A stretch of DNA of 64,000 nucleotides from Allocoleopsis franciscana PCC 7113. GTDB taxonomy: Bacteria; Cyanobacteriota; Cyanobacteriia; Cyanobacteriales; Coleofasciculaceae. A model generated the notes under the pieces. That model made no database searches. It was given only the letters and a program-made list of their open reading frames with translations, and was not told the DNA's origin. Of this stretch, positions 1 to 64,000 are shown piece after piece. Location of the stretch: positions 1,937,623 to 2,001,622 of the forward strand of contig NC_019738.1 in the NCBI RefSeq assembly GCF_000317515.1, written 5' to 3'. Position numbers and translations under genes: made by a program. How positions within the stretch are numbered: the first letter of the stretch is position 1; the number at the start of each line of letters is the position of its first letter.

Positions 1-1
1 G

Positions 2-247
2 GCTTACGACAACAAGCTTCTGTCTTTGACCCCTAAGGAGTATGCCCTTTTGGAGCTCTTGGTTTCCAGTGGTCGGCGGGTGTTGAGCCGTGCGGGCATT
101 ATTGAACAAGTTTGGTCACTGGACAATTCTCCTGCCGAGGAAACCGTTACCTCTCATATCCGAGGGTTGCGGCACAAACTCAAGGATTTAGGTGCTCCTG
201 ATGATTTCATTGAAACGGTTCATGGATTGGGTTATCGCCTGAAGTAA
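2..247 (+). CDS. Two-component response regulator, OmpR/winged-helix C-terminal part; partial, 5' end lies outside the window
   Basis: The frame is open from position 2. The translation AYDNKLLSLTPKEYALLELL...ETVHGLGYRLK is the classic OmpR-family trans_reg_C DNA-binding domain. Stop TAA at 245-247. Confidence 0.8.
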   Translation, partial: AYDNKLLSLTPKEYALLELLVSSGRRVLSRAGIIEQVWSLDNSPAEETVTSHIRGLRHKLKDLGAPDDFIETVHGLGYRLK

Positions 248-573
248 CCTATCTAGAATAACGATGCACAGGGCAGCAAGCGCTTCTGCACGATTTCTGC
301 ATAAATTCTGCACGGTTATTACATCTGCTAATAGTATGGTTCTGGGTAGGTAATAGGAAAAGCACTTACGCATGATCCGTGAGGCAAGCCCCCTAATCCC
401 TTGATTTGGGAGTTAAGGTTATGTTCTCTTCACGATTGGAGGACTAAGGAGGTGATTGCGTAAGTTTCCGAAAAATACTTTTCCAGTTCAGGGAGCAGCG
501 AAGTCAAGGCAATAAGTTCTGATGAATCAGAGATGGAGGCAAGCCTTGCATGAAAGTGAAAGAGCTTTTGTGA

Positions 574-924
574 TTGCATCGAGGAAAAAATCTCAACGAC
601 CTCCCATCTAAGCAGAGGTTATTCATACTTTATTTGGTACTCAAGGCTATGAATAGATTCCTAAAAACTACCGCAGTCCAGGAACCCAAAACTTTGCCCG
701 AAGGCCAGCCAATTCTCTGTTTCTACAAAAACACAACCGATAAAATTCAAATTGCTAAAATCTCTAACTTCAAAAACTACCACTTTGAGCAAGTCGTTTT
801 CCCGGCAGAAAAAATTCTTTTCAATGCTTTTCCCGAAGCTGAGTTAGAAATTTATACGGGTTCGATGATGAGTGCTGTTTTAATCGAAAAAATACGCTGC
901 TCTCGGCTCCAAGTGAATGGATGA
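574..924 (+). CDS. DUF1830-like cyanobacterial small protein; real start may be the internal Met near 652
   Basis: ILCFYKNTTDKIQIAKISNFKNYHFEQVVFPAEKILFNAFPEAELEIYTG matches the conserved DUF1830 pattern (ILCYY.N...IQI.RI.N...YFERVVFPG..LLFEAP..A.LEI) from memory. Confidence 0.5.
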   Translation: MHRGKNLNDLPSKQRLFILYLVLKAMNRFLKTTAVQEPKTLPEGQPILCFYKNTTDKIQIAKISNFKNYHFEQVVFPAEKILFNAFPEAELEIYTGSMMSAVLIEKIRCSRLQVNG

Positions 925-1040
925 TTGGATTACGTAGGGGCTTTCCTGTCCTTCGCCCCTACCCCTATATTGGTATATTTACAGAAACGGGATGATCGTA
1001 AGTTTTTTGCCCATCCCTTTATCCAACTCAACTTCTATCT

Positions 1041-2048
1041 TTAGCACTCACTGTTGAATGAACTTGATAGAGTTAGATCTGTCATATTTGACCAGTTCTT
1101 AAAATTTCGCCTTACCCAATCCATACCAACTTCATTATTGAGCTTGATTTTTTGTGGTGTGTTCGGGTAAATCTTGGGCAAAATATCTGCATCCTGCTCG
1201 ACGATTACTTTGGCAAAATTGAGAAACTTTTGACCTAGGGCTTTAAAGGCAGGGTGTTTAGGTATCCCGTACATCAGTACATAAGTCCGCGTCCGAGTTG
1301 TGGACTCTGGCACAAACAAATGGACTTGGGCAACTTTACCCACCCAGTTTTCTACATGAGCTATTACTAAAGATGGAAAGTGATTTTCCAGATGAGCCTT
1401 GATAACTTTTGGCAGCAGGAGCAAATCGGGATTGCTTAGTTTTTCTGATAAATTAGTTGGGGACGTTGGCAGGCTGTAAAAAGCATGGGAATGATGACCG
1501 TCATCAATAAAATTTTCAAACTGCACTTCTTCAATCTTAAATAGAGGGCGATGCGTACCATTTTGGTGATTGTAGTCGTGCATAATTAGCAGCATTGAGA
1601 GCAAATCCGTCTCTACGCTGATATCAGCCGTATGACCAATAAACTCATATTGAGAAGTAATTTCATTCAGGATATTGGGAATCGGTACTTTGGGTTCATA
1701 TCCGCCATACGACCAAATAAAATCTCCTTGAATAATCAGTTCTAGCGGTTTGAGTTGCGGTAGCGTTTTCTTCTTCGACCCAGGTAAAATTGTGCACCCT
1801 TCACCATCAAACTCAAGGGCATGAAACGGGCAAACGACTACACTTGTTTTATCGTCACGCTCCTGACACCACCCTTCAGACAACATGGCCCCCATGTGCG
1901 GACAGGCATTGGGTAAAGCGTTAATTTTGCCCATTCGATCTTGCCACAGCACATAGTCTGTACCATAAAGAGATACTTTTTTAGGCTTATTAACTTCCAA
2001 CATCGATTTGTGTGCCAATAGCCAAGGTGCACCTTCAAGCATAGACAT
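1041..2048 (-). CDS. Rieske [2Fe-2S] non-haem-iron oxygenase (PAO/Tic55-like family)
   Basis: Rieske motifs CPHMG...CPFH, plus the mononuclear iron motif DYNHQNGTH (D-x2-H-x4-H). 335 aa. Confidence 0.7.
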   Translation of the reverse strand: MSMLEGAPWLLAHKSMLEVNKPKKVSLYGTDYVLWQDRMGKINALPNACPHMGAMLSEGWCQERDDKTSVVVCPFHALEFDGEGCTILPGSKKKTLPQLKPLELIIQGDFIWSYGGYEPKVPIPNILNEITSQYEFIGHTADISVETDLLSMLLIMHDYNHQNGTHRPLFKIEEVQFENFIDDGHHSHAFYSLPTSPTNLSEKLSNPDLLLLPKVIKAHLENHFPSLVIAHVENWVGKVAQVHLFVPESTTRTRTYVLMYGIPKHPAFKALGQKFLNFAKVIVEQDADILPKIYPNTPQKIKLNNEVGMDWVRRNFKNWSNMTDLTLSSSFNSEC

Positions 2049-2398
2049 AGGTGTTGTAATCCTTATTAAGTGAATGAACGTTTTTTGCCACTGGTTATTT
2101 CACCAGAAGCAATGCAATATATACCTTATGGGCAAGCATTTTGTAAAAAATTGTCAGCCCAAATTAGATGCAGGCAAGCATCCGAAAAGCGATGAACGTG
2201 CAACCAACAATTGACCTCTTATCGCTTAGTTTGTGGCAATGAATAGGTCAGGTGGAAGAACGAACGTAAATTAAAATGTGACAAATTTCTCGTATCTATT
2301 TAAAATTATGACGGAATATTCATGTTTGTCAAGGCAGAGTTGTAGCGTAGTGCTCACATCTATCAAAGCGGGGCGATCGCACGAGTTACGCTGAATTC

Positions 2399-3334
2399 AT
2401 GAACACTTCAAGCTCAAACACTACATCTCTGCGTCGCCAACCCAAGCAGAAACGCAGCCAACAACGGGTTGAGCGGATTTTGGCAGCGGCGGCAGAGGTG
2501 TTTGCCTCTGTGGGTTACGAGGCAGCCACAACCCATGCGATCGCATCTCGTGCAGGAACGGCGATCGGTTCACTTTACCAGTTCTTTCCAGATAAGTTGG
2601 CGATTTTTCATGCTCTAGAAGAACGTCACATGGAGCAGGTAAGAGCCATCCACGCCAAGTTAATGACTCCCCAGATGGCTCAACAGCCACTAGAGTCTAT
2701 GGTTGAGCAGATAGTGGAGACGTTTGCTGTCTACTTCGAGCATCCGGGGCCGAAAGTCGTCTACATTCAATACTGCGTGGCTCCGGAGATGTTTAAGTAT
2801 TTCGATGAAAGTTTTAATCAATCACTCATCCAAGCGTTTGCGACGCAGTTACGACTACGAAACCCTACTCTGAGTAAGGAAAAAAGCGAACTGCTAGCTG
2901 AGGTTTGCCTTCAGTGCTATAACTCTCTGCTGTTGGTAGCCTTACGTAGTAATCGCACCCATCGCAAGCAGCTTTACGAAGAGATGCGAGAGCTATTGGT
3001 GGCTTACTTACGTCCTTATGTTGGGGATGAGGAATTACAAAATGAGGGGCAACCTCGTGCTAGAGAGTCGATTCCCTACGATGTACTTTGCCAGCAGTAC
3101 CAACTTTCTGTGCGCCAATGCCAAGCCTTAATGTTTGCGATCGCGCAGGGTGGGCTAACCATTCAGAACTTTGAGGAAATTTGCCCGGAGACTTCCCGGC
3201 GGACGCTACAGCGAGAGTTACGCCAAATGGTGGAGAAGGGTTTGCTGCTGCCTGAGGGAAAAACCAATCGGCTTTACTACCGCCTCAATCTGTTGTGGCA
3301 AGAACTTGCGTCAAGTTGCGACAAAAGAAAATAA
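2399..3334 (+). CDS. TetR-family transcriptional regulator with an extra C-terminal winged-helix-like segment
   Basis: The N-terminus QRVERILAAAAEVFASVGYEAATTHAIASRAGTAIGSLYQFF is a TetR_N HTH. The ~90-aa C-terminal tail (LSVRQCQALMFAIAQGGLTIQNFEEICPETSRRTLQRELRQMVEKGLLL) looks like a second HTH/wHTH. Confidence 0.7.
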   Translation: MNTSSSNTTSLRRQPKQKRSQQRVERILAAAAEVFASVGYEAATTHAIASRAGTAIGSLYQFFPDKLAIFHALEERHMEQVRAIHAKLMTPQMAQQPLESMVEQIVETFAVYFEHPGPKVVYIQYCVAPEMFKYFDESFNQSLIQAFATQLRLRNPTLSKEKSELLAEVCLQCYNSLLLVALRSNRTHRKQLYEEMRELLVAYLRPYVGDEELQNEGQPRARESIPYDVLCQQYQLSVRQCQALMFAIAQGGLTIQNFEEICPETSRRTLQRELRQMVEKGLLLPEGKTNRLYYRLNLLWQELASSCDKRK

Positions 3335-3454
3335 GTGTCTGTACCGACTGCTATTTTTTAGGGTTCCAGGTCTTTACTTCTGCCATTTGCCCTCTGCCTT
3401 CTACCTTGTCTCCACCAAAAAATGAATAGTTAACCCGGATTTGGTATGAGATGG

Positions 3455-3850
3455 CTAACTCAACGATTCAACCAATTTTGCCACCCGTTCCTTCACTTCA
3501 TCTCGAACACGCTGAAACGTTTCGATGGATTCCCCTTCTGGGTCATCCAGTTGCCAATCTTCAAACACCTCCCGCACAACCCAAGATTCCGGCAAGTTCA
3601 CCCCACAACCGCAGAGGGAAATCACAGCATCATACTCTTCGGGATTAAAATCACTTAACGGTTTAGAAGTTTGCTCACTAATATCAATGCCAATTTCGGA
3701 CATCACTTCAACCGTCGTCGGATCGACCTGAGAAGCTTCCAGTCCCGAACTACTAACAGCAATCTTTCCTCCTCCCAACGTCCGAGCAAATCCTTCTGCC
3801 ATCTGAGAACGGCGAGAATTTTTCTTGCATACAAACATCACTCGTTTCAT
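3455..3850 (-). CDS. arsC: Arsenate reductase, LMW-PTP/thioredoxin-glutaredoxin-coupled type (Synechocystis ArsC-like)
   Basis: MKRVMFVCKKNSRRSQMAEGF contains the CX2NSXRS P-loop. ...LCGCGVNLP...EDWQLDDPEG is near-identical in pattern to cyanobacterial ArsC. AGGAGG Shine-Dalgarno sits 8 nt upstream of the ATG at 3850 (ORF track start 3895 is an upstream extension). Confidence 0.88.
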   Translation of the reverse strand: MKRVMFVCKKNSRRSQMAEGFARTLGGGKIAVSSSGLEASQVDPTTVEVMSEIGIDISEQTSKPLSDFNPEEYDAVISLCGCGVNLPESWVVREVFEDWQLDDPEGESIETFQRVRDEVKERVAKLVESLS

Positions 3851-3994
3851 ATTTAATACCTCCTGTTGAATACTCTGCACTAGCAGAAATTTCACTCTTC
3901 AAAAACTTGTAAAATCCTTCTTCATCTCTCTTTCTTCGTTTCCTCAAAATCCTTTGTGGTTCGTTTCTTTCCAAAATCAGATAAAGTGGCAATA

Positions 3995-5149
3995 TTACCT
4001 CAACGAACCGATACACCGGGGATCGCGTAACGTAGCTTTCTCCAGTTCTCGTGGAAACCACATTGCTGTACGCTTACACACCTCCACCAGCATCAGCATG
4101 ACTGGAACTTCAATTAACACACCCACAACAGTAGCCAGTGCCGCACCCGAATTTAAACCAAACAACATAACTGATGTGGCGATCGCAACTTCAAAATGAT
4201 TACTCGCTCCAATTAGGGCGGCTGGTGCTGCATCTTCATAGGCAAGATTCAATTTCAAGGCCGCAACATAACCGATTAAGAAAATGAAATTCGTTTGGAT
4301 AAACAGGGGTACTGCAATCAACAAAATGTGCAGGGGGTTGTTGACAATCAGTTCCCCTTTAAAGGCAAATAGCAGTACCAGAGTCATCAAAAGGGCTGTA
4401 ATTGCGATCGGACTGAGATATTTGAGAAACTCTCTTTCAAACCACTCTTTGCCCTTATATTTGAGAATCCAGTAACGGCTGTACATCCCTGCGATTAAGG
4501 GCAAACCCACATAAATCAGCACCGATAGCACAATTGTCTGCCAAGGTACGGTTAAATCATTCGCTGCTAGCAACCATCTTCCCAATGGTGCATACAGAAA
4601 CAGCATCGTTAGGGAGTTCACTGCCACCATGATTAAGGTGTGCCCCTGATTGCTATAGGAAAGATAGCCCCACATCAGCACCATCGCCGTACAAGGTGCA
4701 ATTCCTAATAAAATTGTCCCGGCAATGTATGAATTGGCGAGTGCCACTTCACTACCACGAATCAACTCTGTACCCGTAATTAGAGGGCGAAATAACCAAC
4801 TCAGGAAGAATTGAGAAAATGCCACCATTGTGAACGGTTTAATCAACCAGTTCACTACTAGGGTAAGGATGACAGGTTTGGGTGCTCTGAGTGCATTTGT
4901 GGCTTGGGTAAAGTCAATCTTCACCATGATTGGATACATCATGAAGAACAGGCAGATGGCGATCGGAATGGACACTTGATAAATGCTCATCGCATCTAAG
5001 GCGATCGCAATATTTGGAAATAATCGACCCAATGCGATGCCCACGAAGATGCAGAGAAACACCCAAACGGTTAAGTATTTTTCAAAAAAGCTGAGGCTAC
5101 TCCCTGCTTGAGGAGGTAGTGCACGACCGGAAGGATTCTTGGTACTCAT
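3995..5149 (-). CDS. acr3: Arsenite efflux permease, ACR3 family
   Basis: [24 protein letters not shown] is the Acr3 N-terminal signature. Polytopic membrane protein of 384 aa, placed in an ars operon context. Confidence 0.85.
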
Positions 5150-5286
5150 TGTGAATTGTTAATTGGAATAGAATTTTTTAACGCAGAGGGACACAGAGGG
5201 ACGCGCAGAGGAACGCAGAGTTTTGGAGCAAAATTCCTGTTAATTTTGATGGCAGGGAAAACCTATCAATCCAAAATGGGTTGACT

Positions 5287-6330
5287 CTAAAATGTGGCTT
5301 GTTTGCGTAATAACTCGCCTAGTGTCAGATTTAGCTGCGTTTGTCCACCAAAAACGGTACCGACTTTGCCGCGATTGAAGTGTACTTTAGCGAGGTGGTA
5401 GCCTTCATCGGGTAGAGGGATGTAGCCAACATCATCGACTAAGGTTGGTGCTTTCTCTAAGAAGAATTCCACGAAATCTCTCACCTCTGGTTTGTTTTGG
5501 GCAGATTGGTAGTTAACGTAAATGAACATTGGACGGGAAAGGGGTTGATACCGAGTCTTCTCCACGGTTTGACGTGAGGGTAAGACGGCACCTTTGCCGC
5601 TATCGACGGCTAACGCTTTTAACTGATTCGAGTTGGCTTCGTAGTAAGCCAAACCAAAGTAACCCAACGCATTCACGTCTTGGCGCACTCCTTGTACCAG
5701 GACGTTGTCATCTTCGCTGGCGGTATAGTCGTTGCGACTGGCTTTGCTGGTACCCACTGTTGCTTCTGTGAAGTAGTCGAAGGTACCCGAATCTTTCCCT
5801 GCACCATAAAGCTTCAGGGGTCGGTCGGGCCAAGAGGAACGAACTTGATTCCATTTGGTAATTTTTCCTTCAGCAGCAGGTTCCCAAGCTTTTCTCAACT
5901 CTTCTACCGTGATGTCTTTCGCCCAGTTATTTTCAGGATGAACGACTACGGTTAGCGCATCGAAGGCAATGGGTAATTCGATGTACCGCACATTATTGCG
6001 GTTGCACAGTGCCATCTCCTGTTTGAGGATGGGGCGCGAGGCGTTGCTGATGTCGGTTAAACCTTCGCAAAATGTTTTGAAGCCACCCCCTGTACCGGAC
6101 AAGGCAAACTCAACTTTGATTTTGTCGTTGTTGGCTTTGGTTTGGGCGGCTTGATACTCAGCGGCGATCGCATTGGTGATCGGATACACCGTACTGGAAC
6201 CATCGATCTTAACGACCTGTGCTTGGCGAGACTCGGCTGGCTTGCCACATGAGGAGAGCATTGCCGCCATACCAACGATGAATGCCAACACTCCCAAACG
6301 ACTGACTAACCCATCAGTTTTCTGATTCAT
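5287..6330 (-). CDS. PstS-like periplasmic phosphate(/oxyanion)-binding lipoprotein embedded in the ars operon
   Basis: Lipobox LSSCG after a signal peptide. GSSTVYPITNAIAAEY...SGTGGGFKTF is typical of the PBP_like_2/PstS family. Start chosen at the ATG at 6330 (MNQKTDG...). Confidence 0.7.
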   Translation of the reverse strand: MNQKTDGLVSRLGVLAFIVGMAAMLSSCGKPAESRQAQVVKIDGSSTVYPITNAIAAEYQAAQTKANNDKIKVEFALSGTGGGFKTFCEGLTDISNASRPILKQEMALCNRNNVRYIELPIAFDALTVVVHPENNWAKDITVEELRKAWEPAAEGKITKWNQVRSSWPDRPLKLYGAGKDSGTFDYFTEATVGTSKASRNDYTASEDDNVLVQGVRQDVNALGYFGLAYYEANSNQLKALAVDSGKGAVLPSRQTVEKTRYQPLSRPMFIYVNYQSAQNKPEVRDFVEFFLEKAPTLVDDVGYIPLPDEGYHLAKVHFNRGKVGTVFGGQTQLNLTLGELLRKQATF

Positions 6331-6530
6331 CACTTGTTCCCCTGTTCCCTCTGGCTTGAGGCATAATTTAATCATTTCAAAAAAAATTGATTTGTCAAGC
6401 CATAAAAAAGGCAAAGAGGTTAGGAAAACTTTAAGAAAAGTTGATGGAAGGCAAAGACGCCTTGTACCAAGTTGCAGTCAAAGATGGCAGACTATTTCCC
6501 CATCTCCCCGCTCCTCAGCTCCTCTGCTGT

Positions 6531-6851
6531 TTAACAGGGACGAGCCGGAATAATCGGGCTGAAACGGCGGAACTCGGCCAGGTACTCTTCTAGTAGCAAG
6601 AACTGGGTGAGATTGAGGCTGTAGTAAATCCAGCGACCTTCTTGGCGCGATCGCACGAGTTCAGCTTCCTTGAGGTTTTTGAGATGGAATGACAACTTGG
6701 ACTGAGTCACTCCCAAGCGATCGCACAATTCACAGACGCATAACTCTTGCGATCGCAGCAGCTCGATTACCTGAATTCTCAGGGGGTCAGACAGGGCGTG
6801 AAAGCCAGAGGCGATAACATCTGAAGTGATGGCTGAAGCTTTTCCCATCAA
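6531..6851 (-). CDS. arsR: ArsR/SmtB-family metalloregulator
   Basis: ELCVCEL metal-binding motif and the HTH LSFHLKNLKEAELV. First gene of the minus-strand ars operon. Confidence 0.85.
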   Translation of the reverse strand: MMGKASAITSDVIASGFHALSDPLRIQVIELLRSQELCVCELCDRLGVTQSKLSFHLKNLKEAELVRSRQEGRWIYYSLNLTQFLLLEEYLAEFRRFSPIIPARPC

Positions 6852-6984
6852 ATTTTATTGAAACGACCTTTTCATTCTAACGGAGTGCGATTGGGGCTGA
6901 GATTCAAGACCATGGCAGTAGTTCTCCCGCCTTCTTCATCCCTAAATCGAAAAAACGAGTCGTTAATATAGAAACTATGGCAAT

Positions 6985-7332
6985 TTGAAGTACTTAACCC
7001 AACAAACAGTGGAAATAGCTTCCGAGCAAAACAATTCAAACTCAAAAAAGCGTTGTGTCCTAGTTTGCCAGCATCGGTCTTGTCTGGCGAATGGTTCAGA
7101 GGCAGTACTGGCTGCCTTTGAGGCGGCTGACTTAACGGACTTTACAGTGATGGGTACAGGTTGCCAGGGACAGTGTACCTCCGGGCCGACGGTGCGAATT
7201 GTTCCAGAAGAGACATGGTACTGGCGAGTCCAACCTAGTGATGTCCCGATCATTGTGGAGCAACATCTCAAGGGGGGCGAACCGATAGACGCGAAACTTA
7301 ACACCCGCATTCATCTGCGTTATAGCTATTAA
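6985..7332 (+). CDS. Thioredoxin-like [2Fe-2S] ferredoxin (NuoE-like fold)
   Basis: Four Cys arranged CQHRSC...GCQGQC. 115 aa. Confidence 0.6.
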   Translation: MKYLTQQTVEIASEQNNSNSKKRCVLVCQHRSCLANGSEAVLAAFEAADLTDFTVMGTGCQGQCTSGPTVRIVPEETWYWRVQPSDVPIIVEQHLKGGEPIDAKLNTRIHLRYSY

Positions 7333-7422
7333 AGAAAAATAGCTGAAACAGTATTCTTCCGACTGATGTAAGGTTGGCACAGGGCATGGTACCCTGCTCA
7401 CCAACCATTTGGGAGAAAACCA

Positions 7423-8280
7423 GTGCAAAGACTACTGATTCGTGTGGGGATTGGGGTGTTATTTGCCCTGTTTGGCATAATTACCTACTTTACTAACGTC
7501 ACTGACAACCCAGTAACGGGGGAAAAACAGCGGGTACAGCTCTCACCGCGCCAGGAAGTCGCACTTGGTATACAGGCACGGGACAGTATGGCGTCACGAC
7601 ATGGGGGTCTTTACCCGGATTCTAGACTCCAAGCCTATATCGATCAGGTGGGAGAGCGAGTGGTCAAGCAGTCGCAAGCGGCTAAAGCTCCCTATCCTTT
7701 TCAATTCCATTTGCTGCGCGACCCCAAAACCATTAATGCGTTTGCCTTACCTGGAGGACAGGTTTTTATTACAGCGGCTTTGCTCAGTCGCCTCAATTCA
7801 GAAGCACAATTGGCAGGGGTATTGGGGCATGAAGTTGGACATGTGGTGGGGCGACACGGCGCGGAACATCTGGCTAAACAGCAATTGGGGGGATCACTGG
7901 TGAATGCGGTCGGTATTGCGGCTAGTGATAATCCAGACAGTGCAAGGCAAGCGGCAGTTGTGGCGCAGGCGGTTAATCAATTGGTTAGCTTACGGTACGG
8001 GCGTGAGGATGAATTGGAAAGCGATCGCCTCGGTTTTCAGTTTATGACCACAGCCGGCTATAACCCAAAAGGGATTGTGGAACTGATGCAAATCCTCGCC
8101 TCTGCTAGACAGGGGGGGCAACAACCGGAGTTTTTAAGTAGTCACCCCGACCCTGGAAATCGAGTACAACAGCTCAATGCACTGATTGCTGATAACTTTC
8201 CCAAGGGTGTTCCTGCCAATCTCACAGAGGGACGCGAGGACTTTGCCCGCAATGTCAAGACTAGCTTACCTACTCGTTGA
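7423..8280 (+). CDS. M48-family zinc metalloprotease (BepA/YfgC-like), membrane anchored
   Basis: HEVGHVVGRH is an HEXXH motif. There is an N-terminal TM helix and a peptidase_M48 layout. Confidence 0.8.
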   Translation: MQRLLIRVGIGVLFALFGIITYFTNVTDNPVTGEKQRVQLSPRQEVALGIQARDSMASRHGGLYPDSRLQAYIDQVGERVVKQSQAAKAPYPFQFHLLRDPKTINAFALPGGQVFITAALLSRLNSEAQLAGVLGHEVGHVVGRHGAEHLAKQQLGGSLVNAVGIAASDNPDSARQAAVVAQAVNQLVSLRYGREDELESDRLGFQFMTTAGYNPKGIVELMQILASARQGGQQPEFLSSHPDPGNRVQQLNALIADNFPKGVPANLTEGREDFARNVKTSLPTR

Positions 8281-8290
8281 GGATTTGCCT

Positions 8291-9898
8291 TTAAGAACGT
8301 CCCATCAGTTTGGTAACGAGAGCCACTAATTCAGCCGCATCGACGGGTTTGGATAGGTGGAGATGGAACCCGGCAGCCAGGGCACGATCGCGGTCTTCGT
8401 CTCCAGCATAGCCCGTCAAGGCGATCGCCTTCGGCATAGCTGGGCTGAGTTGGGGGATTTCCCGTGCCTGTTCAGCAACCATTGCCTTGATTTGGCGAAT
8501 CAAATCATAGCCGTTCTGAATTGGCATACTAATATCACTGATCAGCACATCGGGTTGAAACGCGGCAAAGACGGCGATCGCCTCCTCTACCGAACACGCC
8601 GTCTTCACTTGAGCGTCATACTCTTCCAGTAAAAGTGCCATGACCTCACGAACGTCGGTTTGGTCATCCACAACCAGCACCTTCACACCGTTGAGAATAC
8701 CGGAGGGCTTCTCAGTCGCCAATTCCTGAAAAGCATCCTTGGGTGGATGACGAATGGCTAACAGGGGAAATTGGACTGTAAAAGTTGTCCCTTGTTCCTT
8801 ACCCAAACTTTCGGCTTGAACCGTGCCACCGTGAAGTTCAACCAGATGACGCACAATCGCTAACCCCAATCCCAGTCCACTATGTATACGAGTGCTGGAG
8901 CTATCTGCTTGGCGAAAGCGATCAAACACATAAGGTAAAAACTCAGGACAAATGCCAATGCCTGTGTCGCTGACAATCAAGGCAACTTTCGCTTCCCTTC
9001 GCGTCAACTGAATTTGAACTCGTCCACCTTGCGGGGTAAACTTGACCGCATTGGACAAAAGATTCCAGATAATCTGTTGCAAGCGCAGGGTATCCCCGGA
9101 AATGGAACCCGCTTCGGGGTCTAGCTTGCATTCGAGTTCAATCGCCTTAGCCTGTGCGGCGGGACGCACGGTAGAAAGAGCCGCCTCAATGACTGGAATG
9201 AGTTCGACGGGTTGCATGTTCAGGGCAAGCTTGCCGGTAACGATGCGGGAAACATCGAGTAAGTCTTCTATGATTTGCGCCAGAGACTTAGCGTTGCGCT
9301 CAATGGTTTCCGTTGCTCGTTTGTAGTCCTCATCTTTCAACCTCTGGAGTCGCAGAAGCTGCACCCAACCGTACATGGCATTCAGGGGGGTACGCAATTC
9401 ATGAGAGAGGTTAGCGAGAAACTCATCTTTGAGACGATTGGCTTCTTCGGCTTCGGCACGAGCGGCTCGTTCTTGTATCAGCAACAGATCTCGCTCTTGT
9501 TGTAAACGTTTGGCTCTTTGCCGCCATTCAGCCCGCTCCAACGCTAAGCGTACAGCGGTGGGTACTCGAATATAACGATTAGGAGCCTTGAGGATGTAAT
9601 CATCCAGCCCTGATTTCATCGCTTCCACCGCAATCTCTTCGTTGCCACTGTTGGTAAACATAATCACAGGACAGTCAGGATAGCGGGACTTAAGCTGCTT
9701 GAGTACGGTAAGTCCATCACTCCAGCCCAGTTGATAGTCGGTTATGACTATATCAAAGCCCCCTTGATCCATCGCTTGTGCCAAGACTTTGGTATTAATA
9801 ATTTCTGTAACCTGAAGTTCTGTAAATTCTCGCTCCAACTCGCGAATAATTAACAGGCGGTCAGTCGGATTGTCATCAATGACAAGAATGTAGGGCAT
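8291..9898 (-). CDS. Hybrid sensor histidine kinase (REC - HisKA - HATPase - REC)
   Basis: N-terminal receiver MPYILVIDDNPTDRLL. H-box LSHELRTPLNAM. ATPase G-boxes SDTGIGI...GLGLAIV. C-terminal receiver VLVVDDQTDVREV. Confidence 0.85.
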   Translation of the reverse strand: MPYILVIDDNPTDRLLIIRELEREFTELQVTEIINTKVLAQAMDQGGFDIVITDYQLGWSDGLTVLKQLKSRYPDCPVIMFTNSGNEEIAVEAMKSGLDDYILKAPNRYIRVPTAVRLALERAEWRQRAKRLQQERDLLLIQERAARAEAEEANRLKDEFLANLSHELRTPLNAMYGWVQLLRLQRLKDEDYKRATETIERNAKSLAQIIEDLLDVSRIVTGKLALNMQPVELIPVIEAALSTVRPAAQAKAIELECKLDPEAGSISGDTLRLQQIIWNLLSNAVKFTPQGGRVQIQLTRREAKVALIVSDTGIGICPEFLPYVFDRFRQADSSSTRIHSGLGLGLAIVRHLVELHGGTVQAESLGKEQGTTFTVQFPLLAIRHPPKDAFQELATEKPSGILNGVKVLVVDDQTDVREVMALLLEEYDAQVKTACSVEEAIAVFAAFQPDVLISDISMPIQNGYDLIRQIKAMVAEQAREIPQLSPAMPKAIALTGYAGDEDRDRALAAGFHLHLSKPVDAAELVALVTKLMGRS

Positions 9899-9976
9899 CG
9901 GCTTTGTCAGGAGTGTTCAAGCTGCCGTTTAGCAAGGCGCTTGAATCAATAGTTCTCAAACACGATAAAATAAGCA

Positions 9977-10423
9977 CTAACTATACTGAAATTCAGGCGG
10001 TTCATTGAGCATTAGCCAGTATAGGTTAAGAGTCCTCAACATTTCTACTAAAGCCGTGAAACCAATCGGTTTGACTAAATAGGAATTAACCCCTAAATCA
10101 TAAGATTGGTTGACATCAAGGGTTTCCCTGGAAGACGTCAACATAATCACCGGCAGGCGTTTGAGGTCGGGTTGCTGTCGTATCCATTCTAGGACTTCAT
10201 GACCTGAGCGGCGGGGAAGCTTTAGGTCTAGTAACATAAGCATGGGCAGGGGGTAGCATTCTCGGTCTGAGTATTCTCCTTCACCACTGAGGTAGAGAAC
10301 CGCTGCATCTCCATCTCTAACGATTTGTAGGGAAATATGGGATAAATCGGCTTGACGAAAGGCACGTTGAATTAGAAGAATATCAGCAGGATTATCTTCT
10401 ACGATCAAAATTGTCTGTGTCAT
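9977..10423 (-). CDS. Single-domain CheY-like response regulator
   Basis: MTQTILIVEDNPADILLIQRAF...LDLKLP is a receiver domain with no output domain. Confidence 0.8.
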   Translation of the reverse strand: MTQTILIVEDNPADILLIQRAFRQADLSHISLQIVRDGDAAVLYLSGEGEYSDRECYPLPMLMLLDLKLPRRSGHEVLEWIRQQPDLKRLPVIMLTSSRETLDVNQSYDLGVNSYLVKPIGFTALVEMLRTLNLYWLMLNEPPEFQYS

Positions 10424-10793
10424 CCTTCTTAAGACATCTTCATTAGCTTAACTTCAGCCTAGGAGATGTCAGCTCATTTGCTAAACATGTCTCGTTTTGT
10501 ACAGGAATACTCAACTTGACCCCAAATCGACTGCCTTGACCGAGTTGAAATTCTACTCTGACTCTGTCCCTGATCGGTTTAATCCCTTTCTCCATCTTCT
10601 TCCATCTTTCCCTACCATGACTCATCGCACCCCATTGGATTACATGTCCACTAGAGTTGAGCATGTAATCTTAATGTCAAGCAATTTTAGCCCAAATGAA
10701 AGGCGTAAATTTCTTAATTTAATTCTCTGTTAATAGCTCTCAAATAAACCATATTTTTTTTGATTGATTGTTGACGAAAATCCTTCTTGAGCT

Positions 10794-11237
10794 TTATCGG
10801 TTTGCCATCGGCTCTTTAACATTATGGAGAGTGGAATCCAGCTCTTCAATTTCTGGTTCAGTAGCCTGAAGATGTTTCTCTAAAATGGCTAGATTGCGGA
10901 TATTCGACTTGTAATAAGCGTCGAACAGGTCACCAACCAGAGGTACTGTACCCACAACGGCTTCTAGACCAATATTCAATATCATTTTCTGGATATCTTT
11001 ACTGGGAATACCGAGGCGAGTTGCTAGATAAATAATGTAAGCCGAAAAAGATGTACTAATTAAGTCCCCTGCACCCGGTATTAGACCGATAATTGGGTCT
11101 AACCCAATACGAAATTTGGTGCCAGGGATACCAATGGCTGTATCCATCAAGCGGCTGAGCTTGCGGATACGATTAAGAGTTGCTACACGTTCTAGAGTAT
11201 TCATAAAAGTAATAGTGGCACAGATTAATCCGCCCAC
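10794..11237 (-). CDS. DUF4112 family membrane-associated protein
   Basis: AIGIPGTKFRIGLDPIIGLIPGAGDLIS...VPLVGDLFDAYYKSNIRN matches the DUF4112 conserved core. Confidence 0.6.
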   Translation of the reverse strand: MGGLICATITFMNTLERVATLNRIRKLSRLMDTAIGIPGTKFRIGLDPIIGLIPGAGDLISTSFSAYIIYLATRLGIPSKDIQKMILNIGLEAVVGTVPLVGDLFDAYYKSNIRNLAILEKHLQATEPEIEELDSTLHNVKEPMANR

Positions 11238-12070
11238 CTTTCTACCCGAAGAATGAATTTAGCACCAGTAGGAAGGGTGAAGCACAACACAACTATCATC
11301 TCCAGGTTGATTAATCTTTAGTATTAAACTGATTAATCTTTAATATTAAACAAGTATATAGGGCGAAGAGGCGAAAAATCGGGTTTCAAGGCTGGGCTTT
11401 GGCACCTGAATACGGGCTTAACAATTCGAGAGGTTTGCTTTTCTTTTTTTTATATTTTCTTTATTATTTTAGTTCATAGATTCAGGTAAAATAGCTTATT
11501 TTAAATTCAAGAAATAACAATAGTTTAGCCAATTCCATCTAAAGAATGACTGGGATTCTGCCTCTAGAGTGAGAAAGAAATGACGAAAAAATTGGTAACT
11601 TTAGAGACGAAAAGAAAAGGTACTGGATGGGAGTTTAACCGCTGCGACCCATAGTTGTACATCAAAACAGAGCGATGTTAGATGTACAAACAGTGCATAT
11701 AGTTAGCTGACATCAACGGTGTGGAGTTTCTATCGATTTCTCCACTTTGTAACTACCGATGAGGGACTAAAATTCCCAGCAGAGCGGTCATTGGTAGGAG
11801 ACGTAAGGATGTCATCATAAAAACGCAATTAAGACGCCCATTCCGTCTTGGCTCAACTTGGCCCAAGGCGGAATGGCCGTATCAGGGAAAACAGATGTTA
11901 ATCAGGGAGCGTCTAAGCTGTTACGCATCTAATTTGCTTGTTGAGGCGGCGGGGGAGCAGAGCCGGAGCTCATACGAGGACAGAGGAGCGGATGTGAACT
12001 GTTTTATCCTGTGTTGAGAATGTGCAAGTTAAATGCGCTTTAGCTTACAAATGTTTAAATGCGCGATCGC

Positions 12071-12799
12071 TTATGCATGAATTCGACCATCAGGTAAGAT
12101 AGCTCCAGACAAATTGGCTCCTGTTAATTTGACCAAAATTCGATCGCCAGACCCAATTTTAGCCCCCCTTAAGTCAGCGCCACTTAAATCAGCGCCACTC
12201 AAATCGGCTCCAATTAAGTTAGCCTCTCTTAAATTAGCTTGATTCAGGTTCGCTTGAAAGAGATTCGCTCTAAAAAGATTTGCCTTTTCCAAATTCGCTC
12301 CCTGAAGATTAACCTTATGCAAAAAACTATCACTTAAGTTGGCATTACTGAGATTGGCATGACTCAAATTGCGTCCTGACAAATCTTTTTCTTTTAAGTC
12401 AACACCTCGAAAGTCAGCTCCACTCAAATCAGGATTGGGCGTTCGAGTTTGGGAGGAAGATTGCGATCGCGATTGTGCAGTCGTTTCCCTTTGGGAGTAT
12501 CGCGGTTGGGAGCGGGGTGGTGTATATTGAGCTCGTTGCGGTGCAGGAGAAGGCGATCGCGTAGTTTGTGCTGTTGGCTTGTGACCCTTGCGTCGAGCTA
12601 AACGCAACTGATCGCGAGCGTGATTAATCTCCTTGAGTTTTTCCGCCGCTTTTTCCCGCAGCCGAGAATTATCGCTTGGGACGCGATCAGGATGCCAAAT
12701 AAACGCCAAATCTTTATAAGCCTGGTTCACCTCTTCGAGAGAGGCTCCCGGCTCTAACCCCAATATTCTATAGCAATGATCTAGCTCGTTCATCACCAC
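12071..12799 (-). CDS. J-domain protein with C-terminal pentapeptide repeats
   Basis: DnaJ domain CYRILGLEPGASLEEVNQAYKDLAFIWHPDR with an HPD motif. A Ser/Thr/Pro/Gln-rich linker follows, then more than 15 A(N/D)LSx pentapeptide repeats. Confidence 0.8.
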   Translation of the reverse strand: MVMNELDHCYRILGLEPGASLEEVNQAYKDLAFIWHPDRVPSDNSRLREKAAEKLKEINHARDQLRLARRKGHKPTAQTTRSPSPAPQRAQYTPPRSQPRYSQRETTAQSRSQSSSQTRTPNPDLSGADFRGVDLKEKDLSGRNLSHANLSNANLSDSFLHKVNLQGANLEKANLFRANLFQANLNQANLREANLIGADLSGADLSGADLRGAKIGSGDRILVKLTGANLSGAILPDGRIHA

Positions 12800-13354
12800 C
12801 TTCCTTAAACCGCCTCAACACTAGGCTCCAATCATCTGTGCCACAATCTTGCCTAAATTCATCACCCCAGGTAATCCTGCACCCGGATGAGTTCCCGCAC
12901 CAACTCAGTAGAGATTGGGTAGATTTTCCACTGGGGTTGGGGAGCATCTCAAATGTACACATTTAAACAAAGGGAAGGAAAATTGATCCCTAAATACATA
13001 CTCCTCAGCTCCTTAGCTCCTCCGCTCCTCCGCTCCCCCCAAGTAACTATTCACAGTATCGCGGAAGTGCAGGGAATCAATAGAGTGTTCTGTAACGATA
13101 TGTTGAGTTCAGGAAGCTCCACTCCCCCCACTCTCCCAATCAAAGAGGCATTAGCCTCTATCCAACTAAGGGAAGTTGGGTACTGCTGTTGTAGTGTGGT
13201 GTAATGGAAGCGTAGGGGTTTCCCAGTATAGCGACCAGCCGTAGTTGATTCAAAACTCAGTTGGTACCGAGGCTGGGGAATCTTATATAGCATTACGCTA
13301 GTTTTTGACTGTCACGGCTCTTGCATCCTCAGACTCTATCTTTAAAAACCTTTC

Positions 13355-14038
13355 ATGCAGACTAAAGCTTTTAATGAGCTTTTCCCACTGTTTAATACGG
13401 CTAACCCAGAGACATTAGAATGGCTCCTGTCTGTTGTAGTCGAACACGAGTATCCGGCAGGGAGAGCGGTTCTCATGGAAGATGCCTGGGGCAACGCAGT
13501 TTACTTTGTTGTCTCCGGCTGGGTGAAAGTACGACGCCTTTATGGAGAAAACGTTGTGACTCTAGCAATTTTGGGTCAGGGTGATTTTTTTGGGGAAATG
13601 GCAATTCTCGATGAATCTCCCCGCTCAACCGATGTTCTTGCCCTTTCTGACGTAAAATTACTCAGCGTCTCTGCCCAACGCTTCATTCAAACCCTGTTTA
13701 AAGACCCTCAATTACACCATCGCATGTTGCAACTGATGGTGCGGCGGCTACGTCAAACCAACATCCGCCTGCAACGACGCCATCAGCCACCCGCTGTCAA
13801 GTTAGTCAGTACGTTGGTTAGCTTGGCAGAAAACTATGGTCAACCCACAGAAAAGGGAACAGAAATCTTTAACTTCCCCTATAAAGACTTGGCAGATATT
13901 TCAGACATCAGTGCCGACGATACCGCCAAAATTATGGACAAGCTCGATAGTAAGGGCTGGATTAACATTGACCCGGAAAATCAGACACTGTGCCTACTCA
14001 ATATCAAGCAACTGGCTCATTTGGCAGGACGTGTTTAG
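13355..14038 (+). CDS. Crp/Fnr-family transcriptional regulator (cNMP-binding plus C-terminal HTH)
   Basis: GDFFGEMAIL cyclic-nucleotide-binding signature. C-terminal HTH YKDLADISDISADDTAKIMDKL. Confidence 0.8.
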   Translation: MQTKAFNELFPLFNTANPETLEWLLSVVVEHEYPAGRAVLMEDAWGNAVYFVVSGWVKVRRLYGENVVTLAILGQGDFFGEMAILDESPRSTDVLALSDVKLLSVSAQRFIQTLFKDPQLHHRMLQLMVRRLRQTNIRLQRRHQPPAVKLVSTLVSLAENYGQPTEKGTEIFNFPYKDLADISDISADDTAKIMDKLDSKGWINIDPENQTLCLLNIKQLAHLAGRV

Positions 14039-14377
14039 AGAGGGCAATGGGCGAGAAAATAGTGTGGCTCAATCGTGGAACATACGGTTCTGCAAAAAGC
14101 CGTCACTCAAGACTTCCCAATGGTCTGTAAAATGCTCTCTTCGCCAGCGTAACGCCTGAAAATCTGACCATTCGCTGCGTTACGCGCAGGCTGAACACAC
14201 CCTACATCTTGCATGTAATTCAAGTTAGGTGCATCTACTTATTCCCGTCCCTCAAGCCATCGTGGAACAGAATTAGCGGGGTGGGGGAATATCCACCCTC
14301 CCCAGACAATCAACCCCTGACCACTGCTACGCTAAAAGCTAATCGCCATTTGCTTATTTGCCCAATAATTTGCCGAA

Positions 14378-16162
14378 ATGACAGAAGCCACAACCTTTCG
14401 CCCCAGCAGCTTACTCACCACCGCACCGTCCATTCACTACCAAGTGGCGATGCCTCAGCCAGAATCGCACCTATTTGAGGTGACGCTTTTCGTGAAAGGC
14501 TGGCAGGAACCTGTGCTGGATTTAAAATTGCCTGTTTGGACTCCAGGTTCTTATCTAGTGCGGGAGTATGCGAAACATCTCCAAGACTTTTCTGCTGAAA
14601 CGGGTGAGCAACGACAGCGTTTGCTTTCACGAAAAATCAGCAAAAATCACTGGCAAATTGAGACGGCAGATACCTCAGAAATGACTGTTCGTTACCGCGT
14701 TTTTGCCAATGAACTCTCCGTGCGAACGAATCATTTAGATGCCACTCATGGCTATTTTAATGGGGCGGCGCTGTTCCTTTTTATCCCCGGATGGGAACAT
14801 CAACCCATTCGGGTAACTATTACACCACCCAAACCCGATTGGCAGGTTACGACTCCCTTGCCATCGCTTCCTGGAGAAGCCAACACCTTCGAGGCGGCAG
14901 ATTTCGATACCCTGGTCGATAGCCCGTTTGAAATTGGTTCTCAGCAACTGTATAACTTTCAAGTGTTGGGGAAACCCCATCAACTCGCCATCTGGGGACA
15001 GGGAAACGCTGACCCAGAGAGAATTATAGAGGACACGAAGCAGATTATTGAAGTGGAAGCCGAGTTATTTGGAGGCTTACCCTATGACCGCTATCTGTTT
15101 CTCTTGCATCTCTCCTCTGGTGGCTTCGGCGGTTTGGAACATAAGGATTCTTGTTCGTTAAATTACTCCCGTTTTGGATTTCGGGCGAAGGAGAAATATA
15201 ACCGCTTCATTCAATTAGTTGCCCACGAATTCTTTCACCTCTGGAATGTCAAGCGAATTCGCCCCAAAGCGCTAGAAAAATTTAATTACGAACAGGAAAA
15301 TTACACCACTTCTTTGTGGTTTTCTGAAGGAACGACGAGTTACTACGATATGGTGATTCCCTTCAGAGCAAAGATTTATGATGCTAAGAATTTGTTAGAA
15401 AACTTGAGTAAGGAAATTACTCAATTCCAATCTATACCCGGTCGTAAAGTCCAGCCGCTGAGTGAGTCGAGTTTTGATGCTTGGATTAAGCTTTATCGAC
15501 GGGATGCAAATAGCAATAATTCCCAGATTTCCTACTACTTGAAGGGGGAAATGGTTTCATTCTTGTTGGATTTGCTCATTCGGGCGCGACATGGAAATCA
15601 GCGATCGCTTGATGATGTGATGCGCCAAATGTGGCAGCGTTTCGGCATCAAGGAAATTGGCTTTACTCCCCAACAACTACGGGATGTGTTCGAGTCGGTG
15701 GCACAGACGGATTTAAGCGATTTCTTTAACCGTTACATCGATGGCACCGATGAATTAGCCTTTGATGAGTACCTCGAACCTTTTGGTTTGCGCCTATTGA
15801 GTGTGGAATCAGGGGAAAGTGTACCTCACTTAGGCGTAAATGTGAATTCAGACAATGGTAAAACCCTTATCCAATTTGTCGAAGCTGCTTCTCCCGCCGC
15901 TGTGGCAGGAGTCGATGCGGGAGACGAATTGTTAGCCCTTAATGGTTGGCGGGTAACGGCTGAACAATTAAGCGATCGCCTCAAAGATTACAAGGTGGGT
16001 GACACCATCCAGTTGAGCGTTTTCCACCAGGAAGAGCTCCGCACATTACCCGTTACCTTAGCTGCACCACGCCCCAGTCGTTACCAAATTGTGCCAGTGG
16101 AGAAGCCTTCCGATGCCCAGAGACAGAGCTTTACTGGGTGGCTGGGAACTTGGAATTGGTGA
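14378..16162 (+). CDS. M61 glycyl-aminopeptidase-family metallopeptidase with C-terminal PDZ domain
   Basis: HEFFHLWNV (HEXXH), plus a PDZ-like segment GVNVNSDNGKTLIQFVEAASPAAVAGVDAGDELLALNG. 594 aa. Confidence 0.75.
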   Translation: MTEATTFRPSSLLTTAPSIHYQVAMPQPESHLFEVTLFVKGWQEPVLDLKLPVWTPGSYLVREYAKHLQDFSAETGEQRQRLLSRKISKNHWQIETADTSEMTVRYRVFANELSVRTNHLDATHGYFNGAALFLFIPGWEHQPIRVTITPPKPDWQVTTPLPSLPGEANTFEAADFDTLVDSPFEIGSQQLYNFQVLGKPHQLAIWGQGNADPERIIEDTKQIIEVEAELFGGLPYDRYLFLLHLSSGGFGGLEHKDSCSLNYSRFGFRAKEKYNRFIQLVAHEFFHLWNVKRIRPKALEKFNYEQENYTTSLWFSEGTTSYYDMVIPFRAKIYDAKNLLENLSKEITQFQSIPGRKVQPLSESSFDAWIKLYRRDANSNNSQISYYLKGEMVSFLLDLLIRARHGNQRSLDDVMRQMWQRFGIKEIGFTPQQLRDVFESVAQTDLSDFFNRYIDGTDELAFDEYLEPFGLRLLSVESGESVPHLGVNVNSDNGKTLIQFVEAASPAAVAGVDAGDELLALNGWRVTAEQLSDRLKDYKVGDTIQLSVFHQEELRTLPVTLAAPRPSRYQIVPVEKPSDAQRQSFTGWLGTWNW

Positions 16163-16271
16163 TTGTAGGAAAGGACGATTCAGCTCATCCCTCGCCTTGA
16201 AAAGCGGGGGATTTCACCAACCCAAAGATTAGCATGAGTTTGTGTAGCGGTAGTGATATTAAGAGCAAAGC

Positions 16272-17012
16272 TTACCCTCTGTTTCTAAAACCGCCCTGAC
16301 GATACCAGCGCATTAGTTGAGTAGGAGAAATTCCCAGAAAATAGCCAGCAATAATCAGTTGGTTCATCAGCGTGGTTTTTAGTACCCCTAACTTTTGCCA
16401 ACGGCGTCCCGAAGTAAGTACAGAGGCTGAAACAAGGGTGATTTTTCCTTCCTGTTTCAATTGCCGCATCAATTCAAAGTCTTCCATAATTGGTAACTCT
16501 GGAAAACCACCGATTTCATCAAAAGTGGTGGCTTTGAGAAAGATAGCCTGGTCACCATAGGGCATGGAAAAAATGCGCGATCGCATATTTACTATCTTCT
16601 CAATCAACCGTAGCCCTCGCAAGTCGGAATCAATTCTCAATTCAAATGCCCCAGCAATAGTGCTGGGGTTTTCTAGCGATTGGCGGACTAAGGTATCAAA
16701 CTTAGAGGGCAAATGGGTGTCAGCGTGAAGAAATAACAAAATATCACCTGTCGCGATCGCTGCACCTGCATTCATTTGATTCGCACGACCGGCTGCCGCT
16801 GAAATCACTTTAATCTCTGACAAGGGCGCGAATCTGCCACAGCAGCGATGGGCTAACTCCACCGTTTCATCCCGACTTCCCCCATCGACTACGATGACTT
16901 CTATATCCGAGACATCCTGAAGCCGAGTGAGTGTTGCCTCAATTGTCGTCGCTTCATTGAGAACGGGAATGATAATGGAAATTTTGGCAGCTTTCATGCA
17001 GCGTTTGGTCAT
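16272..17012 (-). CDS. Family-2 glycosyltransferase (TIGR04283-like, partner of DUF2064)
   Basis: IIIPVLNEATTIEATLTRL...VIVVDGGSRDETVELA is a GT2 DXD region. Confidence 0.7.
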   Translation of the reverse strand: MTKRCMKAAKISIIIPVLNEATTIEATLTRLQDVSDIEVIVVDGGSRDETVELAHRCCGRFAPLSEIKVISAAAGRANQMNAGAAIATGDILLFLHADTHLPSKFDTLVRQSLENPSTIAGAFELRIDSDLRGLRLIEKIVNMRSRIFSMPYGDQAIFLKATTFDEIGGFPELPIMEDFELMRQLKQEGKITLVSASVLTSGRRWQKLGVLKTTLMNQLIIAGYFLGISPTQLMRWYRQGGFRNRG

Positions 17013-17200
17013 TAAAAGAGCAAGAACACAGGTTTTGCACGGCGAAGCCTCCTGAACCCGTCATTTCTGTTTGACAACGGGTGACTAAAAACTCACCATT
17101 CTTGCTGTGTTCTTATTGAGTTTTCAGGCGCAACATCCGGTAATCAGGGAGTTGAGCCTCTCAATTATGCAAGTTCAATAGACCACAATCAGAAAACGAC

Positions 17201-17824
17201 CTAAAGATGGGCTTGCTGCCAAACCCATAAATCCTCTGGGCGATCGACATCACTGAGTAGAGGCAACTTAGCAACAGTTAACCCAAGCCTCTGAGTAATA
17301 CTAAGTGTTTGTTGCAAAACCTCAGCCGTACTCCAAGGAATACCTGTAAAAAGTTCTGGAATCAACCGACGCAGCCCAATCAGATAATAGCCCCCATCCA
17401 GTGCCGGCCCAAGTACCAAGTCATGCTGACGCAATAACTGAAACGCTTCTACCATCAGGGGGGCATTCAATTCAGGGCAATCAGTACCGATAAGAACCAC
17501 AGCCGTCATTCCAGCCGAAAAAGAGGCTTGAAACGCTGATGCCATGCGATCGCCAATATCGCCTTCACTTTGGCATCGGTAGACCCAATTTAACCCCAAC
17601 CATTCTTGCATCAACTGCTCGTTTCCACCTGAAAAATGGACTTCCACCGATAGGGGATAAAAAGTTAGGAGTTGATTCACTTCAGCTAGCTTTTGTTCTG
17701 TCATCTGACGCTGAAGTGTTGCCGCACCTTCTGCGCCCAACAATGGGATGAGTCGTGTTTTCGTTTTTCCGGGTTCTGGGTAGCGGGTGAAAAGAATTAG
17801 GCATTCTGTAGCTGATTGAATCAC
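17201..17824 (-). CDS. DUF2064 (TIGR04282) glycosyltransferase-like protein
   Basis: LILFTRYPEPGKTKTRLIPLLG...ALDGGYYLIGL is the DUF2064 signature. It sits adjacent to the GT2 gene, as is commonly conserved. Confidence 0.65.
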   Translation of the reverse strand: MIQSATECLILFTRYPEPGKTKTRLIPLLGAEGAATLQRQMTEQKLAEVNQLLTFYPLSVEVHFSGGNEQLMQEWLGLNWVYRCQSEGDIGDRMASAFQASFSAGMTAVVLIGTDCPELNAPLMVEAFQLLRQHDLVLGPALDGGYYLIGLRRLIPELFTGIPWSTAEVLQQTLSITQRLGLTVAKLPLLSDVDRPEDLWVWQQAHL

Positions 17825-18139
17825 AATCTTTCAACAGTCAATCGATATAAAACACATCCAAAAGGCGATCACCTTTTTGTTACCTAGAATGGTGGAGTGC
17901 GATCACAGTGTTAGGGTTTGGAAAGAGAGAGGGCGATCGCTCTTGTGAGAGGACAGTGTGATCGCATTTCCTGTATAACGTGCGCTCTGCTTGGCAGCAG
18001 CGCTTCGCTATCGCCTATGGGCGTGAAGGTGCGATGAACATGAACAATTGCATTTGGAAAAATATCAGCCCAACCCGCTCTGTAGGGGCGGTGCCTCCTC
18101 GTATGAGCTCCGGGTGCCCGCCCCACCACTGTGGTTGCT

Positions 18140-19114
18140 CTACACACTCATTTCTAACATTCGCTGAATCGGTCGTAGAGCTGCTACTTGTATCTCTTCG
18201 GGTAGTGTAATTTCTGGTTGACGGTTCTTCATCGCAAGATACAGTTTTTCCAGCGTATTAAGCCGCATGAAGGGACACTCATTACAGGCACAATTGCTCT
18301 CCGGTGGTGCTGGGATGAAGCGTTTACCCGGTGCTTGCTTTTGCATTTGGTGAATAATTCCCGGTTCCGTCGCCACAATAAAAGTCTGATTGGAACTGGC
18401 TTGAGAATACTTCAACAATGCAGTTGTCGAGCCAATATAACTGGCGTGACGTAGTACCGAGGGTTCACATTCCGGGTGAGCAATTACTTCCGCCTCTGGA
18501 TGTTCAATTTTGAGCTGAACAATCTTACGTTCTGAGAAGGTTTCATGGACAATACAGCTACCCTGCCATAATACAAGGTCTCGTCCCGTTTGTTCCGCCA
18601 CATAGCGCCCTAAATTGCGATCGGGGGCAAAAATAATCGGTTGTTCTTTGGGAATTTGGTTAACAATTTTGACGGCATTGGAGCTGGTACAAATGATGTC
18701 GCTCATTGCCTTGATTTCGGCAGAGCAGTTGATATAAGAAACGACCAAATGATTGGGATGAGCGGCCTTAAATTCGGCAAAAGCATCGGGTGGACAACTA
18801 TCAGCGAGTGAGCAACCCGCCTCTAAATCGGGCAACAACACCAGTTTGTCAGGATTGAGGATTTTGGCGGTTTCTGCCATGAAGTGGACACCGACAAAGA
18901 CAATCACATCGGCATCGGTGTTGGCGGCTTTGCGGGAAAGTTCGAGGGAATCGCCAATGTAGTCTGCGATATCTTGAAGGTCAGGGTCTTGGTAGTAGTG
19001 AGCCAGCAAGACGGCATTGAGTTCTTTTTTGAGGGTACCAATCGCTTCAAATAGGTCGTCAGGTAAGGCACCAGTCTGGGCAGAGTCTCGTTGGGCAAGT
19101 GCAGTGGTAAACAC
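18140..19114 (-). CDS. nadA: Quinolinate synthase A
   Basis: 324 aa. ...[11 protein letters not shown]...[12 protein letters not shown]...AHPECEP carries the conserved NadA motifs and Cys ligands. Confidence 0.88.
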
Positions 19115-19355
19115 AGTTGGGAGTTGCCTTGGTTAAAAATTGCTACTTGGGGCAATTATAGTAGTTTTTACCAAAAATGGCTGGGGTCGCTAATGGTGTT
19201 GAGGCGTGACATTTTGAGGTAGGGGGACAACACCGCAAGGATGAAAAATCGAGAAATCCTTTTGTACCAAGAAATTAGGCTTCATCCTTCATACTTGTTT
19301 AATCAAAACGAGTCTGAGTTGCCTATCCTGGAAAAAGGTAGGCACAAAAAGGGAT

Positions 19356-20288
19356 ATGACCAGTTATCACATTAATCCCGTCAAAATTGCAGTTGTCGGG
19401 GACGTCCACGAGCAATGGGAAAACGAGGATGCGATCGCTCTTAAGCAGTTAGGCGTTGACCTCGTTCTATTTGTGGGAGATTTTGGCAATGAATCGGTTG
19501 AAATCGTGCGAAGGATTGCTGCTCTCGACCTTCCTAAAGCCGCAATTATGGGCAATCATGATGCCTGGTATACGGCTTCGGATTGGGGACGAAAGCGTTG
19601 CCCTTACGACCGAAACAAGGAAGATTGGGTACAGGAGCAATTAGATTTGCTGGGAGAGACTCATCTGGGTTATGGGTACTTGGATTTTCCCCAATTTCAA
19701 CTTTCTGTGGTGGGGAGTCGTCCGTTTAGTTGGGGTGGAGAAGTTTGGAAGAATCAGGAATTCTATCAAGAACGATATGGCGTTAACAGTTTTGGGGAGT
19801 CGGTTGAACGCATCGTGGCAGCAGCGCAGAGTGCGGCTTATGAGACCATTATTTTTTTAGGTCACAATGGCCCCACTGGCTTAGGTGACAAGGCTGAAGA
19901 CCCCTGTGGTCGAGACTGGCAACCTTTAGGTGGTGATCATGGTGACCCGGATTTGGCAGAAGCGATCGCACAAACTCAGGCGCTAGGTAAAAATGTTGCT
20001 TTTGTTACCTTTGGTCACATGCACCATTCTCTACGCCATACCAAAGAGCAACGACGAAAGGCAATTGTGGCGAGTCCAGAGGGGACTGTCTACTGGAATG
20101 GTGCCAGTGTCCCCCGGATTATCCAAACGGAAACGAACAGACTGCGTAATTTTTCCCTGGTGTCCCTGGAGGCGAATGGGGTTTCCCAAATCTCCCTGGT
20201 TTGGGTGGGTCAAGACTATTCAGTCGTATCTGAACAGGTGTTCTATCAACGTCCTGAAGCGGTGGAAGTGCAACCGGTTTATAGTTAG
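19356..20288 (+). CDS. Calcineurin-like metallophosphoesterase
   Basis: IAVVGDVHEQW...LVLFVGDFGNES...GNHD...GHNGP...GHMHH are the metallophosphatase motifs. Confidence 0.75.
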   Translation: MTSYHINPVKIAVVGDVHEQWENEDAIALKQLGVDLVLFVGDFGNESVEIVRRIAALDLPKAAIMGNHDAWYTASDWGRKRCPYDRNKEDWVQEQLDLLGETHLGYGYLDFPQFQLSVVGSRPFSWGGEVWKNQEFYQERYGVNSFGESVERIVAAAQSAAYETIIFLGHNGPTGLGDKAEDPCGRDWQPLGGDHGDPDLAEAIAQTQALGKNVAFVTFGHMHHSLRHTKEQRRKAIVASPEGTVYWNGASVPRIIQTETNRLRNFSLVSLEANGVSQISLVWVGQDYSVVSEQVFYQRPEAVEVQPVYS

Positions 20289-20328
20289 TTCGCCATAAGT
20301 GCCAAGGATTGATATTATAGATTAGCCC

Positions 20329-20413
20329 GGAGAGGTGGCAGAGTGGTCGAATGCGCTCGACTTGAAATCGAGTGACTCGAAAGAGTCCGTGGGTTCGAAT
20401 CCCACCCTCTCCG
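20329..20413 (+). tRNA. tRNA-Ser (anticodon UGA)
   Basis: Acceptor stem GGAGAGG/CCTCTCC. Anticodon stem-loop GCTCGA-CTTGAAA-TCGAGT, giving anticodon TGA. Long variable arm GACTCGAAAGAGTCC. T-arm GTGGGTTCGAATCCCAC. Discriminator G, no encoded CCA. Folded by eye. Confidence 0.8.
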
Positions 20414-20549
20414 TTATCCAGTGAAACAGTATTGTGAGCGATCGCTTGGTTATATTGGTTCGTGACAGTGCAAATACACAAGTCGTTGTGCGTGAATCTC
20501 TGAAAGACGGCTGAACGCTTCTTCTCTCGGTTTGGTTGCGAGAGTTTAG

Positions 20550-20680
20550 ATCCCCCCCAGCCCCCCCACCCCCCTAATCCCCCCTTGGTAAGGGGGGACA
20601 TTAGAAACGAGGGGGGAGAAAACTCTTAAAGTCCCCCTTTTTAAGCCGGAGCCGAAGGTGAGGAGATTTAGGGGGATCTA
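20550..20680. repeat. Cluster of poly-C/poly-G palindromic hairpin repeats (C6-TTGGTAA-G6 core at 20579-20597) just downstream of tRNA-Ser
   Basis: Direct reading. Related copies lie at 21021-21039, 21643-21661 (inverted loop), 22119-22137 and 48331-48349. Confidence 0.75.
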
Positions 20681-20866
20681 ATCGTCTACCTCATCTGGCA
20701 TTACGTCAAAAACAATTTCATAAGGAACGCTGGGTATCATTTGCTTGAGGATTCGCAGATGCCCCTCCGCATCAACTCGGCGGCGAAAGCGCCCGACGAT
20801 GAGGGTACGCATATCGGGGAAGGGGCGGATGATGCACCAGGGATTGAGGCGTTGTAAGTAGGTCAT
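20678..20866 (-). CDS. Hypothetical small protein (62 aa), overlaps the upstream ORF by 4 nt (ATGA)
   Basis: ORF only. The translationally coupled pair architecture is the sole support. Confidence 0.3.
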   Translation of the reverse strand: MTYLQRLNPWCIIRPFPDMRTLIVGRFRRRVDAEGHLRILKQMIPSVPYEIVFDVMPDEVDD

Positions 20867-21183
20867 GACGATGTCCTAATTGGGTTTGCGGGTTGCTTTT
20901 TTAGGGCGCTTTGAATGATGGTTTCAAGGGTTTGGCGTCTGATGTCGTTGTCTTGCGGGTGAAGTACCCAGGCGCTGATTGGGGCGGGTTGATAAGTCAG
21001 CGTGTAGAACCCCCCTGTTTCCCCCCTTGTTAAGGGGGGACCAAGGGTGATGATGATTTTCCAGACGGGTTGTTTGGGTTGTTTACGAAGTCGGTAGCCG
21101 CGTTGATGCAGTGCTGCTTTTATGGCAGCAATATCTGTGGCGACTCGGAGTGCTTCCGTCGCTTTTGATTTTTTCATTGGTAA
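20863..21183 (-). CDS. Hypothetical protein (probable start MKKSKATEAL); contains a copy of the C6/G6 palindromic repeat in-frame
   Basis: ORF only. No recognisable domain. The PPLTRGETGG segment is encoded by the repeat at 21021-21039. Confidence 0.3.
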   Translation of the reverse strand, partial: LPMKKSKATEALRVATDIAAIKAALHQRGYRLRKQPKQPVWKIIITLGPPLTRGETGGFYTLTYQPAPISAWVLHPQDNDIRRQTLETIIQSALKKQPANPIRTSS

Positions 21184-21265
21184 TCTATTAGTAGACACGA
21201 CAGCGATTGCCCAGCAAGCGCTTGGCGCTCTAGGCAATTGCTTTTTTTGTTGTGGTTCAAAAAAG

Positions 21266-21320
21266 ATGTTCTGAAGACAGAACATTTCTATCTTACCTCA
21301 ATGTTCTGAAGATAGAACAT
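21266..21320. promoter_or_regulatory. Twin 20-bp palindromic operator-like sites (ATGTTCTGAAGACAGAACAT at 21266-21285; ATGTTCTGAAGATAGAACAT at 21301-21320) in a divergent promoter region
   Basis: Perfect 8-bp arms AGAACAT/ATGTTCT. The two copies are 15 bp apart and sit 39-93 bp upstream of the XRE-HTH gene start. Confidence 0.6.
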
Positions 21321-21358
21321 TTATTCGGTTATAAGCCTCTGACAAAGTTTCACAAGGC

Positions 21359-21598
21359 ATGGGAAGAGCAGGCAAAGCCCTTAAGCAAGTATTGGAAAAC
21401 TACGACATTACTCAGAATCGATTAGCTGTGGAGATGGGGATTAGTCGCTCTAGCGTTCACCGTTGGGTTTATGAAATTGGCGATCCTGTGGCTGATGCAG
21501 TGATTGATATTCGAGATGCGCTTCACAAGATTAATTCAGAGGCGGCTGAGGAGTTTATCAGGCTTTACCTTGGTGTTGTAGGTGAGGAGAAGGAGTAG
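21359..21598 (+). CDS. XRE/Cro-like helix-turn-helix transcriptional regulator
   Basis: ITQNRLAVEMGISRSSVHRWV is an HTH_3-like motif. 79 aa. Confidence 0.65.
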   Translation: MGRAGKALKQVLENYDITQNRLAVEMGISRSSVHRWVYEIGDPVADAVIDIRDALHKINSEAAEEFIRLYLGVVGEEKE

Positions 21599-21722
21599 GG
21601 ATAGGGGAAGAAAGTGCGATCGCATTTCTCTTCTCTCTTGCTCCCCCCTTACCAAGGGGGGCTGGGGGGGTAAGAGGAGAAACACTTATAACGACTGACA
21701 TCTATAAAACCCAACTATAGCT

Positions 21723-22088
21723 ATGACCAAACTTTATAACAGAGCATCCGAAAAAGCGAAACGACAACAGCTTCGGCAGAATATGACAAAAGCTGAATTT
21801 ATGATTTGGCAAAAACTCAAAGGTAAGCAGATTGAAGGCTGTAAGTTTCGCAGCCAATATGGTGTCGGTCAGTTCGTTATTGATTTTTATTGCCCTGAAC
21901 TTAAACTAGCGATAGAAATTGATGGAGACAGCCATTTTCAAGATGGCGCACAAGAATATGATCGGGAAAGACAGGCTTTTATTGAATCTGTTGGGATTAG
22001 GTTTTTAAGGTTTACGAATAATGAGGTGTACGATAATTTGGAAGGGGTTTTGGAGAGGATTACTCAGGAAATTTGGGAATTATGGTGA
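21723..22088 (+). CDS. DUF559 endonuclease-domain protein (Vsr/restriction-endonuclease-like fold)
   Basis: FRSQYGVGQFVIDFYCPELKLAIEIDGDSHF...DRERQAFIESVGIRFLRFTNNEV matches DUF559. Confidence 0.7.
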   Translation: MTKLYNRASEKAKRQQLRQNMTKAEFMIWQKLKGKQIEGCKFRSQYGVGQFVIDFYCPELKLAIEIDGDSHFQDGAQEYDRERQAFIESVGIRFLRFTNNEVYDNLEGVLERITQEIWELW

Positions 22089-22234
22089 GGTGATGAGTTA
22101 CGGATCTTACCCCCCCACCCCCCCTTGTTAAGGGGGGAGTAATATCAATTTACTCGCCGACTGAAAACAGATACTTTTTCTGTTCCCCCCTTGATAAGCC
22201 GGAGCTTTAGTGAGGAGTTTAGGTGTTAGCTCTA

Positions 22235-22918
22235 TTACTGGCTAAGTAATTCAATTAAGTCGTTCTTCCTCTTCTTGCTGTAGCCAGCTATCCCACGCTT
22301 TTTAGCCATATCTCTCAGCTCTCCAGCAGTTAGGGTGTTTAAGCTAGTAGACTCTTTGATAACTTCAGGCATGGGTTGAGGGGTTAAGTAGAAGACTTCC
22401 TTTAAAGCATTTAGCTTCTTACCTTTGGTAATACCACACTTGAGTGTTGTAATTGGGTCTAGTGTTTTCCAGTACTGACGAGGAGCTTCATCAATGCGAT
22501 CGGTAGCAATCAAAAGCTTAACTCCCTTAAGTTCAGCACCAGGTTTTTCAATTAAATATTGGAGTGCAGCTTTAATGTCATCTCTCGTGGCTGTAGAAAG
22601 GTTGATTTTTGGTGTTACTTCGCCTGATAGAACTTTAGTCAGTTCTACAGTTTCGTTACTAGAATCAGCAATAATGCACCAGACTTTCTCTAAACCCGCT
22701 TCTTCAGCAACAGCATAGATAAATGAGTTGCCAATGACTTCATATTGGTCTTCGCCAATTTCTTTGACAATTACAGGAACCCAATTACGACCGCCTAACT
22801 TGTTGAGAGTTTTTGCTGTAGCGGTAATCAAAAATTCAGGAGCATCTGTCCCTTCACCAGGTTGAATTTCATCCATGTACAGATGCATTAAGTTACCAAT
22901 ATCACTTAAGTTGCTCAT
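22235..22918 (-). CDS. ParB-like N-terminal-domain protein with C-terminal Rho_N/SAP-like motif
   Basis: NWVPVIVKEIGEDQYEVIGNSFIYAVAEEAGL resembles the ParB/Srx fold but lacks the canonical GERRxRA arginines. The C-terminus LTAGELRDMAKKRGIAGYSKKRKNDLIELL is Rho_N-like. Its start overlaps the parA stop (ATGA). Confidence 0.55.
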   Translation of the reverse strand: MSNLSDIGNLMHLYMDEIQPGEGTDAPEFLITATAKTLNKLGGRNWVPVIVKEIGEDQYEVIGNSFIYAVAEEAGLEKVWCIIADSSNETVELTKVLSGEVTPKINLSTATRDDIKAALQYLIEKPGAELKGVKLLIATDRIDEAPRQYWKTLDPITTLKCGITKGKKLNALKEVFYLTPQPMPEVIKESTSLNTLTAGELRDMAKKRGIAGYSKKRKNDLIELLSQ

Positions 22919-23771
22919 TGCAGAAAATACTCCTTCGCTAACTCTAGATAATACTGACGAGCTGTTTTGTCTTTGTAAGCAGCAGGCATACGAGAAAAAG
23001 CCGCACTAGCTATATGAGCATAACTAGGTAGTTCAAAGATATGACGATCTTTTTTAGCTGGAGTGTAGCGAGGATAGAAATAGGGAAGCATGTCAAACTT
23101 TTTTTGTTTATCTTTCTTAGCCTCTTCAATGAGGTTATCTATCGCATGATAAGCAGTAATTTTTTGGGGTTCTGGAATCTTCTCGCCATTGAAGAAAATT
23201 GGTAGTGCAATAGGTCCACCATCTTTTCTTACTTGTTGAACTTCAGGGATAAATCGTTTGATAGCTATGGCTGCATTCTCTAGGGAAAAGATGTTGTTGT
23301 GCTTAGTTGGAATTAGCACAACATCTGAGGCATATATAGCACTTGCACTCAAGAATCGCCAGTTAGGAGGTGAATCAATCAAAATGTAATCATATTCAGA
23401 CTTTAAACTATCTAATATTTGACGAAGCCTGAATATTTTAAATCTTTGGCGTAACTGGTCTTCACTCAGACTAGCTAACAATTCATCAGCAGGAATAATA
23501 TCAAACTGAAATGATTGACCATTTCTTGCATTCTTTGTGACGAATGGCTGTATTACATCACCAGGTTTGACACTGTTTTTTTTATCTTCCAAGTAAGAAG
23601 AGAAGGTTTCCTTACCTTGTTTTATAGATAATGAATTAGTAAGGTCTTGCTGGTTAGGGTCGAAGTCAACAATGAGAGCTTTTTTCCCTTTAATGTGAGA
23701 ACAGCAGCTAAATTAACAGTAGTCGTCGTTTTGCCTACCCCGCCTTTATTGTTGTATATTGCTACTGTCAA
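22915..23771 (-). pseudogene. parA: ParA/MinD-family partition ATPase, reading frame broken by a 1-nt deficit in an A6 tract at about 23690-23700
   Basis: The Walker A box KGGVGKTT lies in the upstream ORF (23622-23936). The remainder (ALIVDFDPNQ-like continuation, YDYILIDSPPN) lies in ORF 22915-23592, which is in the +1 frame. One extra A in GGGAAAAAAGCT would fuse them. The TTG start near 23771 is inferred. Confidence 0.65.
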
Positions 23772-24052
23772 TGCTCTTGGCGTATTTTCGATTTTCTGTT
23801 TTATAGCTGTTACAATCTCAATGAGATTATCTGGCGTAATATCAAGACAGGATGTTGCTGGGTAAATAACCCTCCCATGCTTTCTGAATAATTGTATGTG
23901 GACTGAATTAGTAATAATACCCCGGGAGCATCCCAATTTTGCAAGAAGGCAAGAGAACGGGAAGTTTATTCGCGATTTTTACTCGCGAATAAAGGCCGAC
24001 TAGGCGGATGTTGCCCTAACTGCGACAATTTAATTAGTTAGGGAGCCTCTTT

Positions 24053-24268
24053 ATGACAATGACACCAGAAGACAAAAAACTTTTAGCCGACCATATCAAG
24101 GCGATAGCTAAAATTCTCTATAAAAATACTCCACAAGAGAAAATTGAGACGTTAGAGGGTATTGAAACAGCGGTGCGCGACCAAGTGCTAGAACATGTCA
24201 GCCCCCAAATAACCTTTTTTTTATCGGAGAAAAGACGGGAACAGAATCGGGACGCATCCGAACGATAA
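24053..24268 (+). CDS. IS orfA (71 aa, small N-terminal transposase component), copy A
   Basis: Identical to 44562-44777. Ends just after the U UUU UUA slippery site. Confidence 0.6.
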   Translation: MTMTPEDKKLLADHIKAIAKILYKNTPQEKIETLEGIETAVRDQVLEHVSPQITFFLSEKRREQNRDASER

Positions 24269-24289
24269 GAAGTTGTGTGGGTCGGATAA

Positions 24290-25132
24290 AAATCACTCAA
24301 AAACAAGCGTCACGTTTAGGAATTGAGCCGTATCGACGGTTAAGTCCTCTTCTGGAAAAAATGCTGTTTATTACTTGCAGCAAATGAATCATTTCAAGAT
24401 GCAGAGAATGACCTGAAAGTCTTGACCGGGGTAGAAGTAGGTCACAGCACTCATCATCGCCAAGCCCAGAAAGTAGAGCTATCGCCACCTAATATTAAAC
24501 AAAAACTGACAGAAGTTTGTCTCGATGGTGGGAAAGTGCGTTTACGCTCACAGGAAAAAGGTAAACCCGCCTACTGGAAGGAGTATAAAACCGGACGACT
24601 ACAAGGAATATATTACGGAGCCTTCTTTCAAGATAATTTTTCTCTAATTAATTGGGTGAACAGCCAAAACCTGGCTCGAACCATTTATTGCTTGGGTGAT
24701 GGACACGATGGGGTGTGGAACCTATTTGCACAAATAGCCGACGACCAGACCCGACAAGAAATTCTTGACTGGTATCATTTGAAAGAGAACCTCTATAAAA
24801 TTCAGGCATCGAAAAAGTTTTTAGAACAAATCGAAGCAGATTTGTGGCAAGGAGTGGTCGAAGAAGCGATTAGTAAACTCCGGAAAACTAACTATGTCGG
24901 GGCTACTAACTTTATAAGTTATCTACGTAAACATAGGCATCGCTTAGTCAATTATATGTACTTTCAAGCCGAACAATTAAGTTCGATTGCTTCGGGAGCT
25001 GTAGAGTCTGCGGTCAAACAGATAGACAAGCGGCTACAAATAGTCGGCGCTCAATGGAAGTCCCAAAATTTACCGCAAATGCTGCAACTGCGGTGCGCTT
25101 ATCTGAATCGACAGCTTGCTCCAAGCGCTTAA
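24290..25132 (+). pseudogene. IS orfB (catalytic transposase part), copy A; frame disturbed by an extra A (A6 vs A5) at about 24355-24360 relative to copy B
   Basis: The ORF track shows only the 236-aa tail (24422-25132). The comparison is with the intact 284-aa orfB of copy B. Confidence 0.55.
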
Positions 25133-25211
25133 AAAACCCAAAAACAGTATGAAAAGAAGCACGCTGCTTTTTTTCGCGAGTTACAATCGCGAATAATTAG
25201 GATTTATCTTT

Positions 25212-25622
25212 ATGCCTCGAAAGACTTCCAAGGATATTGAGCGAGATAAACTCGCTCGATTTGAGCGTATTAAAAAGGCGATAGCAGCGTTAGAAAAACA
25301 ACAAAGACAAATATTAAAACAGGGTGAGCTGGCTCCATCCGGGGCTTGGGTAGCGCGTTATCAAGTTCGGCAAAATAATAAGAAATATTGGTACTACAAA
25401 TTACAAGTGCCGACTCCATACTTCCCATGCGCGACCTCCGAAGAGTTGAGTAAATACAAGCATCTGGGGAAAGCTGGTACTACTGACCATATAGATGCTG
25501 TCATGTCTGTTTTTAGGCGTTCTGTTATCGATGAGATACAGAAGCTCATCCGTTCCCTAGATGATTGCTTGCTGGATATTACTTCTGGAGCCGAGCAGGA
25601 GGAAGAAAAACCGCAGGATTGA
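25212..25622 (+). CDS. IS-borne passenger ORF3 (136 aa), unknown function, copy A
   Basis: Identical to 45720-46130. No recognisable domain; charged and Lys-rich. Confidence 0.45.
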   Translation: MPRKTSKDIERDKLARFERIKKAIAALEKQQRQILKQGELAPSGAWVARYQVRQNNKKYWYYKLQVPTPYFPCATSEELSKYKHLGKAGTTDHIDAVMSVFRRSVIDEIQKLIRSLDDCLLDITSGAEQEEEKPQD

Positions 25623-25697
25623 ATCTCCCGAAGTATTCGCGATTATTACTCGCGAATAATGGCTGTCCCTTTATTTTTGCACAATTGGGATGCTCCC

Positions 25698-26049
25698 TAA
25701 TACCCCACTGTACCGTTTTACAATTACTATCTAACAAGTAGCCCTTAAGTTGCTTAAACGTAGATTGATATTGGGTAGATCCATCGCTCAGGTTAATGTG
25801 CCTACCCTTTAATTCAAGCAGAATATAAGGATTAGATTGAGTAGCTAGGAAAATATCTCCATTGGTATTATGACGAAGAGCATAATCAACCTTATCTGGA
25901 CGGATTCCAGTTGTATAGTGGGGAACACGTTCCATTAGTCCAAAACCCAGTGCTTGCAAAAATTCTGGTACAAAAATTCGATCGACTATGGATTCTTGTG
26001 CATCGTCAGGAAGGTTTAGCAGCGCTTGCTTAAGTGCTTGGTCATTCAT
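25698..26049 (-). pseudogene. HsdR_N-like PD-(D/E)xK nuclease-fold small protein, 3' end replaced by IS copy A
   Basis: GIRPDKVDYALRHNTNGDIFLATQSNPYILLELKG has a D...ELK motif, as in the type I restriction enzyme R N-terminal domain. The last ~40 codons of ORF 25579-26049 read into the IS terminal repeat. Confidence 0.5.
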
Positions 26050-26230
26050 GATTTAATGAAACTGATTAACGGATAAGCCCTGCGAAGGCTGATTTTTCCA
26101 CACTGAATAAAAGAGCATCGCTCTTTTTTGAGCCTAATTCAAGAAGCGCTGCCTCGCATTAGTATATTTACGGAATTTTGGTAAGCGAGACGCCTGGATT
26201 TGAGCTGATTCTGCTTTTTCAGAAGTCAAG

Positions 26231-27787
26231 TCACTTGTTGCTTAGACTTCCCAATAATTCAGATGTTTGTTGAGGGGTAACCAAGGTATTGGCACAGAGG
26301 ATGCCGGATGCTGCAACCGCAGGAACTCCAATCCCCGGCATGGTGCTATCACCGACACGATATAAACCAGCAATAGGGGTTTGGCAACTGGGAAACATGC
26401 CTTTACCAGCCGCGATCGCAGGGCCATAGGTTCCTTGATAACGGCGCAAGTAGTGGGCGTGAGTTAGGGGGGTGCCAATCAGTTCTAAGACGATGCGTTG
26501 TCGGATATCGGGAATAATGCGTTCCAAGGCACGAAATAAGGGTTGCGATCGCGCTTTCTTCCTTTCCTCATACCCCTCATCCCGTTGCCATCCTTCGTAA
26601 GGTTCTAAAGTATAGGCATGAACCGTATGATGCCCCTCTGGGGCGAGATTGGCATCCCACACGGAGGGGATGGAAATCATACAGGTATTTCCCGCTTCTG
26701 TAATATCCTTGTTGCGATCGTGAACAACGACATGATGTCCCGTTAGCCCCTCTAATCCCTCTGCCCGGATACCCAGGTGTAAGTGCATGAAACTATCAAC
26801 CGCAGGTGTCTCTAAAGCTAACTGTTGGTAAGACTGGGGCAAATCGTCCGGACGCAGTAGGGGCAAACGACCGTTTACTCCTACAAAAGTATCCCAAATC
26901 GTGGCATTGGAGATGACCACAGGGGCTTTGAGGATTTCTCCTTGGCGTAACCGTACTCCAACGACTTTATCGGCTTCTACCAGAATTTGCTCGACGTGAG
27001 CATTCAGTCGCAACTCGCCTCCCCAGCGTGTTAAGCCGCGTACCAAAGCGTCAACAATTGCCCCACTGCCCCCAACGGGATACTCCACGCCTGCGCGGGT
27101 GCGTTCGCCTAACATAAATGCTACTTCAGGTGCGATCGTGCCGTGTGCCTTTAGTCCAGATAGGAGAAAGCACTCTAAATCAATCAATCGCCGCACCCAA
27201 GGGTCACAAACCTCTTTGTCCATCACATCCCCGACGGAACCCTGGATGATACCCAGTTGGGGTAGCATTTTGAACAGGGAGGGCAAATAGCGTCCTAATA
27301 AGACAGGAATGAGCTGCCAATCGGCTCTCAGGGCAAGGGTTGGGATATCCCGTAAGCAGTCATAGAGAAGCAACAAACGTTTTTCAAATCCTTGGAGTTC
27401 CCTAGCTCCTTGGGGTGTAATCTGAGCAACAGCCTCTCGATAGCGAGTAGCATTGCTGTAAACTGGAAACGTTTCTTCCGGAAAATGGTAATATCCCAAG
27501 GGGTCGTAGGAAACGACTTGCAACGATTCTCCGAGAACGTCCAATACTTGCCGCAAAGGGTTGAGGCTGGGACGTTGGTCACTTAGCCCGCAGTAAAACG
27601 AAGGACCCGAATCAAACTCAAACCCCCGCCGTTTAAAACTATGAGCGGCACCTCCAGCGATCGCATGGCTCTCGCACACCAGCACTCGCTTACCGTACCG
27701 CGCCAGTAGAGAGGCACATGTTAAGCCGCCAATCCCACTACCAATAACAATTACATCAAGGCTCAATGCTGCTTCTCCGATTTCCAT
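26231..27787 (-). CDS. FAD-dependent oxidoreductase of the phytoene-desaturase/carotenoid-isomerase (CrtI/CrtH-like) superfamily
   Basis: N-terminal dinucleotide-binding fold VIVIGSGIGGLTCASLLARYGKRVLVCE. 518 aa. C-terminal GDSTMPGIGVPAVAASG. Confidence 0.65.
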   Translation of the reverse strand: MEIGEAALSLDVIVIGSGIGGLTCASLLARYGKRVLVCESHAIAGGAAHSFKRRGFEFDSGPSFYCGLSDQRPSLNPLRQVLDVLGESLQVVSYDPLGYYHFPEETFPVYSNATRYREAVAQITPQGARELQGFEKRLLLLYDCLRDIPTLALRADWQLIPVLLGRYLPSLFKMLPQLGIIQGSVGDVMDKEVCDPWVRRLIDLECFLLSGLKAHGTIAPEVAFMLGERTRAGVEYPVGGSGAIVDALVRGLTRWGGELRLNAHVEQILVEADKVVGVRLRQGEILKAPVVISNATIWDTFVGVNGRLPLLRPDDLPQSYQQLALETPAVDSFMHLHLGIRAEGLEGLTGHHVVVHDRNKDITEAGNTCMISIPSVWDANLAPEGHHTVHAYTLEPYEGWQRDEGYEERKKARSQPLFRALERIIPDIRQRIVLELIGTPLTHAHYLRRYQGTYGPAIAAGKGMFPSCQTPIAGLYRVGDSTMPGIGVPAVAASGILCANTLVTPQQTSELLGSLSNK

Positions 27788-28362
27788 ACCTTAGTTTACC
27801 CTTGGAGAAGGCTTTACCAAGCGCTAGAGAACTTGAGTGGTTAATGTGTTCAATAATTACAATTTTAGCTGAAAAAGTGGCAAAATTAGGAGGAGATTAA
27901 TCTGTAAATATTTCAACAAATATTACTGAGTCTTGACAACTATTTAGCGACAATTTTAGAGTTTATTTATTCAGAGGTAAAACAAGTCAGGAAAGGCAGA
28001 ATGTCTGATGCAAGTTAGCTCTAATTGAAAGTGTAGGTAAGGCTAAAAGACTAGATATAGGCTCAGGATTAAATTACTGGCTGATTTGTGTATCTAATGT
28101 AAAAACTCCTAGGGTTATTAATGGAAAATCAATCAAATCTCTGAACCTTTGATACAAAAAATCAAGTGCCATCCCCAAGAATGGCAAACCCTATAGTTTT
28201 GGGTCATTACATTAGCTAACCTCTAACAACACAGGAGTGTTAGCGACCTCGATAGATGAGTGTCGTTTAACATCCGGTGAAAAGGGTCGTGTCTTCAAAT
28301 TGAGGAGAAGTCAACCGTATCTTTTGATTCAAGCTCAACGTTTCAATTGGGCTTAATTTTTC

Positions 28363-29877
28363 TTGTCAGGGTTGCATTCTTATTCGTTCAGTAGAAGAGA
28401 ACAAAAGCTAAAAAAGAGCAGAGTGATGAACAGCAGAATAGTAGAAGAAGCGCAAGCAAGGCTGAAGCAGTCCATTATGACTTATCAGCAACAGCCAGTC
28501 GGGACGGTAGCAGCGAAGGAAGACGTTCTTGAAGAAGAACAACTCAACTATGGACATTGTTTTGTCCGCGATTTTGTTCCTTCAGGGCTTGCCTTTCTCA
28601 TGCAAGGAGAACGAGAAATCGTCCGGAATTTTCTTGAATTTACCTTAGCCTTGCAGTCTGATAGAGCTGGGTTAAAGAAAGGTCAAGGGTTATTTGGTGA
28701 AGTCAGACAACACTGGCAGGGGAAAGAACTTCTGATTGATGGAATTCGGTTAGGCGAAGGTTTAATGCCGGCTAGCTTTGAAGTAACATCAAATCAAGAA
28801 ATTGAACCTGATTTTGGTCAGCGAGCGATTGGCAGAGTAACACCCGTTGATTCAGGTTTGTGGTGGATTATTTTGTTACGAGCTTATGAAAAAGCTTGTC
28901 AAATAGCCAACCGACCAGAAGAAAAGATTGCTCATCGAATCGAATTCCAACGGGGCATTCAATTAATTCTGGATATTTGCTTGAGTAAGCGATTTGACAT
29001 GACCCCAACCATGTTAGTGCCAGAAGCGGCATTTATGATTGACCGTCGGATGGGAGTTTATGGACATCCGTTGGAAATTCAATCATTATTTCATCATGCT
29101 TTACGTGCTGCTCGTTATGAATTGCTCGTTAATGAAAGCTATATTGAAAAGCGGGAAGTGGATAGTCGGTTGCCGTTGCTGACGAAATACATTCGAGAAC
29201 GGTATTGGCTAGACCCCAAACGAGTGAGGGCAATCTATCGTTACCAGACGGAAGAGTTTGGGGAAACGGCTTTAAATAAGTTCAATATCTACGAGAATTC
29301 TGTTCCTGAATGGGTACTACCTTGGGTAGACAGAAAAGGAGGTTATTTAGTTGGAAATTTGGGTGTTGGCTGGATAGATTTTCGTTTTTTCTCTCAAGGT
29401 AACTTGCTCAGTATTATTTCTGGGCTAGCTACACCTGAGCAGTCAAACAGCATTATGCATTTAATTGAACTGCAATGGTCGAAGTTGATGGGAAATATGC
29501 CGATGAAGCTGTGTTATCCAGCCCTAGAGGAACGCGATTGGGAGAGTATTACGGGATGCGACCCCAAAAATGTCCCCTGGTCGTACCACAATGGTGGAAG
29601 TTGGCCTGTTTTGCTCTGGTCTTTAACAGCAGCAGCTCTAAAAACAAAGAAAATAGAGATAGCTGAACGTGCCATTCAACAGGCTGAACATTACTTATTA
29701 GATGATGAGTGGCCTGAATATTATGATGGAAAGAATGGCGATGTCATTGGCAGAGAGGCGAGACTTTATCAAACCTGGACAATTGCTGGATATTTAGTTG
29801 CCAAGTACCTGATTCAAGACCGCGATCATTTGAAATTAATTACCTTTGGTGATGAACCTGAATTAGGTGAGGAATGA
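28363..29877 (+). CDS. invA: Alkaline/neutral invertase (GH100)
   Basis: HCFVRDFVPSGLAFLMQGE...GRVTPVDSGLWWIILLRAY...YHNGGSWPVLLW are hallmark GH100 neutral invertase segments. The start may be the internal Met at 28417. Confidence 0.8.
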   Translation: MSGLHSYSFSRREQKLKKSRVMNSRIVEEAQARLKQSIMTYQQQPVGTVAAKEDVLEEEQLNYGHCFVRDFVPSGLAFLMQGEREIVRNFLEFTLALQSDRAGLKKGQGLFGEVRQHWQGKELLIDGIRLGEGLMPASFEVTSNQEIEPDFGQRAIGRVTPVDSGLWWIILLRAYEKACQIANRPEEKIAHRIEFQRGIQLILDICLSKRFDMTPTMLVPEAAFMIDRRMGVYGHPLEIQSLFHHALRAARYELLVNESYIEKREVDSRLPLLTKYIRERYWLDPKRVRAIYRYQTEEFGETALNKFNIYENSVPEWVLPWVDRKGGYLVGNLGVGWIDFRFFSQGNLLSIISGLATPEQSNSIMHLIELQWSKLMGNMPMKLCYPALEERDWESITGCDPKNVPWSYHNGGSWPVLLWSLTAAALKTKKIEIAERAIQQAEHYLLDDEWPEYYDGKNGDVIGREARLYQTWTIAGYLVAKYLIQDRDHLKLITFGDEPELGEE

Positions 29878-30169
29878 GCTAACAACTAAGTTTATCTGAA
29901 GTTATTAAAAGTAGGGTAACCCCCTACTTGTTCATTGGGGGTGGAGGTCGATATGATCTGATTTTTATCTCTTCATCCCCGGCTGTTTATTGCCTGTTTT
30001 ACTTTCTCAACTTCAGGAGACCGCAAAGTTCTGCAATTGCCTACGGCACCAGCGAAGCTGAGCGCCAAGAATTAGTAGTGTATGATGCCGTTAAACGATC
30101 AGCAAAAAGGGAATGTTTTACATTTAGTGCCACAGAGCCACCAACTCTATGCCTATAAACGATCTTTCC

Positions 30170-30952
30170 CTATTTGATCAGGCGAGCAATAAACTCATCA
30201 TAAGCCTCTTTCATCGGCAATTCTTCATCCACTTTGATCCGATGCCGTGTCACTACAACTTCTTGTTCCCGAACCGGATCGAAGCCTGATTTCTCGTAGT
30301 CTTCCCAGTACAAACCCACCCCTCGACGCTGCCAGGTAGGTAACGCATTGAAATTGATACCATGCTGAAAAAGCAACTCGTTTTTGAAGGCAATGGACTG
30401 ACCCTCCAGCGTTGCTGTCGCAGACCTTTTGCTTTCGCCTGCTTTGCGTAGCGTCCAGTAACACCAACCATTTAACGCACAACGAGTGGCATCTGCCTGC
30501 CGCCAACGAAAGTAATCCACGACTTGTGACTTGTCTACCCCTAACCAGACGCGGCTATCAAAATTGACGACACTTCCAGAGATATGGGTAAAAGTTGCAC
30601 TGGCAATACTGGCAGAAATTGAAACAATTTTTTCCAAACTGCGGTCAAACAAATCCCAGTTCGGACGAAATAACACAGAAATTTCATCGCTTTCTGTGTA
30701 GGCGTAAATTCCGTGAAGTTCTTCTAACAGCGCTGAAGCCGTTTGCACCATTACCCTGTGAAACTCCAAATCAAACGGCTTCTCAAATCGTGACTCTGTA
30801 AAGCGCGAGAACCCACGACCATCCACACGAATTACGACCCAAGCACCAGGCAAGAGGCGTAGGGAGTGAAAGTACTCCAAAGAACGCATTTTGTGTTCAA
30901 AGCGATCATTATCCATCAGCGACCTCCACTTCAGTCCACGCACGAATCTCAA
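30170..30952 (-). CDS. Thg1-like protein (tRNA-His guanylyltransferase family, bacterial TLP), a 3'-5' nucleotidyl transferase
   Basis: VVIRVDGRGFSRFTESRFEKPFDLEFHRVMVQTA...YTESDEISVLFRP matches the Thg1 catalytic core (RxDG.GF, KPFD, SDE). Confidence 0.8.
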   Translation of the reverse strand: MRFVRGLKWRSLMDNDRFEHKMRSLEYFHSLRLLPGAWVVIRVDGRGFSRFTESRFEKPFDLEFHRVMVQTASALLEELHGIYAYTESDEISVLFRPNWDLFDRSLEKIVSISASIASATFTHISGSVVNFDSRVWLGVDKSQVVDYFRWRQADATRCALNGWCYWTLRKAGESKRSATATLEGQSIAFKNELLFQHGINFNALPTWQRRGVGLYWEDYEKSGFDPVREQEVVVTRHRIKVDEELPMKEAYDEFIARLIK

Positions 30953-31382
30953 AAGCCGAGTTATCCGCCATCTTCACATAAAACAGTTGATGGAAGCCCT
31001 CCGCATAAGAAGGGGGGACTAACTTCTGATTTGTGGCGAAAATTCCTACATCGGGTACTCTGGCTTTACCCGTGCGTTGCTGGTTGCGTTCCAGACAATC
31101 ACTGACTTTGGATTGAAAGTAATATCCCAAAATCTGAGCGCCGTATAGCTTGCCTAGTTCAATGAGTGAGGCTCGTTCCTCAACTGTTGGGTTGGTATTA
31201 TCAACGACAACAGAACGACTCGCTTGTAGTGCCGCTTCAACGAGCTGTGCTTGCCTTCTAGCACGATTTTTATTGTTCCGCATCAAGTCTTTACTCACAA
31301 GTTCGTGGGTTGCCGCCCAATACTGATGGAAGAAGGTACTCTTCCCCGAAGCTTGTAGACCGATCAAGATGACTAACTCCAT
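30909..31382 (-). CDS. P-loop kinase (AAA_33 / polynucleotide-kinase-like), overlapping the Thg1-like gene by 44 nt
   Basis: Walker A ILIGLQASGKST. About 157 aa. A Walker B-like VVVDNTN follows. Confidence 0.7.
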   Translation of the reverse strand: MELVILIGLQASGKSTFFHQYWAATHELVSKDLMRNNKNRARRQAQLVEAALQASRSVVVDNTNPTVEERASLIELGKLYGAQILGYYFQSKVSDCLERNQQRTGKARVPDVGIFATNQKLVPPSYAEGFHQLFYVKMADNSAFEIRAWTEVEVADG

Positions 31383-31656
31383 AATCCGTGAGAGCTATCT
31401 ATTTGCGGGCGAGACAATTTGTCTTTTATCGACCTAATTTCGATAAAGGTTAACCGACTTGAGGATAGGATAAAACTTATTATTTGCCGTCACCTTTTTC
31501 TCTTGCTGTATAAAATGACGAATTCAAGATCATCATCAGTGGTACCAGTCTATCGAAGGAGGTTCATCCGCTCTGGCGTTGACGCGCAAACCAATCCGGT
31601 CAGAATCTTTTAAAGAAGCCCTGTTACGATTACAAATAATGGAGTAAAGGCAAGCG

Positions 31657-32745
31657 ATGAGCGCTCAATACAGCAGTCGTAGATGGCAAGAGCCAGCTAT
31701 TTGCCGCATTTTAGACGCCAATTTAGACCGAGCGAGAGAAGGCTTGCGAATTATTGAAGAGTGGTGCCGTTTTGGTCTCAATAGCGGCTCACTGGCACAA
31801 GAATGCAAGCAAATGCGCCAGGAATTAGCTAGCTGGCATACTCAAGAAATTCGGGCATCACGGGATACTCCACAAGACCCTGGCACCGATTTGACTCACC
31901 CGAAGGAAGAACAGCGCTCCAGTATTGAGCAGCTTTTGCAGGCTAATCTTTGCCGAGTGGAAGAAGCGCTGCGGGTGTTGGAAGAATACGGCAAGCTTTA
32001 TCACCCAGAGATGGGTGCAGTCTTTAAGCAGATGCGCTACCGAGTTTATACATTGGAGAGCAATTTGCTGACCTATCGGCGTCATCAACTCTTGGAGCGA
32101 TCGCATCTTTACCTGGTTACGTCTGCTTCAGAACAGCTATTTACCACGGTAGAAGCGGCGCTTCAAGGTGGACTCACCCTGGTACAGTACCGAGAAAAAA
32201 CCGCAGACGATACGGAGAGGCTCTCCTATGCCCAGAAACTATGCCAGATGTGCCATCACTACGGGGCGTTGTTTATCATGAACGACCGGGTCGATTTAGC
32301 CTTGGCGGTGGATGCGGATGGTGTGCATTTAGGGCAACAGGATATCCCGATCGCCCTAGCACGGCAACTCCTTGGCTCCCAGCGCCTCATTGGTCGCTCG
32401 ACCACCAATCCGGAGGAAATGCGACGTGCGATTGATGAAGGTGCAGACTATATCGGTGTGGGGCCGATTTATGAGACGCCGACCAAAGAAGGGAAGGCCG
32501 CAGCGGGTTTGGAGTATGTGCAATATGCCGCTAAGCAGGCCACCATACCCTGGTTTGCGATCGGAGGCATCGATCCAAGTAATATTAACGAGGTTCTAGG
32601 AGCCGGTGCCCAGCGAGTAGCCATTGTGCGTGCCATCATGCAAGCTGACCAACCGACCCTAGTCACGCAGTACTTTTTGTCTCAACTCACACGACAGCAC
32701 ACTCTCCGTAGCATCGAAGCCCGTGTCACTCAATCTCATGTCTAA
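31657..32745 (+). CDS. thiE: Thiamine-phosphate synthase with cyanobacterial-type N-terminal extension
   Basis: The C-terminal ~215 aa (LYLVTSASEQ...HLGQQD...IGRSTTN...IGVGPIYETPTK...FAIGGI) are a canonical ThiE. The N-terminal ~130 aa are an extra domain. Confidence 0.85.
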   Translation: MSAQYSSRRWQEPAICRILDANLDRAREGLRIIEEWCRFGLNSGSLAQECKQMRQELASWHTQEIRASRDTPQDPGTDLTHPKEEQRSSIEQLLQANLCRVEEALRVLEEYGKLYHPEMGAVFKQMRYRVYTLESNLLTYRRHQLLERSHLYLVTSASEQLFTTVEAALQGGLTLVQYREKTADDTERLSYAQKLCQMCHHYGALFIMNDRVDLALAVDADGVHLGQQDIPIALARQLLGSQRLIGRSTTNPEEMRRAIDEGADYIGVGPIYETPTKEGKAAAGLEYVQYAAKQATIPWFAIGGIDPSNINEVLGAGAQRVAIVRAIMQADQPTLVTQYFLSQLTRQHTLRSIEARVTQSHV

Positions 32746-32959
32746 CACAAGCGATCGCATTACTCTTCAAGTAAATGGTGAAACCCGTACCTGTGAACCC
32801 CACACTTTGCTTCCGCAACTTCTAGAACAGTTAGGCTTAAATCCCCGCCTAGTCGCCGTGGAGTATAACGGCGAGATTCTCCATCGGCAATATTGGTCCG
32901 AAACTCAAATCCAGGAGGGCGACAAGCTGGAAATTGTCACGATTGTTGGGGGTGGGTAA
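32738..32959 (+). CDS. thiS: Sulfur-carrier protein ThiS
   Basis: ITLQVNGETRTCE...EIVTIVGGG is a beta-grasp protein with a C-terminal GG. It overlaps the thiE stop. Confidence 0.8.
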   Translation: MSNTSDRITLQVNGETRTCEPHTLLPQLLEQLGLNPRLVAVEYNGEILHRQYWSETQIQEGDKLEIVTIVGGG

Positions 32960-33171
32960 GCCAGACAAACGGTAAAAGTCAAAGTGAAAGTACGGCTATT
33001 TGTGTCGGGAATCCCTCCAGAGCGGTTTCCCAGCCCAGTAAGTGATAGCGGTAAATTAGAGAAGGAGCTAGCAGAACCCCTTGCGGATTTCCCTTTTCTT
33101 GGCTCTCCACCTTAAGACTTGTTGGTCAAAAGATGTTTTGAGCTACTAGAGCCGCTAAAGTTTCACTTAGC

Positions 33172-34161
33172 TTGGAGATTAATGGTTTTCCTATGCGTAA
33201 CAAAATTTTTTCAGCGATTAAACCTTTTTTGAAATCCCTTTTTCTATTTGGGCTGATCTGTTCCCTCGTTTTGGGGAACGCCGGTAATGCCCTAGCCGCG
33301 AGAAGTGGGGGTCGGATTGGGGGTGGTTCATTCCGTGCCCCCAGTCGTACCTACTCACCTCCGAGTGGTGGTTACCGCTCACCGGGTGGCGGCTATGGTT
33401 ATGGTTATGGATATGGCGGCGGATTTGGAGGGTCGTTCTTTCTGATGCCCTTCTTATTTGGCGGTGGATTTGGCAGTATATTCGGTATCCTGATTTTTTT
33501 TGCGATCGCTAATTTCTTGGTACAAACCTTCCGCCGCATGGGTGAGGGTGGCGATAATGATGTTCCAGGCTACAGCAACCCCAAGATTTCCGTCGGTCGG
33601 GTACAAGTAGGTCTGTTAGAAGGGGCGCGTGGTCTCCAGAAAGAGTTAGATGAGTTAGCGCTGAGTGCGGATACAGGTTCTGCTCAAGGGAGAGCTCAAG
33701 TTCTGCAAGAGTCAACTTTAGCTTTACTGCGTCACCCTGAATACTGGGTTTATGGTGCGGCTCAATCTCAACAAACTGCACTGGAAGCGGCAGAAGCCAA
33801 ATTTAATCAATTTGCACTGGCGGAGCGGAGCAAGTTTACCGCAGAAACCCTCTCGAATGTCAACAATCAACTTAGAGACGGTTCTTCTCAGACTTCTTTA
33901 CCGGCTGATGGTGGACAAATCGTTGGCGCAGAGGCACCGGGTGAATACATTGTCGTTACCCTGGTGGTCGGGACTCAAGGCAAGCTGGAACTCCCAACCA
34001 TCAATAGCTCAGATGACCTGCGTCAAGCTCTGCGTCAAATGGGTAGTATTTCTAGTGAGCGGTTACTGGCTGTAGAAATTCTCTGGACACCTCAAGCCGA
34101 AGGCGATACTCTCACCTCAGATGACTTGATGGCTGAGTATCCAGACCTGAAGCTCGTTTAA
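33172..34161 (+). CDS. DUF1517 family protein with Gly/Tyr-rich N-terminal region
   Basis: Signal/TM segment, then a GGYGYGYGYGGGFGG low-complexity stretch, then a conserved DUF1517 C-terminal core (LAVEILWTPQAEGDTLTSDDL). Confidence 0.6.
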   Translation: MEINGFPMRNKIFSAIKPFLKSLFLFGLICSLVLGNAGNALAARSGGRIGGGSFRAPSRTYSPPSGGYRSPGGGYGYGYGYGGGFGGSFFLMPFLFGGGFGSIFGILIFFAIANFLVQTFRRMGEGGDNDVPGYSNPKISVGRVQVGLLEGARGLQKELDELALSADTGSAQGRAQVLQESTLALLRHPEYWVYGAAQSQQTALEAAEAKFNQFALAERSKFTAETLSNVNNQLRDGSSQTSLPADGGQIVGAEAPGEYIVVTLVVGTQGKLELPTINSSDDLRQALRQMGSISSERLLAVEILWTPQAEGDTLTSDDLMAEYPDLKLV

Positions 34162-34187
34162 GTTTTGACAATATCTCAAAAATAGTC

Positions 34188-34217
34188 GGGGTAGGTCTTG
34201 TACCTACCCTTTTTTTA
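34188..34217 (+). terminator. Rho-independent terminator
   Basis: GGGTAGGT-cttgt-ACCTACCC followed by a T7 run, immediately after the DUF1517 stop. Confidence 0.7.
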
Positions 34218-34632
34218 GCCCGGTTTTGTAACAAAACTATATAAACTCTAGTGGAAGTTTAATATTGTTTTTATCTTTTAGTCAGACAATCAGGAGGTAA
34301 ACCCTTTCCTCCAGGAGAACTCCTTAGCACCATGAGGCTTGTGCGACATGATTCAAATCATAGAAATTTTCCCCCAATGGTTGTATACCTTAACTTAGCA
34401 GTAACTCTTGTCCTCACCCCCCAGTGATTAAAAGACTTCCACAAAAAATTATTCATGCGCCATCCTAGGGGCACGGCATTGTCGTGCCCCTTAAACTTAA
34501 AACTATTATCCTGACTTAGCCTCTCGACACTTAAAGCTTTCAGCCATATCCAGCTAACGCCATAACAACAGGGAAATCCTGGCGCAGAAATTCTTTTGGA
34601 TAGATGTGATTACGGCTGACTCAATCTGAACC

Positions 34633-37179
34633 ATGGAAGACTCAATCACTCAATCTCATCAATCAGAAGCCACTCTTTCTAAGAGCGAACTGCGATGGCG
34701 AAGAATCTCTGCTCGTGTGCCGGGAGTCATTTACCAATTTTTGAGGTATCCAGATGGCACTCTGGCTTTTCCCTTTATCAGTCCGAGTTGTCGCCGGATT
34801 TTTGAAGTGGAGGCGATTGAGATTGAAGCCGATGCCAGTGTTCTCATGTCGATGATTCACCCACAGGATGAAGAAGACTTCAACCGCTCAGTGACCCATT
34901 CCATTGAAACCTTACAGCCATGGTCTTGGGAAGGCCGGTTTATCTTACCATCGGGGCAGATTAAATGGATTCAAGCGGCTTCTGCACCGGAACGACAGGC
35001 GGATGGAGAGATTCTCTGGGATGGCTTGCTCATCGACATCACGGCACGCAAACAAGCGGAAGATGAGTTGTGGCAGACGAGGAAAGAACTTGAACATAGT
35101 GTGGAGGAAAGGACAGGTGAGTTAAGCCCGGTTAATGAACCGCTACGATTCACGCAGTTTTCCATGGATTATGCTCCTGAGGCGATTTTGTGGATGGATG
35201 GCGAGGCTCACTTCTTTTACGTCAACGAAGCGGCTTGCCAAATGTTGGGCTATTCTCGTAAGGAACTGCTCTCGATGAGTGTCTATGATGTCGATCCCAA
35301 CCTTCCTGCTCAATCTTGGCCAGAATACCGAAAAAAACTAAAACCTTTGGGTTCTGTGACTTTAGAGTCTACAAACCGTGCTAAAGATGGTCGAATTTTC
35401 CCGGTTGAGATTAGCATCAATCATCTAGAATTCAAGGGTCAAGAGTATAACTGCATCTTTGTCCGCGACATCAGCGAGCGCTATAAAGCAAAGGAAGCGC
35501 TTCAACAAAGCGAACAAAAGTTTCGCAGCATGGTGGAAAATGCGAACGATATTATTTATCAGTTAACACCGGATGGCATCTTTTCTTATGTTTCCCCGAA
35601 CTGGGTTGAACTTTTAGGGCACGAAATTTCAGAGGTTGAGGGCAAAGTTTTTACTCTGTTTGTCCATCCCGATGACGTACCCGTCTGTTTGGGTACCTTA
35701 CGTCGAGCGATCGAAAAGGCTCAAAATCAATCTGGGGTTGAGTACCGAGTTAGACACAAGACTGGTACTTGGCGATGGTATATCTCCAATCTGTCACTGT
35801 TGAGAGACGCTAGCGGGCGCGTGGTGTCAGTGATTGGGATTGCTCGTGATATTAGCGATCGCAAACAAGCCGAGGACGCCTTGCGAGAGAGTGAGGAGCG
35901 ATTTCGGAATCTGGTTGAAAGCACTAACGATTTCATTTGGGAGGTTGACCGGAATGCCATATACACCTACGTTAGTCCCCAAATTAAAGATACTTTAGGT
36001 TATGAAGTGGCAGAGGTTTTAGGTAAAACACCCTTTGACTTCATGCCCTCCGAAGAAGCCTGTTGTGTAAGTGAGCTGATGAGTAATCGGGTGGCTTTGC
36101 GACAGTCAATTACCAATCTTGAGAACAGCAACTTTCACAAAGATGGACATATTGTAGTACTCGAAATGAGTGGTGTACCTTTCTTTGATCAGGCGGGTAA
36201 TTTCCAAGGGTATCGCGGTATCGATAGAGATATTACTAAGCGCAAGCAAACGGAGGAAGCCGTCCGGCAATCGAAAGTGCAGCTACAACGACAAGCCAAT
36301 CAATTAGAACAAACCTTACGCAAACTTCAGAATACGCAGGCACAGCTCATTCAAACTGAGAAAATGTCTTCTCTAGGGCAGTTGGTGGCGGGGATGGCTC
36401 ACGAAATTAATAATCCCATTAATTTCATTTATGGCAATATTAACCATGCCCATAATTATATTAGTGACTTATTCTATCTGATTAATTTGTATCAAAAAAA
36501 TCTGCCTCATTCTACCCTAGAAATTGCAGCAAAAATTGATGAGGTTGACCTAGATTTTGTAATAGAAGATTTCCCCAAACTCCTTGATTCTATGAAATTA
36601 GGGGCTGAACGGATTCGGAAAATTGTTCAGAGTTTAAGTACTTTTTCTCGTGTGGATGAAGCGGCTGTTAAAGAGGTGGATATTCATCAAGGAATTGATA
36701 GTACTTTAATTCTTTTAGAAGGTCGTTTGAAGCCACCGTTGAACTCTCAGACGATTCAGGTGATTAAAGACTATAGTAATCTGCCTTTGGTCAAGTGCTA
36801 TCCAGGAGAACTCAATCAGGTTTTCATGAATCTCCTGAATAATGCCATTGATGCGTTAGAGAAACAGAACCGTCATCAGAATTTTGCCGAAATTAGTGCT
36901 AACCCTGGCATGATCAAAATTCGCACGGAAATAAGTTCAAAATCTGCCTCCAAGCCCTGGATTGTGATTCGCATTGTAGATAATGGTTCAGGTATGACAG
37001 AAGAAGTGAGTTCCAGAGCTTTTGACCCCTTTTTCACGACAAAACCCGTCGGCGAAGGTACGGGTTTAGGGTTAGCCATTAGCTACCAAATTGTGGTTGA
37101 GCTCCACAAGGGGCGATTGTACTGTATTTCCTCTCCGGGTCAAGGAACTGAATTTGTGATTGAACTTCCTAATTTCTAA
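34633..37179 (+). CDS. Multi-PAS sensor histidine kinase
   Basis: At least 4 PAS/PAC modules (ARDISDRKQAEDAL, GIDRDITKRKQTEEA-type PAC ends). H-box AGMAHEINNPINF. ATPase GTGLGLAIS. 848 aa. Confidence 0.85.
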   Translation: MEDSITQSHQSEATLSKSELRWRRISARVPGVIYQFLRYPDGTLAFPFISPSCRRIFEVEAIEIEADASVLMSMIHPQDEEDFNRSVTHSIETLQPWSWEGRFILPSGQIKWIQAASAPERQADGEILWDGLLIDITARKQAEDELWQTRKELEHSVEERTGELSPVNEPLRFTQFSMDYAPEAILWMDGEAHFFYVNEAACQMLGYSRKELLSMSVYDVDPNLPAQSWPEYRKKLKPLGSVTLESTNRAKDGRIFPVEISINHLEFKGQEYNCIFVRDISERYKAKEALQQSEQKFRSMVENANDIIYQLTPDGIFSYVSPNWVELLGHEISEVEGKVFTLFVHPDDVPVCLGTLRRAIEKAQNQSGVEYRVRHKTGTWRWYISNLSLLRDASGRVVSVIGIARDISDRKQAEDALRESEERFRNLVESTNDFIWEVDRNAIYTYVSPQIKDTLGYEVAEVLGKTPFDFMPSEEACCVSELMSNRVALRQSITNLENSNFHKDGHIVVLEMSGVPFFDQAGNFQGYRGIDRDITKRKQTEEAVRQSKVQLQRQANQLEQTLRKLQNTQAQLIQTEKMSSLGQLVAGMAHEINNPINFIYGNINHAHNYISDLFYLINLYQKNLPHSTLEIAAKIDEVDLDFVIEDFPKLLDSMKLGAERIRKIVQSLSTFSRVDEAAVKEVDIHQGIDSTLILLEGRLKPPLNSQTIQVIKDYSNLPLVKCYPGELNQVFMNLLNNAIDALEKQNRHQNFAEISANPGMIKIRTEISSKSASKPWIVIRIVDNGSGMTEEVSSRAFDPFFTTKPVGEGTGLGLAISYQIVVELHKGRLYCISSPGQGTEFVIELPNF

Positions 37180-37902
37180 ATGGAGGATTTTATGGATATT
37201 TTAATTGTCGAGGATGAACCAGAAATTGCCAAACTCATCCAGATCGCTTTAGAAAGAGAAGGGTTTGTCTGCAACTGGTGTGCCGATGGACTAACGGCTT
37301 TACAGGCGTTTCCCCAACAACAACCCGATGTAATCATTTTAGATTTGATGCTTCCAGGTCTGGATGGTTTGGAAGTCTGTGCCAGAATTCGACAAAAGCC
37401 CGGTGTGAAAGACCCCTATATTTTGATGTTGACGGCTAAGGGTGAGGAAATCGACCGGGTGATTGGTCTATCCACAGGTGCAGATGATTATTTGGTTAAA
37501 CCTTTTAGTCCGACAGAATTAGTAGCCAGAGTTCGGGCGCTATTACGGCGCAGTCTACGTCATGGGGGACAGCATTTAATCTATCAAACCCAACATTTTG
37601 TAGTTAATGTCGATCAGCGCACTGCAACACGCCAACTGGAGGTAGGTGACACAGAAGTGCTGGACTTAACCACTTTAGAATTTAATCTGTTGGCAACATT
37701 TATTAGTCAGCCGGGTCGAGTTTGGAATCGGACTCAGCTCATTGATAAACTTTGGGGAGATAACTTTTTTGGTGATGAACGAGTCGTTGATACCCATGTA
37801 GCGCGGTTGCGAAAAAAAATTGAGCCTGACTCCGCTAATCCGACTTTTGTTAAGACGGTGATTGGCGTCGGCTACAAGTTTGAAGACTTAGCTACAACTT
37901 AA
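37180..37902 (+). CDS. OmpR-family response regulator
   Basis: Receiver ILIVEDEPEIAKLIQ...LDLMLPGLDG. Winged-helix C-terminus TVIGVGYKFE. The start abuts the kinase stop. Confidence 0.85.
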   Translation: MEDFMDILIVEDEPEIAKLIQIALEREGFVCNWCADGLTALQAFPQQQPDVIILDLMLPGLDGLEVCARIRQKPGVKDPYILMLTAKGEEIDRVIGLSTGADDYLVKPFSPTELVARVRALLRRSLRHGGQHLIYQTQHFVVNVDQRTATRQLEVGDTEVLDLTTLEFNLLATFISQPGRVWNRTQLIDKLWGDNFFGDERVVDTHVARLRKKIEPDSANPTFVKTVIGVGYKFEDLATT

Positions 37903-37938
37903 AACTTCCACATCATTTCACGGGAATTTTGTCAGCCA

Positions 37939-39075
37939 ATGAGTAAGGATAATTTGCGTCGGATGAAATCCTTGCCTTTAGCCTCACGCCTGTTTTTTTC
38001 CCATCTTTTAGTGATGATTGTGGGCGTAGGTTCTCTTGTGATTATTGGCAAGTTGTCTTCCCCTCGCTTGTTTGTCCTGCACCTGCAACAACTCGAAGGC
38101 AGAGGTCTCACGTTACGCTTTGCTCGGACTTATCTGGTTAAGGGGTTTGAAACCGCTTGGAATCGAAGTACCTTTTGGTCAGTGATTGTTGGGACTACGG
38201 CTGCCGGTGGACTGAGTTATTGGATTTCTAAGCGAATTGTACAGCCTCTGACTCAAATCGAACAAATTACCCAACAGTTTGCAGCAGGACAACTCGATGA
38301 GCGACTGCCACCGAGTGAGATTCCTGAAATTAATCAACTGGCTAATAGTTTTAACCGGATGGCTGTCAGTTTGGAAGATGTAGAACAGCGACGGCGAGAC
38401 TTAGTCAGTGACCTCACCCATGAACTGCGAACTCCTTTAACGGTGCTGCGGGGTTATCTTGAAGAACTAGCTGATGGTCAAATTGAGCCTACTCCAGTAG
38501 TTTATCAGCGCTTAGCCAAGGAAACTAGGCGGCTAGAACGTTTGATTAATGATTTACAAGAACTTTCTAAAGCAGAAGCTGGGTATCTCCCGATTAAGAT
38601 TGGGTCTGTCAATATCCGTCCCTTGTTAGAGTCTTTGGTGGAAAAATTTGCTGACCAGATATTAGAAGATGGCCCACAGTTGCATTTAGACTGTCCGGAG
38701 CAATTGCCAATTGTACTGGCTGATATTGACCGGGTGGAACAGGTGTTAGTTAACCTTTTAGGTAACGCTCTCACCTATACGGAGTCGGGTTCAATCATCA
38801 TCCGTGCTTGGACAGAAAGCGAAGGGGCAAAAGCTTTTATCCCGCGATTGTGGATTGCGGTGACTGATACGGGGATTGGACTTTCACCCGAAGATTTACC
38901 TCGTGTTTTTGAGCGCTTCTGGCGGGCAGAAAAGTCTCGAAATCAGCACACAGGAGGAACGGGTATTGGTCTGGCGATTTCTCAACGGTTGATTGAATTG
39001 CAAGGCGGTGAGATTGAAGTCGAAAGTCAACTGGGCGTTGGTAGTACGTTTCGGTTTTATCTACCTCTGGCTTGA
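37939..39075 (+). CDS. HAMP-domain sensor histidine kinase
   Basis: Two TM segments and a HAMP domain. H-box LTHELRTPLTVLRGYLE. ATPase TGGTGIGLAISQRLIE. Confidence 0.85.
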   Translation: MSKDNLRRMKSLPLASRLFFSHLLVMIVGVGSLVIIGKLSSPRLFVLHLQQLEGRGLTLRFARTYLVKGFETAWNRSTFWSVIVGTTAAGGLSYWISKRIVQPLTQIEQITQQFAAGQLDERLPPSEIPEINQLANSFNRMAVSLEDVEQRRRDLVSDLTHELRTPLTVLRGYLEELADGQIEPTPVVYQRLAKETRRLERLINDLQELSKAEAGYLPIKIGSVNIRPLLESLVEKFADQILEDGPQLHLDCPEQLPIVLADIDRVEQVLVNLLGNALTYTESGSIIIRAWTESEGAKAFIPRLWIAVTDTGIGLSPEDLPRVFERFWRAEKSRNQHTGGTGIGLAISQRLIELQGGEIEVESQLGVGSTFRFYLPLA

Positions 39076-39241
39076 CGACTCCCGATAGCTGAAGCTAGGG
39101 GATTCTTCTTACTATCTGAGTAGACGCAGATAGTGTATAGTCGGGAGTTTAATCATTGTGCTTGTAGACTAGGCATACAAGCCTTGCCCATGAAAGGATA
39201 GTTGAGATTAGTGCAAGACCTGAACCCGTTGACTTGTTTTT

Positions 39242-40129
39242 ATGTCTCACTCTACTGACTCAACCCCCCTGGAAAACGCCCTGCCTCCCCTAGCACCTGC
39301 CGTTTACATTATTGGTGCAGGGCCAGGAGACCCTGAATTATTGACCGTTAAGGCACAGAAAATTCTCGCCCAAGCGGATGTGATTGTGCTGGCGGATTCC
39401 CTCGTCCCCCCGCAGATGTTGCAGGGTGTCCGTCCCGATGCGGAATTGGTTCGCACGGGGAATAAAACCCTAGAAGAGATTGTGCCATTGATGATTGAAC
39501 GGGTGCGATCGCACAAATCCGTCGTTCGCTTACATTCCGGTGACCTGAGTCTCTACAGCGCCATCCATGAGCAAATGCAAGCCCTTGCCGAAGCCTCCAT
39601 CCCCTTTGAACTCATTCCAGGGATTAGCGCCTTCCAAGCCGCCGCTGCTAAACTCGGTGTTGAGCTGACAGTGCCGGGACTGGTACAGTCCATTATTCTC
39701 ACTCGCATCAGTGGGCGTGCTTCCGCTGTACCGGAGTCGGAAGAACTGGCATCTTTAGCCGCTCATCAAGCCAGTTTGTGCCTCTACCTCAGCGCCCGTC
39801 ATATCGAAGACGCTCAAGCCAAACTGCTGGAACATTACCCTGCTGATACTCCTGTCGCCGTTTGCTTCCGCATCGGATGGCCGGATGAGAAAATCTGGCT
39901 GGTTCCCCTAGAACAGATGGCGGCACTGACGCAAGCCGAAAATCTTATTCGGACAACCCTTTATCTGATTAGTCCGGCGCTGAGAACGGCAAGGAACGAA
40001 CTAACATCCCAGACAGACTTCAGCCTTAGTACCCCTGAAAGCGTAGACGCTGGGCATGAATTAGCCCGTTCCCGTCTGTACCATCCCGAACACTCCCATT
40101 TGTTTCGACCCTCTCGCCCTGTTGGATAA
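39242..40129 (+). CDS. cobM: Precorrin-4 C11-methyltransferase-like tetrapyrrole methylase
   Basis: VYIIGAGPGDPELLTVKAQKILAQADVIV is the TP_methylase motif. About 250-aa core plus a ~45-aa tail. Confidence 0.6.
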   Translation: MSHSTDSTPLENALPPLAPAVYIIGAGPGDPELLTVKAQKILAQADVIVLADSLVPPQMLQGVRPDAELVRTGNKTLEEIVPLMIERVRSHKSVVRLHSGDLSLYSAIHEQMQALAEASIPFELIPGISAFQAAAAKLGVELTVPGLVQSIILTRISGRASAVPESEELASLAAHQASLCLYLSARHIEDAQAKLLEHYPADTPVAVCFRIGWPDEKIWLVPLEQMAALTQAENLIRTTLYLISPALRTARNELTSQTDFSLSTPESVDAGHELARSRLYHPEHSHLFRPSRPVG

Positions 40130-40156
40130 CCTGAAAACAGGTGCCATTTCAAAATT

Positions 40157-40555
40157 ATGAATTCAACTGTCTGCCCAAAATGTAGAGGACGCTTAGAGCC
40201 AGTCGTCTGGGCTGGAATTGAAGTAGACCGTTGCCTTGGTTGCAAAGGAATTTGGTTTGATTCCCTTGAGGCGGAACAGCTCAAAACAATTCAAGGTTCT
40301 GAAGGCTTGGATATTGGCGACCAAGAAATTGGCAGCCAACTCGATAATATAACGGGCGATATTCAATGCCCTCGTTGCCACACGAAAATGACTCGCCTGG
40401 TGGACATTGACCAGTACTGTATCTGGTATGAAGTATGCCCCAAATGTCAAGGGGTGTGGTTAGATGCCGGTGAATTTACTCAGTTTAAAGATAACTTCAA
40501 GCCTAAAGGCTTTCTCGGACGCATCAGTCAAGTGTTTCGTCCAGGCAGTCATTAG
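40157..40555 (+). CDS. Tandem zinc-ribbon (zf-TFIIB-like) protein
   Basis: Two CPxC...CxxC modules (CPKCRG...CLGC and CPRCH...CPKC). Confidence 0.6.
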   Translation: MNSTVCPKCRGRLEPVVWAGIEVDRCLGCKGIWFDSLEAEQLKTIQGSEGLDIGDQEIGSQLDNITGDIQCPRCHTKMTRLVDIDQYCIWYEVCPKCQGVWLDAGEFTQFKDNFKPKGFLGRISQVFRPGSH

Positions 40556-40714
40556 AGTAACAGGGCGGGCAGGAGGCTCACCCCACAGGCAGATTATTGC
40601 TGTCAATATTGGCATAGGCTGAGCATTTTAGCGATTGGCTAGGAACCGATACCCCTTGTCCCTTGCCTGTTGGTACACTTAATGCGATGTGTGAGCACTT
40701 AGGGAGAATAATCC

Positions 40715-41197
40715 TTGCTAGACGAACAAGCGAAAAAGACAATGCTGCGGAAGATTCCTCACGGTCTTCATATCTGCGGAGTGAAAGAGGGTGAGGAAAT
40801 GAATGGTTTCACGGTGAGCTGGGTGATGCAGTCTTCGTTTGAGCCGCCGTTGGTGGTGAATTGCATTAAAAAAGATAGTGGCTCTCATGAAATGCTGAAA
40901 AACACGGGAGTGTTTACCCTCAGCTTCCTAGAGAGTGGACAAAAGGACATGGCGGCGAAATTTTTCAAGCCGCAGAGGCGAGTTGGCAATAAGTTGGAAG
41001 ATGTAGATTTCTATGAGGGAGCAGAAACGGGCTGTCCCATTATTTCTGATACTCTGGGTTACGTTGAATGTAAGGTGGTAGCCACTGTAGATCAAGGTGA
41101 CCATACCGTGTTTGTCGCTCAAGTGATTGGTGCGGGTGTGCACCGCGAGGGTGAGCCGCTTTTGCTGGAAAGCACTGGCTGGAATTACGGTGGATAG
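40715..41197 (+). CDS. Flavin reductase-like FMN-binding domain protein
   Basis: GLHICGVKEGEEMNGFTVSWVMQSSFEPPLVV matches Flavin_Reduct. Confidence 0.7.
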   Translation: MLDEQAKKTMLRKIPHGLHICGVKEGEEMNGFTVSWVMQSSFEPPLVVNCIKKDSGSHEMLKNTGVFTLSFLESGQKDMAAKFFKPQRRVGNKLEDVDFYEGAETGCPIISDTLGYVECKVVATVDQGDHTVFVAQVIGAGVHREGEPLLLESTGWNYGG

Positions 41198-41258
41198 ATA
41201 GCCGCTAACTGCTCCTTAAAATCTGAAATCGTTTTAACCAAGTGGTGATTACAAGCCT

Positions 41259-41612
41259 ATGCCTCTAATTAAGGTGCAAACTTCTGCTGATGCTCCAGAA
41301 TCAACAGCCGTTGAAGGGTTGCTGAAGATTCTTTCTAGCAAATTAGCCAATCATCTGGGTAAGCCGGAATCTTATGTGATGACTGCATTTGAACCCAATG
41401 TCGCGATGACTTTTGGGGGCACAATTGAGCCAACCTGTTACATAGAAGTGAAAAGTATTGGCTCCATGAGTCCCGCGCAAACTAAAGCCATGAGTCAGGA
41501 TTTTTGCCAGACGATTAGCGAAAAGCTCGGCGTATCTATCAATCGAATCTATATCGAATTTGCCGATGCTAAAGGGGCGATGTGGGGTTGGAATGGCTCA
41601 ACGTTTGGTTAA
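41259..41612 (+). CDS. MIF/tautomerase-family protein
   Basis: Starts MPLIKVQTS, with an N-terminal catalytic Pro after Met. 117 aa. Confidence 0.6.
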   Translation: MPLIKVQTSADAPESTAVEGLLKILSSKLANHLGKPESYVMTAFEPNVAMTFGGTIEPTCYIEVKSIGSMSPAQTKAMSQDFCQTISEKLGVSINRIYIEFADAKGAMWGWNGSTFG

Positions 41613-41675
41613 TTTTTAAATTGATGCGAACGAAAGAATAAGACCGAAACCGAGTAGTTAGTAATATTCGATAAA

Positions 41676-41706
41676 CTGCTGAAAACATGATGTTTCAGCA
41701 GTTTTA
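41676..41706. terminator. Bidirectional rho-independent terminator between convergent genes
   Basis: CTGCTGAAAACATGATGTTTCAGCAG hairpin followed by TTTT. The reverse strand gives ...CTGCTGAAACATCATGTTTTCAGCAG plus TTTAT. Confidence 0.6.
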
Positions 41707-41714
41707 GACTAGAC

Positions 41715-42923
41715 TTATTTGGGCAAGAGTTTCTGAATCGCTTCCAAGATAATCTCTGGCTGATCAATCCAAACAAAGTGAGAACTTTGGGTCGCTGGTA
41801 ATGACGTAGAATGGGTTGACAATTTGAGGATTTCAGTGTGCATTTTATCTCGTAAATGATCGGCGGCTTGAACAGGTAGATAAAAATTCCAGATGGAGCG
41901 TTTAAAGAAGGTACTTGATTTGATACTAACCATCGGAAGATTGCCTAAGCTCTTAACTTGACTCACCTGAACACTACTCAAATCTAAGTTCCACATTTCG
42001 CGCCACATGGTCAGCCAGTGTCGATAATGATAAAACGAACGTTTGACTTGTTTTAGTATTTTCTTGGGGAAATGACGCAGCTCTTTTTTGAGCAGTTCAA
42101 ACATTCCCAATGTGCCTAAAAGCCTAACAATGCCCAAAATTGAACCCAGGATGGACATGGCAAATCCAGACATAAAAAATAATTTTAATGCCTGCAAACT
42201 TATAGACATCTTTAACAAGCCGACTTCATGAAGCCCATCTGTCATTACGATGCCAATGACTTTTTCGGGAAATTGATGGGCATAAAGCCTCATATTGTAA
42301 CTGCCAAAAGAGTCACCCACTAAAATATAGGGGGGCTGAATTTCAGCTATGTTCAGGAGTGTATCTAATTCTTTAACAATTTCTTGCGTTGAACGGGGTT
42401 TGGGGCTTGAATCGCTCCACCCATATCCAGCGCGATCGTATATACATACTTGTGTAAGTTTGGCAATTTCTTCTATGAGAAAGTAACCATCGATTCCACC
42501 AAGGCTATGGTCAACGATAACCGTTGGTTTGCCTTGACCTTTGGAGTATAAATGCAGTTTGTAACCGCCGATGTCAATCAGTTGTCCTGGTGGATGATAC
42601 TTTTTATTTTCAAGCCAAGTCGCAATCAGGTGATAACTGGTGGTAATTGATAGAACTAATAAATTTATGGGAATTGGCATTAATAATTTTCCTGGAGTGG
42701 TCTTTTTTTGCTTTGCCGTAACCAGACTAACAGCTTCAATGTAATTATTTGAGACTGACTTAAATACTTTTCTAGCTGAACTTGATAGAATATTGGTAGC
42801 ATTTTTGATGGCGGTCTTGTTTTCGCTAATAAGACCGTTCTTTTTTACCATACATTGGGTACACCTTCGTCTCTCCTTCCTGCCTCCATCCATCTCATTG
42901 TCAATAAACTCGGTATTTGGCAC
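41715..42923 (-). CDS. Alpha/beta-hydrolase fold protein with N-terminal membrane-anchored extension
   Basis: Nucleophile elbow GDSFG. HSLGG and DGLHE motifs. The C-terminal ~270 aa form a hydrolase fold. Confidence 0.65.
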   Translation of the reverse strand: MPNTEFIDNEMDGGRKERRRCTQCMVKKNGLISENKTAIKNATNILSSSARKVFKSVSNNYIEAVSLVTAKQKKTTPGKLLMPIPINLLVLSITTSYHLIATWLENKKYHPPGQLIDIGGYKLHLYSKGQGKPTVIVDHSLGGIDGYFLIEEIAKLTQVCIYDRAGYGWSDSSPKPRSTQEIVKELDTLLNIAEIQPPYILVGDSFGSYNMRLYAHQFPEKVIGIVMTDGLHEVGLLKMSISLQALKLFFMSGFAMSILGSILGIVRLLGTLGMFELLKKELRHFPKKILKQVKRSFYHYRHWLTMWREMWNLDLSSVQVSQVKSLGNLPMVSIKSSTFFKRSIWNFYLPVQAADHLRDKMHTEILKLSTHSTSLPATQSSHFVWIDQPEIILEAIQKLLPK

Positions 42924-43022
42924 GAGGGCTTGTTGGGTAAAACCCTTTACACTTCCGGCTTTGGGGGCGCTTGTCGCCCCCTGAATTAGAGCGAATCCGA
43001 AATGTAGCGCTCTTTTGTCACT

Positions 43023-43937
43023 CTAGGCAGAGAAAAAGTGGAAATCAGCAGGAGCGTCAGCTAGGGGAATGGCTCCGGGGAACCGATTCATAAAAGCAAG
43101 TAACCGATTTAAGCCCACAGAAAGCTCAGGAATAGGAAAGACTTTGAGCCAAAATTGCATCAGTTGAGAAGCCACAAAGGGTTGTACAATTAAACGGAGG
43201 TTGTTCAGCAAGTTTTTCCAACCGGTCTTGAAGTCCCAGTAACGGTGTTCGGCTAACAGAATTCCCAGCCCTGTGTTCGGGATATTAGCTAGTGGTTTCT
43301 GAAGAGTTGGCAAGGCGTTTGAATGGAGACTCACAAGTAGGTAAGCACTACAGACAAGTTCCCACCATTTTTCAATATTGGTGTAACTGGTAAGGCGAAA
43401 ATCTGCCCAGCCTAATTCATTTTTACTTGGTTTTAGCCCATACTCTACCCAATTGCGTAACCTGTAAAGGTTGCCAACTTGGTGATATTTAACATCAGGG
43501 ATTCTCGTCATTACAGACCAAGTTTCGTTGGGGGGAAGAGTTTGGGGATTCGTTGTAATTTCCCAGTACTGTCGTGACCGCCTTTTGCCATAAATAACTT
43601 CTCGAATGTAGCGAACTTGCTTGGTTCCATCGGCAAAAATCCGGTCAAATTTTCGCCACTTATTGTACCTTATCCTTTGATGAGAGGGCATCCAGACTCC
43701 GTGATTACTTCTTATCGCTACCACATAATCATGTTTATTGTGAAACCACTTCTTAGCAAAAGTCGCAATTTGTTGGTCATCAAAGTCAGCAATCTCTACC
43801 TGAGTAAACGGCTCAAAAATGTAGTCTCGTGCAGCAATACGACAAGTTATAATAAATTGATTGCGGTGAAATTGATTGGAAAAACCCTGAATTTGTCCTA
43901 ATGTATAGTTGCTATCGGCTTCTTTAAGTTCGTCCAA
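43023..43937 (-). pseudogene. Chimeric degenerate ORF: NACHT-NTPase fragment (N-terminal ~80 aa) fused in frame to an IS4/IS701-like transposase C-terminal fragment
   Basis: FIITCRIAARDYIFEPFTQVEIADFDDQQIATFAKKWF matches the NACHT ITSRP...ELxxF...QIxxFIxKWF region. YRLRNWVEYGLKPSKNELG matches the transposase Y..R.W.E...K (YREK) motif. Confidence 0.5.
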
Positions 43938-43953
43938 TGCATCCCTGTATTTT

Positions 43954-44277
43954 TTACCGCATTTCTTGAACTAGCTCATTGATCGTTGGTTTTAACGAGT
44001 CAGGAGTTGAAAGAGCCAGAGATTGTGCTTGCGAGAACCGTTTAATCAAAAATTCGCGCAGTCGATTCTCCTTCGTCGGCCCGCAGCCACTAATCTTGAA
44101 TTTTTTATAGATTCCCGTCAGGTAAGTACTCAGACTACTCTCAGAGAGTATCAGCTCTTGTGTCGCCTGTACTCGACTTAAATCGCGACCAAAGATTACC
44201 AGGAAAACAGTCCTTTCTCCGGCAGACAATTCACCGTATTGTTCCAATTGGATCAGGAAGTTTTCGGGGAGTGACAT
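43954..44277 (-). CDS. LuxR/sigma-70-region-4-like HTH protein (likely former N-terminal effector domain of a STAND NTPase)
   Basis: LSAGERTVFLVIFGRDLSRVQATQELILSESSLSTYLTGIYKKF is an HTH_LuxR-like segment. It lies directly upstream of the NACHT fragment on the same strand. Confidence 0.45.
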   Translation of the reverse strand: MSLPENFLIQLEQYGELSAGERTVFLVIFGRDLSRVQATQELILSESSLSTYLTGIYKKFKISGCGPTKENRLREFLIKRFSQAQSLALSTPDSLKPTINELVQEMR

Positions 44278-44561
44278 AAGCGAGTTTTGAAATCATTTAG
44301 CGTCAGTTTAACCAAATTTTGGGCAACGCAAGGAACTTGTCAGGGCAAGTCAGGAAATGTCAGCTGAAACCCACATTCCGCAGGTTGCTGATAGAGTCAG
44401 AGGTATTTTTCAGTACTCTAGAGAGTTTTTTCGGGAGCATCCCAATTTTGCAAGAAGGCAAGAGAACGGGAAGTTTATTCGCGATTTTTACTCGCGAATA
44501 AAGGCCGACTAGGCGGATGTTGCCCTAACTGCGACAATTTAATTAGTTAGGGAGCCTCTTT

Positions 44562-45640
44562 ATGACAATGACACCAGAAGACAAAAAACTTTTAGCCGAC
44601 CATATCAAGGCGATAGCTAAAATTCTCTATAAAAATACTCCACAAGAGAAAATTGAGACGTTAGAGGGTATTGAAACAGCGGTGCGCGACCAAGTGCTAG
44701 AACATGTCAGCCCCCAAATAACCTTTTTTTTATCGGAGAAAAGACGGGAACAGAATCGGGACGCATCCGAACGATAAGAAGTTGTGTGGGTCGGATAAAA
44801 ATCACTCAAAAACAAGCGTCACGTTTAGGAATTGAGCCGTATCGACGGTTAAGTCCTCTTCTGGAAAAATGCTGTTTATTACTTGCAGCAAATGAATCAT
44901 TTCAAGATGCAGAGAATGACCTGAAAGTCTTGACCGGGGTAGAAGTAGGTCACAGCACTCATCATCGCCAAGCCCAGAAAGTAGAGCTATCGCCACCTAA
45001 TATTAAACAAAAACTGACAGAAGTTTGTCTCGATGGTGGGAAAGTGCGTTTACGCTCACAGGAAAAAGGTAAACCCGCCTACTGGAAGGAGTATAAAACC
45101 GGACGACTACAAGGAATATATTACGGAGCCTTCTTTCAAGATAATTTTTCTCTAATTAATTGGGTGAACAGCCAAAACCTGGCTCGAACCATTTATTGCT
45201 TGGGTGATGGACACGATGGGGTGTGGAACCTATTTGCACAAATAGCCGACGACCAGACCCGACAAGAAATTCTTGACTGGTATCATTTGAAAGAGAACCT
45301 CTATAAAATTCAGGCATCGAAAAAGTTTTTAGAACAAATCGAAGCAGATTTGTGGCAAGGAGTGGTCGAAGAAGCGATTAGTAAACTCCGGAAAACTAAC
45401 TATGTCGGGGCTACTAACTTTATAAGTTATCTACGTAAACATAGGCATCGCTTAGTCAATTATATGTACTTTCAAGCCGAACAATTAAGTTCGATTGCTT
45501 CGGGAGCTGTAGAGTCTGCGGTCAAACAGATAGACAAGCGGCTACAAATAGTCGGCGCTCAATGGAAGTCCCAAAATTTACCGCAAATGCTGCAACTGCG
45601 GTGCGCTTATCTGAATCGACAGCTTGCTCCAAGCGCTTAA
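44562..45640 (+). CDS. IS transposase, orfA plus orfB, predicted to be fused by programmed -1 ribosomal frameshift at U UUU UUA (44726-44732)
   Basis: orfB is in the -1 frame relative to orfA and is open upstream through the slippery site. orfB carries GDGHDG...DWYHLKEN, acidic residues of a possible DDE-type catalytic core. Confidence 0.6.
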
Positions 45641-45719
45641 AAAACCCAAAAACAGTATGAAAAGAAGCACGCTGCTTTTTTTCGCGAGTTACAATCGCGA
45701 ATAATTAGGATTTATCTTT

Positions 45720-46130
45720 ATGCCTCGAAAGACTTCCAAGGATATTGAGCGAGATAAACTCGCTCGATTTGAGCGTATTAAAAAGGCGATAGCAGCGTTA
45801 GAAAAACAACAAAGACAAATATTAAAACAGGGTGAGCTGGCTCCATCCGGGGCTTGGGTAGCGCGTTATCAAGTTCGGCAAAATAATAAGAAATATTGGT
45901 ACTACAAATTACAAGTGCCGACTCCATACTTCCCATGCGCGACCTCCGAAGAGTTGAGTAAATACAAGCATCTGGGGAAAGCTGGTACTACTGACCATAT
46001 AGATGCTGTCATGTCTGTTTTTAGGCGTTCTGTTATCGATGAGATACAGAAGCTCATCCGTTCCCTAGATGATTGCTTGCTGGATATTACTTCTGGAGCC
46101 GAGCAGGAGGAAGAAAAACCGCAGGATTGA
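45720..46130 (+). CDS. IS-borne passenger ORF3, copy B
   Basis: Identical to copy A orf3. Confidence 0.45.
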   Translation: MPRKTSKDIERDKLARFERIKKAIAALEKQQRQILKQGELAPSGAWVARYQVRQNNKKYWYYKLQVPTPYFPCATSEELSKYKHLGKAGTTDHIDAVMSVFRRSVIDEIQKLIRSLDDCLLDITSGAEQEEEKPQD

Positions 46131-46503
46131 ATCTCCCGAAGTATTCGCGATTATTACTCGCGAATAATGGCTGTCCCTTTATTTTTGCACAATTGGGATG
46201 CTCTCGTTTTTTCTGAAAAAGGCGATCGCAAAAGACGTTTCCAGTATGTTATTGATGATGATAATCACAACGACTCAGCGTTGACTTCAATGAAGGCATC
46301 AAAAGCCAAGGAAATACAACGCTAATTAGTGAGCATATACTGCCGCCCAGAAATAGTGACAGATTCAACACAGCCCAATCAGCTCAAGCCACCGACTCAG
46401 CCAGCATGATAATAACGCCTCGCTTCGGTTCCCAAAAAGCGGAGGATTTTCTGTCGTTCCGGTGTCAGATTAGTAATGTGCTCCACACCATCGACAATCA
46501 ATT

Positions 46504-49500
46504 GTGACAGTTGCGTACGTCCTGATAGAGTTTGACAAACGATATACTTTGGGAAACGGATGGCAGTCCTTCATCGGGGAGCATTCAATGATTACCCTGC
46601 CTGGAATTACTATCCACAGCAAAATTTATGAGAGCTTAGCTTCTTTGGTGTATCGGGGCATCAGAGAGCAAGATGATTGTGCAGTGATTGCCAAAGTTCT
46701 CAAGCAGGATTATCCCTCTCCTCAGGAATTAACTCGCTATCGGCAGGAGTATGAAATTACTCGTTTTCTCAACATTGAAGGCGTAGTCAAGGCATACAGC
46801 CAGCAAGACTACCAGCGCACGCTGGTTATTCTTTTGGAAGACTTTGGTGGAGAGTCTTTAGAATGCTGGATGCGGCAACAGTTAGACTTCTCTCCCATGC
46901 CGTTGTCGGTTTTTCTGAAAATGGCGATCGCCATTACTGATACTCTAGGCAAAATCCATGCGGCTCATGTCATCCATAAGGACATTAATCCTGGCAACAT
47001 TGTCTTTAATCCGAGGACTGGCGTTGTCAAAATCATTGATTTTGGCATTGCCACTCGCTTCAGTCGCACCAATCCCACCTTCAAAAGTCTCCATCTTCTA
47101 GAAGGAACCCCCGCCTATTTGTCGCCAGAGCAAACCGGACGAATGAACCGGATGCTCGACTATCGCACTGATTTCTACTCGCTGGGTGCAACCTTCTACG
47201 AACTGTTGACGGGACAATTGCCGTTTCCCACCCGTGATCTCCTGGAACTAGTCCACTGTCACATTGCTACACCGCCGATTCCTCCACACGAAGTTAGGGG
47301 TATGGGGGATGGGGTGTGGGGTGTGGGCAGGGATGGTTCATCATCGACCAGGCATACAATTCCTAAAGCAGTTTCCGACATTGTGATGAAACTGATGGCG
47401 AAGAATGCAGAGGATCGCTATCAGAGTGCCTGGGGCATCAAAGCAGATCTAGAATGCTGTGCTCAACAACTGGCAGAAACGGGTCAGATTAACGCCATAT
47501 CGTTGGGACTGCAAGATGTTTCCGAGCAGTTCCGCATTCCTCAAAAACTGTATGGGCGAGAAGCGGAGATTGCAGCATTATGGGTAGCGTTTGACAGAGT
47601 GACGGGGAATCGGGAATCGGAAGTCGAGAATCGGGAAAAACACCCCACACCCTACACCCCACACCCCACACCCTACACCCCACACCCCACACCCCACACC
47701 CTACACCCTACACCCTCATGCAGCGAAATGATGCTGGTCTCTGGTTACGCTGGCGTTGGCAAAACAGCATTGGTACAGGAACTCTCTAAACCGATTACCG
47801 CAAAGCACGGCTATTTTATCTCTGGCAAATTTGACCAATTCCGGCGCAACATTCCCTACAGCGCGATCGTTGATGCTCTGCAAAATTTGGTGCAGCAACT
47901 CTTGGGAGAACCCAATGAACAGGTGGAAGTATGGCGATCGCGTTTACTCACTGCTTTGGGAAGCAACGGACAAATTATCATAGATGTCATTCCCGAAGTT
48001 GAGTTCATTATTGGCAAGCAGCCCCCTGTGCCCGAAGTTGGAGCAACTGAGGCACAGAATCGCTTCAATCTTACGTTTCAAAGGTTTGTGCGGGCGTTTT
48101 GTGCAAAAGAGCATCCCCTAGTCATTTTCTTAGACGATCTACAGTGGATCGATTCTGCGACGTTGAAGTTAATCGAACTCGTCTTACTTGATGAGCAAAT
48201 CCAGTATTTGTTTTTGATCGGAGCCTACCGAAATAACGAACTGACTCCAACGCATCCGGTGGTCTTAACGCTCTTAGAACTGCGAAACCAGGGAGCAGTA
48301 TTTCAGGAAATCATCCTGACCCCCCTCAATCCCCCCTTGGTAAGGGGGGAAGTAAAGGGGGGTGGCAGTGGAACCTGGCTGAGATTGAAGCTCAAGATAT
48401 CACCGATAATGTGGTGGAGTTGCTGCTGCGTCAGTTGCAAAAATTACCGGAAGCAACACAGCAAGTTCTCTCCATCGCTGCTTGTGTTGGGTCTGAGTTT
48501 GATTTAGAAACGTTGGCGATCGTTTGCGAAAAATCACCGAAAGCAATTTTCCAGGATTTATTAGAAGCAATACAATCTGGATTAATTCAACCTTTGTCTG
48601 AATTGGACGAAGACTTGTTGGTTCAAGAGTATAAGTTTCTGCACGATCGCGTTCAGCAAGCGGCTTATGCTTTGATTGATGAATCGCAGAAACAAGTGGT
48701 TCATCTCCAAATCGGTGGCAATTTGCTCGAAAAAACTTCACCAGAGCAACGATCCGATCGGTTGTTTGAAATCATCGATCATCTCAATCAGGGAATTGAG
48801 CTAGTCACTGCTCAACCAGAACGAACTGAAATTGCCAGATTGAATTTAATAGCAGGTCAGAAAGCGAAGGCAGCAACGGCTTATGAAGCCGCGTTTAAGT
48901 ATTTCACTACAGGGATTCAACTTCTCAATCCAGAGAGTTGGCAGAGTGAGTATGACCTTACTTTAGCGCTGTACTCAGAAGCAGCAGAAGCAGCATATCT
49001 TCATGGTTGCTTTGATGAGATGGAACAATTCGTAGAAGTGGTACTCGTTCACGCTAAGACAGTGGTTGACAAAGTGCAGGTTTACGACAGCAGAATTCAA
49101 AGACATTTGTCACAGGGCAACCTGAAAGAAGCACTTAAAATTGGATTGGAAGTGTTAAAGCTTCTGGGAGTGATTTTACCAGAAAATCCAAGTGAGTTAG
49201 ATGTTCGAGGCGGATTGGAGTCAACGGCTGCACTACTCGCTGAACGAGAAATTGAAGACTTGATTAATTTACCAGAGATGACTGCACCAGAACCGCTAGC
49301 AGCAATGTCAATCCTAGCGAGTATTGGAGCGACTGCGTTTATAGTTTCGACAGCACTACAGGTACTTATTGCGTGCAAAATGGTAAATTTATCGCTCGAC
49401 TACGGCAATTCTACCTGGTCACCAATGAGTTATGCTGCCTATGGAGTTGTTCTATGTGGAGTTGTTAAAGACATTGAACTTGGTTATAAATTTGGCAAAT

Positions 49501-52500
49501 TGGCTCTCGGTTCGCTAGAACGATTGAATACCAAAAAAAGGGATGCTAAAGCATTTGTGGTATCGGTTGCCCTAATCATGCACTGGAAAGTGCATCTTAG
49601 GAACACAATACCCATGCTGATTGATGCTTATCAAAACGGAGTGGACACTGGAGACTTTGAATTCGCTGGCTATGCTGCATGTGACGTGTGCTACAACTCG
49701 TTTTTCGTCGGTGAGGAACTCACCCAACTGGAACAGAAAACGGCAACATACAGCAAAGCAGTTGATCGAATCAGACGGGAAAGCCCCTCGACTTGGATTG
49801 CAATAGTGTGGCAGACCATTCTTAATTTGCTAGACAGGTCTGAGAATCCCAGTCGCTTAGTTGGTCGAGTGTGTAATGAAGAGCAGGCATTACCACACGC
49901 CCTTGAAGTTAAAGATGGAACTGCAATTCAAATGCTATATCTGCACAAAGTTATACTGTGTTATCTATTTGAAGAATATCATCAAGCTGTACAGAGTGCT
50001 ATTCTGGCAAGGCAACATTTTGAAGAAGTGACAGCAACAAAGGTTTTACCTGTATTCTGTTTCTATCATTCTCTAGCGTTTTTGAGTCTATCGCTCGATG
50101 CTTCAAACTCTGAAAAAGTAGCTTGGCTAAACTGTGTTAACACCAACCAAGAAAAGATGCAGAAATGGGCAGAACACGCCCCAATGAATTATCTACATAA
50201 ATTTTATCTAGTCGAGGCAGAGAAAGCGCGAGTCTTAGGGCAATTTCTTGAGGCTGAAGAGTTTTATGAACGGGCGATCGCAGGTGCTGCTGAAAATGAG
50301 TATATCCAGGAGGAAGCATTAGCTTATGAATTAGCGGCTAAGCATTATCTAGCGCGAGGTCGAGAGAAAATTGCTCAAACTTATATGAAAGAGGCGCACT
50401 ATTGCTATAGTCGCTGGGGCGCGATCGCTAAAGTTAAAGACTTAGAAAAACGCTATCCACAGTTCTTTTGTCAGTCGTCTAGAGCCGCTTCCGCATCAGT
50501 TCCTATTACTGCTGAAACTATCTCTAATTCCTTCCATACTGCTTTCGATTTAGCAGCAGTGATGAAAGCTTCACAGGCGATTTCTCGTGAAATTGAACTG
50601 AAGCAATTGCTGCGATCGCTGATGCAAATTTTAATTGAGAATGCTGGCGCACAAACCGGATATCTGATTTTAGAAAACTCAGGAGAATGGTCGATTGAAG
50701 CGGCTTGTGAACTCAATGCCGAGGAGAATGCTTGTGCGACTCAGGTGTTACAGTCTACTCCAATTGCCGCTCAATTGCCAGAATCAATCATTCAATATGT
50801 GATTCGGACTCTGAAGCCTGTCACCTTAAATGATGCGACTCGTGAAGATGCTTTTATTAATGAGCCATACATTCAACAGAACCAGCCTCAATCTATTTTC
50901 TGTTTGCCGCTGCTGAATCAAGCCAAGCTGGTCGGTGTATTGTATTTAGAAAATCGGTTAGCCGCTGGAGTATTTACACCAGAGCGATCGCAAGTCTTGC
51001 AGCTATTATCGACTCAAGCCGCAATCGCCATCGAAAATGCCAACCTTTACTCAGAACTGCGGGCTAAGGAAAGCAAGATCACCCAGTTCCTCGAAGCGAT
51101 TCCGGTGGGAATTGGGATCGTGGATGCGACGGGTCGCCTTTACTATACCAACCAATGCGGCAATCAACTCGTGGGCAAAGAGACTGATCCTTCCATCGCA
51201 CCAGAGCAGATCTCAGAGGCTTATCAGCTTTATGTAGCGGGAACGGATCAAGTCTATCCAGCGGAGAGCTTGCCTATTGTGCAGGCATTAAAGGGCGAAC
51301 GCATCAGGACTGAAGATATAGAAATTCGTCGAGATCATGTCTCAATTCTACTTGAGGCACGGGGAACACCAGTTTTTGATCAACAGGGCAATATCATTTA
51401 TGCGATCGCTACCTTTCAGGACATTACGGAGCGCAAACAAGCCGAGAAACTCCTAGCTGACTACAACTGCACTTTAGAGCAACAGGTTGCAGAACGAACT
51501 GCTGCGTTACGACAAAGTGAGGCTAATTACCGCAACCTGCTACAAACCGCGAATTCAGTCATCGTTCGCTATGATCCGCAAGGACGGATTCACTACATCA
51601 ACGATTATGGGGTAAAACTTCTGGGCTATGAAGAACATGAGATTTTAGGGCGAACCTTATTTGAAACCATCCTTCCAGATATCGAACTCTCTGGACGCGA
51701 TATGAAACCCTTTGTCCATGATTTACTTCGTAATCCTCAATCGTACCCGCGAGGTGAGGGTGAAAATTTGTGTCGAGATGGTCGGCGAGTTTGGATGGAG
51801 TGGTCGAATCAAGCCATTTTCAATGACCAGGGAGATGTCGTTGAAATCTTATCGGTGGGCAACGACACCACCCAGCGTAGACAAGCAGAAGAGGCATTAC
51901 AACGCAGTGAAGCCAAGTTCCGAGCTATCTTTGCAAACTCCCAGGTTGGCATCTACCGCACCCGCATCGGTGATGGATTAATTCTTGATGCCAATCAACG
52001 CTTTGCAGAACTGTTTGGCTTTGATTCACCCCAAGAGATGATTGGAATTGAACACACTATAGGCTATTGGGTCAATCCCAGCGATCGCCAACGAGGCATT
52101 GAAGTGATGAAGCGGGATGGGGAAGTGCGAAGCTTTGAAGCACAGTTGCAAAAACGAGATGGGACAGTGTTTTGGGGACTTTTCTCTTCCTATCTGAATG
52201 CAGGCGATGACTACATCGAAGGGGTGCTTGCAGATATTAGCGATCGCAAACAAGCAGAAGCAGCCCTACAAGTCTCAGAGTCAAAGCTACGGACTCTAAT
52301 TGAGGCAATTCCCGATCCATTGTTTGTATTCTCTGCTGAAGGGCGATTCCTTGAAATAATGGTACTGGAACCAAATCTGCTATGGCAACCCTTTGAGGAG
52401 ATGATTGGTAAAACTATGCATCAACTCGGAAGGGAAGAAGCTGATGAGTTTCTAGGTTATATTCAGCAGGTACTGAGAACCCAACAAATCCTCACGGTCG

Positions 52501-53237
52501 AGTATGGTGCGTTTCTAAATGGACGAGAAATGTGGTTTTCGGCTCGCATTGCCCCAATCAGCCACGATCAGGTGATTTGGCTGGTGCGAGATATTACGGC
52601 GCAGAAGCAAGCAGAAGCCACCTCGATTCTGGAAGAGCGTAACCGCATGGCACGCGAAATTCACGACACACTCGCTCAGTCGTTTACGGGCATTCTGGCT
52701 CAGGTGGGAGCGGCGAAACAGGTGCTAACGGATGATTTAGAAGCAACTGGGGCACATCTCGATCTGATCAAAGAATTGGCGCGAACTGGACTGACTGAAG
52801 CGCGGCGATCGGTTGTCGCGCTCCGTCCTCAGCTTTTGGAGGAAGGCAGTTTACAAAGTGCTCTCCATCGTCTCGTCGCTCAGGTTAGAGCTGCCGCAAT
52901 GGATACCACTTTGTACTATGAGATTGAGGGTGCAGTGTATGCTCTACCCAGCGAAGTCGAGAGTAACCTACTGCGGATTGGGCAGGAAGCCTTAACCAAT
53001 GCGATTAGACACGCCCATGCTGACGAAATTCGAGTGGAGCTAGTCTACAAGTATGATCAGTTTTTGTTGCGCGTAAAAGACAATGGACAGGGCTTTGGAG
53101 TGGGCAGTATTCCCTCCTCTGAGGGCTTTGGCTTACTCGGCATGAGCGAGCGGGCAGAGCGCATCGGTGCACAACTCACGATTCGGAGTCAACCCGGACA
53201 CGGAACAGAGATTATTGTCACCATCGATCGGGAGTAA
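46504..53237 (+). CDS. Giant multidomain signalling protein: Ser/Thr protein kinase - AAA/STAND ATPase - TPR-like - GAF - 3xPAS - HisKA_3/HATPase histidine kinase (HstK-like); frame interrupted at 48331-48374
   Basis: Kinase HKDINPGNIVFN...DFGIA...PAYLSPEQ. Walker A GYAGVGKTAL. GAF region around aa 690-850 of the second ORF. PAC ends (ITERKQAE, DISDRKQAEAAL, ITAQKQAEA). H-box EIHDTLAQSFTGI, with a GFGLLGMSERAE ATPase. Two ORFs (46504-48507 and 48411-53237) overlap in different frames across a palindromic repeat insertion. Confidence 0.75.
47296..47335. repeat. Heptanucleotide tandem repeat block (GGGGTGT/GGGGATG type), translated within the kinase domain
   Basis: ggggtatgggggatggggtgtggggtgtgggcagggatgg encodes RGMGDGVWGVGRDG. 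Confidence 0.7.
47605..47715. repeat. Heptanucleotide tandem repeat blocks: (GAATCGG)n then (CCCCACA/CCCTACA)n, about 11 units, in inverted orientation to the 47296 block
   Basis: Encodes NRESEVENREK then HPTPYTPHPTPYTPHPTPHTLHPTP. A 21-nt periodicity keeps the frame. Confidence 0.8.
48331..48374. repeat. Inserted copy of the C6-TTGGTAA-G6 palindromic repeat family inside the giant kinase gene (about 44 bp, not a multiple of 3)
   Basis: Flanking codons read ...IILTPLN | insert | LAEIEAQ... in frames that differ by one nucleotide. Confidence 0.65.
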
Positions 53238-53244
53238 GCTCACG

Positions 53245-53874
53245 ATGAGCCAAGCCACGACCATTCGGGTTCTAATTGCGGACGATCATGCTATCTTTCG
53301 GCAAGGATTAGCCACGATTATTAACCGTGACCCTGATATGAACGTGATTGCCCAAGCGGAAAATGGGGAACAAGCGATCGCGCTATTTGAGGAACACCAA
53401 CCGGATGTCACGCTCATGGATCTGCGAATGCCTGAAGTTGAAGGAGTTGCCGCCATCGGTGCAATTCGTGCTATTGCTAAATCTGCTCGGATTATTGTAC
53501 TAACCACGTATGATAGTGACGAAGATATTTACCGGGGATTGCAGGCAGGAGCCAAAGGATATCTGTTGAAAGAAACTGAACCAGACGAGCTTCTGAATGC
53601 GATTCGTACCGTTTATCGGGGTCAGCAGTATATTCCGCCCGATGTGGGAGCAAAATTAGCACAGCGACTCAGCAATCCAGAACTGAGTGAAAGAGAACTA
53701 GAAGTACTTCGCTCACTAGCACAGGGAATGAGTAATGCGGAAATTGCGGCGGCTTTGAGTATTGGTGAAGGCACGGTTAAATCTCATGTCAATCGGATTT
53801 TGAATAAGTTAGATGTGAGCGATCGCACCCAGGCTGTGATTGTTGCGGTTAAGCGCGGCATTGTTAGTTTGTAG
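53245..53874 (+). CDS. NarL/FixJ-family response regulator (REC plus LuxR-type HTH)
   Basis: IRVLIADDHAIFRQGL receiver. C-terminus ELEVLRSLAQGMSNAEIAAALSIGEGTVKSHVNRILNKL. GGAG Shine-Dalgarno before the ATG at 53245. It is the cognate regulator for the HisKA_3 kinase upstream. Confidence 0.85.
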   Translation: MSQATTIRVLIADDHAIFRQGLATIINRDPDMNVIAQAENGEQAIALFEEHQPDVTLMDLRMPEVEGVAAIGAIRAIAKSARIIVLTTYDSDEDIYRGLQAGAKGYLLKETEPDELLNAIRTVYRGQQYIPPDVGAKLAQRLSNPELSERELEVLRSLAQGMSNAEIAAALSIGEGTVKSHVNRILNKLDVSDRTQAVIVAVKRGIVSL

Positions 53875-54271
53875 GGTGTACTTTCGATCAAATGGAGATT
53901 CTAACTTAAGTTAGAGTCAGCCTTCTACTCTGCGATGGCAGGGTTACTCTATCAATTTGTACTATAAAACTTTTAACTCTCTATAGACGACAGCTTGAAG
54001 GCGATCGCCTATATTGAGTTTATGCAAATAGAAGTGCATCCAATCAGGCAAATCATGCTCGTGGGTGGTGGTTACCCTTTATAGCAAAAGGCAGAAGGCA
54101 GGAGGCAGAAGGCTTTTATGTTTTTTACTGGTATAGCAGTCGCCAAGGCGATTAGAACAAATGCCCCAAAGCTAATTGTCAATCCCAGCTTTTGCAATGT
54201 CCTAACGGTTGTGGCGGTTGCTATACGTGGTCGTTTAAGCCGTTCAATCTGTCCTAAGAGGCTGTTTGTAA

Positions 54272-54802
54272 ATGATTATGAAGTCATCAATCAATACATC
54301 ATTGACCTGGAAAACAACGTTGTCATTTGTAACCCTTGCCACCCTACTCATTCTGCTGATTGGCTGGCTCATCAAAAATCAAGTATTGCCAGTCAAGACA
54401 GTTATAGATTACAGCGCATGGGAAACCAACTTTATACAATTTTGGATCTGGGTGGCTATTGGAGTTGGGCTACTACTCCCTGGCATTGCTTTCTTGGTTT
54501 GGCTGCGTTATCCCGAACCTCGAAAAATTTTAGGCTTCTATTTACTAGTTTTACTTGTTCAGATAATAACTGAACAAATTTTAAGTAGCATTTTGTTTCC
54601 CAGTTTACTGGTAATTATCGGAACTATTTACACGATTTATCGGATTTGGCAATTATGGCAGAGTCAACAGGTTGTAAATAAAAATACTCAACTCAATACA
54701 TTTAGCCCAAAAGTTCTTAATAGTTTATTGCATCTCTTACTACTTTTTTGGTCAATCAATTTAGCAGTTCTCTTAGTTTTGTGTTTTCCTGCCATTGTAT
54801 AG
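54272..54802 (+). CDS. Hypothetical polytopic membrane protein
   Basis: 4-5 hydrophobic helices. No recognisable motif. Confidence 0.4.
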   Translation: MIMKSSINTSLTWKTTLSFVTLATLLILLIGWLIKNQVLPVKTVIDYSAWETNFIQFWIWVAIGVGLLLPGIAFLVWLRYPEPRKILGFYLLVLLVQIITEQILSSILFPSLLVIIGTIYTIYRIWQLWQSQQVVNKNTQLNTFSPKVLNSLLHLLLLFWSINLAVLLVLCFPAIV

Positions 54803-54925
54803 ATGGATGCAGAATTTATTTACCGCATCAGTACGTGATTCAACAACGGGTGGAACGGGCGAAATCGATGTTATCGAAAACGGATTTAACGAACTTTGGG
54901 GGTTTAAATCCCCGTCCCAAAACGT

Positions 54926-54958
54926 AATTGCGAATTGCGAATTGCGAATTGCGAATTG
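54926..54958. repeat. STRR-like heptanucleotide tandem repeat (AATTGCG) x 4.5
   Basis: aattgcgaattgcgaattgcgaattgcgaattg, read directly. Confidence 0.8.
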
Positions 54959-54961
54959 TTT

Positions 54962-55065
54962 TAACCATTGCTGATATTGCTTTCCAAACCGGGTTTTCCA
55001 GTCAGAGCCATTTGAACCAATAGTTTAAGCGAATTACTCGAATGACACCAAAGCAGGTTCGTTAA
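54962..55065 (+). pseudogene. AraC-family regulator C-terminal remnant with in-frame stop
   Basis: Translation IADIAFQTGFSSQSHLNQ*FKRITRMTPKQVR* matches the last AraC HTH helix consensus (...GFSSQSHFSRxFKRxxGxTPxxYR). There is no upstream ORF. Confidence 0.5.
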
Positions 55066-55162
55066 TTCCACAAGAATCTGACAAATCATTGTAAGAATTT
55101 GAAAGAAGTCGAGCCTTGGAACTCAATACACTTTAAATAAATAGAACTAGGAGAATCCAATC

Positions 55163-55756
55163 ATGGTCAAACAGCAATCTGTAGACGAACAAGCAAATGG
55201 AAAGGCAACTAGTAATCTGACACCAGCCCAGGAGTTTTTGCAAGAACTCTGGGATGAGCATCTGCGGCTTGAGTTTGACGCTCACAACACTGAAGATACT
55301 CTCGCCACGATGGTTGAGGATGCTTACGTTAACGGCATTCCGGTAATGATTGGGGGAGTAGGAAAACCGGCACTGCGCGAGTTTTATTCCAAGTACTTCA
55401 TTCCACAGATGCCGCCGGACATGGAGTTGACTCCGGTCTCGCGCACAATCGGGACTAATCAACTCGTCGATGAAATGCTAGTTAAGTTCACTCATACCAT
55501 CCAGATGGACTGGATGCTACCTGGCATTGCTCCGACTCTTAAACGGGTTGAAATGGCATTGGTAGTAATTGTTCAGTTTCGTGACGACAAGCTAGCCCAC
55601 GAACACCTCTACTGGGATCAGGCGAGTGTATTGGTTCAACTCGGTATGCTTGATCCGGGTACACTGCCCGTTGTAGGAGTTGACAGTGCGCGCAAGGTAC
55701 TTGATCCGAACTTGCCCTCAAACGCACTGATCGATCGTGCCAGCGATCGCAACTAA
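55163..55756 (+). CDS. SnoaL/NTF2-like ester cyclase family protein
   Basis: The C-terminal LAHEHLYWDQASVLVQLGMLDP resembles the ester-cyclase/SnoaL_2 tail (EHWD..D...QLG). 197 aa. Confidence 0.5.
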   Translation: MVKQQSVDEQANGKATSNLTPAQEFLQELWDEHLRLEFDAHNTEDTLATMVEDAYVNGIPVMIGGVGKPALREFYSKYFIPQMPPDMELTPVSRTIGTNQLVDEMLVKFTHTIQMDWMLPGIAPTLKRVEMALVVIVQFRDDKLAHEHLYWDQASVLVQLGMLDPGTLPVVGVDSARKVLDPNLPSNALIDRASDRN

Positions 55757-56085
55757 GTGCAGGAGCCAGCAAATATCAATGCCTAAACCCGCCATTTTGC
55801 AACCAGGATCGTACTCATCCTGGTTGTAGGAGGTGCTTCTTATTGCTGGCTCCTACACGTATTGCTCATTGAGTTTTTGACAAAGTGACACAGCCATTCA
55901 CAACAAGAGGTAACTATCATAATGCTGAAAGACAAGGTTGCTTTGGTGACTGACTGTAAAAATTTTAACTCGCTATAGAAGACAGCTTGAAGGCAATTTC
56001 CTATATTGAATGTATGCAAATAGAGATGCAGTCAATGGATTGAGCAAGTCAATTGCAAAGTTCCGTACTTGCTGCAAACGTAAAA

Positions 56086-56645
56086 AAATGAACGACGATC
56101 GCAGCTACAGTTCCTTACTTGTACCCCCCTCAACTCAAGATTGGATGCAAGGTGTGCTGAGTGCCAAGGTCGTGCTGGTGATGTATGGAGACTATCAATG
56201 CTCTAGAAGTGCGGACGTTTACAGGATAATTCAAAGAATCAAACAAGAGCTGAGTGCTTCTTTTGGAGAAGATTATTTATGCTTTATCTTCCGTCATTTT
56301 CCGCAAACACAGATTCATCCTCATGCTCAACGAGCCGCCGAAGTTGCTGAAGCCGCCGCTGCACAAGGACAATTTTGGTTGATGCACGATACTTTATTTG
56401 TTCATCAACAGAAGTTAGAGAACGGTTACCTGATCGAGTATGCCAATGATTTAGGGCTTGATATGCCTCAATTTCTCAAAGATGTGTCTAAACAAGTGCA
56501 TAGCGATCGCATCAATGAAAATGTTGAAGGCGGAATACACAGTGGAGTAACAACTGCTCCAGCCCTATTCATCAATAACATTCGATATGCCGGACGCTGG
56601 AAGATGACAGAGTTAATGACAGCCATTGTTGCTGCAAATCACTAA
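56086..56645 (+). CDS. DsbA-like thioredoxin-fold protein (CxxS variant)
   Basis: VVLVMYGDYQCSRSADVYRII is a thioredoxin-like active-site region with CSRS. Thioredoxin_4 layout. The probable start is MNDDRSY; the ORF track begins at 56010. Confidence 0.6.
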
Positions 56646-56853
56646 GCTCTATTCATAACTGGTCAACCGTTAGTGATTGATAACAGATATACAGTGAGTT
56701 CATCAAGCCTCGTGAATGAGCAACTTGTAAATGCTCGGTTTTAATCTCAGGAATAAGTGCCTCCAATGAAGCTAGCGGATTTTAGTAAGCACACCGCTGA
56801 GGCAATTCGATTTGAACTATTCAATCAATAAGTTTTACACAAGGAAAACAATG

Positions 56854-57228
56854 AAAACACTCTTTAAAAGAGTCACATTATTCTTCACTCTGCCTATCTG
56901 TATTTCAGGTTATTTCTCCTTGCCTGCTGCTGCTGATTCTACAGCCGACCTCATCTTGAGTACCCAATGCCAGGGCGGTTACACCATTAACATTTGGCGA
57001 AACTATCAGTCTGGTGAACTGCTTTATCGTGCCATCAGTCCTAACGGTAATTTAAGTTTGGGTGGAGGAACCAGCCAGGCGACTGAAGGCGTTCGAGTGT
57101 ACAAATTTGGGAGTGGCAACTATGAATATTGGGTTTGGGATGGGACGTTGGATGATCCACAGGCTGGGACATTAGAGGTCTATCAAAACAACCGCCTTTT
57201 AATGCAACAAGCTTGTACGAGAAGCTGA
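56854..57228 (+). CDS. Small secreted protein of unknown function (signal peptide, 2 Cys)
   Basis: MKTLFKRVTLFFTLPICISGYFSLPAAADS is a signal peptide. The mature part is ~95 aa with a Cys pair (QCQGG...QACTRS). Confidence 0.45.
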   Translation, partial: KTLFKRVTLFFTLPICISGYFSLPAAADSTADLILSTQCQGGYTINIWRNYQSGELLYRAISPNGNLSLGGGTSQATEGVRVYKFGSGNYEYWVWDGTLDDPQAGTLEVYQNNRLLMQQACTRS

Positions 57229-57462
57229 ACTTTATTCACTGGTGGATTGGGACTATTTCTCTGAACCAGAACCCTACCTGAGTTATCGCAAATGCTTTGT
57301 TCCCGTGGCACAAAAAAGTAACTGGAATACCTTTAGGTGGCTCAATTTACAACATGACGAGAAACCATGACCATTACGCTGCTTGATTGACAAAACTTTT
57401 CTGTAGGTTGGGTTCGCGATACTCAACTCAACCTTAGACACGCACGAGTAAAGGAGACAACG

Positions 57463-58443
57463 ATGAGGATCAAAGCAACCCAAGGAAAGCAGGGAAGCGG
57501 AGCGGAAGGGAAAGACGCAACTTACGTCGAGGCTGCCGGGTGGGGGAAGTATCGGTGGTGGCGGTATGTTCTGGGATTAGTCATCATCTTCTTTGTGGGG
57601 CTGGTGGTCGGCGGCATCGCCATCCCCCGCATCGCGTTCCTGTTTGGCGGTCAGGAGGCGCTTGCGGCGGTCAATCGGCTGGATTACGCTGCGCTCGGTC
57701 TCGTGGGGGGCTTCGTTGCGTTCAGGGCGAGTTTTCTGTTCTTCCTCGCGGGAATCCTGATCGCCGTCACCCTCATTCACCAGCGTCATCCCCGGACGCT
57801 GGTCACAGCGCGGGAAAAGATTAGCTGGCGGCGTGTCGGTCAGGGGTTTGTGGCGTGGTTCGTGCCAGTCTGGCTGATCGCTGGGCTGGGACAGTACTTC
57901 TTGTATCCCGACACCTTCTCTTTTAACTTTGACCTCACAACGTTCGCGCTCTTCGTGCCGATCGCACTGATTTTCGTTGCGATCCAGACCACCACAGAGG
58001 AGCTTTTCTTTCGCGGCTACATTGTGCAGGGTGCGAGTATTGTTTGGTCTAACCGCGTGTTTCTGGCGCTGGTGCCAGCCACGATCTTCGCCCTATCGCA
58101 CCTGCTCAACCCGGAGGCAAGTGCGGGCGGTTGGCTCACGGTATTCTTCAACTACTTCCTCGTTCCCGGTCTGGTGTGGACCGTGGTTTCGTTGATTGAC
58201 GGAACCACCGAACTCGCCATCGGCGTACACTTCGCGAACAACATCGGCGGCAATCTCTTGATGGGCGTAGCCGGAAGCGCCGTAGCCGGAAGCGCCGTGA
58301 CCGCGCCGACTCTATTCACAGTCAGCAAGTTCCACGCGACCTACACGGCGCTATCGATGCTGATTGTCGTACCCGTGTTTCTGGCGATCGCCTACGGGGT
58401 GTTCAAGCAGGAGTCGCCCCAATCCGTTTCTCAGAGCCACTAG
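57463..58443 (+). CDS. CPBP-family (CAAX protease/Abi) intramembrane metalloprotease, GC-rich gene
   Basis: Motif 1 EELFFRGY, motif 2 FALSHL, motif 3 HFANN. Multiple TM helices. GC content is visibly far above the window average. Confidence 0.8.
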   Translation: MRIKATQGKQGSGAEGKDATYVEAAGWGKYRWWRYVLGLVIIFFVGLVVGGIAIPRIAFLFGGQEALAAVNRLDYAALGLVGGFVAFRASFLFFLAGILIAVTLIHQRHPRTLVTAREKISWRRVGQGFVAWFVPVWLIAGLGQYFLYPDTFSFNFDLTTFALFVPIALIFVAIQTTTEELFFRGYIVQGASIVWSNRVFLALVPATIFALSHLLNPEASAGGWLTVFFNYFLVPGLVWTVVSLIDGTTELAIGVHFANNIGGNLLMGVAGSAVAGSAVTAPTLFTVSKFHATYTALSMLIVVPVFLAIAYGVFKQESPQSVSQSH

Positions 58444-58516
58444 AAGGGTCGTTGGTGACCCCGGCAAATCCCGAACCCATCAGCAACTGAAGTCAGCAAC
58501 CCGATAAAAGGAGTCA

Positions 58517-58961
58517 ATGATCATGCCTCGTGTTTCTTCAAATCACCTGCGGGAGTCGGGAAAGCCCCCTTCCGCATCCTCGGCTCGGTCTAGCAAAACC
58601 TCCCGTCCGGGCTGGCCCGAGATTATTGTCGGACTCGTTGTCTATTTAATTGTAGGGTTCGGAGGCGTCTCGCTGTTCAAGCAACTCGGTCTTCTCACCC
58701 CTTGGCGAGGAGCTGCTCTACCGAGGCATCGTCACCAACGCCCTGCTGCGCTACGGTCCGTTCGCTGGGGTCGTGGGTAGCACTGTGATCTTTGCCCTCA
58801 TGCATGGGATCAACAGCATCTTTCCCGCTGCTGTGGTGGCTGGTCTTGCCACCGCCGAGGTCTTCCGTCGCAGTGGATCGATCTGGCCGGGTCTCGTCGT
58901 CCACTTCGTTTTCAACCTGCCCTCGTTCCTGCTGATGGTGCTGTTCACCAGCACGGGCTAA
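58517..58961 (+). pseudogene. Second CPBP-family protease, frameshifted (N-terminal TM part in frame 2, catalytic part in frame 0)
   Basis: Frame 0 of 58683-58961 gives GEELLYRGIVTNALL...IFALMHG...HFVFN (motifs 1-3) but has no start codon after the TAG at 58653. Frame 2 from 58517 gives the TM helix, then runs on to a stop at 58778-58780. Confidence 0.6.
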
Positions 58962-58989
58962 TAGGACAGATCATCTGGAGATTAAACCA

Positions 58990-59781
58990 ATGGTAATTCT
59001 GAAACAATTTGGGATTTTATTTGTATTGGGCAGTGTCGGAATTGTCATGTTCACGATCACGTCTATTCCTTTAATCGAGCAACAGTTAGCGAAACTGTCT
59101 CCAGAAAGACTGGAAAAAGTACCTCCATTGTGGACTTTAATGCTTCTGCAAGGACTACAGTATTCAGTTCTACTGGCAATCAGCATTCTAATCGGCATTG
59201 GTTGTGCCTATCGCGTTGGATTAAACTCCCATTTGATTGATCATTGGGTGTTTCATACCACTAAGTCTCCATCTTTTGCTATCGAGATAAAGTGGAGTTT
59301 GGGTGTGGGTGCAGCGGCGGCGATCGTTCTCCTGTTGCTCGATCGGTTGATGCAACCTGCTCTACCTGAAGCGCTACGGGCAGCCAATAATCCAGAGCCA
59401 AGTGGGTTGAATTTGCTTACAGCAATGTCCTATGGCGGCATCACTGAGGAAATTCTGCTGCGTTGGGGTTTAATGTCGCTGCTTGTTTGGATCGTGTGGA
59501 AAGTTCTAAAACAAGGCGTTACGTTGCCCAGTCAAGGGATTTACCAGGGTGCGATCGTTCTAGCCGCGTTGGTATTTGGACTACTACACCTGCCAGCGAC
59601 TGCTGCGATCGTTCCCCTCACGACCGTTGTGATTATTCGAGCATTGTTACTGAATGGAATTGCGGGAATTGCGTTTGGCTGGCTCTTTTGGCAATACTCG
59701 CTAGAAGCTGCAATGTTAGCCCACATCAGCGTTCATGCTTTTACCTTTGTTCTTAACGGTTTACTGGCAAGGTTGGTTTAA
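58990..59781 (+). CDS. Third CPBP-family (Abi) intramembrane protease
   Basis: TEEILLRWG, FGLLHL and HISVHAF...LNG motifs. 6-7 TM helices. Confidence 0.7.
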   Translation: MVILKQFGILFVLGSVGIVMFTITSIPLIEQQLAKLSPERLEKVPPLWTLMLLQGLQYSVLLAISILIGIGCAYRVGLNSHLIDHWVFHTTKSPSFAIEIKWSLGVGAAAAIVLLLLDRLMQPALPEALRAANNPEPSGLNLLTAMSYGGITEEILLRWGLMSLLVWIVWKVLKQGVTLPSQGIYQGAIVLAALVFGLLHLPATAAIVPLTTVVIIRALLLNGIAGIAFGWLFWQYSLEAAMLAHISVHAFTFVLNGLLARLV

Positions 59782-59897
59782 GTTTTGGAATAGATCTCGT
59801 AGGGCTATCACTGCCCATAAAGCTTTACTGTGAAAGGTTTTAAAGATGGTGGGCGATGCCCACTACTTGAATTGATGCTCAACTCTACAGTTTTAAG

Positions 59898-60197
59898 GTG
59901 GTCAATCACATGATTCAATGCAAAGATTTTGCGCCTCGAATTACTGAACGGGGACCCTTCGGCGGACCTTCCGAGTATGAATCTTTTTCTGAGGTTGTGA
60001 GTGCTGTCAATCAGTGGATCGAAAGTACAACGATACAGGTAATCAATGTTGAAACCGTTGTTTTACCTGATCGGATTGAAGGCACCAGTGATGATGTCTA
60101 CGGAGTGACGACCAGTAATGCTTTCCACCCAGTGATGATCAGTCAGGGGCTTGCAATCAAATGCTTTCAATGTGTGCGTGTTTGGTACAGAGAATAA
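59898..60197 (+). CDS. Hypothetical protein
   Basis: ORF only. Confidence 0.3.
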   Translation: MVNHMIQCKDFAPRITERGPFGGPSEYESFSEVVSAVNQWIESTTIQVINVETVVLPDRIEGTSDDVYGVTTSNAFHPVMISQGLAIKCFQCVRVWYRE

Positions 60198-60217
60198 GCT
60201 TCACCAGAGAAGAAAGA

Positions 60218-60589
60218 ATGAAACGATCTACCTTGTTTACTTTCCTGTACCTCGCGCTGGGAGTCTGTCTGACGGCGATCGCGTTTGGATACCCAAACCT
60301 ACCTTCGGGCCTTCAAACTAGCCTGTTGATCAGTGCAGGAGTGTCCTACATCGCTTGTATTTTCAATCCATCTTGGCGGGAGAGGACAATCCGCTTCTAT
60401 CGCAGCCGCAATTCATCGGTAATCCTATCCTCGTTGGTGATTGGATTCACTATTATTTGGATAATTTGGGAGGTTCAAAGTCAGAACTGGACGATGGAAG
60501 CTATTTTACGAGCGTTTTCGCGGCTAATCGTTGTTTTACTGTTTGCTGAAAATATTGTGATTATAAGGCAAGTGAATCCTGAAAATTAG
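60218..60589 (+). CDS. Hypothetical small membrane protein (3-4 TM)
   Basis: MKRSTLFTFLYLALGVCLTAIAFG... is hydrophobic. GAAAGAA precedes the ATG. Confidence 0.4.
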   Translation: MKRSTLFTFLYLALGVCLTAIAFGYPNLPSGLQTSLLISAGVSYIACIFNPSWRERTIRFYRSRNSSVILSSLVIGFTIIWIIWEVQSQNWTMEAILRAFSRLIVVLLFAENIVIIRQVNPEN

Positions 60590-60634
60590 GGATGACAATC
60601 TGCAAATTTCTGAATCGCTCGATTCATCGTTCTG

Positions 60635-61153
60635 TTGATGAAAACCGCTTTCACAGAGGTTGAACCGAATAGTACAGATATCGAGTTGAAGTGCAACACT
60701 GGGATGAGCATTATGGTGCAGCATGAATGGCAAGATGAAACACGACAATTGGCGATCGCACCTCGCCTGTGGCTCTGGTGGACATTGGCGACTACAATTT
60801 TTAATATCGGTCATGCCATTGAATTGACAAACTTTAGTATCTCTGAAGTTCAGCCTTTAGCTGTGGGATTGGAGAGAATTGCCAGCAACCCAATAGCGGT
60901 GCTGCAAGCGGTATTGGACTGGACAGGGGGGCAGCCGTTTCTGACTCAAAAAGTCTTTCAACTGATTCAGAAGGCTTCTGAACCAATTCCCGCAGGAGGA
61001 GAAGCGCAGTGGGTCGAGACTTTAGTGCAAAAACAGGCGATCAACAACTGGGAAACCTCCGATGATCCAGAGCATCTGAGGACAATTCGCGATCGCCTTT
61101 GCCGATGCCGTTCCGGCGATCGCATCCTCAATTCGTTGAAGTTGGGCACTTAA
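60635..61153 (+). pseudogene. Fragment of an AAA-like-domain (pfam14516-type) NTPase-associated protein
   Basis: AVLQAVLDWTGGQPFLTQKVFQLI matches the conserved ...L.WTGGQPFLTQ.LC.L segment found after AAA-like domains in cyanobacterial STAND proteins. There is no ATPase core upstream. Confidence 0.45.
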
Positions 61154-61396
61154 GCACCGGGGTACAAAGCAGCACGGAAGGCGTTAGACGACTTCATAAG
61201 TAAAAATGCTTAAGTGACTCCACACATCCTGTTTATGTCCTAAATAGGTTTCATTTAGGCCCTAGTAGCTGCTCGGTATAAGACACGTTTAGACCTCAAA
61301 TAGGACTCTTTTAGGGGTAGACACAGAATGGCTATTCCAGTCCCCGGTGGCGGCAATATTATCGTTCCACTGACAGTGTGGAAGCAAGCCTTGGCT

Positions 61397-62182
61397 CTAC
61401 CTCAATGGGTCTACCTCACAGATCAGTTGGTGCAGGTCTTGGGAAAGGAGTTTTAGCAGGAGTGACTGAGCGGAGTGTAGGAAGAAGTGATTGCCAGGAA
61501 GCATATGTAGTGAGAACGCTATATTTGTCTGCTCTTGCCAAGCTTTTAACTCGTCGTAGCTCACCTCTCGATCCTGCAACCCCCCAAAAGCAGTAATAGG
61601 ACAATCTAGCGGTGGCTCGGCAGTATAAGCATAAGTTTCGACAACAGTAAAGTCTGCACGTAGGGTAGGAAGGAGTAGTTGCATCAGTTCAGCATTTTCT
61701 AACACCGCTTGAGGGGTACCCTCAAGGTCGCGTAGTTCCTCCAGGAATTCGGGTTCTGGCAGGTTGTGGATCGGTGGGTCTGGATCGGGAAGTTGAGGGG
61801 CACGATGACCGGAGACATACAGCTGAACTGGATTCAAGTTGTAGTTTCTGCGGAGTAGGCGGGTCAATTCAAAGCTAACCAGTCCACCCATGCTGTGTCC
61901 AAAGAAGGCAAATGGCTTGTCTAAACGGGGAAGGAGGGCATCGGCGATCGCTTGAACCAAGGGATCGAGATTCGTAAACGCAGCCTCTGTCAACCGGAAT
62001 CCCCGTCCGGGTAATTCAACAGAGCAAACCTCAACAGATGACGGTAAATTATCTGACCAAGTGCGAAAACTCCATGCTCCTCCACCAGCATAGTGAAAGC
62101 AGAAGAGTCGCAGCTTTGCTTGAGCATTGGGTTGAGGACAGATAACCCATGACTTTGAGGTTTGTGCTGTTGTCATTGTCAA
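61397..62182 (-). CDS. Type II thioesterase (alpha/beta hydrolase, NRPS/PKS editing type)
   Basis: FCFHYAGGGAWSF...ELPGRG...FFGHSMGG (GxSxG) fits the Thioesterase (PF00975) pattern. 261 aa. Confidence 0.75.
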   Translation of the reverse strand: MTMTTAQTSKSWVICPQPNAQAKLRLFCFHYAGGGAWSFRTWSDNLPSSVEVCSVELPGRGFRLTEAAFTNLDPLVQAIADALLPRLDKPFAFFGHSMGGLVSFELTRLLRRNYNLNPVQLYVSGHRAPQLPDPDPPIHNLPEPEFLEELRDLEGTPQAVLENAELMQLLLPTLRADFTVVETYAYTAEPPLDCPITAFGGLQDREVSYDELKAWQEQTNIAFSLHMLPGNHFFLHSAQSLLLKLLSQDLHQLICEVDPLR

Positions 62183-62207
62183 CTATCAATAAAATAGTTT
62201 CTATAAA

Positions 62208-63572
62208 TTAGCAAGGTTTGGAAGAATGATTTTTTTTAAATTCTATCCAAGTCAACAAAGAAATTATCACAAAAGCCAGTGTATCTACAAACGGAAAACC
62301 ATAGTAAATTCCATTAACTCCAAAAAATATTGGTAAAATCAAAAATATTGGTAAAAATAAAACTAATTGTCTTAACAGGGTAATAAATCCTGCCATTTTA
62401 CCATTACCTATAGACTGAAACAAGGCAATACTACAGGATATAAAAGAAGCAAATGGTAGGAAAAAAACAACCAGGCGAAAGTTTAGTAAATCATTATAAG
62501 TAAAAGCAAAATTTGGTATTAACCAGCTAAGAAATATTTTGGGATCTAATTGTAAAGGTAGCCAGATTAGAATTAAAAAAATGGTTCCTCCTATTCCAAA
62601 AATTAAGTAGGCATCCTTGATTCTTTTATAGTCTCTAGCTCCATAATTCATACCAATTACTGGATTTAGGGCTTGCACAAATCCATATAAAGGAGTGATT
62701 ACCAAGGAATATAAGCTAATCGTTGCTCCCGCGAAAGCAATATCACTATCCGTTCCATAGTAAGCGATTGATTTAAAAAACACGATTTGTTGAACTATGC
62801 CTATGACTTGCATGAGCATTACTGATGTCCCTACTGATAGTATTGTTGGTAGTAAATCTACTGCAAGAGTAATTTGTTTGGGATTAACCGAAATCAAACT
62901 TTTACCGGAAATAAAGTATGTACAATTTACAAAACAATAAACTACACCTGAGATAACTGTAGCCCAAGCAATTCCTTTAATTCCCAAATTAAATACACTC
63001 ACAAAGAGAGGATTTAAAATATTATTAAGCACAACATAAATTCCAGCAAATAAGCTCGCTAGTGCAATTCTACCTTCAGCTTTTATTAACTGACTAGAAG
63101 AGACGGCTACGACCAAAAATACTGACCCCAACAGATAGGTTTTAAAGTACTCTGAACCATAGGCAGCTACTTCACCTTCTCCTCCCATAAAGGAAATTAA
63201 TTCATCACTAAAACTGTATCCAAAAATAGTGATAAAAGAAGAAATAATGACACTTATAATTATCAAGGTACCAAATATTCTTGACTGAGTTTTGGTATCT
63301 CCTGAACCAATGGCTCGACTGAGGATTGAGGCAGAACCGACTCCGACGGACATGCCACATCCAATAACAATAAACGTGAGTGGCAAAGCAAGGGATATAG
63401 CGGCTAAGGCAGTTTCACCAATAAGTCGTCCGGCAAATAAAGCATCAAGAAAAGTATTCAAGGCAATTAGCAGCATTCCCAGAATACCGGGAGTTGATAA
63501 CTTGAACATCAGTTTAACGAGATTGCCATTGAGGATCTCATTGGTCAGTTGAGATTGTTTGTGGGAAGTCAT
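62208..63572 (-). CDS. MATE-family efflux transporter
   Basis: 454 aa, about 12 TM. The N-terminus LVKLMFKLSTPGILGMLLIALNTFLDALFAGRLIGETALAAISLALP is MatE-like. Very AT-rich. Confidence 0.75.
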   Translation of the reverse strand: MTSHKQSQLTNEILNGNLVKLMFKLSTPGILGMLLIALNTFLDALFAGRLIGETALAAISLALPLTFIVIGCGMSVGVGSASILSRAIGSGDTKTQSRIFGTLIIISVIISSFITIFGYSFSDELISFMGGEGEVAAYGSEYFKTYLLGSVFLVVAVSSSQLIKAEGRIALASLFAGIYVVLNNILNPLFVSVFNLGIKGIAWATVISGVVYCFVNCTYFISGKSLISVNPKQITLAVDLLPTILSVGTSVMLMQVIGIVQQIVFFKSIAYYGTDSDIAFAGATISLYSLVITPLYGFVQALNPVIGMNYGARDYKRIKDAYLIFGIGGTIFLILIWLPLQLDPKIFLSWLIPNFAFTYNDLLNFRLVVFFLPFASFISCSIALFQSIGNGKMAGFITLLRQLVLFLPIFLILPIFFGVNGIYYGFPFVDTLAFVIISLLTWIEFKKNHSSKPC

Positions 63573-63825
63573 TCTGAATGCTGAAGTATGAAGGATGTTA
63601 GCGCAGCGAGGTGATAGCCCCGGATTAAATTAACCGCCATTCCAAATGTAGGGACTTAAAATAAAGACGCACCAATTCGACTGCTCACTTGTACTGGCTC
63701 CCTCTCGCTTGGATATTTCTTTATCTTTATCATAGAGAAAGCTGGGGACTTGAAACGATTGCTTACAAGACTTTTCATCGTTCATGAGTATTTTTTATTA
63801 GTGATTGTTGAATTATCGATCGCTG

Positions 63826-64000
63826 TTAAATTGAACCAACAACCAATGGCTGAGACTGTCCTTGATGCTGACGCCGACCCTGCATGAGCATTTTCACGCC
63901 ACTAGCTGGGTAGCACATCAAACCCCCAAACTTCGGTTTCTCTGGTCGCTTGTCAACCAGTGCTAATTGATAGCGCGAAAGAATCGTCGCCAACACCAGC
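63826..64000 (-). CDS. 3' end of a gene continuing beyond the window; unknown product
   Basis: Open minus-strand frame ...LVLATILSRYQLALVDKRPEKPKFGGLMCYPASGVKMLMQGRRQHQGQSQPLVVGSI*, stop at 63826-63828. Confidence 0.4.
   Translation of the reverse strand, partial: LVLATILSRYQLALVDKRPEKPKFGGLMCYPASGVKMLMQGRRQHQGQSQPLVVGSI

Follow-up and report, generated by a model that had tools for sequence, protein, structure and literature searches.

What is a phosphate-type binding protein doing inside an arsenic detoxification operon? The question is raised by a four-gene ars cluster, arsR, a gene for a PstS-family lipoprotein, acr3 and arsC, all on the minus strand of the window (the whole 64-kb stretch of DNA that was analysed; Table 1). 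The profile scores confirm the gene identities and the gene order proposed in an earlier note on this DNA, and its view that the binding protein is part of the arsenic system also held. The repressor carries a type-1 As(III) site, ELCVCELC, and the CVC(D/E)LC motif recurs in 17 of 20 neighbouring ArsR homologues; with the Acr3 pump and the ArsC reductase, the cluster has the parts that mark an ArsR-controlled ars operon. The most likely starts are ATG 6848 for arsR, ATG 6330 for the binding-protein gene and ATG 3850 for arsC. TTG 6414, where the mechanical ORF for the binding protein begins, lies upstream of the conserved promoter described below.

Table 1 Features of the ars cluster and its control regions in the window.
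Feature	Position	Strand	Description
arsC	3455..3850	-	Arsenate reductase, LMW-PTPase fold, glutathione/glutaredoxin type, 131 aa; TIGR02689 237 bits
acr3	3995..5149	-	Arsenite efflux permease, 384 aa; TIGR00832 418 bits, SBF 170 bits
Short tandem repeat, about CCCTCTGCG, 3-4 copies	5180..5220	-	Inside the 137-nt pstS-acr3 spacer
PstS-family lipoprotein, S-type (SphX-like)	5287..6330	-	Predicted phosphate/arsenate-binding, 347 aa; TIGR02136 285 bits
Promoter of the binding-protein gene	6371..6398	-	-35 TTGACA, 16-nt spacer, TG-extended -10 AATGAT
Proximal palindrome ATCAATTTTTTTTGAA	6376-6391		Fills the whole -35/-10 spacer of the binding-protein promoter
Distal weaker palindrome, minus strand ATCAACTTTTCTTAAA	6430..6445	.	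Within the arsR-pstS spacer
arsR	6531..6848	-	ArsR/SmtB repressor, 105 aa; HTH_5 63 bits, NF033788 98 bits
Palindrome ATCAAATTTTATTGAA	6847..6862	.	Overlaps the arsR start codon; exact ATCAA-N6-TTGA; putative autoregulatory ArsR operator

The intergenic spacers of pstS-acr3-arsC, of 137 and 145 nt, contain no terminator, operator or stable hairpin. The first of them folds at the level of shuffled sequence (z = -0.05), and the pstS-acr3 gap shrinks to 28-46 nt in several relatives. No minus-strand terminator emerged from the terminator scan, and a scan of 3000-7600 against Rfam (E <= 1) gave no match to an RNA family. The three genes are probably transcribed as one unit. The cargo of this operon is acr3-arsC only, with arsM, arsS and arsJ absent from it. 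Homologue searches of the whole 64-kb window found no pstC, pstA, pstB or phoU, and likewise no arsH, arsJ, GAPDH, MIP or arsS.

The arrangement is not confined to this genome. An arsR gene followed by a pstS-like gene occurs in 19-20 species-level cyanobacterial genomes, a recurrence which argues that the two genes are no chance neighbours. Behind this head the cargo varies (acr3, arsH, arsC, a MIP channel, GAPDH-arsJ, arsI/arsM/arsS); a module specific to As(V), in the form of arsC or of GAPDH-arsJ, is part of every related locus of sufficient length. The layout had been called not canonical. This is right against the textbook arsRBC and arsBHC orders, but not within the cyanobacteria, where it is conserved and has already been published, with no function assigned (Voss 2013, Huertas 2014; PMC3610870, PMC4284471). 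Nodularia spumigena nsp33490-nsp33550, Anabaena PCC 7120 alr1094-alr1095 and the clusters in Fig. 4 of Huertas et al. 2014 share the arsR-pstS head, arsenic cargo and the same protein clade, and in Anabaena also the same upstream palindrome; the window lacks the GAPDH-arsJ, arsH and arsI/arsM/arsS of these relatives. Those papers neither classify the protein as S-type nor identify an operator. The S-type classification, the promoter palindrome, and the lack of both a significant Pho box and pstCAB in the window are new here. Our literature search found no experimental work (binding, expression or mutants) on the ars-linked PstS clade, and descriptions up to 2022 still assign it no role. The Trichodesmium SphX literature concerns a Pho-responsive protein, and we judged it uninformative for this clade.

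As to the type of the protein, TIGR02136 (ptsS_2) scores 284.9 bits, above its cutoff of 206.6, while TIGR00975 reaches 48 bits, far under its cutoff of 205. The PBP_like_2 signature reported earlier is present at 115 bits, and the reported lipobox holds up, with M-A-A-M-L-S-S-C28 placed after a hydrophobic segment, giving an export and lipid-anchor signal, and a lipobox-type Cys is found in 21-22 of 28 members of the ars-linked clade. A phosphonate- or arsenite-binding protein of the PhnD/AioX type was also considered and rejected, as the Pfam matches are to PBP_like_2 and PBP_like only, with no phosphonate-binding family. In a PDB search the nearest solved structure is 4JWO (E = 1e-77), and the remaining matches are S-type or unclassified phosphate-binding proteins with no known D-type protein among them.

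The pocket residues, assigned from sequence landmarks and the 4JWO alignment, are S45 S46 T47, T80, S98 R99, D124, S181 G182 T183, D208 and R266, with T47, D124 and R266 forming the Asp-Arg-Thr triad. (An AlphaFold2 model built from 15 aligned sequences was poor, with a mean pLDDT of 55 and domain II below 50.) T80, S98, D124, the S181-G182-T183 loop, D208 and R266 correspond to SphX landmarks at a constant offset of +35, and S45-S46-T47 at +30 (PMC13614923). Ser98 occupies the position of the low-barrier-hydrogen-bond Asp of the selective D-type PstS, and Ala177 replaces the D-type pocket Arg (the corresponding residues of SphX are S63 and P142, at the same offset); D-type PstS co-aligned with it (L012, L017, L034) have Asp and Arg in these two columns. 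None of the marks of the D-type class, i.e., the low-barrier Asp, the pocket Arg and an equivalog-level TIGR00975 score, is therefore found in this protein. Judged by its sequence, it is an S-type (SphX-like) PstS.

Synechocystis SphX (sll0679; PDB 9WP7) likewise has the Ser in place of the Asp, the Asp-Arg-Thr triad and the Ser/Thr loops. It heads the Pho-regulated pst1 operon beside pstS1CAB, whereas the window protein is linked to ars genes and has no adjacent permease. Unlike SphX, the latter carries Arg99 beside Ser98, as do Sll0540 and Clostridium perfringens PBP-1 (PDB 4Q8R), in whose dehydrated site this Arg neutralises the anion. PBP-1 is a sequence relative (E = 1.5e-14) with an S-type pocket that does without the low-barrier bond, but it serves housekeeping phosphate uptake in a Gram-positive bacterium. 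The D-type proteins, such as E. coli PstS, PfluDING and Halomonas GFAJ-1 PBP-2, share the superfamily fold and the ligand class with the window protein, which differs from them in the discriminating Asp, the pocket Arg and the failed TIGR00975 match.

These features bear directly on selectivity. A high-selectivity phosphate scavenger had been proposed, and Huertas 2014 offered a selective isoform among the options for the ars-linked PstS, namely a PstS insensitive to arsenate and deployed under arsenate stress. In its favour are the setting among ars genes, the rationale of shielding phosphate uptake, and differences in the second shell (89, 179 and 209) that might in principle adjust selectivity. 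On the other hand, both discriminating residues are replaced (S98, A177), TIGR00975 fails, SphX binds phosphate with an affinity 26-fold below that of the D-type PstS1, and the S-type protein that has been assayed is the least selective PstS known. It discriminates phosphate from arsenate by ~150-fold against >500-fold for the D-type (PMC5381212), a figure which is the only measured S-type value, from C. perfringens PBP-1, and which we extrapolate to the window protein. Moreover, the first-shell pocket is 100% identical among 28 ars-linked and 38 pstSCAB-phoU-linked sequences. An S-type protein with the same pocket as the pstSCAB-linked S-type PstS argues against a high-selectivity scavenger, and the idea favoured by textbooks, an isoform blind to arsenate, becomes very unlikely.

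The invariant first shell further implies that the ligands of the protein should match those of a functional phosphate-transport PstS. Binding of arsenate is plausible, and nothing in the residues points to an arsenic-specific pocket, the first shell being that of an ordinary pstSCAB-linked S-type PstS. This leads to the alternative that the protein captures mainly As(V) and deliberately channels it through PstCAB, for reduction and export by ArsC/Acr3, for export as 1-arseno-3-phosphoglycerate by GAPDH/ArsJ, or for ArsM/ArsS synthesis of arsenosugars and arsenolipids as a phosphorus-sparing route. It would suit a pocket that lacks the discriminating Asp, the presence of arsC or GAPDH-arsJ in every sufficiently long related locus, and the clustering of arsM, arsS and arsI with the gene in the closest relatives; in Agrobacterium tumefaciens, the arsenic-induced PstS1/Pst1 has been proposed as an As(V) importer (PMC7533571). 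However, with a pocket identical to that of an ordinary phosphate-transport PstS, phosphate should still win ~100-fold, taking in a toxin only to detoxify it brings no obvious benefit, and the operon in the window contains no arsM, arsS or arsJ. We consider deliberate arsenate import unlikely.

How the gene may be controlled is suggested by its promoter, which matches the consensus at 10 of 12 positions plus the TG. Between its -35 and -10 elements lies the palindrome ATCAA-N6-TTGA, and the same holds ahead of pstS in all 19 arsR-pstS spacers of relatives; the distal palindrome has a counterpart in 12 of 19 related spacers. The palindrome occurs 9.3 times per kb of arsR-pstS spacer but 0.10 times per kb over 941 kb of loci, an enrichment of ~90-fold. 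In relatives it is also located 11 nt ahead of the arsR ORF start (L010, L013, L015, L022) and upstream of acr3, MIP and GAPDH-arsJ, while it is absent from the non-cyanobacterial pstSCAB loci examined. In the window, none was found upstream of acr3 and arsC at <= 2 mismatches. Since the motif is also placed at arsR starts and before other ars genes, it is probably the ArsR operator, with ArsR as the presumed binder. The Nostocales carry 2-3 tandem pstS copies, each with several putative operators. Having this palindrome in common with other ars genes ties the binding-protein gene to the ars operon. An independent promoter and terminator had been named earlier as what could set the gene apart from arsR and acr3: the gene indeed possesses a conserved promoter of its own, yet this contains the ars palindrome, and there is no separating terminator.

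The same region could instead be read as that of an ordinary Pho-regulated sphX which merely adjoins ars genes. For this reading, Su et al. 2007 placed predicted Pho boxes ahead of the orthologous Anabaena gene, and two-box matches with 1-2 mismatches are present in L012, L014, L027 and L037. The boxes predicted in Anabaena, however, coincide with the ars palindrome and were likely mis-assigned. In the window, no Pho box (tandem PyTTAAPyPy(T/A), 11-bp period) rises above chance: the best two-box match in the spacer has 3 mismatches and is equalled by 46 of 300 shuffles, and the -35 position is held by a consensus TTGACA, not by a Pho box. The synteny with arsR is kept across about 20 species. 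In addition, on phosphate refeeding of Nostoc PCC 7118, alr1094, the probable orthologue of the window's gene, barely changes (log2 -0.46, against -3.74 for pstS1; PMC7564538 supplement). We regard this explanation as barely credible.

The mechanism that we propose, to which we would give an even chance, is that of an arsenite-induced, Pho-independent auxiliary binding protein feeding the housekeeping PstCAB. When arsenic is absent, ArsR would sit on ATCAA-N6-TTGA in the spacer of the binding-protein promoter and at the arsR start. Cytoplasmic As(III), whether produced by ArsC from arsenate or taken up as arsenite, would bind the CVCxxC of ArsR and release the repressor, and pstS-acr3-arsC would then be transcribed, probably as a single unit. 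The extra binding protein would take phosphate, along with some arsenate, to the PstCAB encoded elsewhere. Phosphate influx would thereby rise without Pho induction and bring the phosphate:arsenate ratio in the cell back up, with ArsC and Acr3 clearing the arsenate that has entered.

A precedent for such regulation comes from A. tumefaciens, where an As(III)-inducible pstS1/pst1 locus is repressed by ArsR1 (PMC7965956). This locus (pstS1/phoB1-pst1, next to ars1/aio) resembles the control proposed for the window in having a phosphate-binding-protein gene under ArsR, and its induction by As(III) is independent of the formal phosphate-stress locus. It differs in being a full pstSCAB-phoU-phoB set tied to arsenite oxidation, whereas the window has a lone binding protein, and its ArsR1 motifs are different and far from the promoter, whereas the putative operator of the window is inside it. 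The clade is also linked to Pst transport by the three related loci, and only these (L012, L014, L021), in which pstCAB adjoins the ars operon. Several points stand against the top-up. Discrimination of arsenate by an S-type protein is expected to be only ~10^2-fold, and more binding protein also means more arsenate uptake, so that the benefit is not self-evident. Synechocystis responds in the opposite direction, repressing its pst genes under arsenic, and neither the operon nor the 64-kb window supplies a permease or ATPase.

Docking to the permease may be altered as well. The few positions that distinguish the ars-linked from the pstCAB-linked proteins are 85 and 89 (K/R lost at both) and 209, which map beside the homologues of the E. 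coli PstS docking contacts K43, N48, T49 and K175. As these sites adjoin PstA/PstC-docking residues, the interaction may be changed, though the mapping was made by sequence offset against a D-type protein that is only distantly related, and it draws on no more than ~5 positions (rough chance ~0.03). This raises the possibility of a periplasmic sink or decoy, in which an abundant tethered protein binds arsenate and phosphate without productively feeding a permease. It would reduce arsenate influx either by buffering As(V) in the periplasm or by contending with the housekeeping PstS for access to PstCA. The lack of a cognate permease in most loci and in the window would fit it, as would a promoter-proximal gene with a near-consensus promoter, the tandem copies of the Nostocales and the frequent lipobox-type Cys. 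But a stoichiometric sink could not cope with continuous exposure, the docking evidence has the narrow basis given above, and in some loci the gene is directly beside pstCAB. Such a role seems quite unlikely to us. Its more specific version, in which the whole ars-linked clade has ceased to be a transport partner and become an arsenite-induced decoy or sink, with the generic pocket kept and the PstA/PstC docking surface changed, we hold to be decidedly unlikely; if true, it would be a form of resistance that acts before uptake, unlike reduction, efflux and methylation.

Overall, the question of what this protein does is narrowed to three alternatives: phosphate top-up, arsenate import and decoy. 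The toxicity of arsenate is set by its competition with phosphate at uptake, and to our knowledge the known ars systems act only once arsenic is inside the cell. The binding-protein gene is promoter-proximal and, of the genes in cyanobacterial ars operons, the one most consistently linked to the putative operator, which suggests that cyanobacteria respond to arsenic by tuning uptake as well. The palindrome itself offers a candidate marker of the ArsR regulon for cyanobacteria.

Four serial minus-strand ORFs occupy positions 3455-6851, and their family scores (table) agree with the order arsR/pstS-like/acr3/arsC read by the earlier note, so that this arrangement is real. The gaps between the genes are 200, 137 and 145 nt. 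For the binding-protein gene, ATG 6330 is the most likely start; it is preceded by the ribosome-binding-like GAGGGA/AGGGGA. The mechanical ORF begins instead at TTG 6414, upstream of the gene's promoter. From ATG 6330, the product has 347 aa and an N-terminus, MNQKTDGLVSRLGVLAFIVGMAAMLSS-C28, that reads as a lipoprotein signal; the lipobox noticed earlier is thus seen, and the PBP_like_2 signature is likewise recovered. For arsR and arsC, the most likely starts are ATG 6848 and ATG 3850. The ArsR contains ELCVCELC, which we take to be the classical type-1 As(III) site, as in R773 ArsR. No pstC, pstA or pstB permease gene is encoded within the 64-kb window.

Features of the ars region in the window and of related loci (L numbers) fetched from other genomes
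Feature	Sequence	Position	Strand	Evidence or remark
arsR, ArsR/SmtB repressor	window	6848-6531	minus	HTH_5 63 bits, NF033788 98 bits
pstS-like, PstS-family substrate-binding protein	window	6330-5287	minus	TIGR02136 ptsS_2 285 bits (cutoff 206.6), PBP_like_2 115 bits
acr3, ACR3 arsenite efflux permease	window	5149-3995	minus	TIGR00832 418 bits
arsC, glutathione/glutaredoxin-type LMW-PTPase arsenate reductase	window	3850-3455	minus	TIGR02689 237 bits
sigma-70-like site	window	6398-6371		TTGACA, 16 nt, TG-extended AATGAT
palindrome, exact or near match	window	6376-6391		in promoter spacer
palindrome, exact or near match	window	6430-6445		
palindrome, exact or near match	window	6847-6862		overlaps arsR start codon
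tandem repeat	window	5180-5220		pstS-acr3 spacer; ~CCCTCTGCG, 3-4 copies, period 10-12
TetR-family regulator	window	2399-3334	plus	TetR_N + TetR_C_15
ferredoxin, then M48 peptidase	window	6985-8280	plus	thioredoxin-like 2Fe-2S ferredoxin
arsR, S-type pstS, acr3, arsC, D-type pstS, pstC, pstA, pstB	L012 (Laspinema sp. D2d)	6579-13500	single strand	D-type pstS: TIGR00975 405 bits
two or three ars-type pstS copies	L013 (Nostocales)	5214-8048		
two or three ars-type pstS copies	L020 (Nostocales)	119-8047		
two or three ars-type pstS copies	L005 (Nostocales)	222-1547		
Cys phosphatase (example)	L020	2835-3302		PF22785, PF00782

Relatives of the window protein number in the thousands; identity to it is 62-98% throughout the best 120, and all of those with an organism name are filamentous cyanobacteria. 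We have scanned one genome per species, which yielded 80 loci, and searched these with the window proteins. The earlier note would have counted absence of the gene from relatives' ars clusters, together with constitutive Pho-regulated expression, against its reading; in fact, the pstS-like gene comes right after arsR in 19 cyanobacterial genomes, and acr3 and/or arsC follow in most loci of sufficient length. When the neighbouring ORFs were clustered and annotated, the arsR-pstS head was constant and the cargo variable (acr3, arsH, arsC, MIP channel, ArsJ-associated GAPDH + ArsJ, ArsI, arsenosugar ArsM/ArsS and a DSP-type phosphatase), in agreement with gene calls made separately on two more contigs. 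One of these, from Microcoleus vaginatus, has the order arsR-pstS-MIP-arsH-arsC-arsS. Such associations have been listed before: arsR, SphX, GAPDH, MFS, acr3 and arsH together in Nodularia (Voss et al. 2013, PMC3610870), and PstS, Gap3, an MFS transporter and glyoxalase alongside arsB(ACR3) and arsC in several cyanobacteria, with arsR often upstream of PstS (Huertas et al. 2014, PMC4284471), an account repeated in a 2022 preprint of the same group. Overall, the window is a further instance of a conserved, already described layout, with minimal cargo.

The closest long relative (80% identity) has the M48 peptidase and 2Fe-2S ferredoxin flanks in common with the window, and its operon is lengthened by arsI, arsM and arsS. 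At that position, the window carries the TetR gene, which is convergent on arsC, the end of the ars operon, and encodes an extra ~105-aa C-terminal region without a Pfam match. The ferredoxin gene is divergent from arsR, with the peptidase beyond it. Both genes also flank the operon in L008 and L081, although in L081 a response-regulator gene separates them; the operon thus keeps its place on the chromosome, with flanks that differ slightly in gene content.

Further arrangements were observed among the fetched loci. The joining of ars and pstCAB genes in L012 recurs in L014 and L021. Each ars-type pstS copy of the Nostocales loci has up to four palindromes upstream, which suggests that the dosage of ars-type PstS matters. 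A ~155-aa dual-specificity/PTP-type Cys phosphatase recurs inside cyanobacterial ars operons (L001, L009, L010, L015, L021, L025, L027, L034); it could be another type of arsenate reductase or have a phosphoester-related function.

The relevant strand has a single sigma-70-like site, which falls inside the arsR-pstS spacer. An alignment of these spacers from 19 genomes shows that a conserved palindrome, ATCAA-N6-TTGA(T/A), fills the promoter spacer; in the window it reads CTTGACAAATCAATTTTTTTTGAAATGAT. It is found in 19/19 spacers, often twice, with 31 sites in 3.3 kb of spacers vs a density of 0.10 per kb across the 941 kb fetched, and chance alone would give only 1.2 exact matches in the 64-kb window. 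The palindrome also lies at the arsR starts of L010, L013, L015 and L022, upstream of acr3 (L012, L014), MIP (L013, L027) and GAPDH-arsJ (L020, L021, L025), and before clade members without an adjacent arsR (L018, L019, L020, L021). In the fetched non-cyanobacterial pstSCAB loci it is essentially absent, and the few genic matches in pstS come from I-K-I-D codons. This is the behaviour expected of an operator, here a putative one, of the cyanobacterial ars regulon, and we infer that ArsR is the protein that binds it.

The earlier note had also asked whether a promoter and a terminator of its own set the binding-protein gene apart. The promoter exists, but the pstS/acr3/arsC intervals of the window hold no terminator, palindrome, Rfam element or stable fold. 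Since, in addition, several relatives have only 28-46 nt between pstS and acr3, pstS, acr3 and arsC are likely co-transcribed from the pstS promoter. The tandem repeat in the pstS-acr3 spacer has no predicted structure and no terminator.

Su et al. 2007 scored CTTTACTAataCATCAACTtttATTGATGA upstream of alr1094-alr1095 (sphX-gap3) as Pho boxes (PMC1906773). Their boxes for Anabaena alr1094-alr1095 and A. variabilis Ava_3716, …CATCAACTtttATTGATGA (PMC1906773), coincide with the ATCAA-N6-TTGAT ars palindrome, as compared with window 6376-6391 and the spacers of L003/L010 type. That is, the call was probably a mis-assignment of an ArsR operator to SphR. In the window arsR-pstS spacer, no Pho-box pair scores better than shuffled sequence. 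Upon phosphate refeeding of Nostoc PCC 7118, alr1094 changes by log2 -0.46 vs -3.74 for pstS1 and -5.43 for all0917 (PMC7564538 supplement). In the spacers of the pstCAB-adjacent relatives L012 and L014, the ars palindrome is adjoined by good Pho-box pairs, and these genomes may combine arsenic and phosphate control. A Pho-regulon gene that neighbours ars genes by chance is effectively excluded.

PstS proteins have been split into two types: D-type proteins, where Asp forms a low-barrier hydrogen bond to phosphate, with nanomolar affinity and strong arsenate discrimination, and S-type proteins, where Ser replaces Asp, an Asp-Arg-Thr triad is used and affinity is lower (2026 structural study, PMC13614923). 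The sole S-type protein with measured selectivity, C. perfringens PBP-1, reaches ~150-fold vs >500-fold in D-type (PMC5381212). Four lines of sequence evidence place the window protein in the S-type. With TIGR00975, the E. coli-type equivalog, it scores only 48 bits, vs 285 bits with ptsS_2. Among its relatives in the PDB there is no known D-type: those classified (P. aeruginosa, C. perfringens, Sll0540) are all S-type, and 4JWO (E = 1e-77), 9JWY and 4N13 are phosphate-binding proteins of no assigned type. Six landmarks of the SphX pocket, T45, S63, D89, S146-G147-T148, D173 and R231, map at a single constant +35 offset to T80, S98, D124, S181-G182-T183, D208 and R266, and SphX S15, S16 and T17 correspond to S45, S46 and T47 at +30. 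Three genuine D-type PstS from the fetched loci (TIGR00975 316-405 bits) have Asp and Arg where the window protein has S98 and A177. R99 adjoins S98, an arrangement shared with C. perfringens PBP-1 and Sll0540, whose S-type sites are dehydrated. The high-selectivity scavenger proposed earlier is, of all readings, the least compatible with such a pocket.

The ars-linked cyanobacterial PstS fall in one clade when 78 proteins of the fetched loci are placed in a neighbour-joining tree; a few members of this clade are not ars-adjacent. Its sister comprises S-type PstS heading pstSCAB-phoU operons (Nitrospira, Burkholderiales, Nitrosomonadaceae and others), with 52-60% identity to the query. First-shell residues are 100% identical between the two groups, and therefore there is no sign of an arsenic-remodelled pocket. 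Only a handful of positions separate ars-linked from pstSCAB-linked proteins: 55 (I vs V), 89 (A vs R) and 302 (G vs K), and more loosely 85 (variable vs K), 179 (K vs A/S) and 209 (E/D vs N); in the window protein, three of these residues are E89, K179 and N209. With numbering shifted by a constant -42, positions 85 and 89 lie at and next to E. coli PstS K43, N48 and T49, and 209 is three residues off K175, all of which contact PstA/PstC in a 2026 cryo-EM study (PMC12976172). It may therefore be the docking surface rather than the pocket that has diverged, a lead only, given the few positions and the distant mapping.

At the sequence level, it is established that the protein is an S-type phosphate/arsenate-binding protein, exported and in most cases lipid-anchored (lipobox-type Cys in 21-22/28 clade members), that its pocket is intact and generic, and that its gene, which directly follows that of an As(III)-sensing ArsR, has a strong promoter of its own with the ars palindrome. 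It is very probably an S-type PstS of the ArsR regulon. In the most economical model, to which we give an even chance, arsenic would induce the supply of binding protein to the housekeeping PstCAB, independently of Pho; phosphate influx would rise, and ArsC and Acr3 would meanwhile clear the arsenate that enters. A pstS locus under ArsR control in A. tumefaciens is a precedent (PMC7965956). However, S-type proteins are the least selective, pst genes of Synechocystis are repressed under arsenic, and the docking-surface positions have diverged, so two rivals stay alive. One is that arsenate is imported deliberately, as has been suggested for A. tumefaciens Pst1 (PMC7533571), a reading that fits the arsM/arsS/arsJ cargo of relatives; the other is a non-transporting periplasmic sink or decoy.

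Our literature search found no experimental study of a PstS protein of this cyanobacterial clade. What the present analysis adds to the described layout is the S-type assignment of these proteins, their pocket identity with transport PstS proteins, and a promoter-embedded palindrome common to ars genes, by which the earlier "Pho boxes" are probably to be re-interpreted.

Follow-up and report, generated by a model that had tools for sequence, protein, structure and literature searches.

Hairpin repeats and a DUF559 nuclease gene in Allocoleopsis franciscana PCC 7113: a possible repeat-enzyme partnership

A stretch of 64,000 nucleotides from Allocoleopsis franciscana PCC 7113 (contig NC_019738.1, positions 1,937,623 to 2,001,622, hereafter the window) carries five hairpins which, judged from their sequence, are the C6/G6 form of the BoxC/PIT/triplex motif, a widespread class of dispersed repeats that are small and G/C-rich. 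Two of them stand in inverted orientation around a small gene of the DUF559 family. From this spatial association, which recurs in many phyla, it is proposed that DUF559 may be the cognate nuclease of these repeats, forming with them a pair like REPIN and RAYT, a reading to which we assign a probability of about 45%. The wider proposal, that small DUF559 (YcjD-family, Vsr-like) nucleases could be the cognate enzymes of BoxC/PIT/triplex-motif repeats across bacteria, is put forward more tentatively. Known since 1992, these repeats abound in enterobacteria and cyanobacteria and are tied to rearrangements, and no mobilising protein, function or origin has been found for them. DUF559 in turn is among the commonest nuclease domains of 'unknown function', and ycjD of E. 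coli has no assigned role. A coupling which spans E. coli, cyanobacteria, Chloroflexota and Nitrospirae would merge both questions into one. If the wider proposal is true, REPIN/RAYT would have a counterpart, a second pairing of repeat and enzyme, with a PD-(D/E)XK nuclease recognising an extruded hairpin or an intrastrand triplex, and it would account for the spread of the repeats and for the genomic instability reported in their vicinity.

Exact matches to the 19-mer CCCCCCTTGKTAAGGGGGG start at 20579, 21021, 21643 (loop reversed), 22119 and 48331 (five found versus none expected, and none in 100 shuffled sequences), so that the count of the initial annotation stands. A search of the window with the generic pattern C5-N9-G5 returned the same five copies and nothing further. 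The hairpins had been described as a 6-bp G:C stem with a 7-nt loop; the C6/G6 stem was recovered, the loop proved smaller, since its TT and AA pair too, and the computed fold has a stem of 8-9 bp with a loop of 3 nt. The bases in front of the window hairpins are TAAT, GTTT, CAC and CAAT, and they vary in 133 copies elsewhere; those following the five hairpins are ACATTAG, ACCAAGG, CTGGGGG, AGTAATA and AAGTAAA. The extra C and G runs which had been noticed beside the hairpins form a third C- or G-block at triplex-compatible polarity in all five window copies and in 111 of the 133 copies from other genomes, and the wrong-polarity controls gave 0 and 3. As every window copy has this block at this polarity, the flanking runs are not incidental, and the plan of the repeat is [C-block]-spacer-[C-block TTNNNAA G-block]-spacer-[G-block]. 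With H for the hairpin, the individual layouts are C6...[H]...G6 for copies 1 and 5, C6 plus a weak GGG for copy 2, [H] CT G7 for copy 3 and C7 AC [H] for copy 4. Copies 1, 3 and 4 are intergenic, and copies 2 and 5 lie within coding sequence. The features of the window are as follows.

20546..20681, plus strand: composite repeat array of 136 nt, 3' of tRNA-Ser
20646..20665, plus strand: 20-nt mini-element CCGGAGCCGAAGGTGAGGAG, first copy of the '35-bp repeat', standing where a C5-TTTTTAA-G5 hairpin would have its 3' (G) arm
20863..21177, minus strand: ORF A, a conserved hypothetical gene with an insertion hot spot occupied by copy 2
21010..21047, plus strand: copy 2, C6-TGTTT-[C6 TTGTTAA G6]-ACCAA-GGG, adding 27 nt (9 aa) in frame to ORF A
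21616..21623, no strand: HIP1 (GCGATCGC), left junction of the DUF559 unit
21638..21675, plus strand: left inverted terminus, made up of hairpin copy 3 (21643-21661, loop TTACCAA), CT and G7 (21664-21670)
21723..22088, plus strand: gene for a DUF559 (PF04480) Vsr-like PD-(D/E)XK nuclease, 121 aa
22105..22142, plus strand: right inverted terminus, made up of C7 (22110-22116), AC and hairpin copy 4 (22119-22137)
22185..22223, plus strand: half hairpin (C6 + TTGATAAG), its 3' arm swapped for the 20-nt element CCGGAGCTTTAGTGAGGAG (22199-22217), second copy of the '35-bp repeat'
46504..53237, plus strand: giant Ser/Thr-kinase/AAA/TPR/GAF/PAS/His-kinase gene, split at copy 5
48320..48362, plus strand: copy 5, C6-TCAAT-[C6 TTGGTAA G6]-AAGTAAA-G6, DNA fold -17.5 kcal/mol, z -3.6

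The DUF559 gene and its two hairpins form a unit of about 0.55 kb. Its termini of 38 nt (21638-21675 and 22105-22142) are 92% complementary, and its left junction lies exactly at HIP1. Two loci of the comparison set, L202 and L203, share the XRE gene and HIP1 with the window and diverge after HIP1, which makes them an empty site, and L095 has another left flank with HIP1 followed by the DUF559 unit. The arrangement of the left terminus recurs in L095, L336 and L337. The protein matches PF04480 with 107.5 bits, where the cut-off is 20.6 (E=4.3e-31), and PDB entry 3HRL with 3.5e-17. In 30 sequences, E. coli YcjD included, E25, D54, E65, D67, G68, H71, D80, R83 and N99 are invariant. The open reading frame is free-standing and comprises nothing beyond the nuclease domain, with no intron, intein, NUMOD or HTH domain, and its likeness to homing endonucleases in PHROGs is at the level of the domain only. 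The exact protein was found in one genomic context.

Support for a link of nuclease and repeat comes from loci outside the window. A hairpin lies within 150 nt of 63 of 72 metagenomic DUF559 homologues versus 8 of 57 control ORFs (p=6e-18), and on both sides of 39 of the 72 versus one of the 57; the homologues sample a single subfamily, as the queries came from hairpin-bearing loci. The orientation of the hairpins is biased (p=3e-6), giving the order hairpin plus G-block, DUF559, C-block plus hairpin. Eighty DUF559 loci reduce to 64 contexts which differ from one another; 60 of these were usable as independent cases, from many phyla, and 56 are positive. The two DUF559 flanks hold 5.5 and 4.5 hairpins per kb versus 0.18 per kb in the remainder of the 80 loci. 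The same layout is present in Kamptonema, Rivularia, Fischerella, the Chloroflexota locus L029, the Nitrospirae locus L118 and around E. coli ycjD, and intermediate hairpins (CCCCTCTCC.../GGGGTGAGGT) stand beside DUF559 in Rivularia and Fischerella. Both of these have the gene at one shared place, after metH, which fits a vertically inherited housekeeping repair gene as well as a domesticated element. Approached from the repeats, a DUF559 gene is found in three of the 120 hairpin-centred loci listed, which is expected for a low-copy enzyme, yet not diagnostic.

In E. coli the end of ycjD falls inside a C-first hairpin, and a TMECO motif comes next. BoxC was first described in a paper on envM/fabI, a neighbour of ycjD, and ycjD adjoins the spacer of that first description. 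Among 60 E. coli genomes, sampled so as to be spread, the median number of copies of this spacer repeat was 18 with ycjD versus 4 without, a difference taken only as consistent with a link, since it tracks the phylogroup: ycjD occurs in A/B1/C, and eefRABCD takes its place in B2 and others (PMC12817139). In O157:H7 genomes without ycjD 12 places of the spacer repeat remain.

Among the matches listed, the 19-mer occurs at more than 120 loci in many genomes, where about nine chance matches are expected in the whole collection. The C6/G6 form is found mainly in filamentous cyanobacteria, and the hairpin itself far outside cyanobacteria. The Logan assemblies of PCC 7113 end at the hairpin, which hints at several genomic copies. 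Copies cluster and nest one within another, and they are polymorphic, presence or absence and arm changes being seen between paralogues and between close relatives; the initial annotation had suggested such a check between strains. Its own grounds for rejection, that the motifs occur only here or are parts of one larger gene, do not apply. All arm replacements and homology breakpoints which were seen lie near the junction of a homopolymer arm with TTNNNAA.

A mechanism may be proposed for this behaviour. Once the hairpin or triplex is extruded, DUF559 would nick or cut it close to where the homopolymer arm meets TTNNNAA, and repair copying from another repeat, by gene conversion or template switching, would follow the cut. 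Such repair could spread, nest and reshuffle the repeats and would also yield local deletions. The low-copy enzyme gene would sit between two of its own repeats, and a PD-(D/E)XK nuclease would do what a Y1 transposase does in REPIN/RAYT. To our knowledge no activity of small DUF559 proteins on hairpins or triplexes has been described. VsrA, a DUF559 protein of Caulobacter, damages DNA in vivo (PMC12907096), and the Vsr-like fold includes genuine homing endonucleases (PMC3239194).

The copy located inside a small minus-strand ORF, as had been observed, turned out to be an in-frame insertion. ORF A belongs to a conserved XRE-ORFA-ORFB module, and its product reads ..ITLGPPLTRGETGGFYT.. at copy 2. 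The paralogue L201 is the corresponding empty site, with ACCCCC|GAAATC|TTCTAC at this position. In this insertion, the only resolved one, 6 nt are replaced and a target-site duplication is absent. There are 315 ORF A homologues in all, and those listed are mostly 95 aa long versus 104 aa here; alleles with +0, +3, +9, +35 and +50 aa exist at one codon position. Neither ORF A nor ORF B matched anything in Pfam, NCBIfam, PADLOC or PHROGs. Copy 5 does interrupt the giant kinase gene: the reading frame shifts there, from ORF 46504-48507 to ORF 48411-53237, and about 60 residues present in kinase homologues are absent at the junction. Read from the sequence, one additional base in any of the C6 or G6 runs of copy 5 would restore a single frame, and the split gene is probably a pseudogene or a gene switched via homopolymer length. 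In the kinase of L089 hairpin copies stand in tandem and in frame. For genome annotation this means that the repeats add in-frame peptides such as PPL(V/T)RGE, make deletion or frameshift pseudogenes and break short-read assemblies.

The array 3' of the tRNA-Ser gene has a 5' part of C7 (20552-58), C7 (20561-67), C6 (20569-74), TAAT and hairpin copy 1 (20579-20597), a middle consisting of the spacer after copy 1 and G6 (20611-16), and a second hairpin in which C5 (20633-37) and TTTTTAAG are followed by the 20-nt element in place of the 3' arm, ATTTA and G5 (20671-75). The intact counterpart of this hairpin is CCCCCTTTTTAAGGGGGATTTAGGGGGATC in L049. The outer ends of the array are 11-nt inverted sequences, TTAGATCCCCC and GGGGGATCTAA, and its final bases are shared with the ORF B stop codon. 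At the orthologous position L202 and L203 have differently composed arrays with wholly different inner content and the same ends; as compared by sequence, arrays at orthologous sites turn over rapidly. Tandem arrays in L045, L051 and L066 have a period of 36-60; a CRISPR-like reading was rejected, the units being the three-block repeat with no spacer-sized unique sequence.

A direct repeat of about 35 bp had been reported at 20641-20676 and 22193-22229 and taken to bracket a 1.6-kb module which was inserted or duplicated as a unit. Two copies of a core of about 23 nt, AAGCCGGAGC-N4-5-GTGAGGAG, are indeed present at 20643-20665 and 22196-22217 (none expected), and they are two independent 20-nt elements, each replacing a hairpin arm. 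Homology between the window and its close relative L337 stops at 22199. The element occurs three times in L202 and also in L337, where it takes the place of the 5' arm in the orthologue of copy 4. The bracketing of a mobile module was not upheld, as XRE-ORFA-ORFB is found without DUF559 in L202 and L203 and the DUF559 unit without XRE-ORFA-ORFB in L095.

Several other explanations have to be weighed. The repeats may be of the same class and DUF559 not their enzyme, a possible though doubtful reading, in which DUF559 would be a selfish or repair-gene cassette and the repeats would spread by slippage or template switching at the hairpins, by RNA intermediates (as proposed for cyanobacterial SDR) or by another transposase. 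The cassette might prefer to land in repeats in a homing-like manner, using them as target and homology arms. Three loci, L144, L160 and L131, have complete composite units as direct repeats round the gene, as integration into an array would give, and ycjD has a duplicate of its own 3' fragment downstream; a gene homing into abundant repeats should be multi-copy, however, whereas the exact protein has its single context. Alternatively the flanking copies might be the gene's own expression signals, sequestering the Shine-Dalgarno sequence upstream and acting as an anti-Shine-Dalgarno sequence or stabiliser downstream. At non-cyanobacterial loci the DUF559 ATG is preceded, at 5-20 nt, by the G-block GGGGAGGT, and ACCTCCCC follows the stop codon, and as GGGGAGGT resembles a Shine-Dalgarno sequence gene-proximal copies could be such signals. 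Against this, G7 is 52 nt from the ATG in the window and about 17 nt in Kamptonema, the flanks are true inverted repeats, and a role in expressing DUF559 is impossible for solitary copies, some of them in frame within genes. As the 20-nt element in the hairpin arms shows, other tiny sequences move in these repeats without a linked gene, and VsrA of Caulobacter acts like a mismatch-repair-type nuclease (PMC12907096); both speak for a DUF559 gene separate from the spread of the repeats. Movement as REP/REPIN by a RAYT, a Y1 HUH transposase encoded elsewhere, with DUF559 nearby by coincidence, is improbable. The repeats are short, G/C-rich, imperfect palindromes, dispersed and in inverted pairs, RAYT subclasses exist in cyanobacteria (PMC6006769), and GTAG occurs in the spacer of a few copies (L022, L058, L067, L088). 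Neither the window copies nor the 133 elsewhere have a conserved 5' GT[AG]G or CGTC tag, however, and the gene between the inverted copies is that of DUF559 and not of a Y1 transposase, in an association seen in 56 of 60 contexts.

The hairpins had also been called MITE-like or short dispersed repeats. Short and dispersed they are, by their listed loci and polymorphism, but MITEs in the strict sense, deletion derivatives of an IS moved in trans by its transposase, they are very unlikely to be. The 136-nt composite with its inverted ends would suit a MITE, and an ISKra4-family IS, the only IS type of the window, is present twice; its mapped ends (GAGCATCCCAATT...) are unrelated to the hairpin ends, which rules out a MITE of this IS. 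The basic unit of 19-45 nt is far under MITE size, the insertion in ORF A lacks a target duplication, and in L202 and L203 the composite has kept its ends with another interior, one of the ends being partly the stop region of ORF B. Host RNA or DNA signals selected in place and immobile (terminators, mRNA stabilisers, protein-binding sites) have an equally slight chance of being the answer. The stems are stable and three of the five copies intergenic, but the other two are in coding sequence and copies come and go between close relatives. The terminator function for which an RNA-seq check had been suggested is not borne out by sequence prediction, as no T tract follows any of the five stems and none is terminator-like; PIT elements had neither promoter nor terminator activity in E. 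coli (PMC4666352). Rfam searches of the 19-24 kb region (E<=1) and of eight DUF559 loci (E<=0.1) gave a tRNA and sub-threshold noise only, with no family match for the hairpins. A scan of viral contigs found the 19-mer in only eight, so the repeat is not phage-borne, and for the 20-nt element it gave chance-level matches, none of them beside a hairpin.

In comparison with known systems the BoxC/PIT/triplex motif comes closest. As described in 2015 (PMC4666352), it has the same order of C-block, loop, complementary G-block, short loop and a further G-block, or its mirror image; a genome holds tens of copies, which are dispersed, often paired in inverted orientation and associated with local deletions or rearrangements. 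TMECO, with the consensus CCCTCNCCC-N3-6-GGGNGAGGG-N3-GGGNGAGGG, is the one motif with CD and NMR evidence for an intrastrand triplex, and such motifs are abundant in cyanobacteria (PMC4666352). All five window copies have the three blocks, the fold computed here being a duplex hairpin, and their blocks are pure C6-7/G6-7 with a TTGKTAA centre instead of CCCTCNCCC and GGGNGAGGG. TMECO was reported to be always intergenic (PMC4666352), whereas two of the five window copies are in coding sequence. By sequence, then, the window copies belong to the architectural class and lie outside the E. coli sequence family. The literature on BoxC/PIT/triplex motifs, PMC4666352 among it, makes no mention of a DUF559 link, including that of ycjD by the first BoxC, and a full-text search with the hairpin sequence found no paper.

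REPIN-RAYT systems (Bertels and Rainey 2011, PMC3116915) share with the proposed pair a low-copy enzyme gene between inverted copies of a dispersed short palindrome. They are also alike in that the gene is at a conserved locus in several lineages and that E. coli lineages without it have fewer repeats. Here the inverted geometry is the same, but a Vsr-like PD-(D/E)XK nuclease stands where they have a HUH Y1 transposase, the GTAG/CGTC tag is absent and a transposition intermediate is not known. The small dispersed repeats SDR1-8 from Nostoc and its relatives are reportedly about 20-27 nt long, nest in repeats and in each other and are confined to related cyanobacteria, one family being tied to HIP1. 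The nesting 20-nt element GCCGGAGC-TTTA-GTGAGGAG and the abutment of the DUF559 unit on HIP1 are similar in behaviour, whereas the C6/G6 hairpin ranges far beyond cyanobacteria. Rickettsia palindromic elements are said to be Rickettsia-specific, 100-150 bp long and tolerated in frame in genes. They resemble the extra peptides in ORF A and in the linker of the L089 kinase, and differ from the elements here, which are 27-45 nt, based on G/C homopolymers and mostly intergenic. The EDxHD nuclease I-Bth0305I is encoded by a selfish mobile gene and cuts a pseudopalindromic target (PMC3239194). Such enzymes and DUF559 have a Vsr-like catalytic fold in common, with acidic residues and histidine conserved, and DUF559 differs as a free-standing domain from this homing family with its introns or inteins and N-terminal NUMOD or HTH domains. 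Its PF04480 score above the curated threshold and its invariant catalytic-type residues place it in the DUF559/Vsr-like nuclease family. The repeat class is already known, and its link with DUF559 is proposed as a new lead.

The 19-mer CCCCCCTTGKTAAGGGGGG occurs in five exact copies in the 64-kb window and in none of the shuffled sequences, which confirmed the five positions of the initial annotation. A generic search for C5-N9-G5 over the whole 64 kb yielded no hairpins beyond these five. The copies and the DUF559 gene lying between two of them are listed here, H standing for the C6-loop-G6 hairpin with the centre TTGKTAA.

20579, copy 1: C7-AG-C7-A-C6-TAAT-H-N13-G6
21021, copy 2: C6-TGTTT-H-ACCAA-GGG
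21643, copy 3, reverse loop: H-CT-G7
21723-22088, DUF559 gene, 121 amino acids, PF04480 match with E=4e-31
22119, copy 4: C7-AC-H
48331, copy 5: C6-TCAAT-H-AAGTAAA-G6

The G:C stem described earlier was found again, but not its length of 6 bp with a loop of 7 nt, since the TT and AA of this loop also pair and each copy folds to a stem of 8-9 bp with a 3-nt loop. All five copies have an extra homopolymer block a few bases from the hairpin. At 20552-20584 four successive C6-7 runs are located on one strand with G-runs opposite, a sequence which could form an i-motif or G-quadruplex besides a hairpin or triplex.

In 133 copies from other genomes, read in the TTGKTAA orientation, a C5+ block lies within 14 nt upstream in 80 and a G5+ block downstream in 44, with blocks of the wrong polarity in 0 and 3, respectively. 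The two spacers of a copy often co-vary (e.g., gtag/ctac and tttaatt/aattaaa). Flanking blocks of the right polarity together with co-varying spacers indicate that the repeat unit is a three-block element rather than a bare hairpin. Its architecture is that of the BoxC repeats of E. coli: C-block, loop, G-block, short loop, and G-block, or the mirror of this on the other strand. BoxC was found a second time under the name "potential intrastrand triplex" (PIT) elements, and afterwards as the G/C-rich triplex motifs called TMECO (PMC4666352). TMECO follows the pattern CCCTCNCCC-N3-6-GGGNGAGGG-N3-GGGNGAGGG (Holder et al. 2015, PMC4666352) and has 23 copies in K-12, frequently as inverted pairs; some enterobacteria and cyanobacteria have very large numbers of triplex motifs, which are linked to local rearrangements, are without promoter or terminator activity, and show no association with known mobile elements (PMC4666352). 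Unlike TMECO the window repeats are pure C/G, which places them in the same architectural class but outside the E. coli sequence family. They match no Rfam family. The window hairpins are a new member of a known repeat class.

A multi-genome scan found the 19-mer at at least 120 loci, where chance would give about nine in the entire 596-Gb collection at uniform base composition. The repeat is therefore not confined to this region, which the initial annotation had named as a refutation of its reading. Among the matches listed, about 70 loci belong to filamentous cyanobacteria (Microcoleus, Coleofasciculus, Nostoc, Scytonema, Lyngbya, Symploca, and others), and further hosts include Phycisphaerae and other Planctomycetota, Nitrospirota, Thermodesulfovibrionia, Calidithermus/Meiothermus/Trueperaceae, Chloroflexota, and Gammaproteobacteria. 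The repeat often stands in tandem arrays, with a period of 36-60 nt; only eight viral contigs contain the 19-mer.

Copies are gained and lost between relatives, also within coding sequences. ORF A (20863-21177, minus strand), which is 100% identical to a protein of Allocoleopsis franciscana, has 315 homologues in a conserved family. Its length is 104 amino acids in the window versus 95 in most homologues listed, the alignment reading WKVIITPEIFYT in the majority versus WKIIITLGPPLTRGETGGFYT in the window. The insertion site reads ACCCCC|GAAATC|TTCTAC in L201, a paralogue from the same species, and ACCC..-TTAGT/TTGGT-[C6 TTAnCAA G6]-AAACA-G6-TTCTAC in the window and in a relative (L203). The copy said to lie inside ORF 20863-21183 is hence indeed an in-frame insertion of net 27 nt into a conserved gene, beside a pre-existing C-run and absent from L201; comparison with L201 DNA showed no target duplication. 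Alleles of +3, +9, +35, and +50 amino acids at one codon position point to an insertion hot spot with nested insertions. ORF A (95-145 amino acids) forms a conserved three-gene module with the XRE gene (79 amino acids) and ORF B (62-69 amino acids, overlapping ORF A by 4 nt), found at 20678-21598 of the window, in L201-L204, and in L337; Pfam, NCBIfam, PADLOC, and PHROG gave no match for ORF A or ORF B.

In the giant sensor kinase gene, some 60 residues with a GNPFF region among them separate ..TLPSL from WQCDIAQV.. in two homologues (L089, L051), and the window protein runs from ..ILTPL directly into the repeat and then into WQWNLAEIE.. in a different frame. The window gene thus shows both a deletion and a frameshift, and the repeat occupies the junction. 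The earlier statement that a copy interrupts this gene thus holds for the repeat at the junction, while the frame change may be a sequencing error or homopolymer slippage, since one added base in any C6 or G6 run restores a single frame. The L089 kinase contains two in-frame copies in its linker (NPPQTPLSKGKIPPQSPLTKGG). The window kinase linker also has the heptanucleotide tandem repeats GGGGTAT x4.4 (47297-47327), GGGAATC x4.7 (47605-47637), and ACACCCC x10.9 (47640-47715), which encode HPTPYTPHPTPYTP.. and resemble in-frame STRR-type repeats. A composite array downstream of tRNA-Ser (20546-20681) has orthologous counterparts of different composition in the relatives L202 and L203. An additional 340-560 nt or so with a 114-amino-acid ORF lie between the tRNA-Ser flank and the array in L202 (2840-3170) and L203 and are absent at about 20527/20528 of the window, which is either a deletion adjoining the repeats in the window or an insertion in the relatives. 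Occurrence at loci in many genomes, presence or absence between relatives, and copies in coding sequence bear out the initial reading as short dispersed repeats.

The 35-bp direct repeat does exist, its core AAGCCGGAGC-N4-5-GTGAGGAG occurring at 20643-20665 and 22196-22217 with 0 expected. It does not, as had been proposed, bracket a 1.6-kb module moved as a unit: in both copies the common sequence begins right after C5-6 TTnnTAAG, i.e., the hairpin 5' arm and centre, and substitutes the 3' G arm, the intact counterpart in other genomes being CCCCCTTTTTAAGGGGGATTTAGGGGGATC, and the supposed parts of the module occur separately, XRE-ORFA-ORFB without DUF559 in L202 and L203 and the DUF559 unit (the gene with its inverted hairpin termini) without XRE-ORFA-ORFB in Coleofasciculus (L095). 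The 20-nt sequence GCCGGAGC-TTTA-GTGAGGAG substitutes a hairpin arm three times in L202, and the relative L337, whose DUF559 is 95% identical, has it instead of the 5' arm in its orthologue of copy 4, a copy that the window keeps intact. Substitution of hairpin arms at several loci shows it to be a second-order mini-element nested in the hairpins. Nostoc reportedly has "very small mobile repeated elements" (SDRs, Elhai 2008), which the mini-element resembles in nesting within other repeats.

The DUF559 gene is enclosed by an inverted repeat of 38 nt with 92% complementarity (21638-21675/22105-22142), made up of copies 3 and 4 and their G7 and C7 blocks. The closest solved structure to its protein is 3HRL, and 30 aligned sequences, E. 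coli YcjD among them, all share E25, D54, E65, D67, G68, H71, D80, R83, and N99, which fits an active Vsr-like nuclease. The Vsr-like fold also includes the EDxHD homing endonuclease I-Bth0305I (PMC3239194), and in Caulobacter a DUF559 protein causes SOS-inducing DNA damage (PMC12907096). The left junction of the unit is located exactly at a HIP1 site (21616-21623): L202 and L203 share XRE and GCGATCGC with the window and diverge thereafter, and in L095 the unit likewise follows GCGATCGC, which is preceded there by an unrelated left flank. Homology with L337 stops at 22199, the boundary between centre and arm of a half hairpin. The 54 HIP1 sites of the window, on average one per 1.2 kb, mark it as cyanobacterial, and two stretches free of them, 21624-26411, which begins exactly at the left junction, and 39513-46221, probably represent recent acquisitions. 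Records of the identical DUF559 protein come from Logan read assemblies alone and none from NCBI; its ORF may therefore lack an annotation in the deposited genome. These assemblies begin 79 nt upstream of its ATG and hence break at the hairpin.

Two copies of an ISKra4-family insertion sequence are found at 23923-25695 and 44432-46203 (1,773/1,772 bp, 99.94% identical, ends GAGCATCCCAATT(T/G)TGCAA). A difference of one A in an A5/A6 run leaves copy 1 with a truncated transposase ORF (24422-25132 versus 44786-45640 in copy 2). IS copy 1 abuts the 5' end of an apparently split ParA-like ATPase (22915-23936, minus strand; Walker-A part ORF 23622-23936, AAA_31 part ORF 22915-23592), which neighbours a ParB_N/Rho_N-like gene (22235-22918) in a region of low G+C (0.39).

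The association of DUF559 with the repeats is conserved far beyond the window. Homologues from Chloroflexota (L029) and Nitrospirota (L118) lie beside the 19-mer, embedded in related hairpins. When metagenomes were scanned with four aligned DUF559 sequences as query, 80 loci of 47-73% identity were obtained, representing 64 distinct genomic contexts, with 56 of the 60 usable ones positive. Nearly all 80 carry "[cctCCCC TTnnnAA GGGGagg] n3-6 GGGG(a/t)GGT ... ATG" upstream and "stop ... aCCTCCCC n2-3 [CCCCtcc TTnnnAA ggaGGGG]" downstream. C-first perfect hairpins amount to 5.46 per kb in the 150-nt upstream flank and 4.50 in the downstream flank, compared to 0.18 in the rest of the loci and 0.07 inside the gene. 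A hairpin is present within 150 nt of either gene end for DUF559 in 63/72 loci versus 8/57 for other ORFs (p=6e-18), and at both ends in 39/72 versus 1/57 (p=6e-12). The coupling is also oriented: a G-block after the upstream hairpins counts 32 versus 12, a C-block before the downstream ones 36 versus 11 (p=3e-6), which is the inverted arrangement of the window. Among isolates, the Kamptonema DUF559 is flanked by a C7/G7 form, and those of Rivularia PCC 7116 and Fischerella sp. JS2 by the form CCCCTCTCC/GGGGTGAGGT, bridging to TMECO. In the latter two the gene and its repeats are located immediately downstream of metH, a conserved place suggesting vertical inheritance in Nostocales.

A hairpin or triplex extruded from the repeat may be acted on by the DUF559 nuclease, with breakpoints at the boundary of homopolymer arm and TTNNNAA, and repair of the breaks from other copies would spread and reshuffle the repeats. 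The main rival takes DUF559 as a cassette landing in, or regulated by, these repeats; in its favour, the G-block beside the ATG of non-cyanobacterial loci resembles a Shine-Dalgarno sequence, and two loci (L144, L160) have complete repeat units around DUF559 as direct repeats. Further candidates were rejected. REP/RAYT would require a GTAG tag, which is missing, and a Y1 transposase as the flanked gene, which DUF559 is not; a terminator would call for a T tract, and none follows the hairpins. The MITE-like nature initially considered for the repeats had to be abandoned, as the IS ends are unrelated to the hairpins and the ORF A insertion is free of target duplication.

In E. coli the 3' end of ycjD, a DUF559 gene, lies within a C-first hairpin with the stop codon in the loop, and BoxC was first reported in the envM (=fabI) paper, as reference 46 of PMC4666352 indicates. 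Between this hairpin and the full TMECO of the ycjD-fabI spacer there is a diverged duplicate of the last 50 nt or so of the gene (E. coli K-12, L205, about 4330-4385, minus strand; ETVLENIRQGLNRP versus ETVLENILQELNRR), apparently left behind by a former copy or a past conversion. Across 5,426 genomes the spacer matches a median of 16 places in each. Among 60 E. coli genomes sampled at even spread, the places number 9-26 (median 18) in the 37 that have ycjD and 1-14 (median 4) in the 23 lacking the gene, a contrast only consistent with a DUF559 link, because ycjD tracks phylogroup, being present in A/B1/C with eefRABCD in its place elsewhere (PMC12817139), and because O157:H7 genomes without ycjD have kept 12 places.

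A literature search yielded no paper linking BoxC, PIT, or triplex motifs to DUF559 or ycjD, and as far as the literature searched shows the conserved coupling is undescribed. DUF559 thus becomes a testable candidate enzyme for a repeat family that has been an orphan for 30 years. The spread proposed here would be analogous to that of REPIN/RAYT (PMC3116915), although the enzyme would not be the same.

Follow-up and report, generated by a model that had tools for sequence, protein, structure and literature searches.

The question raised by this locus is what a Walker-A kinase gene and a Thg1-family gene achieve together. They lie next to each other on the minus strand of the window, by which we mean the whole stretch of 64,000 nucleotides of Allocoleopsis franciscana PCC 7113 that was analysed, and an initial annotation had proposed that they form a translationally coupled module for the repair of RNA 5' ends. 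Both open reading frames are present, and the genes and their junction are laid out as follows.

30909..31382, minus strand: kinase gene, first in the operon (157 aa, ATG start)
30170..30952, minus strand: longest open reading frame of the Thg1-like protein (TLP) (260 aa, TTG start)
30170..30916, minus strand: TLP gene, second in the operon (248 aa from the ATG at 30916)
30909..30916, minus strand: 8-nt overlap of kinase and TLP genes, ATGGATAA, in which the TLP start codon overlaps the kinase stop codon
30923..30927, minus strand: GGAGG Shine-Dalgarno (SD) site of the TLP gene, inside the 3' end of the kinase gene (6-nt spacer to the ATG)

The TLP had been described as a 260-aa protein whose gene overlaps the kinase gene by 44 nt. 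The longest reading frame does have this length and does carry the motifs given for it (RVDGRGFSRF, KPFDLEF and SDEISV), but its likely start gives 248 aa. Homologues are 247-256 aa long and their alignment begins at the in-frame ATG at 30916 ('MDNDRF'), the GGAGG site precedes this ATG, and no GGAG-type motif was seen ahead of the TTG in the sequence read; on these grounds the start is most likely the ATG at 30916, and the overlap 8 nt rather than 44. The proposed coupling is unaffected by the shorter overlap and is, if anything, strengthened by it. Of 59 related loci, 55 have an overlap or a gap of at most 4 nt at the junction, and 51 of the 59 have an SD-like tetramer at -16 to -4 before the TLP gene (compared with 10.8% of control windows). 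An overlap of exactly 8 nt is shared by nine of the 59 junctions, counting that of the window, and is found in other phyla (for example, Ktedonobacteraceae L010 and Gemmataceae L025). A promoter and terminator scan of positions 29800-31750 returned no more sites than were found in shuffled sequence. The kinase and TLP genes are a real, tightly coupled two-gene operon.

Profile searches, which the initial annotation had suggested as a check, matched the TLP to the Pfam families Thg1 (PF04446; 2.7e-31, 108.7 bits with a cut-off of 29.2) and Thg1C (PF14413; 2.6e-15, 57.1 bits with a cut-off of 26.3), and the kinase to AAA_33 (PF13671; 2e-16, 61 bits with a cut-off of 27). Two TLP sites were followed through alignments of 31 TLPs (A1, too divergent to yield a search pattern) and nine sequences (A2, used for the collection scan), and through the 56 TLPs encoded in pairs.

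30821..30823, minus strand: TLP Asp32 (RVDG), metal-binding carboxylate (invariant in the 56 pair-encoded TLPs, at least 90% in A1)
30683..30691, minus strand: TLP S76-D77-E78 (SDE) catalytic motif (invariant in A1, A2 and the 56 pair-encoded TLPs)

We take Asp32 to be the equivalent of D29 of human Thg1, and the metal carboxylates and SDE motif together to be the equivalents of human D29, D76 and E77. The same Thg1 and Thg1C domains, D32 and S76-D77-E78 are found in the biochemically characterised TLPs of B. thuringiensis (BtTLP), M. xanthus (MxTLP) and M. acetivorans (MaTLP), a group represented by PDB 4kgk and 5axk, and the window TLP is 63-64% identical to those of two other Myxococcus species (L038 and L039), in both of which the kinase lies upstream. 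From its sequence we predict that the TLP belongs to the 3'-5' templated RNA polymerase family. TLPs form tetramers. Templated 3'-5' addition has been demonstrated with BtTLP and MaTLP, and bacterial TLPs repair 5'-truncated, 5'-monophosphorylated tRNAs in vitro (PMC3061083); in an assay of tRNA 5'-end repair, MxTLP was active (PMC11957112). The 5'-monophosphate and 5'-triphosphate substrates for this enzymology were made with T4 PNK, not with a native partner kinase (PMC3061083, PMC11957112).

Addition of G-1 defines the Thg1-family enzymes, and bacterial and archaeal TLPs put a templated G-1 on C73 tRNA-His in vitro (PMC3061083; reviewed in PMC6471195). The TLP might accordingly serve in tRNA-His quality control, restoring a templated G-1 opposite C73 after mis-processing by RNase P, with the kinase accessory or put to an unrelated end, but we consider this quite unlikely. 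The RNase P product already has a 5'-phosphate, which would make the kinase superfluous, even though no other partner gene is conserved. The TLP is without a HINNLYN-type motif and stands nearer to archaeal and bacterial TLPs than to eukaryotic Thg1: its best PDB match is the archaeal M. acetivorans TLP (5axk, 6.5e-34), with eukaryotic Thg1 scoring lower at about 1e-22, and it reads CALNGWCYW where the aligned Candida Thg1 reads CHINNLYNTTFW, a segment that presumably matters for tRNA-His recognition. Scans for tRNA genes, which covered the window and 60 related loci, found none linked to the pair, tRNA-His included. TLPs also favour 5'-truncated tRNAs and act on tRNA-Phe as well (PMC3061083), and a passage of the same paper has G-1 as genome-encoded in most bacteria.

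The identity of the kinase is central to any reading of the pair, and three of its sites can be placed against polynucleotide kinases.

31338..31361, minus strand: kinase Walker A (P-loop) GLQASGKS, residues 8-15 (aligns with GFPGAGKS of PNKP)
31287..31289, minus strand: kinase Asp32 (VSKD) (aligns with the Asp of VNRD in mouse PNKP)
31194..31202, minus strand: kinase D61-N62-T63 of VVDNTN, Walker-B-like (identical in the alignment with VIDNTN of PNKP)

The protein thus carries the motif set of the PNK clade (P-loop, Asp after strand 2, Walker-B-like Asp and lid arginines), and across 56 aligned partner kinases G8, G13, K14, S30, D32, D61-N62-T63, R99 and R103 are invariant. Asp32 is presumably the candidate general base for a 5'-OH acceptor. 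A T4 PNK-style DxxR acceptor motif (D32-x-x-R35) was considered and dropped, as R35 varies among the partner kinases. The best NCBIfam matches are bacter_Pnkp (4.9e-12) and PNK-3'Pase (1.6e-9), the best PDB matches are the kinase domains of mouse PNKP (5e-11) and C. thermocellum Pnkp (CthPnkp; 9e-8), and the best PHROG match is likewise a polynucleotide 5'-kinase; PSTK and KTI12, both of them tRNA-directed, rank after the polynucleotide kinases. In a Foldseek search with the AF2 model (pLDDT 82), the top 17 matches were all PNKP, CthPnkp or Mucorales RNA 5'-OH kinases, with TM scores of 0.67-0.76 to these folds (normalised to the query). By sequence and predicted fold, therefore, the protein belongs to the polynucleotide 5'-kinase family, in agreement with the polynucleotide-kinase/AAA_33 assignment first given to it. 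PNKP, its closest structural match, acts on DNA, so that an RNA acceptor is not thereby proven.

AAA_33 is a broad family, and structures of PFKFB (6-phosphofructo-2-kinase) enter the fold search at rank 18, so that one might suppose the protein to be a small-molecule or nucleotide kinase, placed beside the TLP by chance or for some metabolic reason such as NTP supply. The ranking of the polynucleotide kinases, which fill all 17 places above PFKFB and supply every best sequence match, argues otherwise, and the conserved overlap, cross-phylum linkage and a fusion protein (described below) speak against chance; we regard this explanation as extremely improbable. Gluconate and shikimate kinases, which had been named as metabolic families that would overturn the assignment, were not among the matches reported in the sequence and fold searches.

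The window kinase shares fold, P-loop, SKD Asp and VDNTN motif with mammalian PNKP, CthPnkp and the Mucorales kinase, and like the last of these it is a stand-alone protein of about 160 aa. Its identity to all three is only 19-30%, it is not fused to a phosphatase, ligase or FHA domain, and its partner is a 3'-5' polymerase, not a ligase. Against the trifunctional bacterial Pnkp equivalog (TIGR04075, about 850 aa) it scored 44.8 bits with a cut-off of 750, through the kinase domain only, and this candidate identity was rejected; being far below the equivalog cut-offs, the kinase represents a separate subfamily rather than a Pnkp orthologue. The literature searched held no experimental study of the partner kinase and no biochemical data for its subfamily. 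The Mucorales RNA 5'-OH kinases are tRNA-splicing enzymes (PMC11571804).

We evaluated the association of the two genes in neighbourhoods drawn from the best 80 of at least 576 TLP loci, of which 78, species-representative, were assessable. At 60 of the 78 the kinase gene directly precedes the TLP gene in the same orientation, and these 60 span at least eight phyla (Cyanobacteria, Chloroflexota, Planctomycetota, Myxococcota, Deinococcota, Actinomycetota, Armatimonadota and Pseudomonadota). Divergence between the kinases correlates with that between the TLPs (Mantel r = 0.846, equalled in 0 of 2000 permutations), although plain co-inheritance would also produce such a correlation. One protein, P0356, encoded on a 24-kb contig, is a natural kinase-Thg1-Thg1C fusion. 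The two genes are the only ones conserved across the pair loci: all-against-all clustering of open reading frames in the 80 loci yielded no conserved third gene beyond antisense shadow frames. The doubt that the pair might not be co-conserved elsewhere, which the initial annotation had raised against itself, is answered by these counts.

This association has been described before. The neighbourhood of Thg1 and polynucleotide kinase is the most persistent bacterial Thg1 association in the survey of Anantharaman, Iyer and Aravind (2010, Biol Direct 5:43, PMC2904730), who proposed the same logic (that the kinase makes the 5'-phosphate required by Thg1) and noted optional Macro-domain and RNA-ligase genes in a subset of these operons. 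The window pair is an instance of that neighbourhood, with a PNK-family P-loop kinase and a stand-alone Thg1-family gene side by side in the same orientation, and there is no substantive difference between them; the optional Macro-domain or RNA-ligase gene is absent in the window, and in the examined loci was seen only at L016. Both pairing and mechanism were thus published in 2010, and the window is an ordinary further instance; what the present analysis adds is the count of 60 in 78 loci, the junction statistics, the fusion protein and the scarcity of the kinase at viral loci (see below).

We consider it probable, with appreciable room for doubt, that the pair is a translationally coupled operon whose products first heal RNA 5' ends and then rebuild them, the function originally suggested for it, and the identity of the kinase and its co-conservation with the TLP support this reading by inference. 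Ends with a 5'-OH arise from transesterifying RNases (many toxins and defence nucleases among them) and from spontaneous strand scission. The stand-alone kinase would move a phosphate from an NTP onto such an RNA end, and the TLP, as related TLPs do in vitro, would activate the 5'-monophosphate with ATP or GTP and then supply the missing nucleotides in the 3'-5' direction, templated by the opposite strand; the kinase would in this way widen the range of ends open to the TLP from 5'-phosphate to 5'-OH as well. The most likely substrate is tRNA; for a 5'-truncated tRNA, the template would be the 3' half of the acceptor stem and the outcome a fully paired 5' end. Repair of RNase damage usually also needs an enzyme that heals the 2',3'-cyclic phosphate, or a ligase, and the absence of both near the pair in the window counts against the repair reading. 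The Pnkp/Hen1 system of RNA repair likewise begins with a kinase step, and the two systems occur together in L016 and on a Deinococcus plasmid; the window differs from it in being without phosphatase, ligase and Hen1, and the predicted outcome is templated 5' resynthesis rather than the joining of two halves. At some loci, these two among them, kinase and TLP stand within an island of RNA-repair genes, which speaks for the repair reading.

Of the clues available, the conserved, coupled kinase is the strongest that the natural substrates of bacterial TLPs have 5'-OH ends, and it thereby favours damage by RNases or chemistry over RNase P products. A function has been assigned to only two TLPs, both of them from Dictyostelium (PMC11957112), and the word kinase is absent from a 2019 review of TLPs (PMC6471195).

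The surroundings of the pair bear on whether such repair would be directed at a particular toxin, the initial annotation having likened the pair to stress or anti-toxin cassettes. The genes flanking the pair in the window are housekeeping ones (invertase, ThiD2-ThiE, ThiS and an oxidoreductase), and no toxin, ligase, phosphatase or Hen1 methyltransferase is linked to it there. PADLOC assigned it to no defence system (a single non-significant match, 0.0053), and Rfam scans of the whole window and 17 related loci found no linked RNA gene as a possible substrate. The anti-toxin reading therefore found no support at this locus, the search for a nearby RNA-targeting toxin having been negative; the housekeeping neighbours and the lack of a linked toxin, ligase or phosphatase suggest that the pair serves in general maintenance or under stress and is not a dedicated antitoxin.

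A broader form of the same idea is that the pair is a horizontally moved module that undoes the damage of a particular toxin or anti-phage tRNase, in the manner of an antitoxin or as counter-defence. TLP identities of 63-70% between cyanobacteria and Ktedonobacteria, Gemmatales, Myxococcota and Deinococcus suggest horizontal spread, a copy resides on a mobilizable Deinococcus plasmid (kinase and TLP with DUF705, Hen1 and a nucleotidyltransferase), a HepT-like toxin adjoins the pair in one locus, and viral contigs hold at least 555 TLP relatives. The kinase, however, is nearly always missing beside the viral TLPs (adjacent in 1 of 80 loci), and no toxin or defence gene is conserved beside the pair. 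The pair has a GC content of about 47%, within the 42-53% of its flanks, so that base composition gives no island signature, and two related cyanobacteria show synteny at thiE, which suggests that inheritance has been vertical locally. We judge a mobile counter-measure of this kind to be very unlikely. Searching plasmids with the pair by blastn gave two partial matches, one of them the Hen1-containing island of Deinococcus.

Because the nearest kinase structures are those of PNKP, which acts on DNA, and of CthPnkp, solved with DNA bound, and because a fusion of TLP with DinB/IMS (a Y-family DNA polymerase) exists in P0246, the pair could be a general end-processing module acting on paired RNAs other than tRNA (mRNA, rRNA or sRNA) or on DNA 5'-OH ends. 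We think this unlikely: the characterised Thg1 and TLP reactions are all on RNA acceptors with NTPs (PMC3061083, PMC11957112), the fusion is a single case and possibly an artefact of sequencing or gene calling, and the accessory neighbours, where present, are the RNA-repair genes Pnkp, Hen1 and RlaP (in the Chamaesiphon island at L016, for example, PARG/Macro and a full Pnkp accompany kinase and TLP). A bolder proposal, to which we attach a low probability, is that the kinase-linked TLP clade is a self-sufficient, horizontally spreading two-enzyme system whose substrates are 5'-OH ends other than those of 5'-truncated tRNAs; these could be RNase-cleaved mRNA, rRNA or sRNA paired with its complement, or even the 5'-OH termini of DNA. 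Bacteria would then gain a templated 'reverse fill-in' route for 5' ends that is absent from current repair schemes.

The link between the two genes also has limits within the TLP family. The kinase is missing from 18 of the 78 close TLP loci, which together with its rarity at viral loci means that the TLP is not strictly dependent on it. Three loci of more distant TLPs (less than 40% identity) have other contexts (DUF3800 at one, patatin and GmrSD at another, and at the third unannotated small genes with a cut-off 43-aa open reading frame upstream), and the tie to the kinase thus seems to characterise this clade and not TLPs as a whole.

The pair consists of two adjacent minus-strand ORFs, a P-loop kinase gene and, downstream of it, a gene for a Thg1-like protein (TLP); both ORFs, with the motifs RVDGRGFSRF, KPFDLEF and SDEISV that the initial annotation had read in the second, are confirmed by the sequence and by Pfam. 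The features at the junction are as follows.

30909-31382, minus strand: kinase gene, 157-aa product with N-terminus MELVILIGLQASGKST
From TTG 30952, minus strand: longest ORF of the TLP, 260 aa, containing RVDGRGFSRF, KPFDLEF and SDEISV
ATG 30916, minus strand, in frame: likely TLP start, 248 aa
30923-30927, minus strand: GGAGG before the TLP ATG, with a 6-nt spacer to ATG 30916

Judged from sequence, the TLP is most likely 248 aa long, with its start at ATG 30916, because the 120 closest database homologues measure 244-275 aa (mostly 247-256 aa), homologue starts in a 31-sequence alignment fall on the Met of this in-frame ATG, and the GGAGG stands there, inspection having revealed no GGAG-type motif ahead of TTG 30952. 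Given this start, the TLP ATG overlaps the kinase TAA within ATGGATAA; the annotated gene overlap is thus present, at 8 nt rather than 44 nt. The GC content of the pair is unremarkable.

Pfam places the downstream protein in the Thg1 family, as annotated (Thg1, 2.7e-31; Thg1C, 2.6e-15). Among solved structures it comes closest to the Methanosarcina acetivorans TLP (5axk, 6.5e-34), with eukaryotic Thg1 (about 1e-22) and the Bacillus thuringiensis TLP (3e-21) scoring less well. CALNGWCYW aligns with CHINNLYNTTFW of Candida Thg1, and there is little or no variation at D32 and S76-D77-E78 across alignments. The TLPs of two Myxococcus species (loci L038 and L039) are 63-64% identical to it, and an in vitro study of the M. 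xanthus TLP exists (PMC11957112). Public annotation calls the TLP homologues 'tRNA(His) guanylyltransferase Thg1 family protein' and the kinase homologues 'predicted kinase' or 'ATP-binding protein'.

The assignment of the kinase to the polynucleotide-kinase/AAA_33 type is borne out by sequence and predicted fold. Pfam returns AAA_33 at 2e-16 and a weaker KTI12 match; the best NCBIfam matches are bacterial Pnkp (4.9e-12), eukaryotic PNK-3'-phosphatase (1.6e-9) and PSTK (3.3e-8), all far under their equivalog cut-offs because the protein has a kinase domain only. The best PHROGs match is 'polynucleotide kinase', and the best PDB sequence matches are the kinase domains of mouse PNKP (5e-11) and Clostridium thermocellum Pnkp (9e-8), the alignment superposing the P-loop, the Asp of VSKD/VNRD, VVDNTN/VIDNTN and the C-terminal EGF. 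In a Foldseek search of the PDB with an AlphaFold2 model (mean pLDDT 82), the 17 highest-ranking matches are all polynucleotide kinases (PNKP, CthPnkp and stand-alone kinases of Mucorales, the latter described as tRNA-splicing RNA 5'-OH kinases in PMC11571804); 6-phosphofructo-2-kinase and PSTK come next. Among the 56 partner kinases of related loci, G8, G13, K14, S30, D32, Q44, D61-N62-T63, R99, N100, R103 and P110 are invariant. The alternative of a metabolic-family kinase was rejected, the nearest NCBIfam, PDB, PHROGs and Foldseek matches being polynucleotide kinases.

We evaluated co-conservation of the pair by scanning GTDB with a single genome for each species, which gave at least 576 TLP loci; the best 80, retained here, span Cyanobacteria, Chloroflexota, Planctomycetota, Myxococcota, Deinococcota, Actinomycetota, Armatimonadota and Pseudomonadota. 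In 60 of 78 of these best loci the TLP is directly preceded, on its own strand, by the kinase (tblastn with the window kinase; two of the 20 kinase-negative loci end at a contig edge and were set aside), and all-against-all ORF clustering found no third family shared across the 80, TLP and kinase being the sole common families. Overlaps of 4-20 nt account for 44 of 59 junctions, gaps of 2-4 nt for 11 and larger gaps for four, and 51 of the 59 have an SD-like tetramer at -16 to -4 relative to the TLP start (versus 10.8% of control windows). Pairwise divergences of kinase and TLP are correlated (Mantel r = 0.846, a value reached in 0 of 2000 permutations), as co-inheritance would lead one to expect; the correlation itself does not prove interaction. 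One of 150 cluster representatives (P0356, 397 aa), encoded by a single ORF of a 24-kb contig, joins AAA_33, Thg1 and Thg1C in a natural fusion that keeps the operon order. The TLPs of Ktedonobacteraceae (L010), Gemmatales (L014), Archangium (L020), Gemmataceae (L025) and Deinococcus (L027) loci are 65-70% identical to that of the window, which, because such identity is unusually high for a cross-phylum comparison, suggests that the two-gene cassette was transferred horizontally. Local vertical inheritance of the window pair is suggested by L001 and L003, two cyanobacterial relatives in which thiE also lies upstream.

The operon neighbours in the window are genes for a flavin amine-oxidase-type oxidoreductase, an alkaline/neutral invertase (convergent), ThiD2-ThiE and ThiS (divergent) and a DUF1517 protein. 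They include no gene for a toxin, ligase, phosphatase, Macro protein or Hen1, so the suggested link to an RNA-targeting toxin is unsupported here, and PADLOC gave no significant match. Rfam found no RNA family in or beside the operon; the only two window matches are about 10 kb or more away, one of them the cyanobacterial sRNA CyVA-1 (RF02965; 11620-11696, plus strand; full length, 74 bits versus a gathering score of 41.4). The 64-kb window has a single tRNA gene, tRNA-Ser(TGA) (20328-20414, plus strand), 10 kb from the operon, and holds no tRNA-His gene. A scan of 60 related loci gave no tRNA gene. The Thi cluster (31657-32959, plus strand) encodes a 362-aa ThiD2-ThiE fusion and then ThiS, the two genes overlapping by 23 nt; 274 bp separate it from the operon, and Rfam at the gathering threshold reported no TPP riboswitch for it. 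A putative 848-aa multi-PAS sensor histidine kinase, read from the translation (34633-37179, plus strand), is encoded on the strand opposite to the operon, about 3.3 kb upstream of it, and has no evident link to the pair.

Two pairs elsewhere sit in recognisable RNA-repair islands. In Chamaesiphon sp. (L016, CBDFFK010000003.1, 1-4813) a PARG/Macro-fold protein gene is followed by those for a full trifunctional Pnkp of 867 aa (kinase, phosphatase, ligase), a small PNK-like kinase and the TLP, with two polynucleotide kinases thus consecutive. The mobilizable Deinococcus taeanensis plasmid (L085, NZ_CP083459.1, 27431-33702) carries, on one strand, the kinase (annotated 'AAA family ATPase', overlapping the TLP by 4 nt), the TLP, DUF705, Hen1 (the RNA 3'-terminal 2'-O-methyltransferase) and a nucleotidyltransferase.

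TLPs require a 5'-monophosphate, activated with ATP or GTP, or a 5'-triphosphate, and add Watson-Crick-templated nucleotides onto 5'-truncated tRNAs (PMC3061083; PMC11957112). A PNK-family kinase would convert 5'-OH ends to the 5'-P substrate of the TLP, and ends left by transesterifying RNases or spontaneous scission would thereby become rebuildable. The close gene overlap, the SD inside the kinase gene and the natural fusion all speak for kinase and TLP acting together in fixed proportion, and we infer that the two probably heal and then rebuild RNA 5' ends, with tRNA the likeliest putative substrate. The initially proposed 5'-end repair is thus a sound reading, backed by kinase identity and co-conservation; it is the hypothesis already published for the Thg1-polynucleotide kinase neighbourhood (Anantharaman, Iyer and Aravind, 2010, PMC2904730), there given as the most persistent bacterial association of Thg1, so that the pair is known as a comparative-genomics prediction, and the window example is unsurprising to a specialist and enables no new test. 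Our literature search found no paper testing the partner kinase, the word kinase is absent from a 2019 TLP review (PMC6471195), and a physiological function is known for two TLPs only, both of Dictyostelium (2025 preprint, PMC11957112).

The association has limits: the 18 kinase-less loci among the 78 have other neighbours, three TLPs of less than 40% identity lie in unrelated gene contexts, and of the best 80 viral loci, drawn from at least 555 TLP relatives on IMG/VR viral contigs (many longer than 100 kb), the partner kinase adjoins the TLP in only one (L093). Two viral TLPs (L086 and L087) share 64-65% identity with that of the window. A different TLP partnership is found in [Phormidium] sp. 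LEGE 05292 (L006, 2271-4818), where RlaP (PF10127) RNA-repair nucleotidyltransferases flank a kinase-less TLP on both sides and the upstream RlaP gene overlaps the TLP start. Other kinase-less TLPs adjoin an HD-domain protein (L036; the same ORF occurs in L069) or, in Ktedonobacteraceae, a LOG/SLOG gene directly upstream (L021, 3364-3948). The only toxin-adjacent case in the 80 loci is an Anaerolineales MAG (L024, 3060-3925): directly before its TLP, which lacks the kinase, comes a HepT-like (HEPN RNase toxin) gene, and before that toxin gene stands a small ORF without annotation, in the place that an antitoxin gene might take. In two of the cluster representatives (P0370 and P0382) the TLP is joined to a circularly permuted YpsA SLOG domain, and one (P0246, 600 aa) is a putative fusion of a TLP to a DinB/IMS Y-family DNA polymerase.

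Follow-up and report, generated by a model that had tools for sequence, protein, structure and literature searches.

Probable recent inactivation of a dual-kinase gene in Allocoleopsis franciscana PCC 7113 by a short-direct-repeat deletion that followed a hairpin repeat insertion

A gene that related cyanobacteria carry as a single reading frame, encoding a dual protein kinase, is represented in Allocoleopsis franciscana PCC 7113 by two open reading frames (ORF A and ORF B) that lie in different frames. Comparison of the window (the whole 64,000-nucleotide stretch of DNA analyzed here) with its relatives resolves two indels at the junction, namely a 27-nt net in-frame insertion, common to the window and one metagenomic locus, and a 169-nt deletion found in the window alone. 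The locus is very probably a recently inactivated copy, in which a nested hairpin repeat would have been inserted first and a deletion between two 8-nt direct repeats would then have split the gene. Read in this way from sequence comparison, it would be an ordinary pseudogene confined to this strain, whose mechanism is instructive. The public annotation would accordingly be corrected, with AFZ17588.1 and AFZ17589.1 becoming fragments of one inactivated gene rather than two genes.

Two open reading frames and their domains

The ORF that carries the 5' part of the ancestral gene spans 46504-48507 in frame 1 and ends at the stop codon 48505-48507; its likely ATG, at 46588, gives the 639-aa protein annotated as AFZ17588.1 (ORF A). 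Pfam places a protein kinase domain at residues 19-279 (Pkinase, 2.4e-33), with the kinase motifs HKD, DFG, and SPE visible in the translation, and an AAA_16 domain (1.7e-39) in which GYAGVGKT and VIFLDDLQW can be read, so that the core of a Walker A/B NTPase is present. The ancestral sequence continues in this frame up to Leu-Thr-Pro codons and is followed by an out-of-frame tail that overlaps the start of the downstream frame and is also found in the annotated AFZ17588.1 and in a Logan fragment (P0124). ORF B, which public annotation lists as an independent "PAS domain S-box protein" of 1574/1608 aa (AFZ17589.1/WP_041779948.1), is uninterrupted in frame 0 from 48237 to 53237, with zero additional stops over 4.8 kb. 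The part of the ancestral gene that it carries includes the rest of the STAND region followed by GAF (GAF_2 9.6e-16, GAF 2.4e-15), three to four PAS, HisKA_3 (4.1e-17), and HATPase_c (1e-13) domains. Inspection of its 5' end revealed no nearby ATG and no clear Shine-Dalgarno sequence.

The response regulator downstream is syntenic with those of orthologous modules, which are likewise annotated, and the orthologue alignment is colinear through 54031. A sequence-only reading of this DNA had recognized a Ser/Thr-kinase/AAA/GAF/PAS/histidine-kinase architecture, a one-nucleotide difference in frame between the halves, a hairpin repeat at the break, and an intact NarL-type regulator, all of which are borne out by the Pfam domains, by the assignment of the halves to frames 1 and 0, and by the C6/G6 arms mapped at the junction.

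Two further tracts distinguish the 5' part. The heptamer insertion in the kinase domain is found neither in the metagenomic loci L001, L002, and L164 nor in any plasmid orthologue. The tract in the linker between kinase and NTPase is composed, from 47640, of tandem CCCCACA/CCCTACA heptamers encoding HPTPYTP..., and is the inverted complement of 47297-47327.

Table 1. Features of the split locus, in window coordinates
Feature	Position	Strand	Basis or remark
5' part of the ancestral gene: Ser/Thr kinase, linker, Walker A/B NTPase (AAA_16)	46588-48324	+	Pfam
Window-specific 54-nt in-frame insertion, kinase domain	47300-47353	+	G-rich heptamers, GGGGTGT-like
102-nt in-frame tract, kinase-NTPase linker	47615-47716	+	Not in L001 or L164
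TGACCCCC, the one remaining (fused) copy of the 8-nt direct repeat; deletion site	48317-48324	+	Comparison with L164 and L001
C6/G6 nested-hairpin repeat, 42 nt, CCCCCTCAATCCCCCCTTGGTAAGGGGGGAAGTAAAGGGGGG	48321-48362	+	Homologue of the 42-nt element that L164 carries in frame
Out-of-frame tail of ORF A, 59 residues, NPPLVRGEVKGGGSGTWLRLKLK...	48328-48507	+	Translation
3' part of the ancestral gene, conserved WQW motif onward	48363-53237	+	Frame 0; Pfam, orthologue alignment
NarL/LuxR-type response regulator, intact	53245-53874	+	Response_reg 1.4e-29, GerE 3.3e-20 (Pfam)

The junction compared with its relatives

Intact orthologues were obtained by searches at the DNA level. A first protein search had given matches of at most 1308 aa, the early ones (P0001, P0003) biased toward broken or partial genes; a 1608-aa protein (P0121) was present in the database of that search. 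The 14 nearest metagenomic loci are single open frames of 1858-2559 aa, and four finished plasmids carry intact coding sequences of 2106-2361 aa that keep the spacer segment described below and have no hairpin. These plasmid orthologues include WP_015179706.1 of Oscillatoria nigro-viridis PCC 7112 (pOSC7112.02, 2345 aa), WP_105217883.1 of Gloeocapsopsis dulcis (2350 aa), and WP_011316785.1 of Trichormus variabilis ATCC 29413 (plasmid C, 2361 aa).

The segment that separates the "...TPL" of the 5' part from the "WQW..." of the 3' part is a constant feature of this family. It measures 171-270 nt in all 80 related metagenomic loci (57-90 codons, usually 59; 177 nt in 50 of them), stays in the same frame in 79, and contains the motif GNP[FY]F in 78, as it does in all four plasmid orthologues; in the window, only 35 nt lie between TPL and WQW. 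The protein alignment of the orthologues reads ...LTPL, then 59 aa with GNPFF, then WQWNLAEIEAQDITDNVVE..., and colinear homology of the window with orthologues ends at 48323-48326, with the same break in blastn comparisons to seven metagenomic and four plasmid orthologues. GNPFF (here T-x-G-N-P-F-F), deleted in the window, is presumably the GxP motif of the STAND helical domain. When the STAND region was compared with solved structures, no real homologue was recovered, the only match being a designed repeat protein (E = 1e-4). The two flanks, ...FQEIILTPLN and LAEIEAQ..., had been taken for continuous STAND sequence; every relative has 171-270 nt of conserved coding sequence between them.

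How this segment was lost is best seen from L164, a metagenomic locus that shares both the hairpin and its position, in frame, with 42 nt standing in place of 15 nt. L164 keeps the segment upstream of the hairpin intact and reads TTTGAC-TCCCCTCAATCCCCCCTCAGTAAGGAGGGAAGTGAAGGGGGG-TGGCAATGG in frame; the repeat of the window is identical to this element at 37 of 42 positions and would read PPQSPLGKGGSKGG in frame 0. In a three-way alignment of the window, L164, and L001, the net insertion of 27 nt is common to the window and L164, and the 169-nt deletion is confined to the window. TGACTCC occurs twice in L164, in copies 169 nt apart, L001 retains the native left copy of the repeat (CTG ACC CCC), and TGACCCCC is the sole copy within 48201-48450 of the window. 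As 169 is 3 x 56 + 1, the deletion shifts the frame while taking out 56 codons that include GNPFF; relative to hairpin-free orthologues such as L001, a net 142 nt is missing.

The arms of the nested hairpin pair 48330-48338 with 48342-48350 and 48319-48326 with 48356-48363, and the RNA fold has an energy of -33.8 kcal/mol. The repeat had earlier been delimited as a 44-bp insert at 48331-48374. These boundaries shift on comparison with relatives: TGGCAGTGGAAC (48363-48374) is native sequence coding for WQWN and lies outside the repeat, and CTCAAT (48325-48330) is part of the repeat rather than native Leu-Asn codons. That orthologues would lack the repeat is borne out by the four intact plasmid genes and not by L164, in which it is present in frame.

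The split itself is reproduced in two read sets, SRR610358 and SRR29904085, whose independently assembled Logan contigs are exact substrings of the window (47665/47687-48686), in agreement with the earlier view of the gene as a pseudogene. Since both match the junction exactly, homopolymer or assembly error is ruled out, and the reads agree with the window rather than with an insert length divisible by three, which the earlier reading had named as refuting it. A search of metagenome contigs for the exact junction 35-mer gave no match.

Proposed order of events and alternative readings

The ancestral protein was probably of about 2,300 aa, with a Ser/Thr kinase, STAND NTPase, GAF, PAS repeats, and a HisKA_3 histidine kinase, and would have belonged to a plasmid-borne, horizontally mobile module in which the dual kinase is followed by a NarL-type regulator and then a DsbA gene. 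In an older step, probably common to L164 by descent, the 42-nt nested C6/G6 hairpin would have taken the place of 15 nt in a variable loop that immediately precedes the conserved WQW motif, a net gain of 27 nt that kept the frame and was probably tolerated. In a second step, in PCC 7113 only, the meeting of native TTTGAC with the C-run of the hairpin would have provided another TGACCCCC, which lay 169 nt further downstream than the original CTG-ACC-CCC (Leu-Thr-Pro). A deletion of 169 nt between the two 8-nt direct repeats, through replication slippage or through microhomology-mediated repair, would then have removed 56 codons and one base, taking the GNPFF segment with it and shifting the frame. 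The predicted outcome comprises a kinase/NTPase fragment of 639 aa that ends in nonsense residues and a 1,600-aa ORF for the sensor histidine kinase, without a proper start; the full-length regulator would not be made, and the response regulator would be left without its cognate full-length kinase. The case would thus offer, at the resolution of single bases, an example of a small and initially harmless hairpin repeat that goes on to destroy a gene by supplying a short direct repeat. Taken together, these results would make a well-documented ordinary case that opens no new question.

Several observations bear on the first step. In a more distant homologue, L161, the same loop holds an in-frame hairpin insert of roughly 90 nt, within an open frame; this insertion is independent of that in the window and L164, and indicates that the loop tolerates such inserts. 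L164 is 93.9% identical to L001, which has no insert, versus 91.5% to the window, so that common descent of the insert would require recombination between alleles, the alternative being insertion at the same site twice. As L164 is itself broken, by its own 2-nt deletion 95 nt downstream, it gives no proof that the insertion alone is compatible with function. A protein search with the L164 insertion peptide for intact genes with an in-frame hairpin, limited to 98 candidates, returned a single, uninformative match.

The age and consequence of the second step are suggested by substitution patterns. On the terminal branch of the window, dN/dS is 0.085 for the 5' part and 0.28 for the 3' part, similar to the values of relatives, and these low ratios, together with the lack of further stops in ORF B, suggest that the lesion is recent. 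The same low ratios, and the length and integrity of both ORFs, would also be expected if both halves still functioned. Such a working gene fission, with the kinase/NTPase of ORF A and the sensor histidine kinase of ORF B both expressed, separately or in a complex, would place the start of ORF B at GTG 48411 or at a TTG close by, its translation possibly coupled to that of ORF A through a 97-nt overlap. Consistent with it, neither of the two long ORFs has any further lesion, terminal-branch dN/dS is low, the histidine-kinase core (H-box, HATPase_c) is preserved together with the regulator, and the public annotation has two genes. It nevertheless appears improbable, as none of the 80 metagenomic loci and none of the four plasmids is split here, a segment conserved in all relatives is missing, ORF A ends in 59 out-of-frame residues, and ORF B, lacking an ATG or convincing ribosome-binding site at its 5' end, would start in the middle of the STAND helical region.

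The possibility that the gene is switchable or recoded, with slippage in the C6/G6 runs (phase variation) or hairpin-stimulated -1 ribosomal frameshifting joining the two frames, draws on the open frame 0 across the whole element from 48237, the stable hairpin a few nucleotides past the C-run, and four 6-nt homopolymer runs. The joined product would be a full-length protein with an internal deletion of 56 residues and the junction peptide ...EIILTP(P)QSPLGKGGSKGGWQW..., and would still be without the universally conserved GNPFF segment. Moreover, there is no canonical X XXY YYZ slippery site, the sole candidate, C CCC CCU, being non-canonical; six-base tracts are short for phase variation; and the two read sets, whose accession numbers are separated by about a decade, have identical tract lengths. 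This reading is therefore very unlikely. The suggestion that the sequence needs correction is unlikely too, since restoring the frame would not restore a protein that has lost 56 codons including GNPFF. An artifact, whether from two collapsed hairpin copies or from a miscalled homopolymer, is more improbable still: 454-era assemblies are error-prone at homopolymer runs and short repeats, but the Logan assemblies of both read sets are identical to the window over 47687-48686 and the repeats are far shorter than a read. Least credible of all, and refuted by the three-way alignment and the plasmid orthologues, is the simple insertion of a 44-bp hairpin into continuous coding sequence, reversible by precise excision or one-base correction. 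In its favor, the frame changes precisely where the repeat lies, and 44 is no multiple of three; against it stand the 169 nt missing relative to L164 (net 142 nt relative to hairpin-free orthologues), the misassigned native flanks "N" and "WQWN", and the in-frame hairpin of L164; the frame is shifted instead by the window-only deletion.

The hairpin family and known systems

The hairpin at the junction belongs to a dispersed family of repeats. Its core, CCCCCCTTGKTAAGGGGGG, occurs in five copies in the 64-kb window versus 0.01 expected by chance, and a scan of genome contigs for the hairpin pattern matched at least 120 stretches from other genomes. The nested form, ACCCCCC-N3-5-CCCCCCTTGKTAAGGGGGG-N3-7-GGGGGGT, with this core, is found in cyanobacteria, Planctomycetota, Nitrospirota, Deinococcota, and Chloroflexota as a short (~20-45 nt), G+C-rich palindrome that is dispersed, mostly intergenic, and sometimes arranged in tandem arrays; occasionally it lies inside genes and is translated as a short peptide. 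An Rfam scan of the hairpin cluster at 20000-23000 returned only a tRNA (20329-20413) and sub-threshold noise, and a full-text literature search for the hairpin sequence, covering 8 million papers, gave no match.

It is conceivable, if rather doubtful, that this hairpin is a mobile or templated cross-phylum element that enters coding loops in frame and whose C and G runs seed deletions; as part of such a scheme, it may have entered the same kinase loop on at least two independent occasions, one in the window/L164 lineage and one in L161. If true, the hairpin would act generally to drive both loop variation and gene decay. The hairpins may also be linked to DUF559 endonuclease genes. As marks of a DUF559 mobile unit they were nonetheless set aside, because just three of the 120 hairpin loci contain a DUF559 homologue (in two of them 65-78 nt away from the hairpin), too weak an association.

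Comparison with known repeats gives a mixed picture. Like REP/REPIN sequences, the window hairpin is a short, G+C-rich imperfect palindrome with many dispersed, mostly intergenic copies. The definition of REP/REPIN elements includes a GTAG or CGTC tag at one end (PMC3733652), whereas the flanks of 137 hairpin copies show C-runs and G-runs with no such tag, no RAYT or other transposase is found among the ten window ORFs scanned (64 kb), and the presence of the same core in several phyla is unusual for REPINs. The window hairpin also resembles, in the same features, the very small dispersed hairpin repeats of cyanobacteria (Elhai et al. 2008, cited in PMC3733652).

The gene itself resembles a known family. 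HstK (Alr2258) and Pkn40/Pkn41 of Anabaena PCC 7120 are cyanobacterial dual protein kinases of STK family III, which is abundant in filamentous cyanobacteria and combines an N-terminal Ser/Thr kinase, at least one GAF domain, and a C-terminal histidine kinase (PMC2176072). The window locus likewise has Pkinase, GAF between the kinase domains, and C-terminal HisKA_3 and HATPase_c; unlike the HstK type, its domains are not on one polypeptide, so that it represents a disrupted member of the family, and, unlike HstK and Pkn40/Pkn41, it adds a STAND/AAA_16 NTPase module and a histidine-kinase core of the HisKA_3 (NarL-partner) type.

The closest comparison is with the plasmid orthologues, which share with the window 85-96% nucleotide identity segment by segment and the same gene order of kinase, NarL-type regulator, and DsbA. 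They differ in being single uninterrupted coding sequences that keep the GNPFF segment, are free of the hairpin and of the heptamer insert in the kinase domain, and include an additional PAS unit, and in being plasmid-borne, whereas the window copy lies on a 7.47-Mb contig taken as the chromosome. As the kinase-regulator-DsbA module is present on large plasmids of four other cyanobacterial genera, it appears to move between cyanobacterial orders by this route. Finally, the proposed loss follows the pattern of known deletions between short direct repeats that produce bacterial pseudogenes, in that one 8-nt copy is left and the length lost, 169 nt, is the same as the spacing of the repeats; it departs from the usual case in that one of the two repeats would be non-native, made by the earlier insertion of the hairpin.

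A split dual-kinase gene and its missing segment

The kinase gene of this locus in Allocoleopsis franciscana PCC 7113 belongs to the "dual protein kinase" class of cyanobacteria, an already known class that includes HstK, Pkn40 and Pkn41 (PMC2176072). It is divided into an upstream ORF A, with Pkinase and AAA_16 domains, and a downstream ORF B, with GAF, three to four PAS, HisKA_3 and HATPase_c domains (Pfam). The 639-aa product of ORF A, located on the 7.47-Mb contig, is identical to AFZ17588.1/WP_015181740.1, and ORF B has entries of its own, AFZ17589.1 (1574 aa) and WP_041779948.1 (1608 aa), each a "PAS domain S-box protein", so that the locus is two genes in the public record. A nested hairpin, ACCCCCC-TCAAT-CCCCCCTTGGTAAGGGGGG-AAGTAAA-GGGGGGT (RNA fold, -33.8 kcal/mol), sits where the frame changes; its 19-nt core has five copies in the window against 0.01 expected, the remaining four clustering at 20.5-22.2 kb. 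Re-sequencing of the junction, proposed in the sequence-only reading, is answered by two separate runs: the Logan assemblies of SRR610358 and SRR29904085 match the window without a single difference (47665/47687-48686), so that the junction is real, as are the lengths of its homopolymers. These two contigs (L203 and L204) both start within a heptamer array of ORF A and both end exactly at 48686, which suggests an assembly-graph branch, for example at an almost identical paralogue in another part of the PCC 7113 genome.

The sequence-only reading had described a 44-bp insert (48331-48374) within otherwise continuous coding sequence. The split and the hairpin at the break hold, but the flanks are not continuous, because homology with orthologues breaks off before 48363 and relatives carry a spacer there. 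The protein of close homologues reads ...QEIILTPL-TLEPLSQLIAETLHHNPDIVRSLAQAVSRKTEGNPFFVGEFLKLLYGENLLTFDAQQLS-WQWNLAEIEAQDITDNVVE..., and in the window the motifs on either side of the break, TPL (ending at 48327) and WQW (starting at 48363), are 35 nt apart. By comparison, all 80 related loci recovered in a scan of metagenome contigs have a TPL-to-WQW spacer of 171-270 nt (177 nt in 50 of them), which is single-frame in 79 and has GNP[FY]F in 78; the 14 nearest loci have one unbroken frame of 1858-2559 aa. GNPFF presumably represents the GxP motif of the STAND helical domain; a search by sequence found no solved homologue for the STAND region. DNA alignments with the related loci L001 (92.6% identity) and L002 (81.6%) agree that the segment is missing from the window, and blastn homology with seven metagenomic and four plasmid orthologues ends at 48323-48326 (48332 in one plasmid orthologue) and restarts exactly at 48363. 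Thus TGGCAGTGGAAC (48363-48374), formerly assigned to the insert, is native and codes for WQWN, and CTCAAT (48325-48330), formerly read as native Leu-Asn codons, is repeat sequence.

Features of the locus, its surroundings and related loci (window coordinates unless a locus is named)
Feature	Coordinates	Remarks
ORF A	46504..48507	frame 1; likely ATG 46588
ORF B frame	48237 to 53237	open; second frame
Regulator ORF	53245-53874	Response_reg, GerE (Pfam)
Module	46528-56648
Module-bearing plasmid hosts		Oscillatoria nigro-viridis PCC 7112; Gloeocapsopsis dulcis; Trichormus variabilis ATCC 29413; Nostoc flagelliforme
In-frame tracts in ORF A	47297-47353; 47615-47716
Second palindromic family	44476-44505; 45679-45708; 46142-46171
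1.99-kb segment	54032-55952
84-nt direct repeats	53961-54044; 55953-56036
Missing PAS unit	~52242-52271
Extra PAS unit	L205 9686-10045; L002 5437-5826
155-nt element, window	53877-54031
155-nt element, orthologous loci	L123 5303-5457; L205 3225-3379; L207 721-875
DUF559 gene	21723-22088	with flanking hairpins, 21635-22145
Further hairpin-bearing stretches near DUF559 gene	20552-20625; 21002-21047

Two events at one site

The metagenome contig L164, with 91.5% identity to the window, retains an intact upstream segment and carries the same hairpin at the same place (...CTGTTGACCTTTGAC-TCCCCTCAATCCCCCCTCAGTAAGGAGGGAAGTGAAGGGGGG-TGGCAATGG...), translated in frame as ...LLTFD-SPQSPLSKEGSEGG-WQW.... 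Where hairpin-free orthologues have 15 nt (AQQLS) it has 42 nt, 27 nt more, and its element and that of the window share 37 of 42 positions, the match extending to the spacers TCAAT and AAGT(A/G)AA, which vary elsewhere. When window, L164 and L001 are aligned together, there are exactly two differences at this site, a 27-nt insertion common to window and L164 and a 169-nt deletion found in the window only. At each end of the deleted interval L164 has the heptamer TGACTCC, 169 nt apart, the left copy lying within CTG-ACT-CCT (Leu-Thr-Pro) and the right one where TTT-GAC meets the C-run of the element. The native left copy in L001 is TGACCCCC, of which the window has one copy (48317-48324), a pattern that is the signature of deletion between short direct repeats. 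Because the repeat copies differ in codon phase and 169 = 3 x 56 + 1, the deletion itself makes the frameshift. The older hairpin insertion is in frame, and the peptide of L164 has its counterpart, D-PPQSPLGKGGSKGG-WQW, still readable in frame 0 of the window; this earlier insertion may have made the later microhomology deletion possible. The locus is best explained as a pseudogene, young and confined to this strain, of an already known type of gene, and probably arose via microhomology deletion. The pseudogene of the sequence-only interpretation is therefore retained, but not the hairpin insertion as cause of the frameshift. The case is ordinary, yet mechanistically tidy.

With substitutions placed on terminal branches by parsimony, dN/dS on the window branch is 0.06-0.09 for the kinase/NTPase part and 0.23-0.28 for the sensor part, indistinguishable from the L001 and L164 branches, and ORF B has zero further stops over 4.8 kb. 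Given these ratios and this open frame, the deletion is recent relative to the few-per-cent divergence of the branch. The same data are compatible with continued use of both halves, which would also fit; however, the start region of ORF B lacks both an ATG and a convincing ribosome-binding site, the last 59 residues of ORF A are nonsense, none of the relatives examined is split at this point, and the window gene has lost a universally conserved segment. A phase-variable or recoded switch is unlikely as an alternative to the recent pseudogene.

The position before WQW is evidently a variable surface loop: a more distant homologue, L161 (~62% amino-acid identity), has an independent ~90-nt insertion of related C/G hairpins directly before WQW, its frame staying open, and other subfamilies have 4-31 additional codons at the same point. 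L164 is no proof that the hairpin alone is harmless, because it has its own 2-nt deletion 95 nt beyond the hairpin (about 3906). Further lesions in the closest relatives are three single-base indels in L001 (about 10856, 10907 and 11554) and a TGG-to-TGA stop in L002 (about 3712); these lesions reflect either frequent decay of a mobile gene or assembly errors, and L001 and L002 came from a protein search yielding only products of at most 1308 aa, a bias to broken genes.

A module shared with plasmids

Large plasmids of four other genera (L205, L206, L207 and L208) carry the module of kinase, NarL-type regulator and DsbA with a nucleotide identity of 85-96%; three of the four are typed as conjugative. 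The module is therefore horizontally mobile, and identity at this level across genera implies recent transfer between cyanobacterial orders. Comparison with orthologues, which the sequence-only reading had proposed as a check on its inserted repeat, finds the hairpin absent and the kinase gene a single intact CDS (2106-2361 aa) in all four plasmids.

Homology at both module borders in the window stops abruptly. Between regulator and DsbA lies an extra 1.99-kb segment, present in none of the orthologous modules, whose products are a SnoaL-like protein and a predicted membrane protein. With direct repeats of 84 nt (85% identity) on either side, the segment has the look of an insertion associated with a duplication. 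One PAS-sized unit (360-390 nt), present in the plasmid orthologues and L002, is missing from the window, with the break at a recurring ...DI(T/S)(E/D)RKQAE... boundary repeat, which suggests unequal recombination between PAS repeats. In several orthologous loci the 155 nt after the regulator stop are present again, inverted, upstream of the kinase gene and directly beyond a divergent WD40 gene at its 3' end; the window has no such copy at that place. The sequence is possibly a common 3' element or terminator.

ORF A has two more in-frame tracts, neither of them in L001 or L164, which we take to resemble classical cyanobacterial STRR heptamer repeats. The kinase-domain tract (54 nt of G-rich heptamers, VRGMGDGVWGVGRDGSSS...) is missing also from L002 and every plasmid orthologue; the linker tract (102 nt) includes a tandem CCCCACA/CCCTACA array coding HPTPYTP repeats, of which homologue P0006 from Leptolyngbya sp. 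FACHB-541 has a shorter form. Over 31 nt the two tracts, ~320 nt apart, match at 87% as inverted complements. A second palindromic family, TATTCGCGA-N-TCGCGAATAA, borders the two ORFs (284 and 136 aa, neither with a Pfam match) directly upstream of the kinase module.

The hairpin in other genomes

The exact hairpin core occurs in at least 120 stretches from genomes other than this one, mostly of cyanobacteria (Microcoleus, Coleofasciculus, Nostoc, Scytonema, Symploca) and also of Phycisphaerae, Isosphaeraceae, Nitrospirae, Calidithermus/Meiothermus and a Chloroflexota MAG. An additional C-run lies within 18 nt upstream in 85 of 137 copies and a G-run downstream in 48; tandem arrays of several copies, with a 36-42-nt period, are found in L027, L047, L053 and L068. 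The nested architecture ACCCCCC-N-CCCCCCTTGGTAAGGGGGG-N-GGGGGGT is seen again in distant phyla (e.g. L012, L027, L058, L065, L101, L117), in some cases with an identical spacer, as in the Isosphaeraceae MAG L117, whose ACCCCCCTCAAT-CCCCCCTTGGTAAGGGGGG-AAG agrees with the window.

In the window, a 121-aa DUF559 gene (Vsr-like endonuclease, PF04480, 4e-31) is flanked by the C6/G6 hairpin on both sides, 45 nt upstream and 14 nt downstream. On the Coleofasciculus contig L097 and the Chloroflexota contig L031, 65-78 nt separate the hairpin from a DUF559 homologue, and such a homologue is present in only three of 120 hairpin loci.

An Rfam scan gave no family for the hairpin, a full-text search by sequence gave no literature match, and no described family was found for the nested architecture. 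Compared with known repeats, the hairpin differs from REP elements in that the flanks of its 137 copies are without the GTAG/CGTC tag, and it is like the untagged REP-like repeats (PMC3733652).
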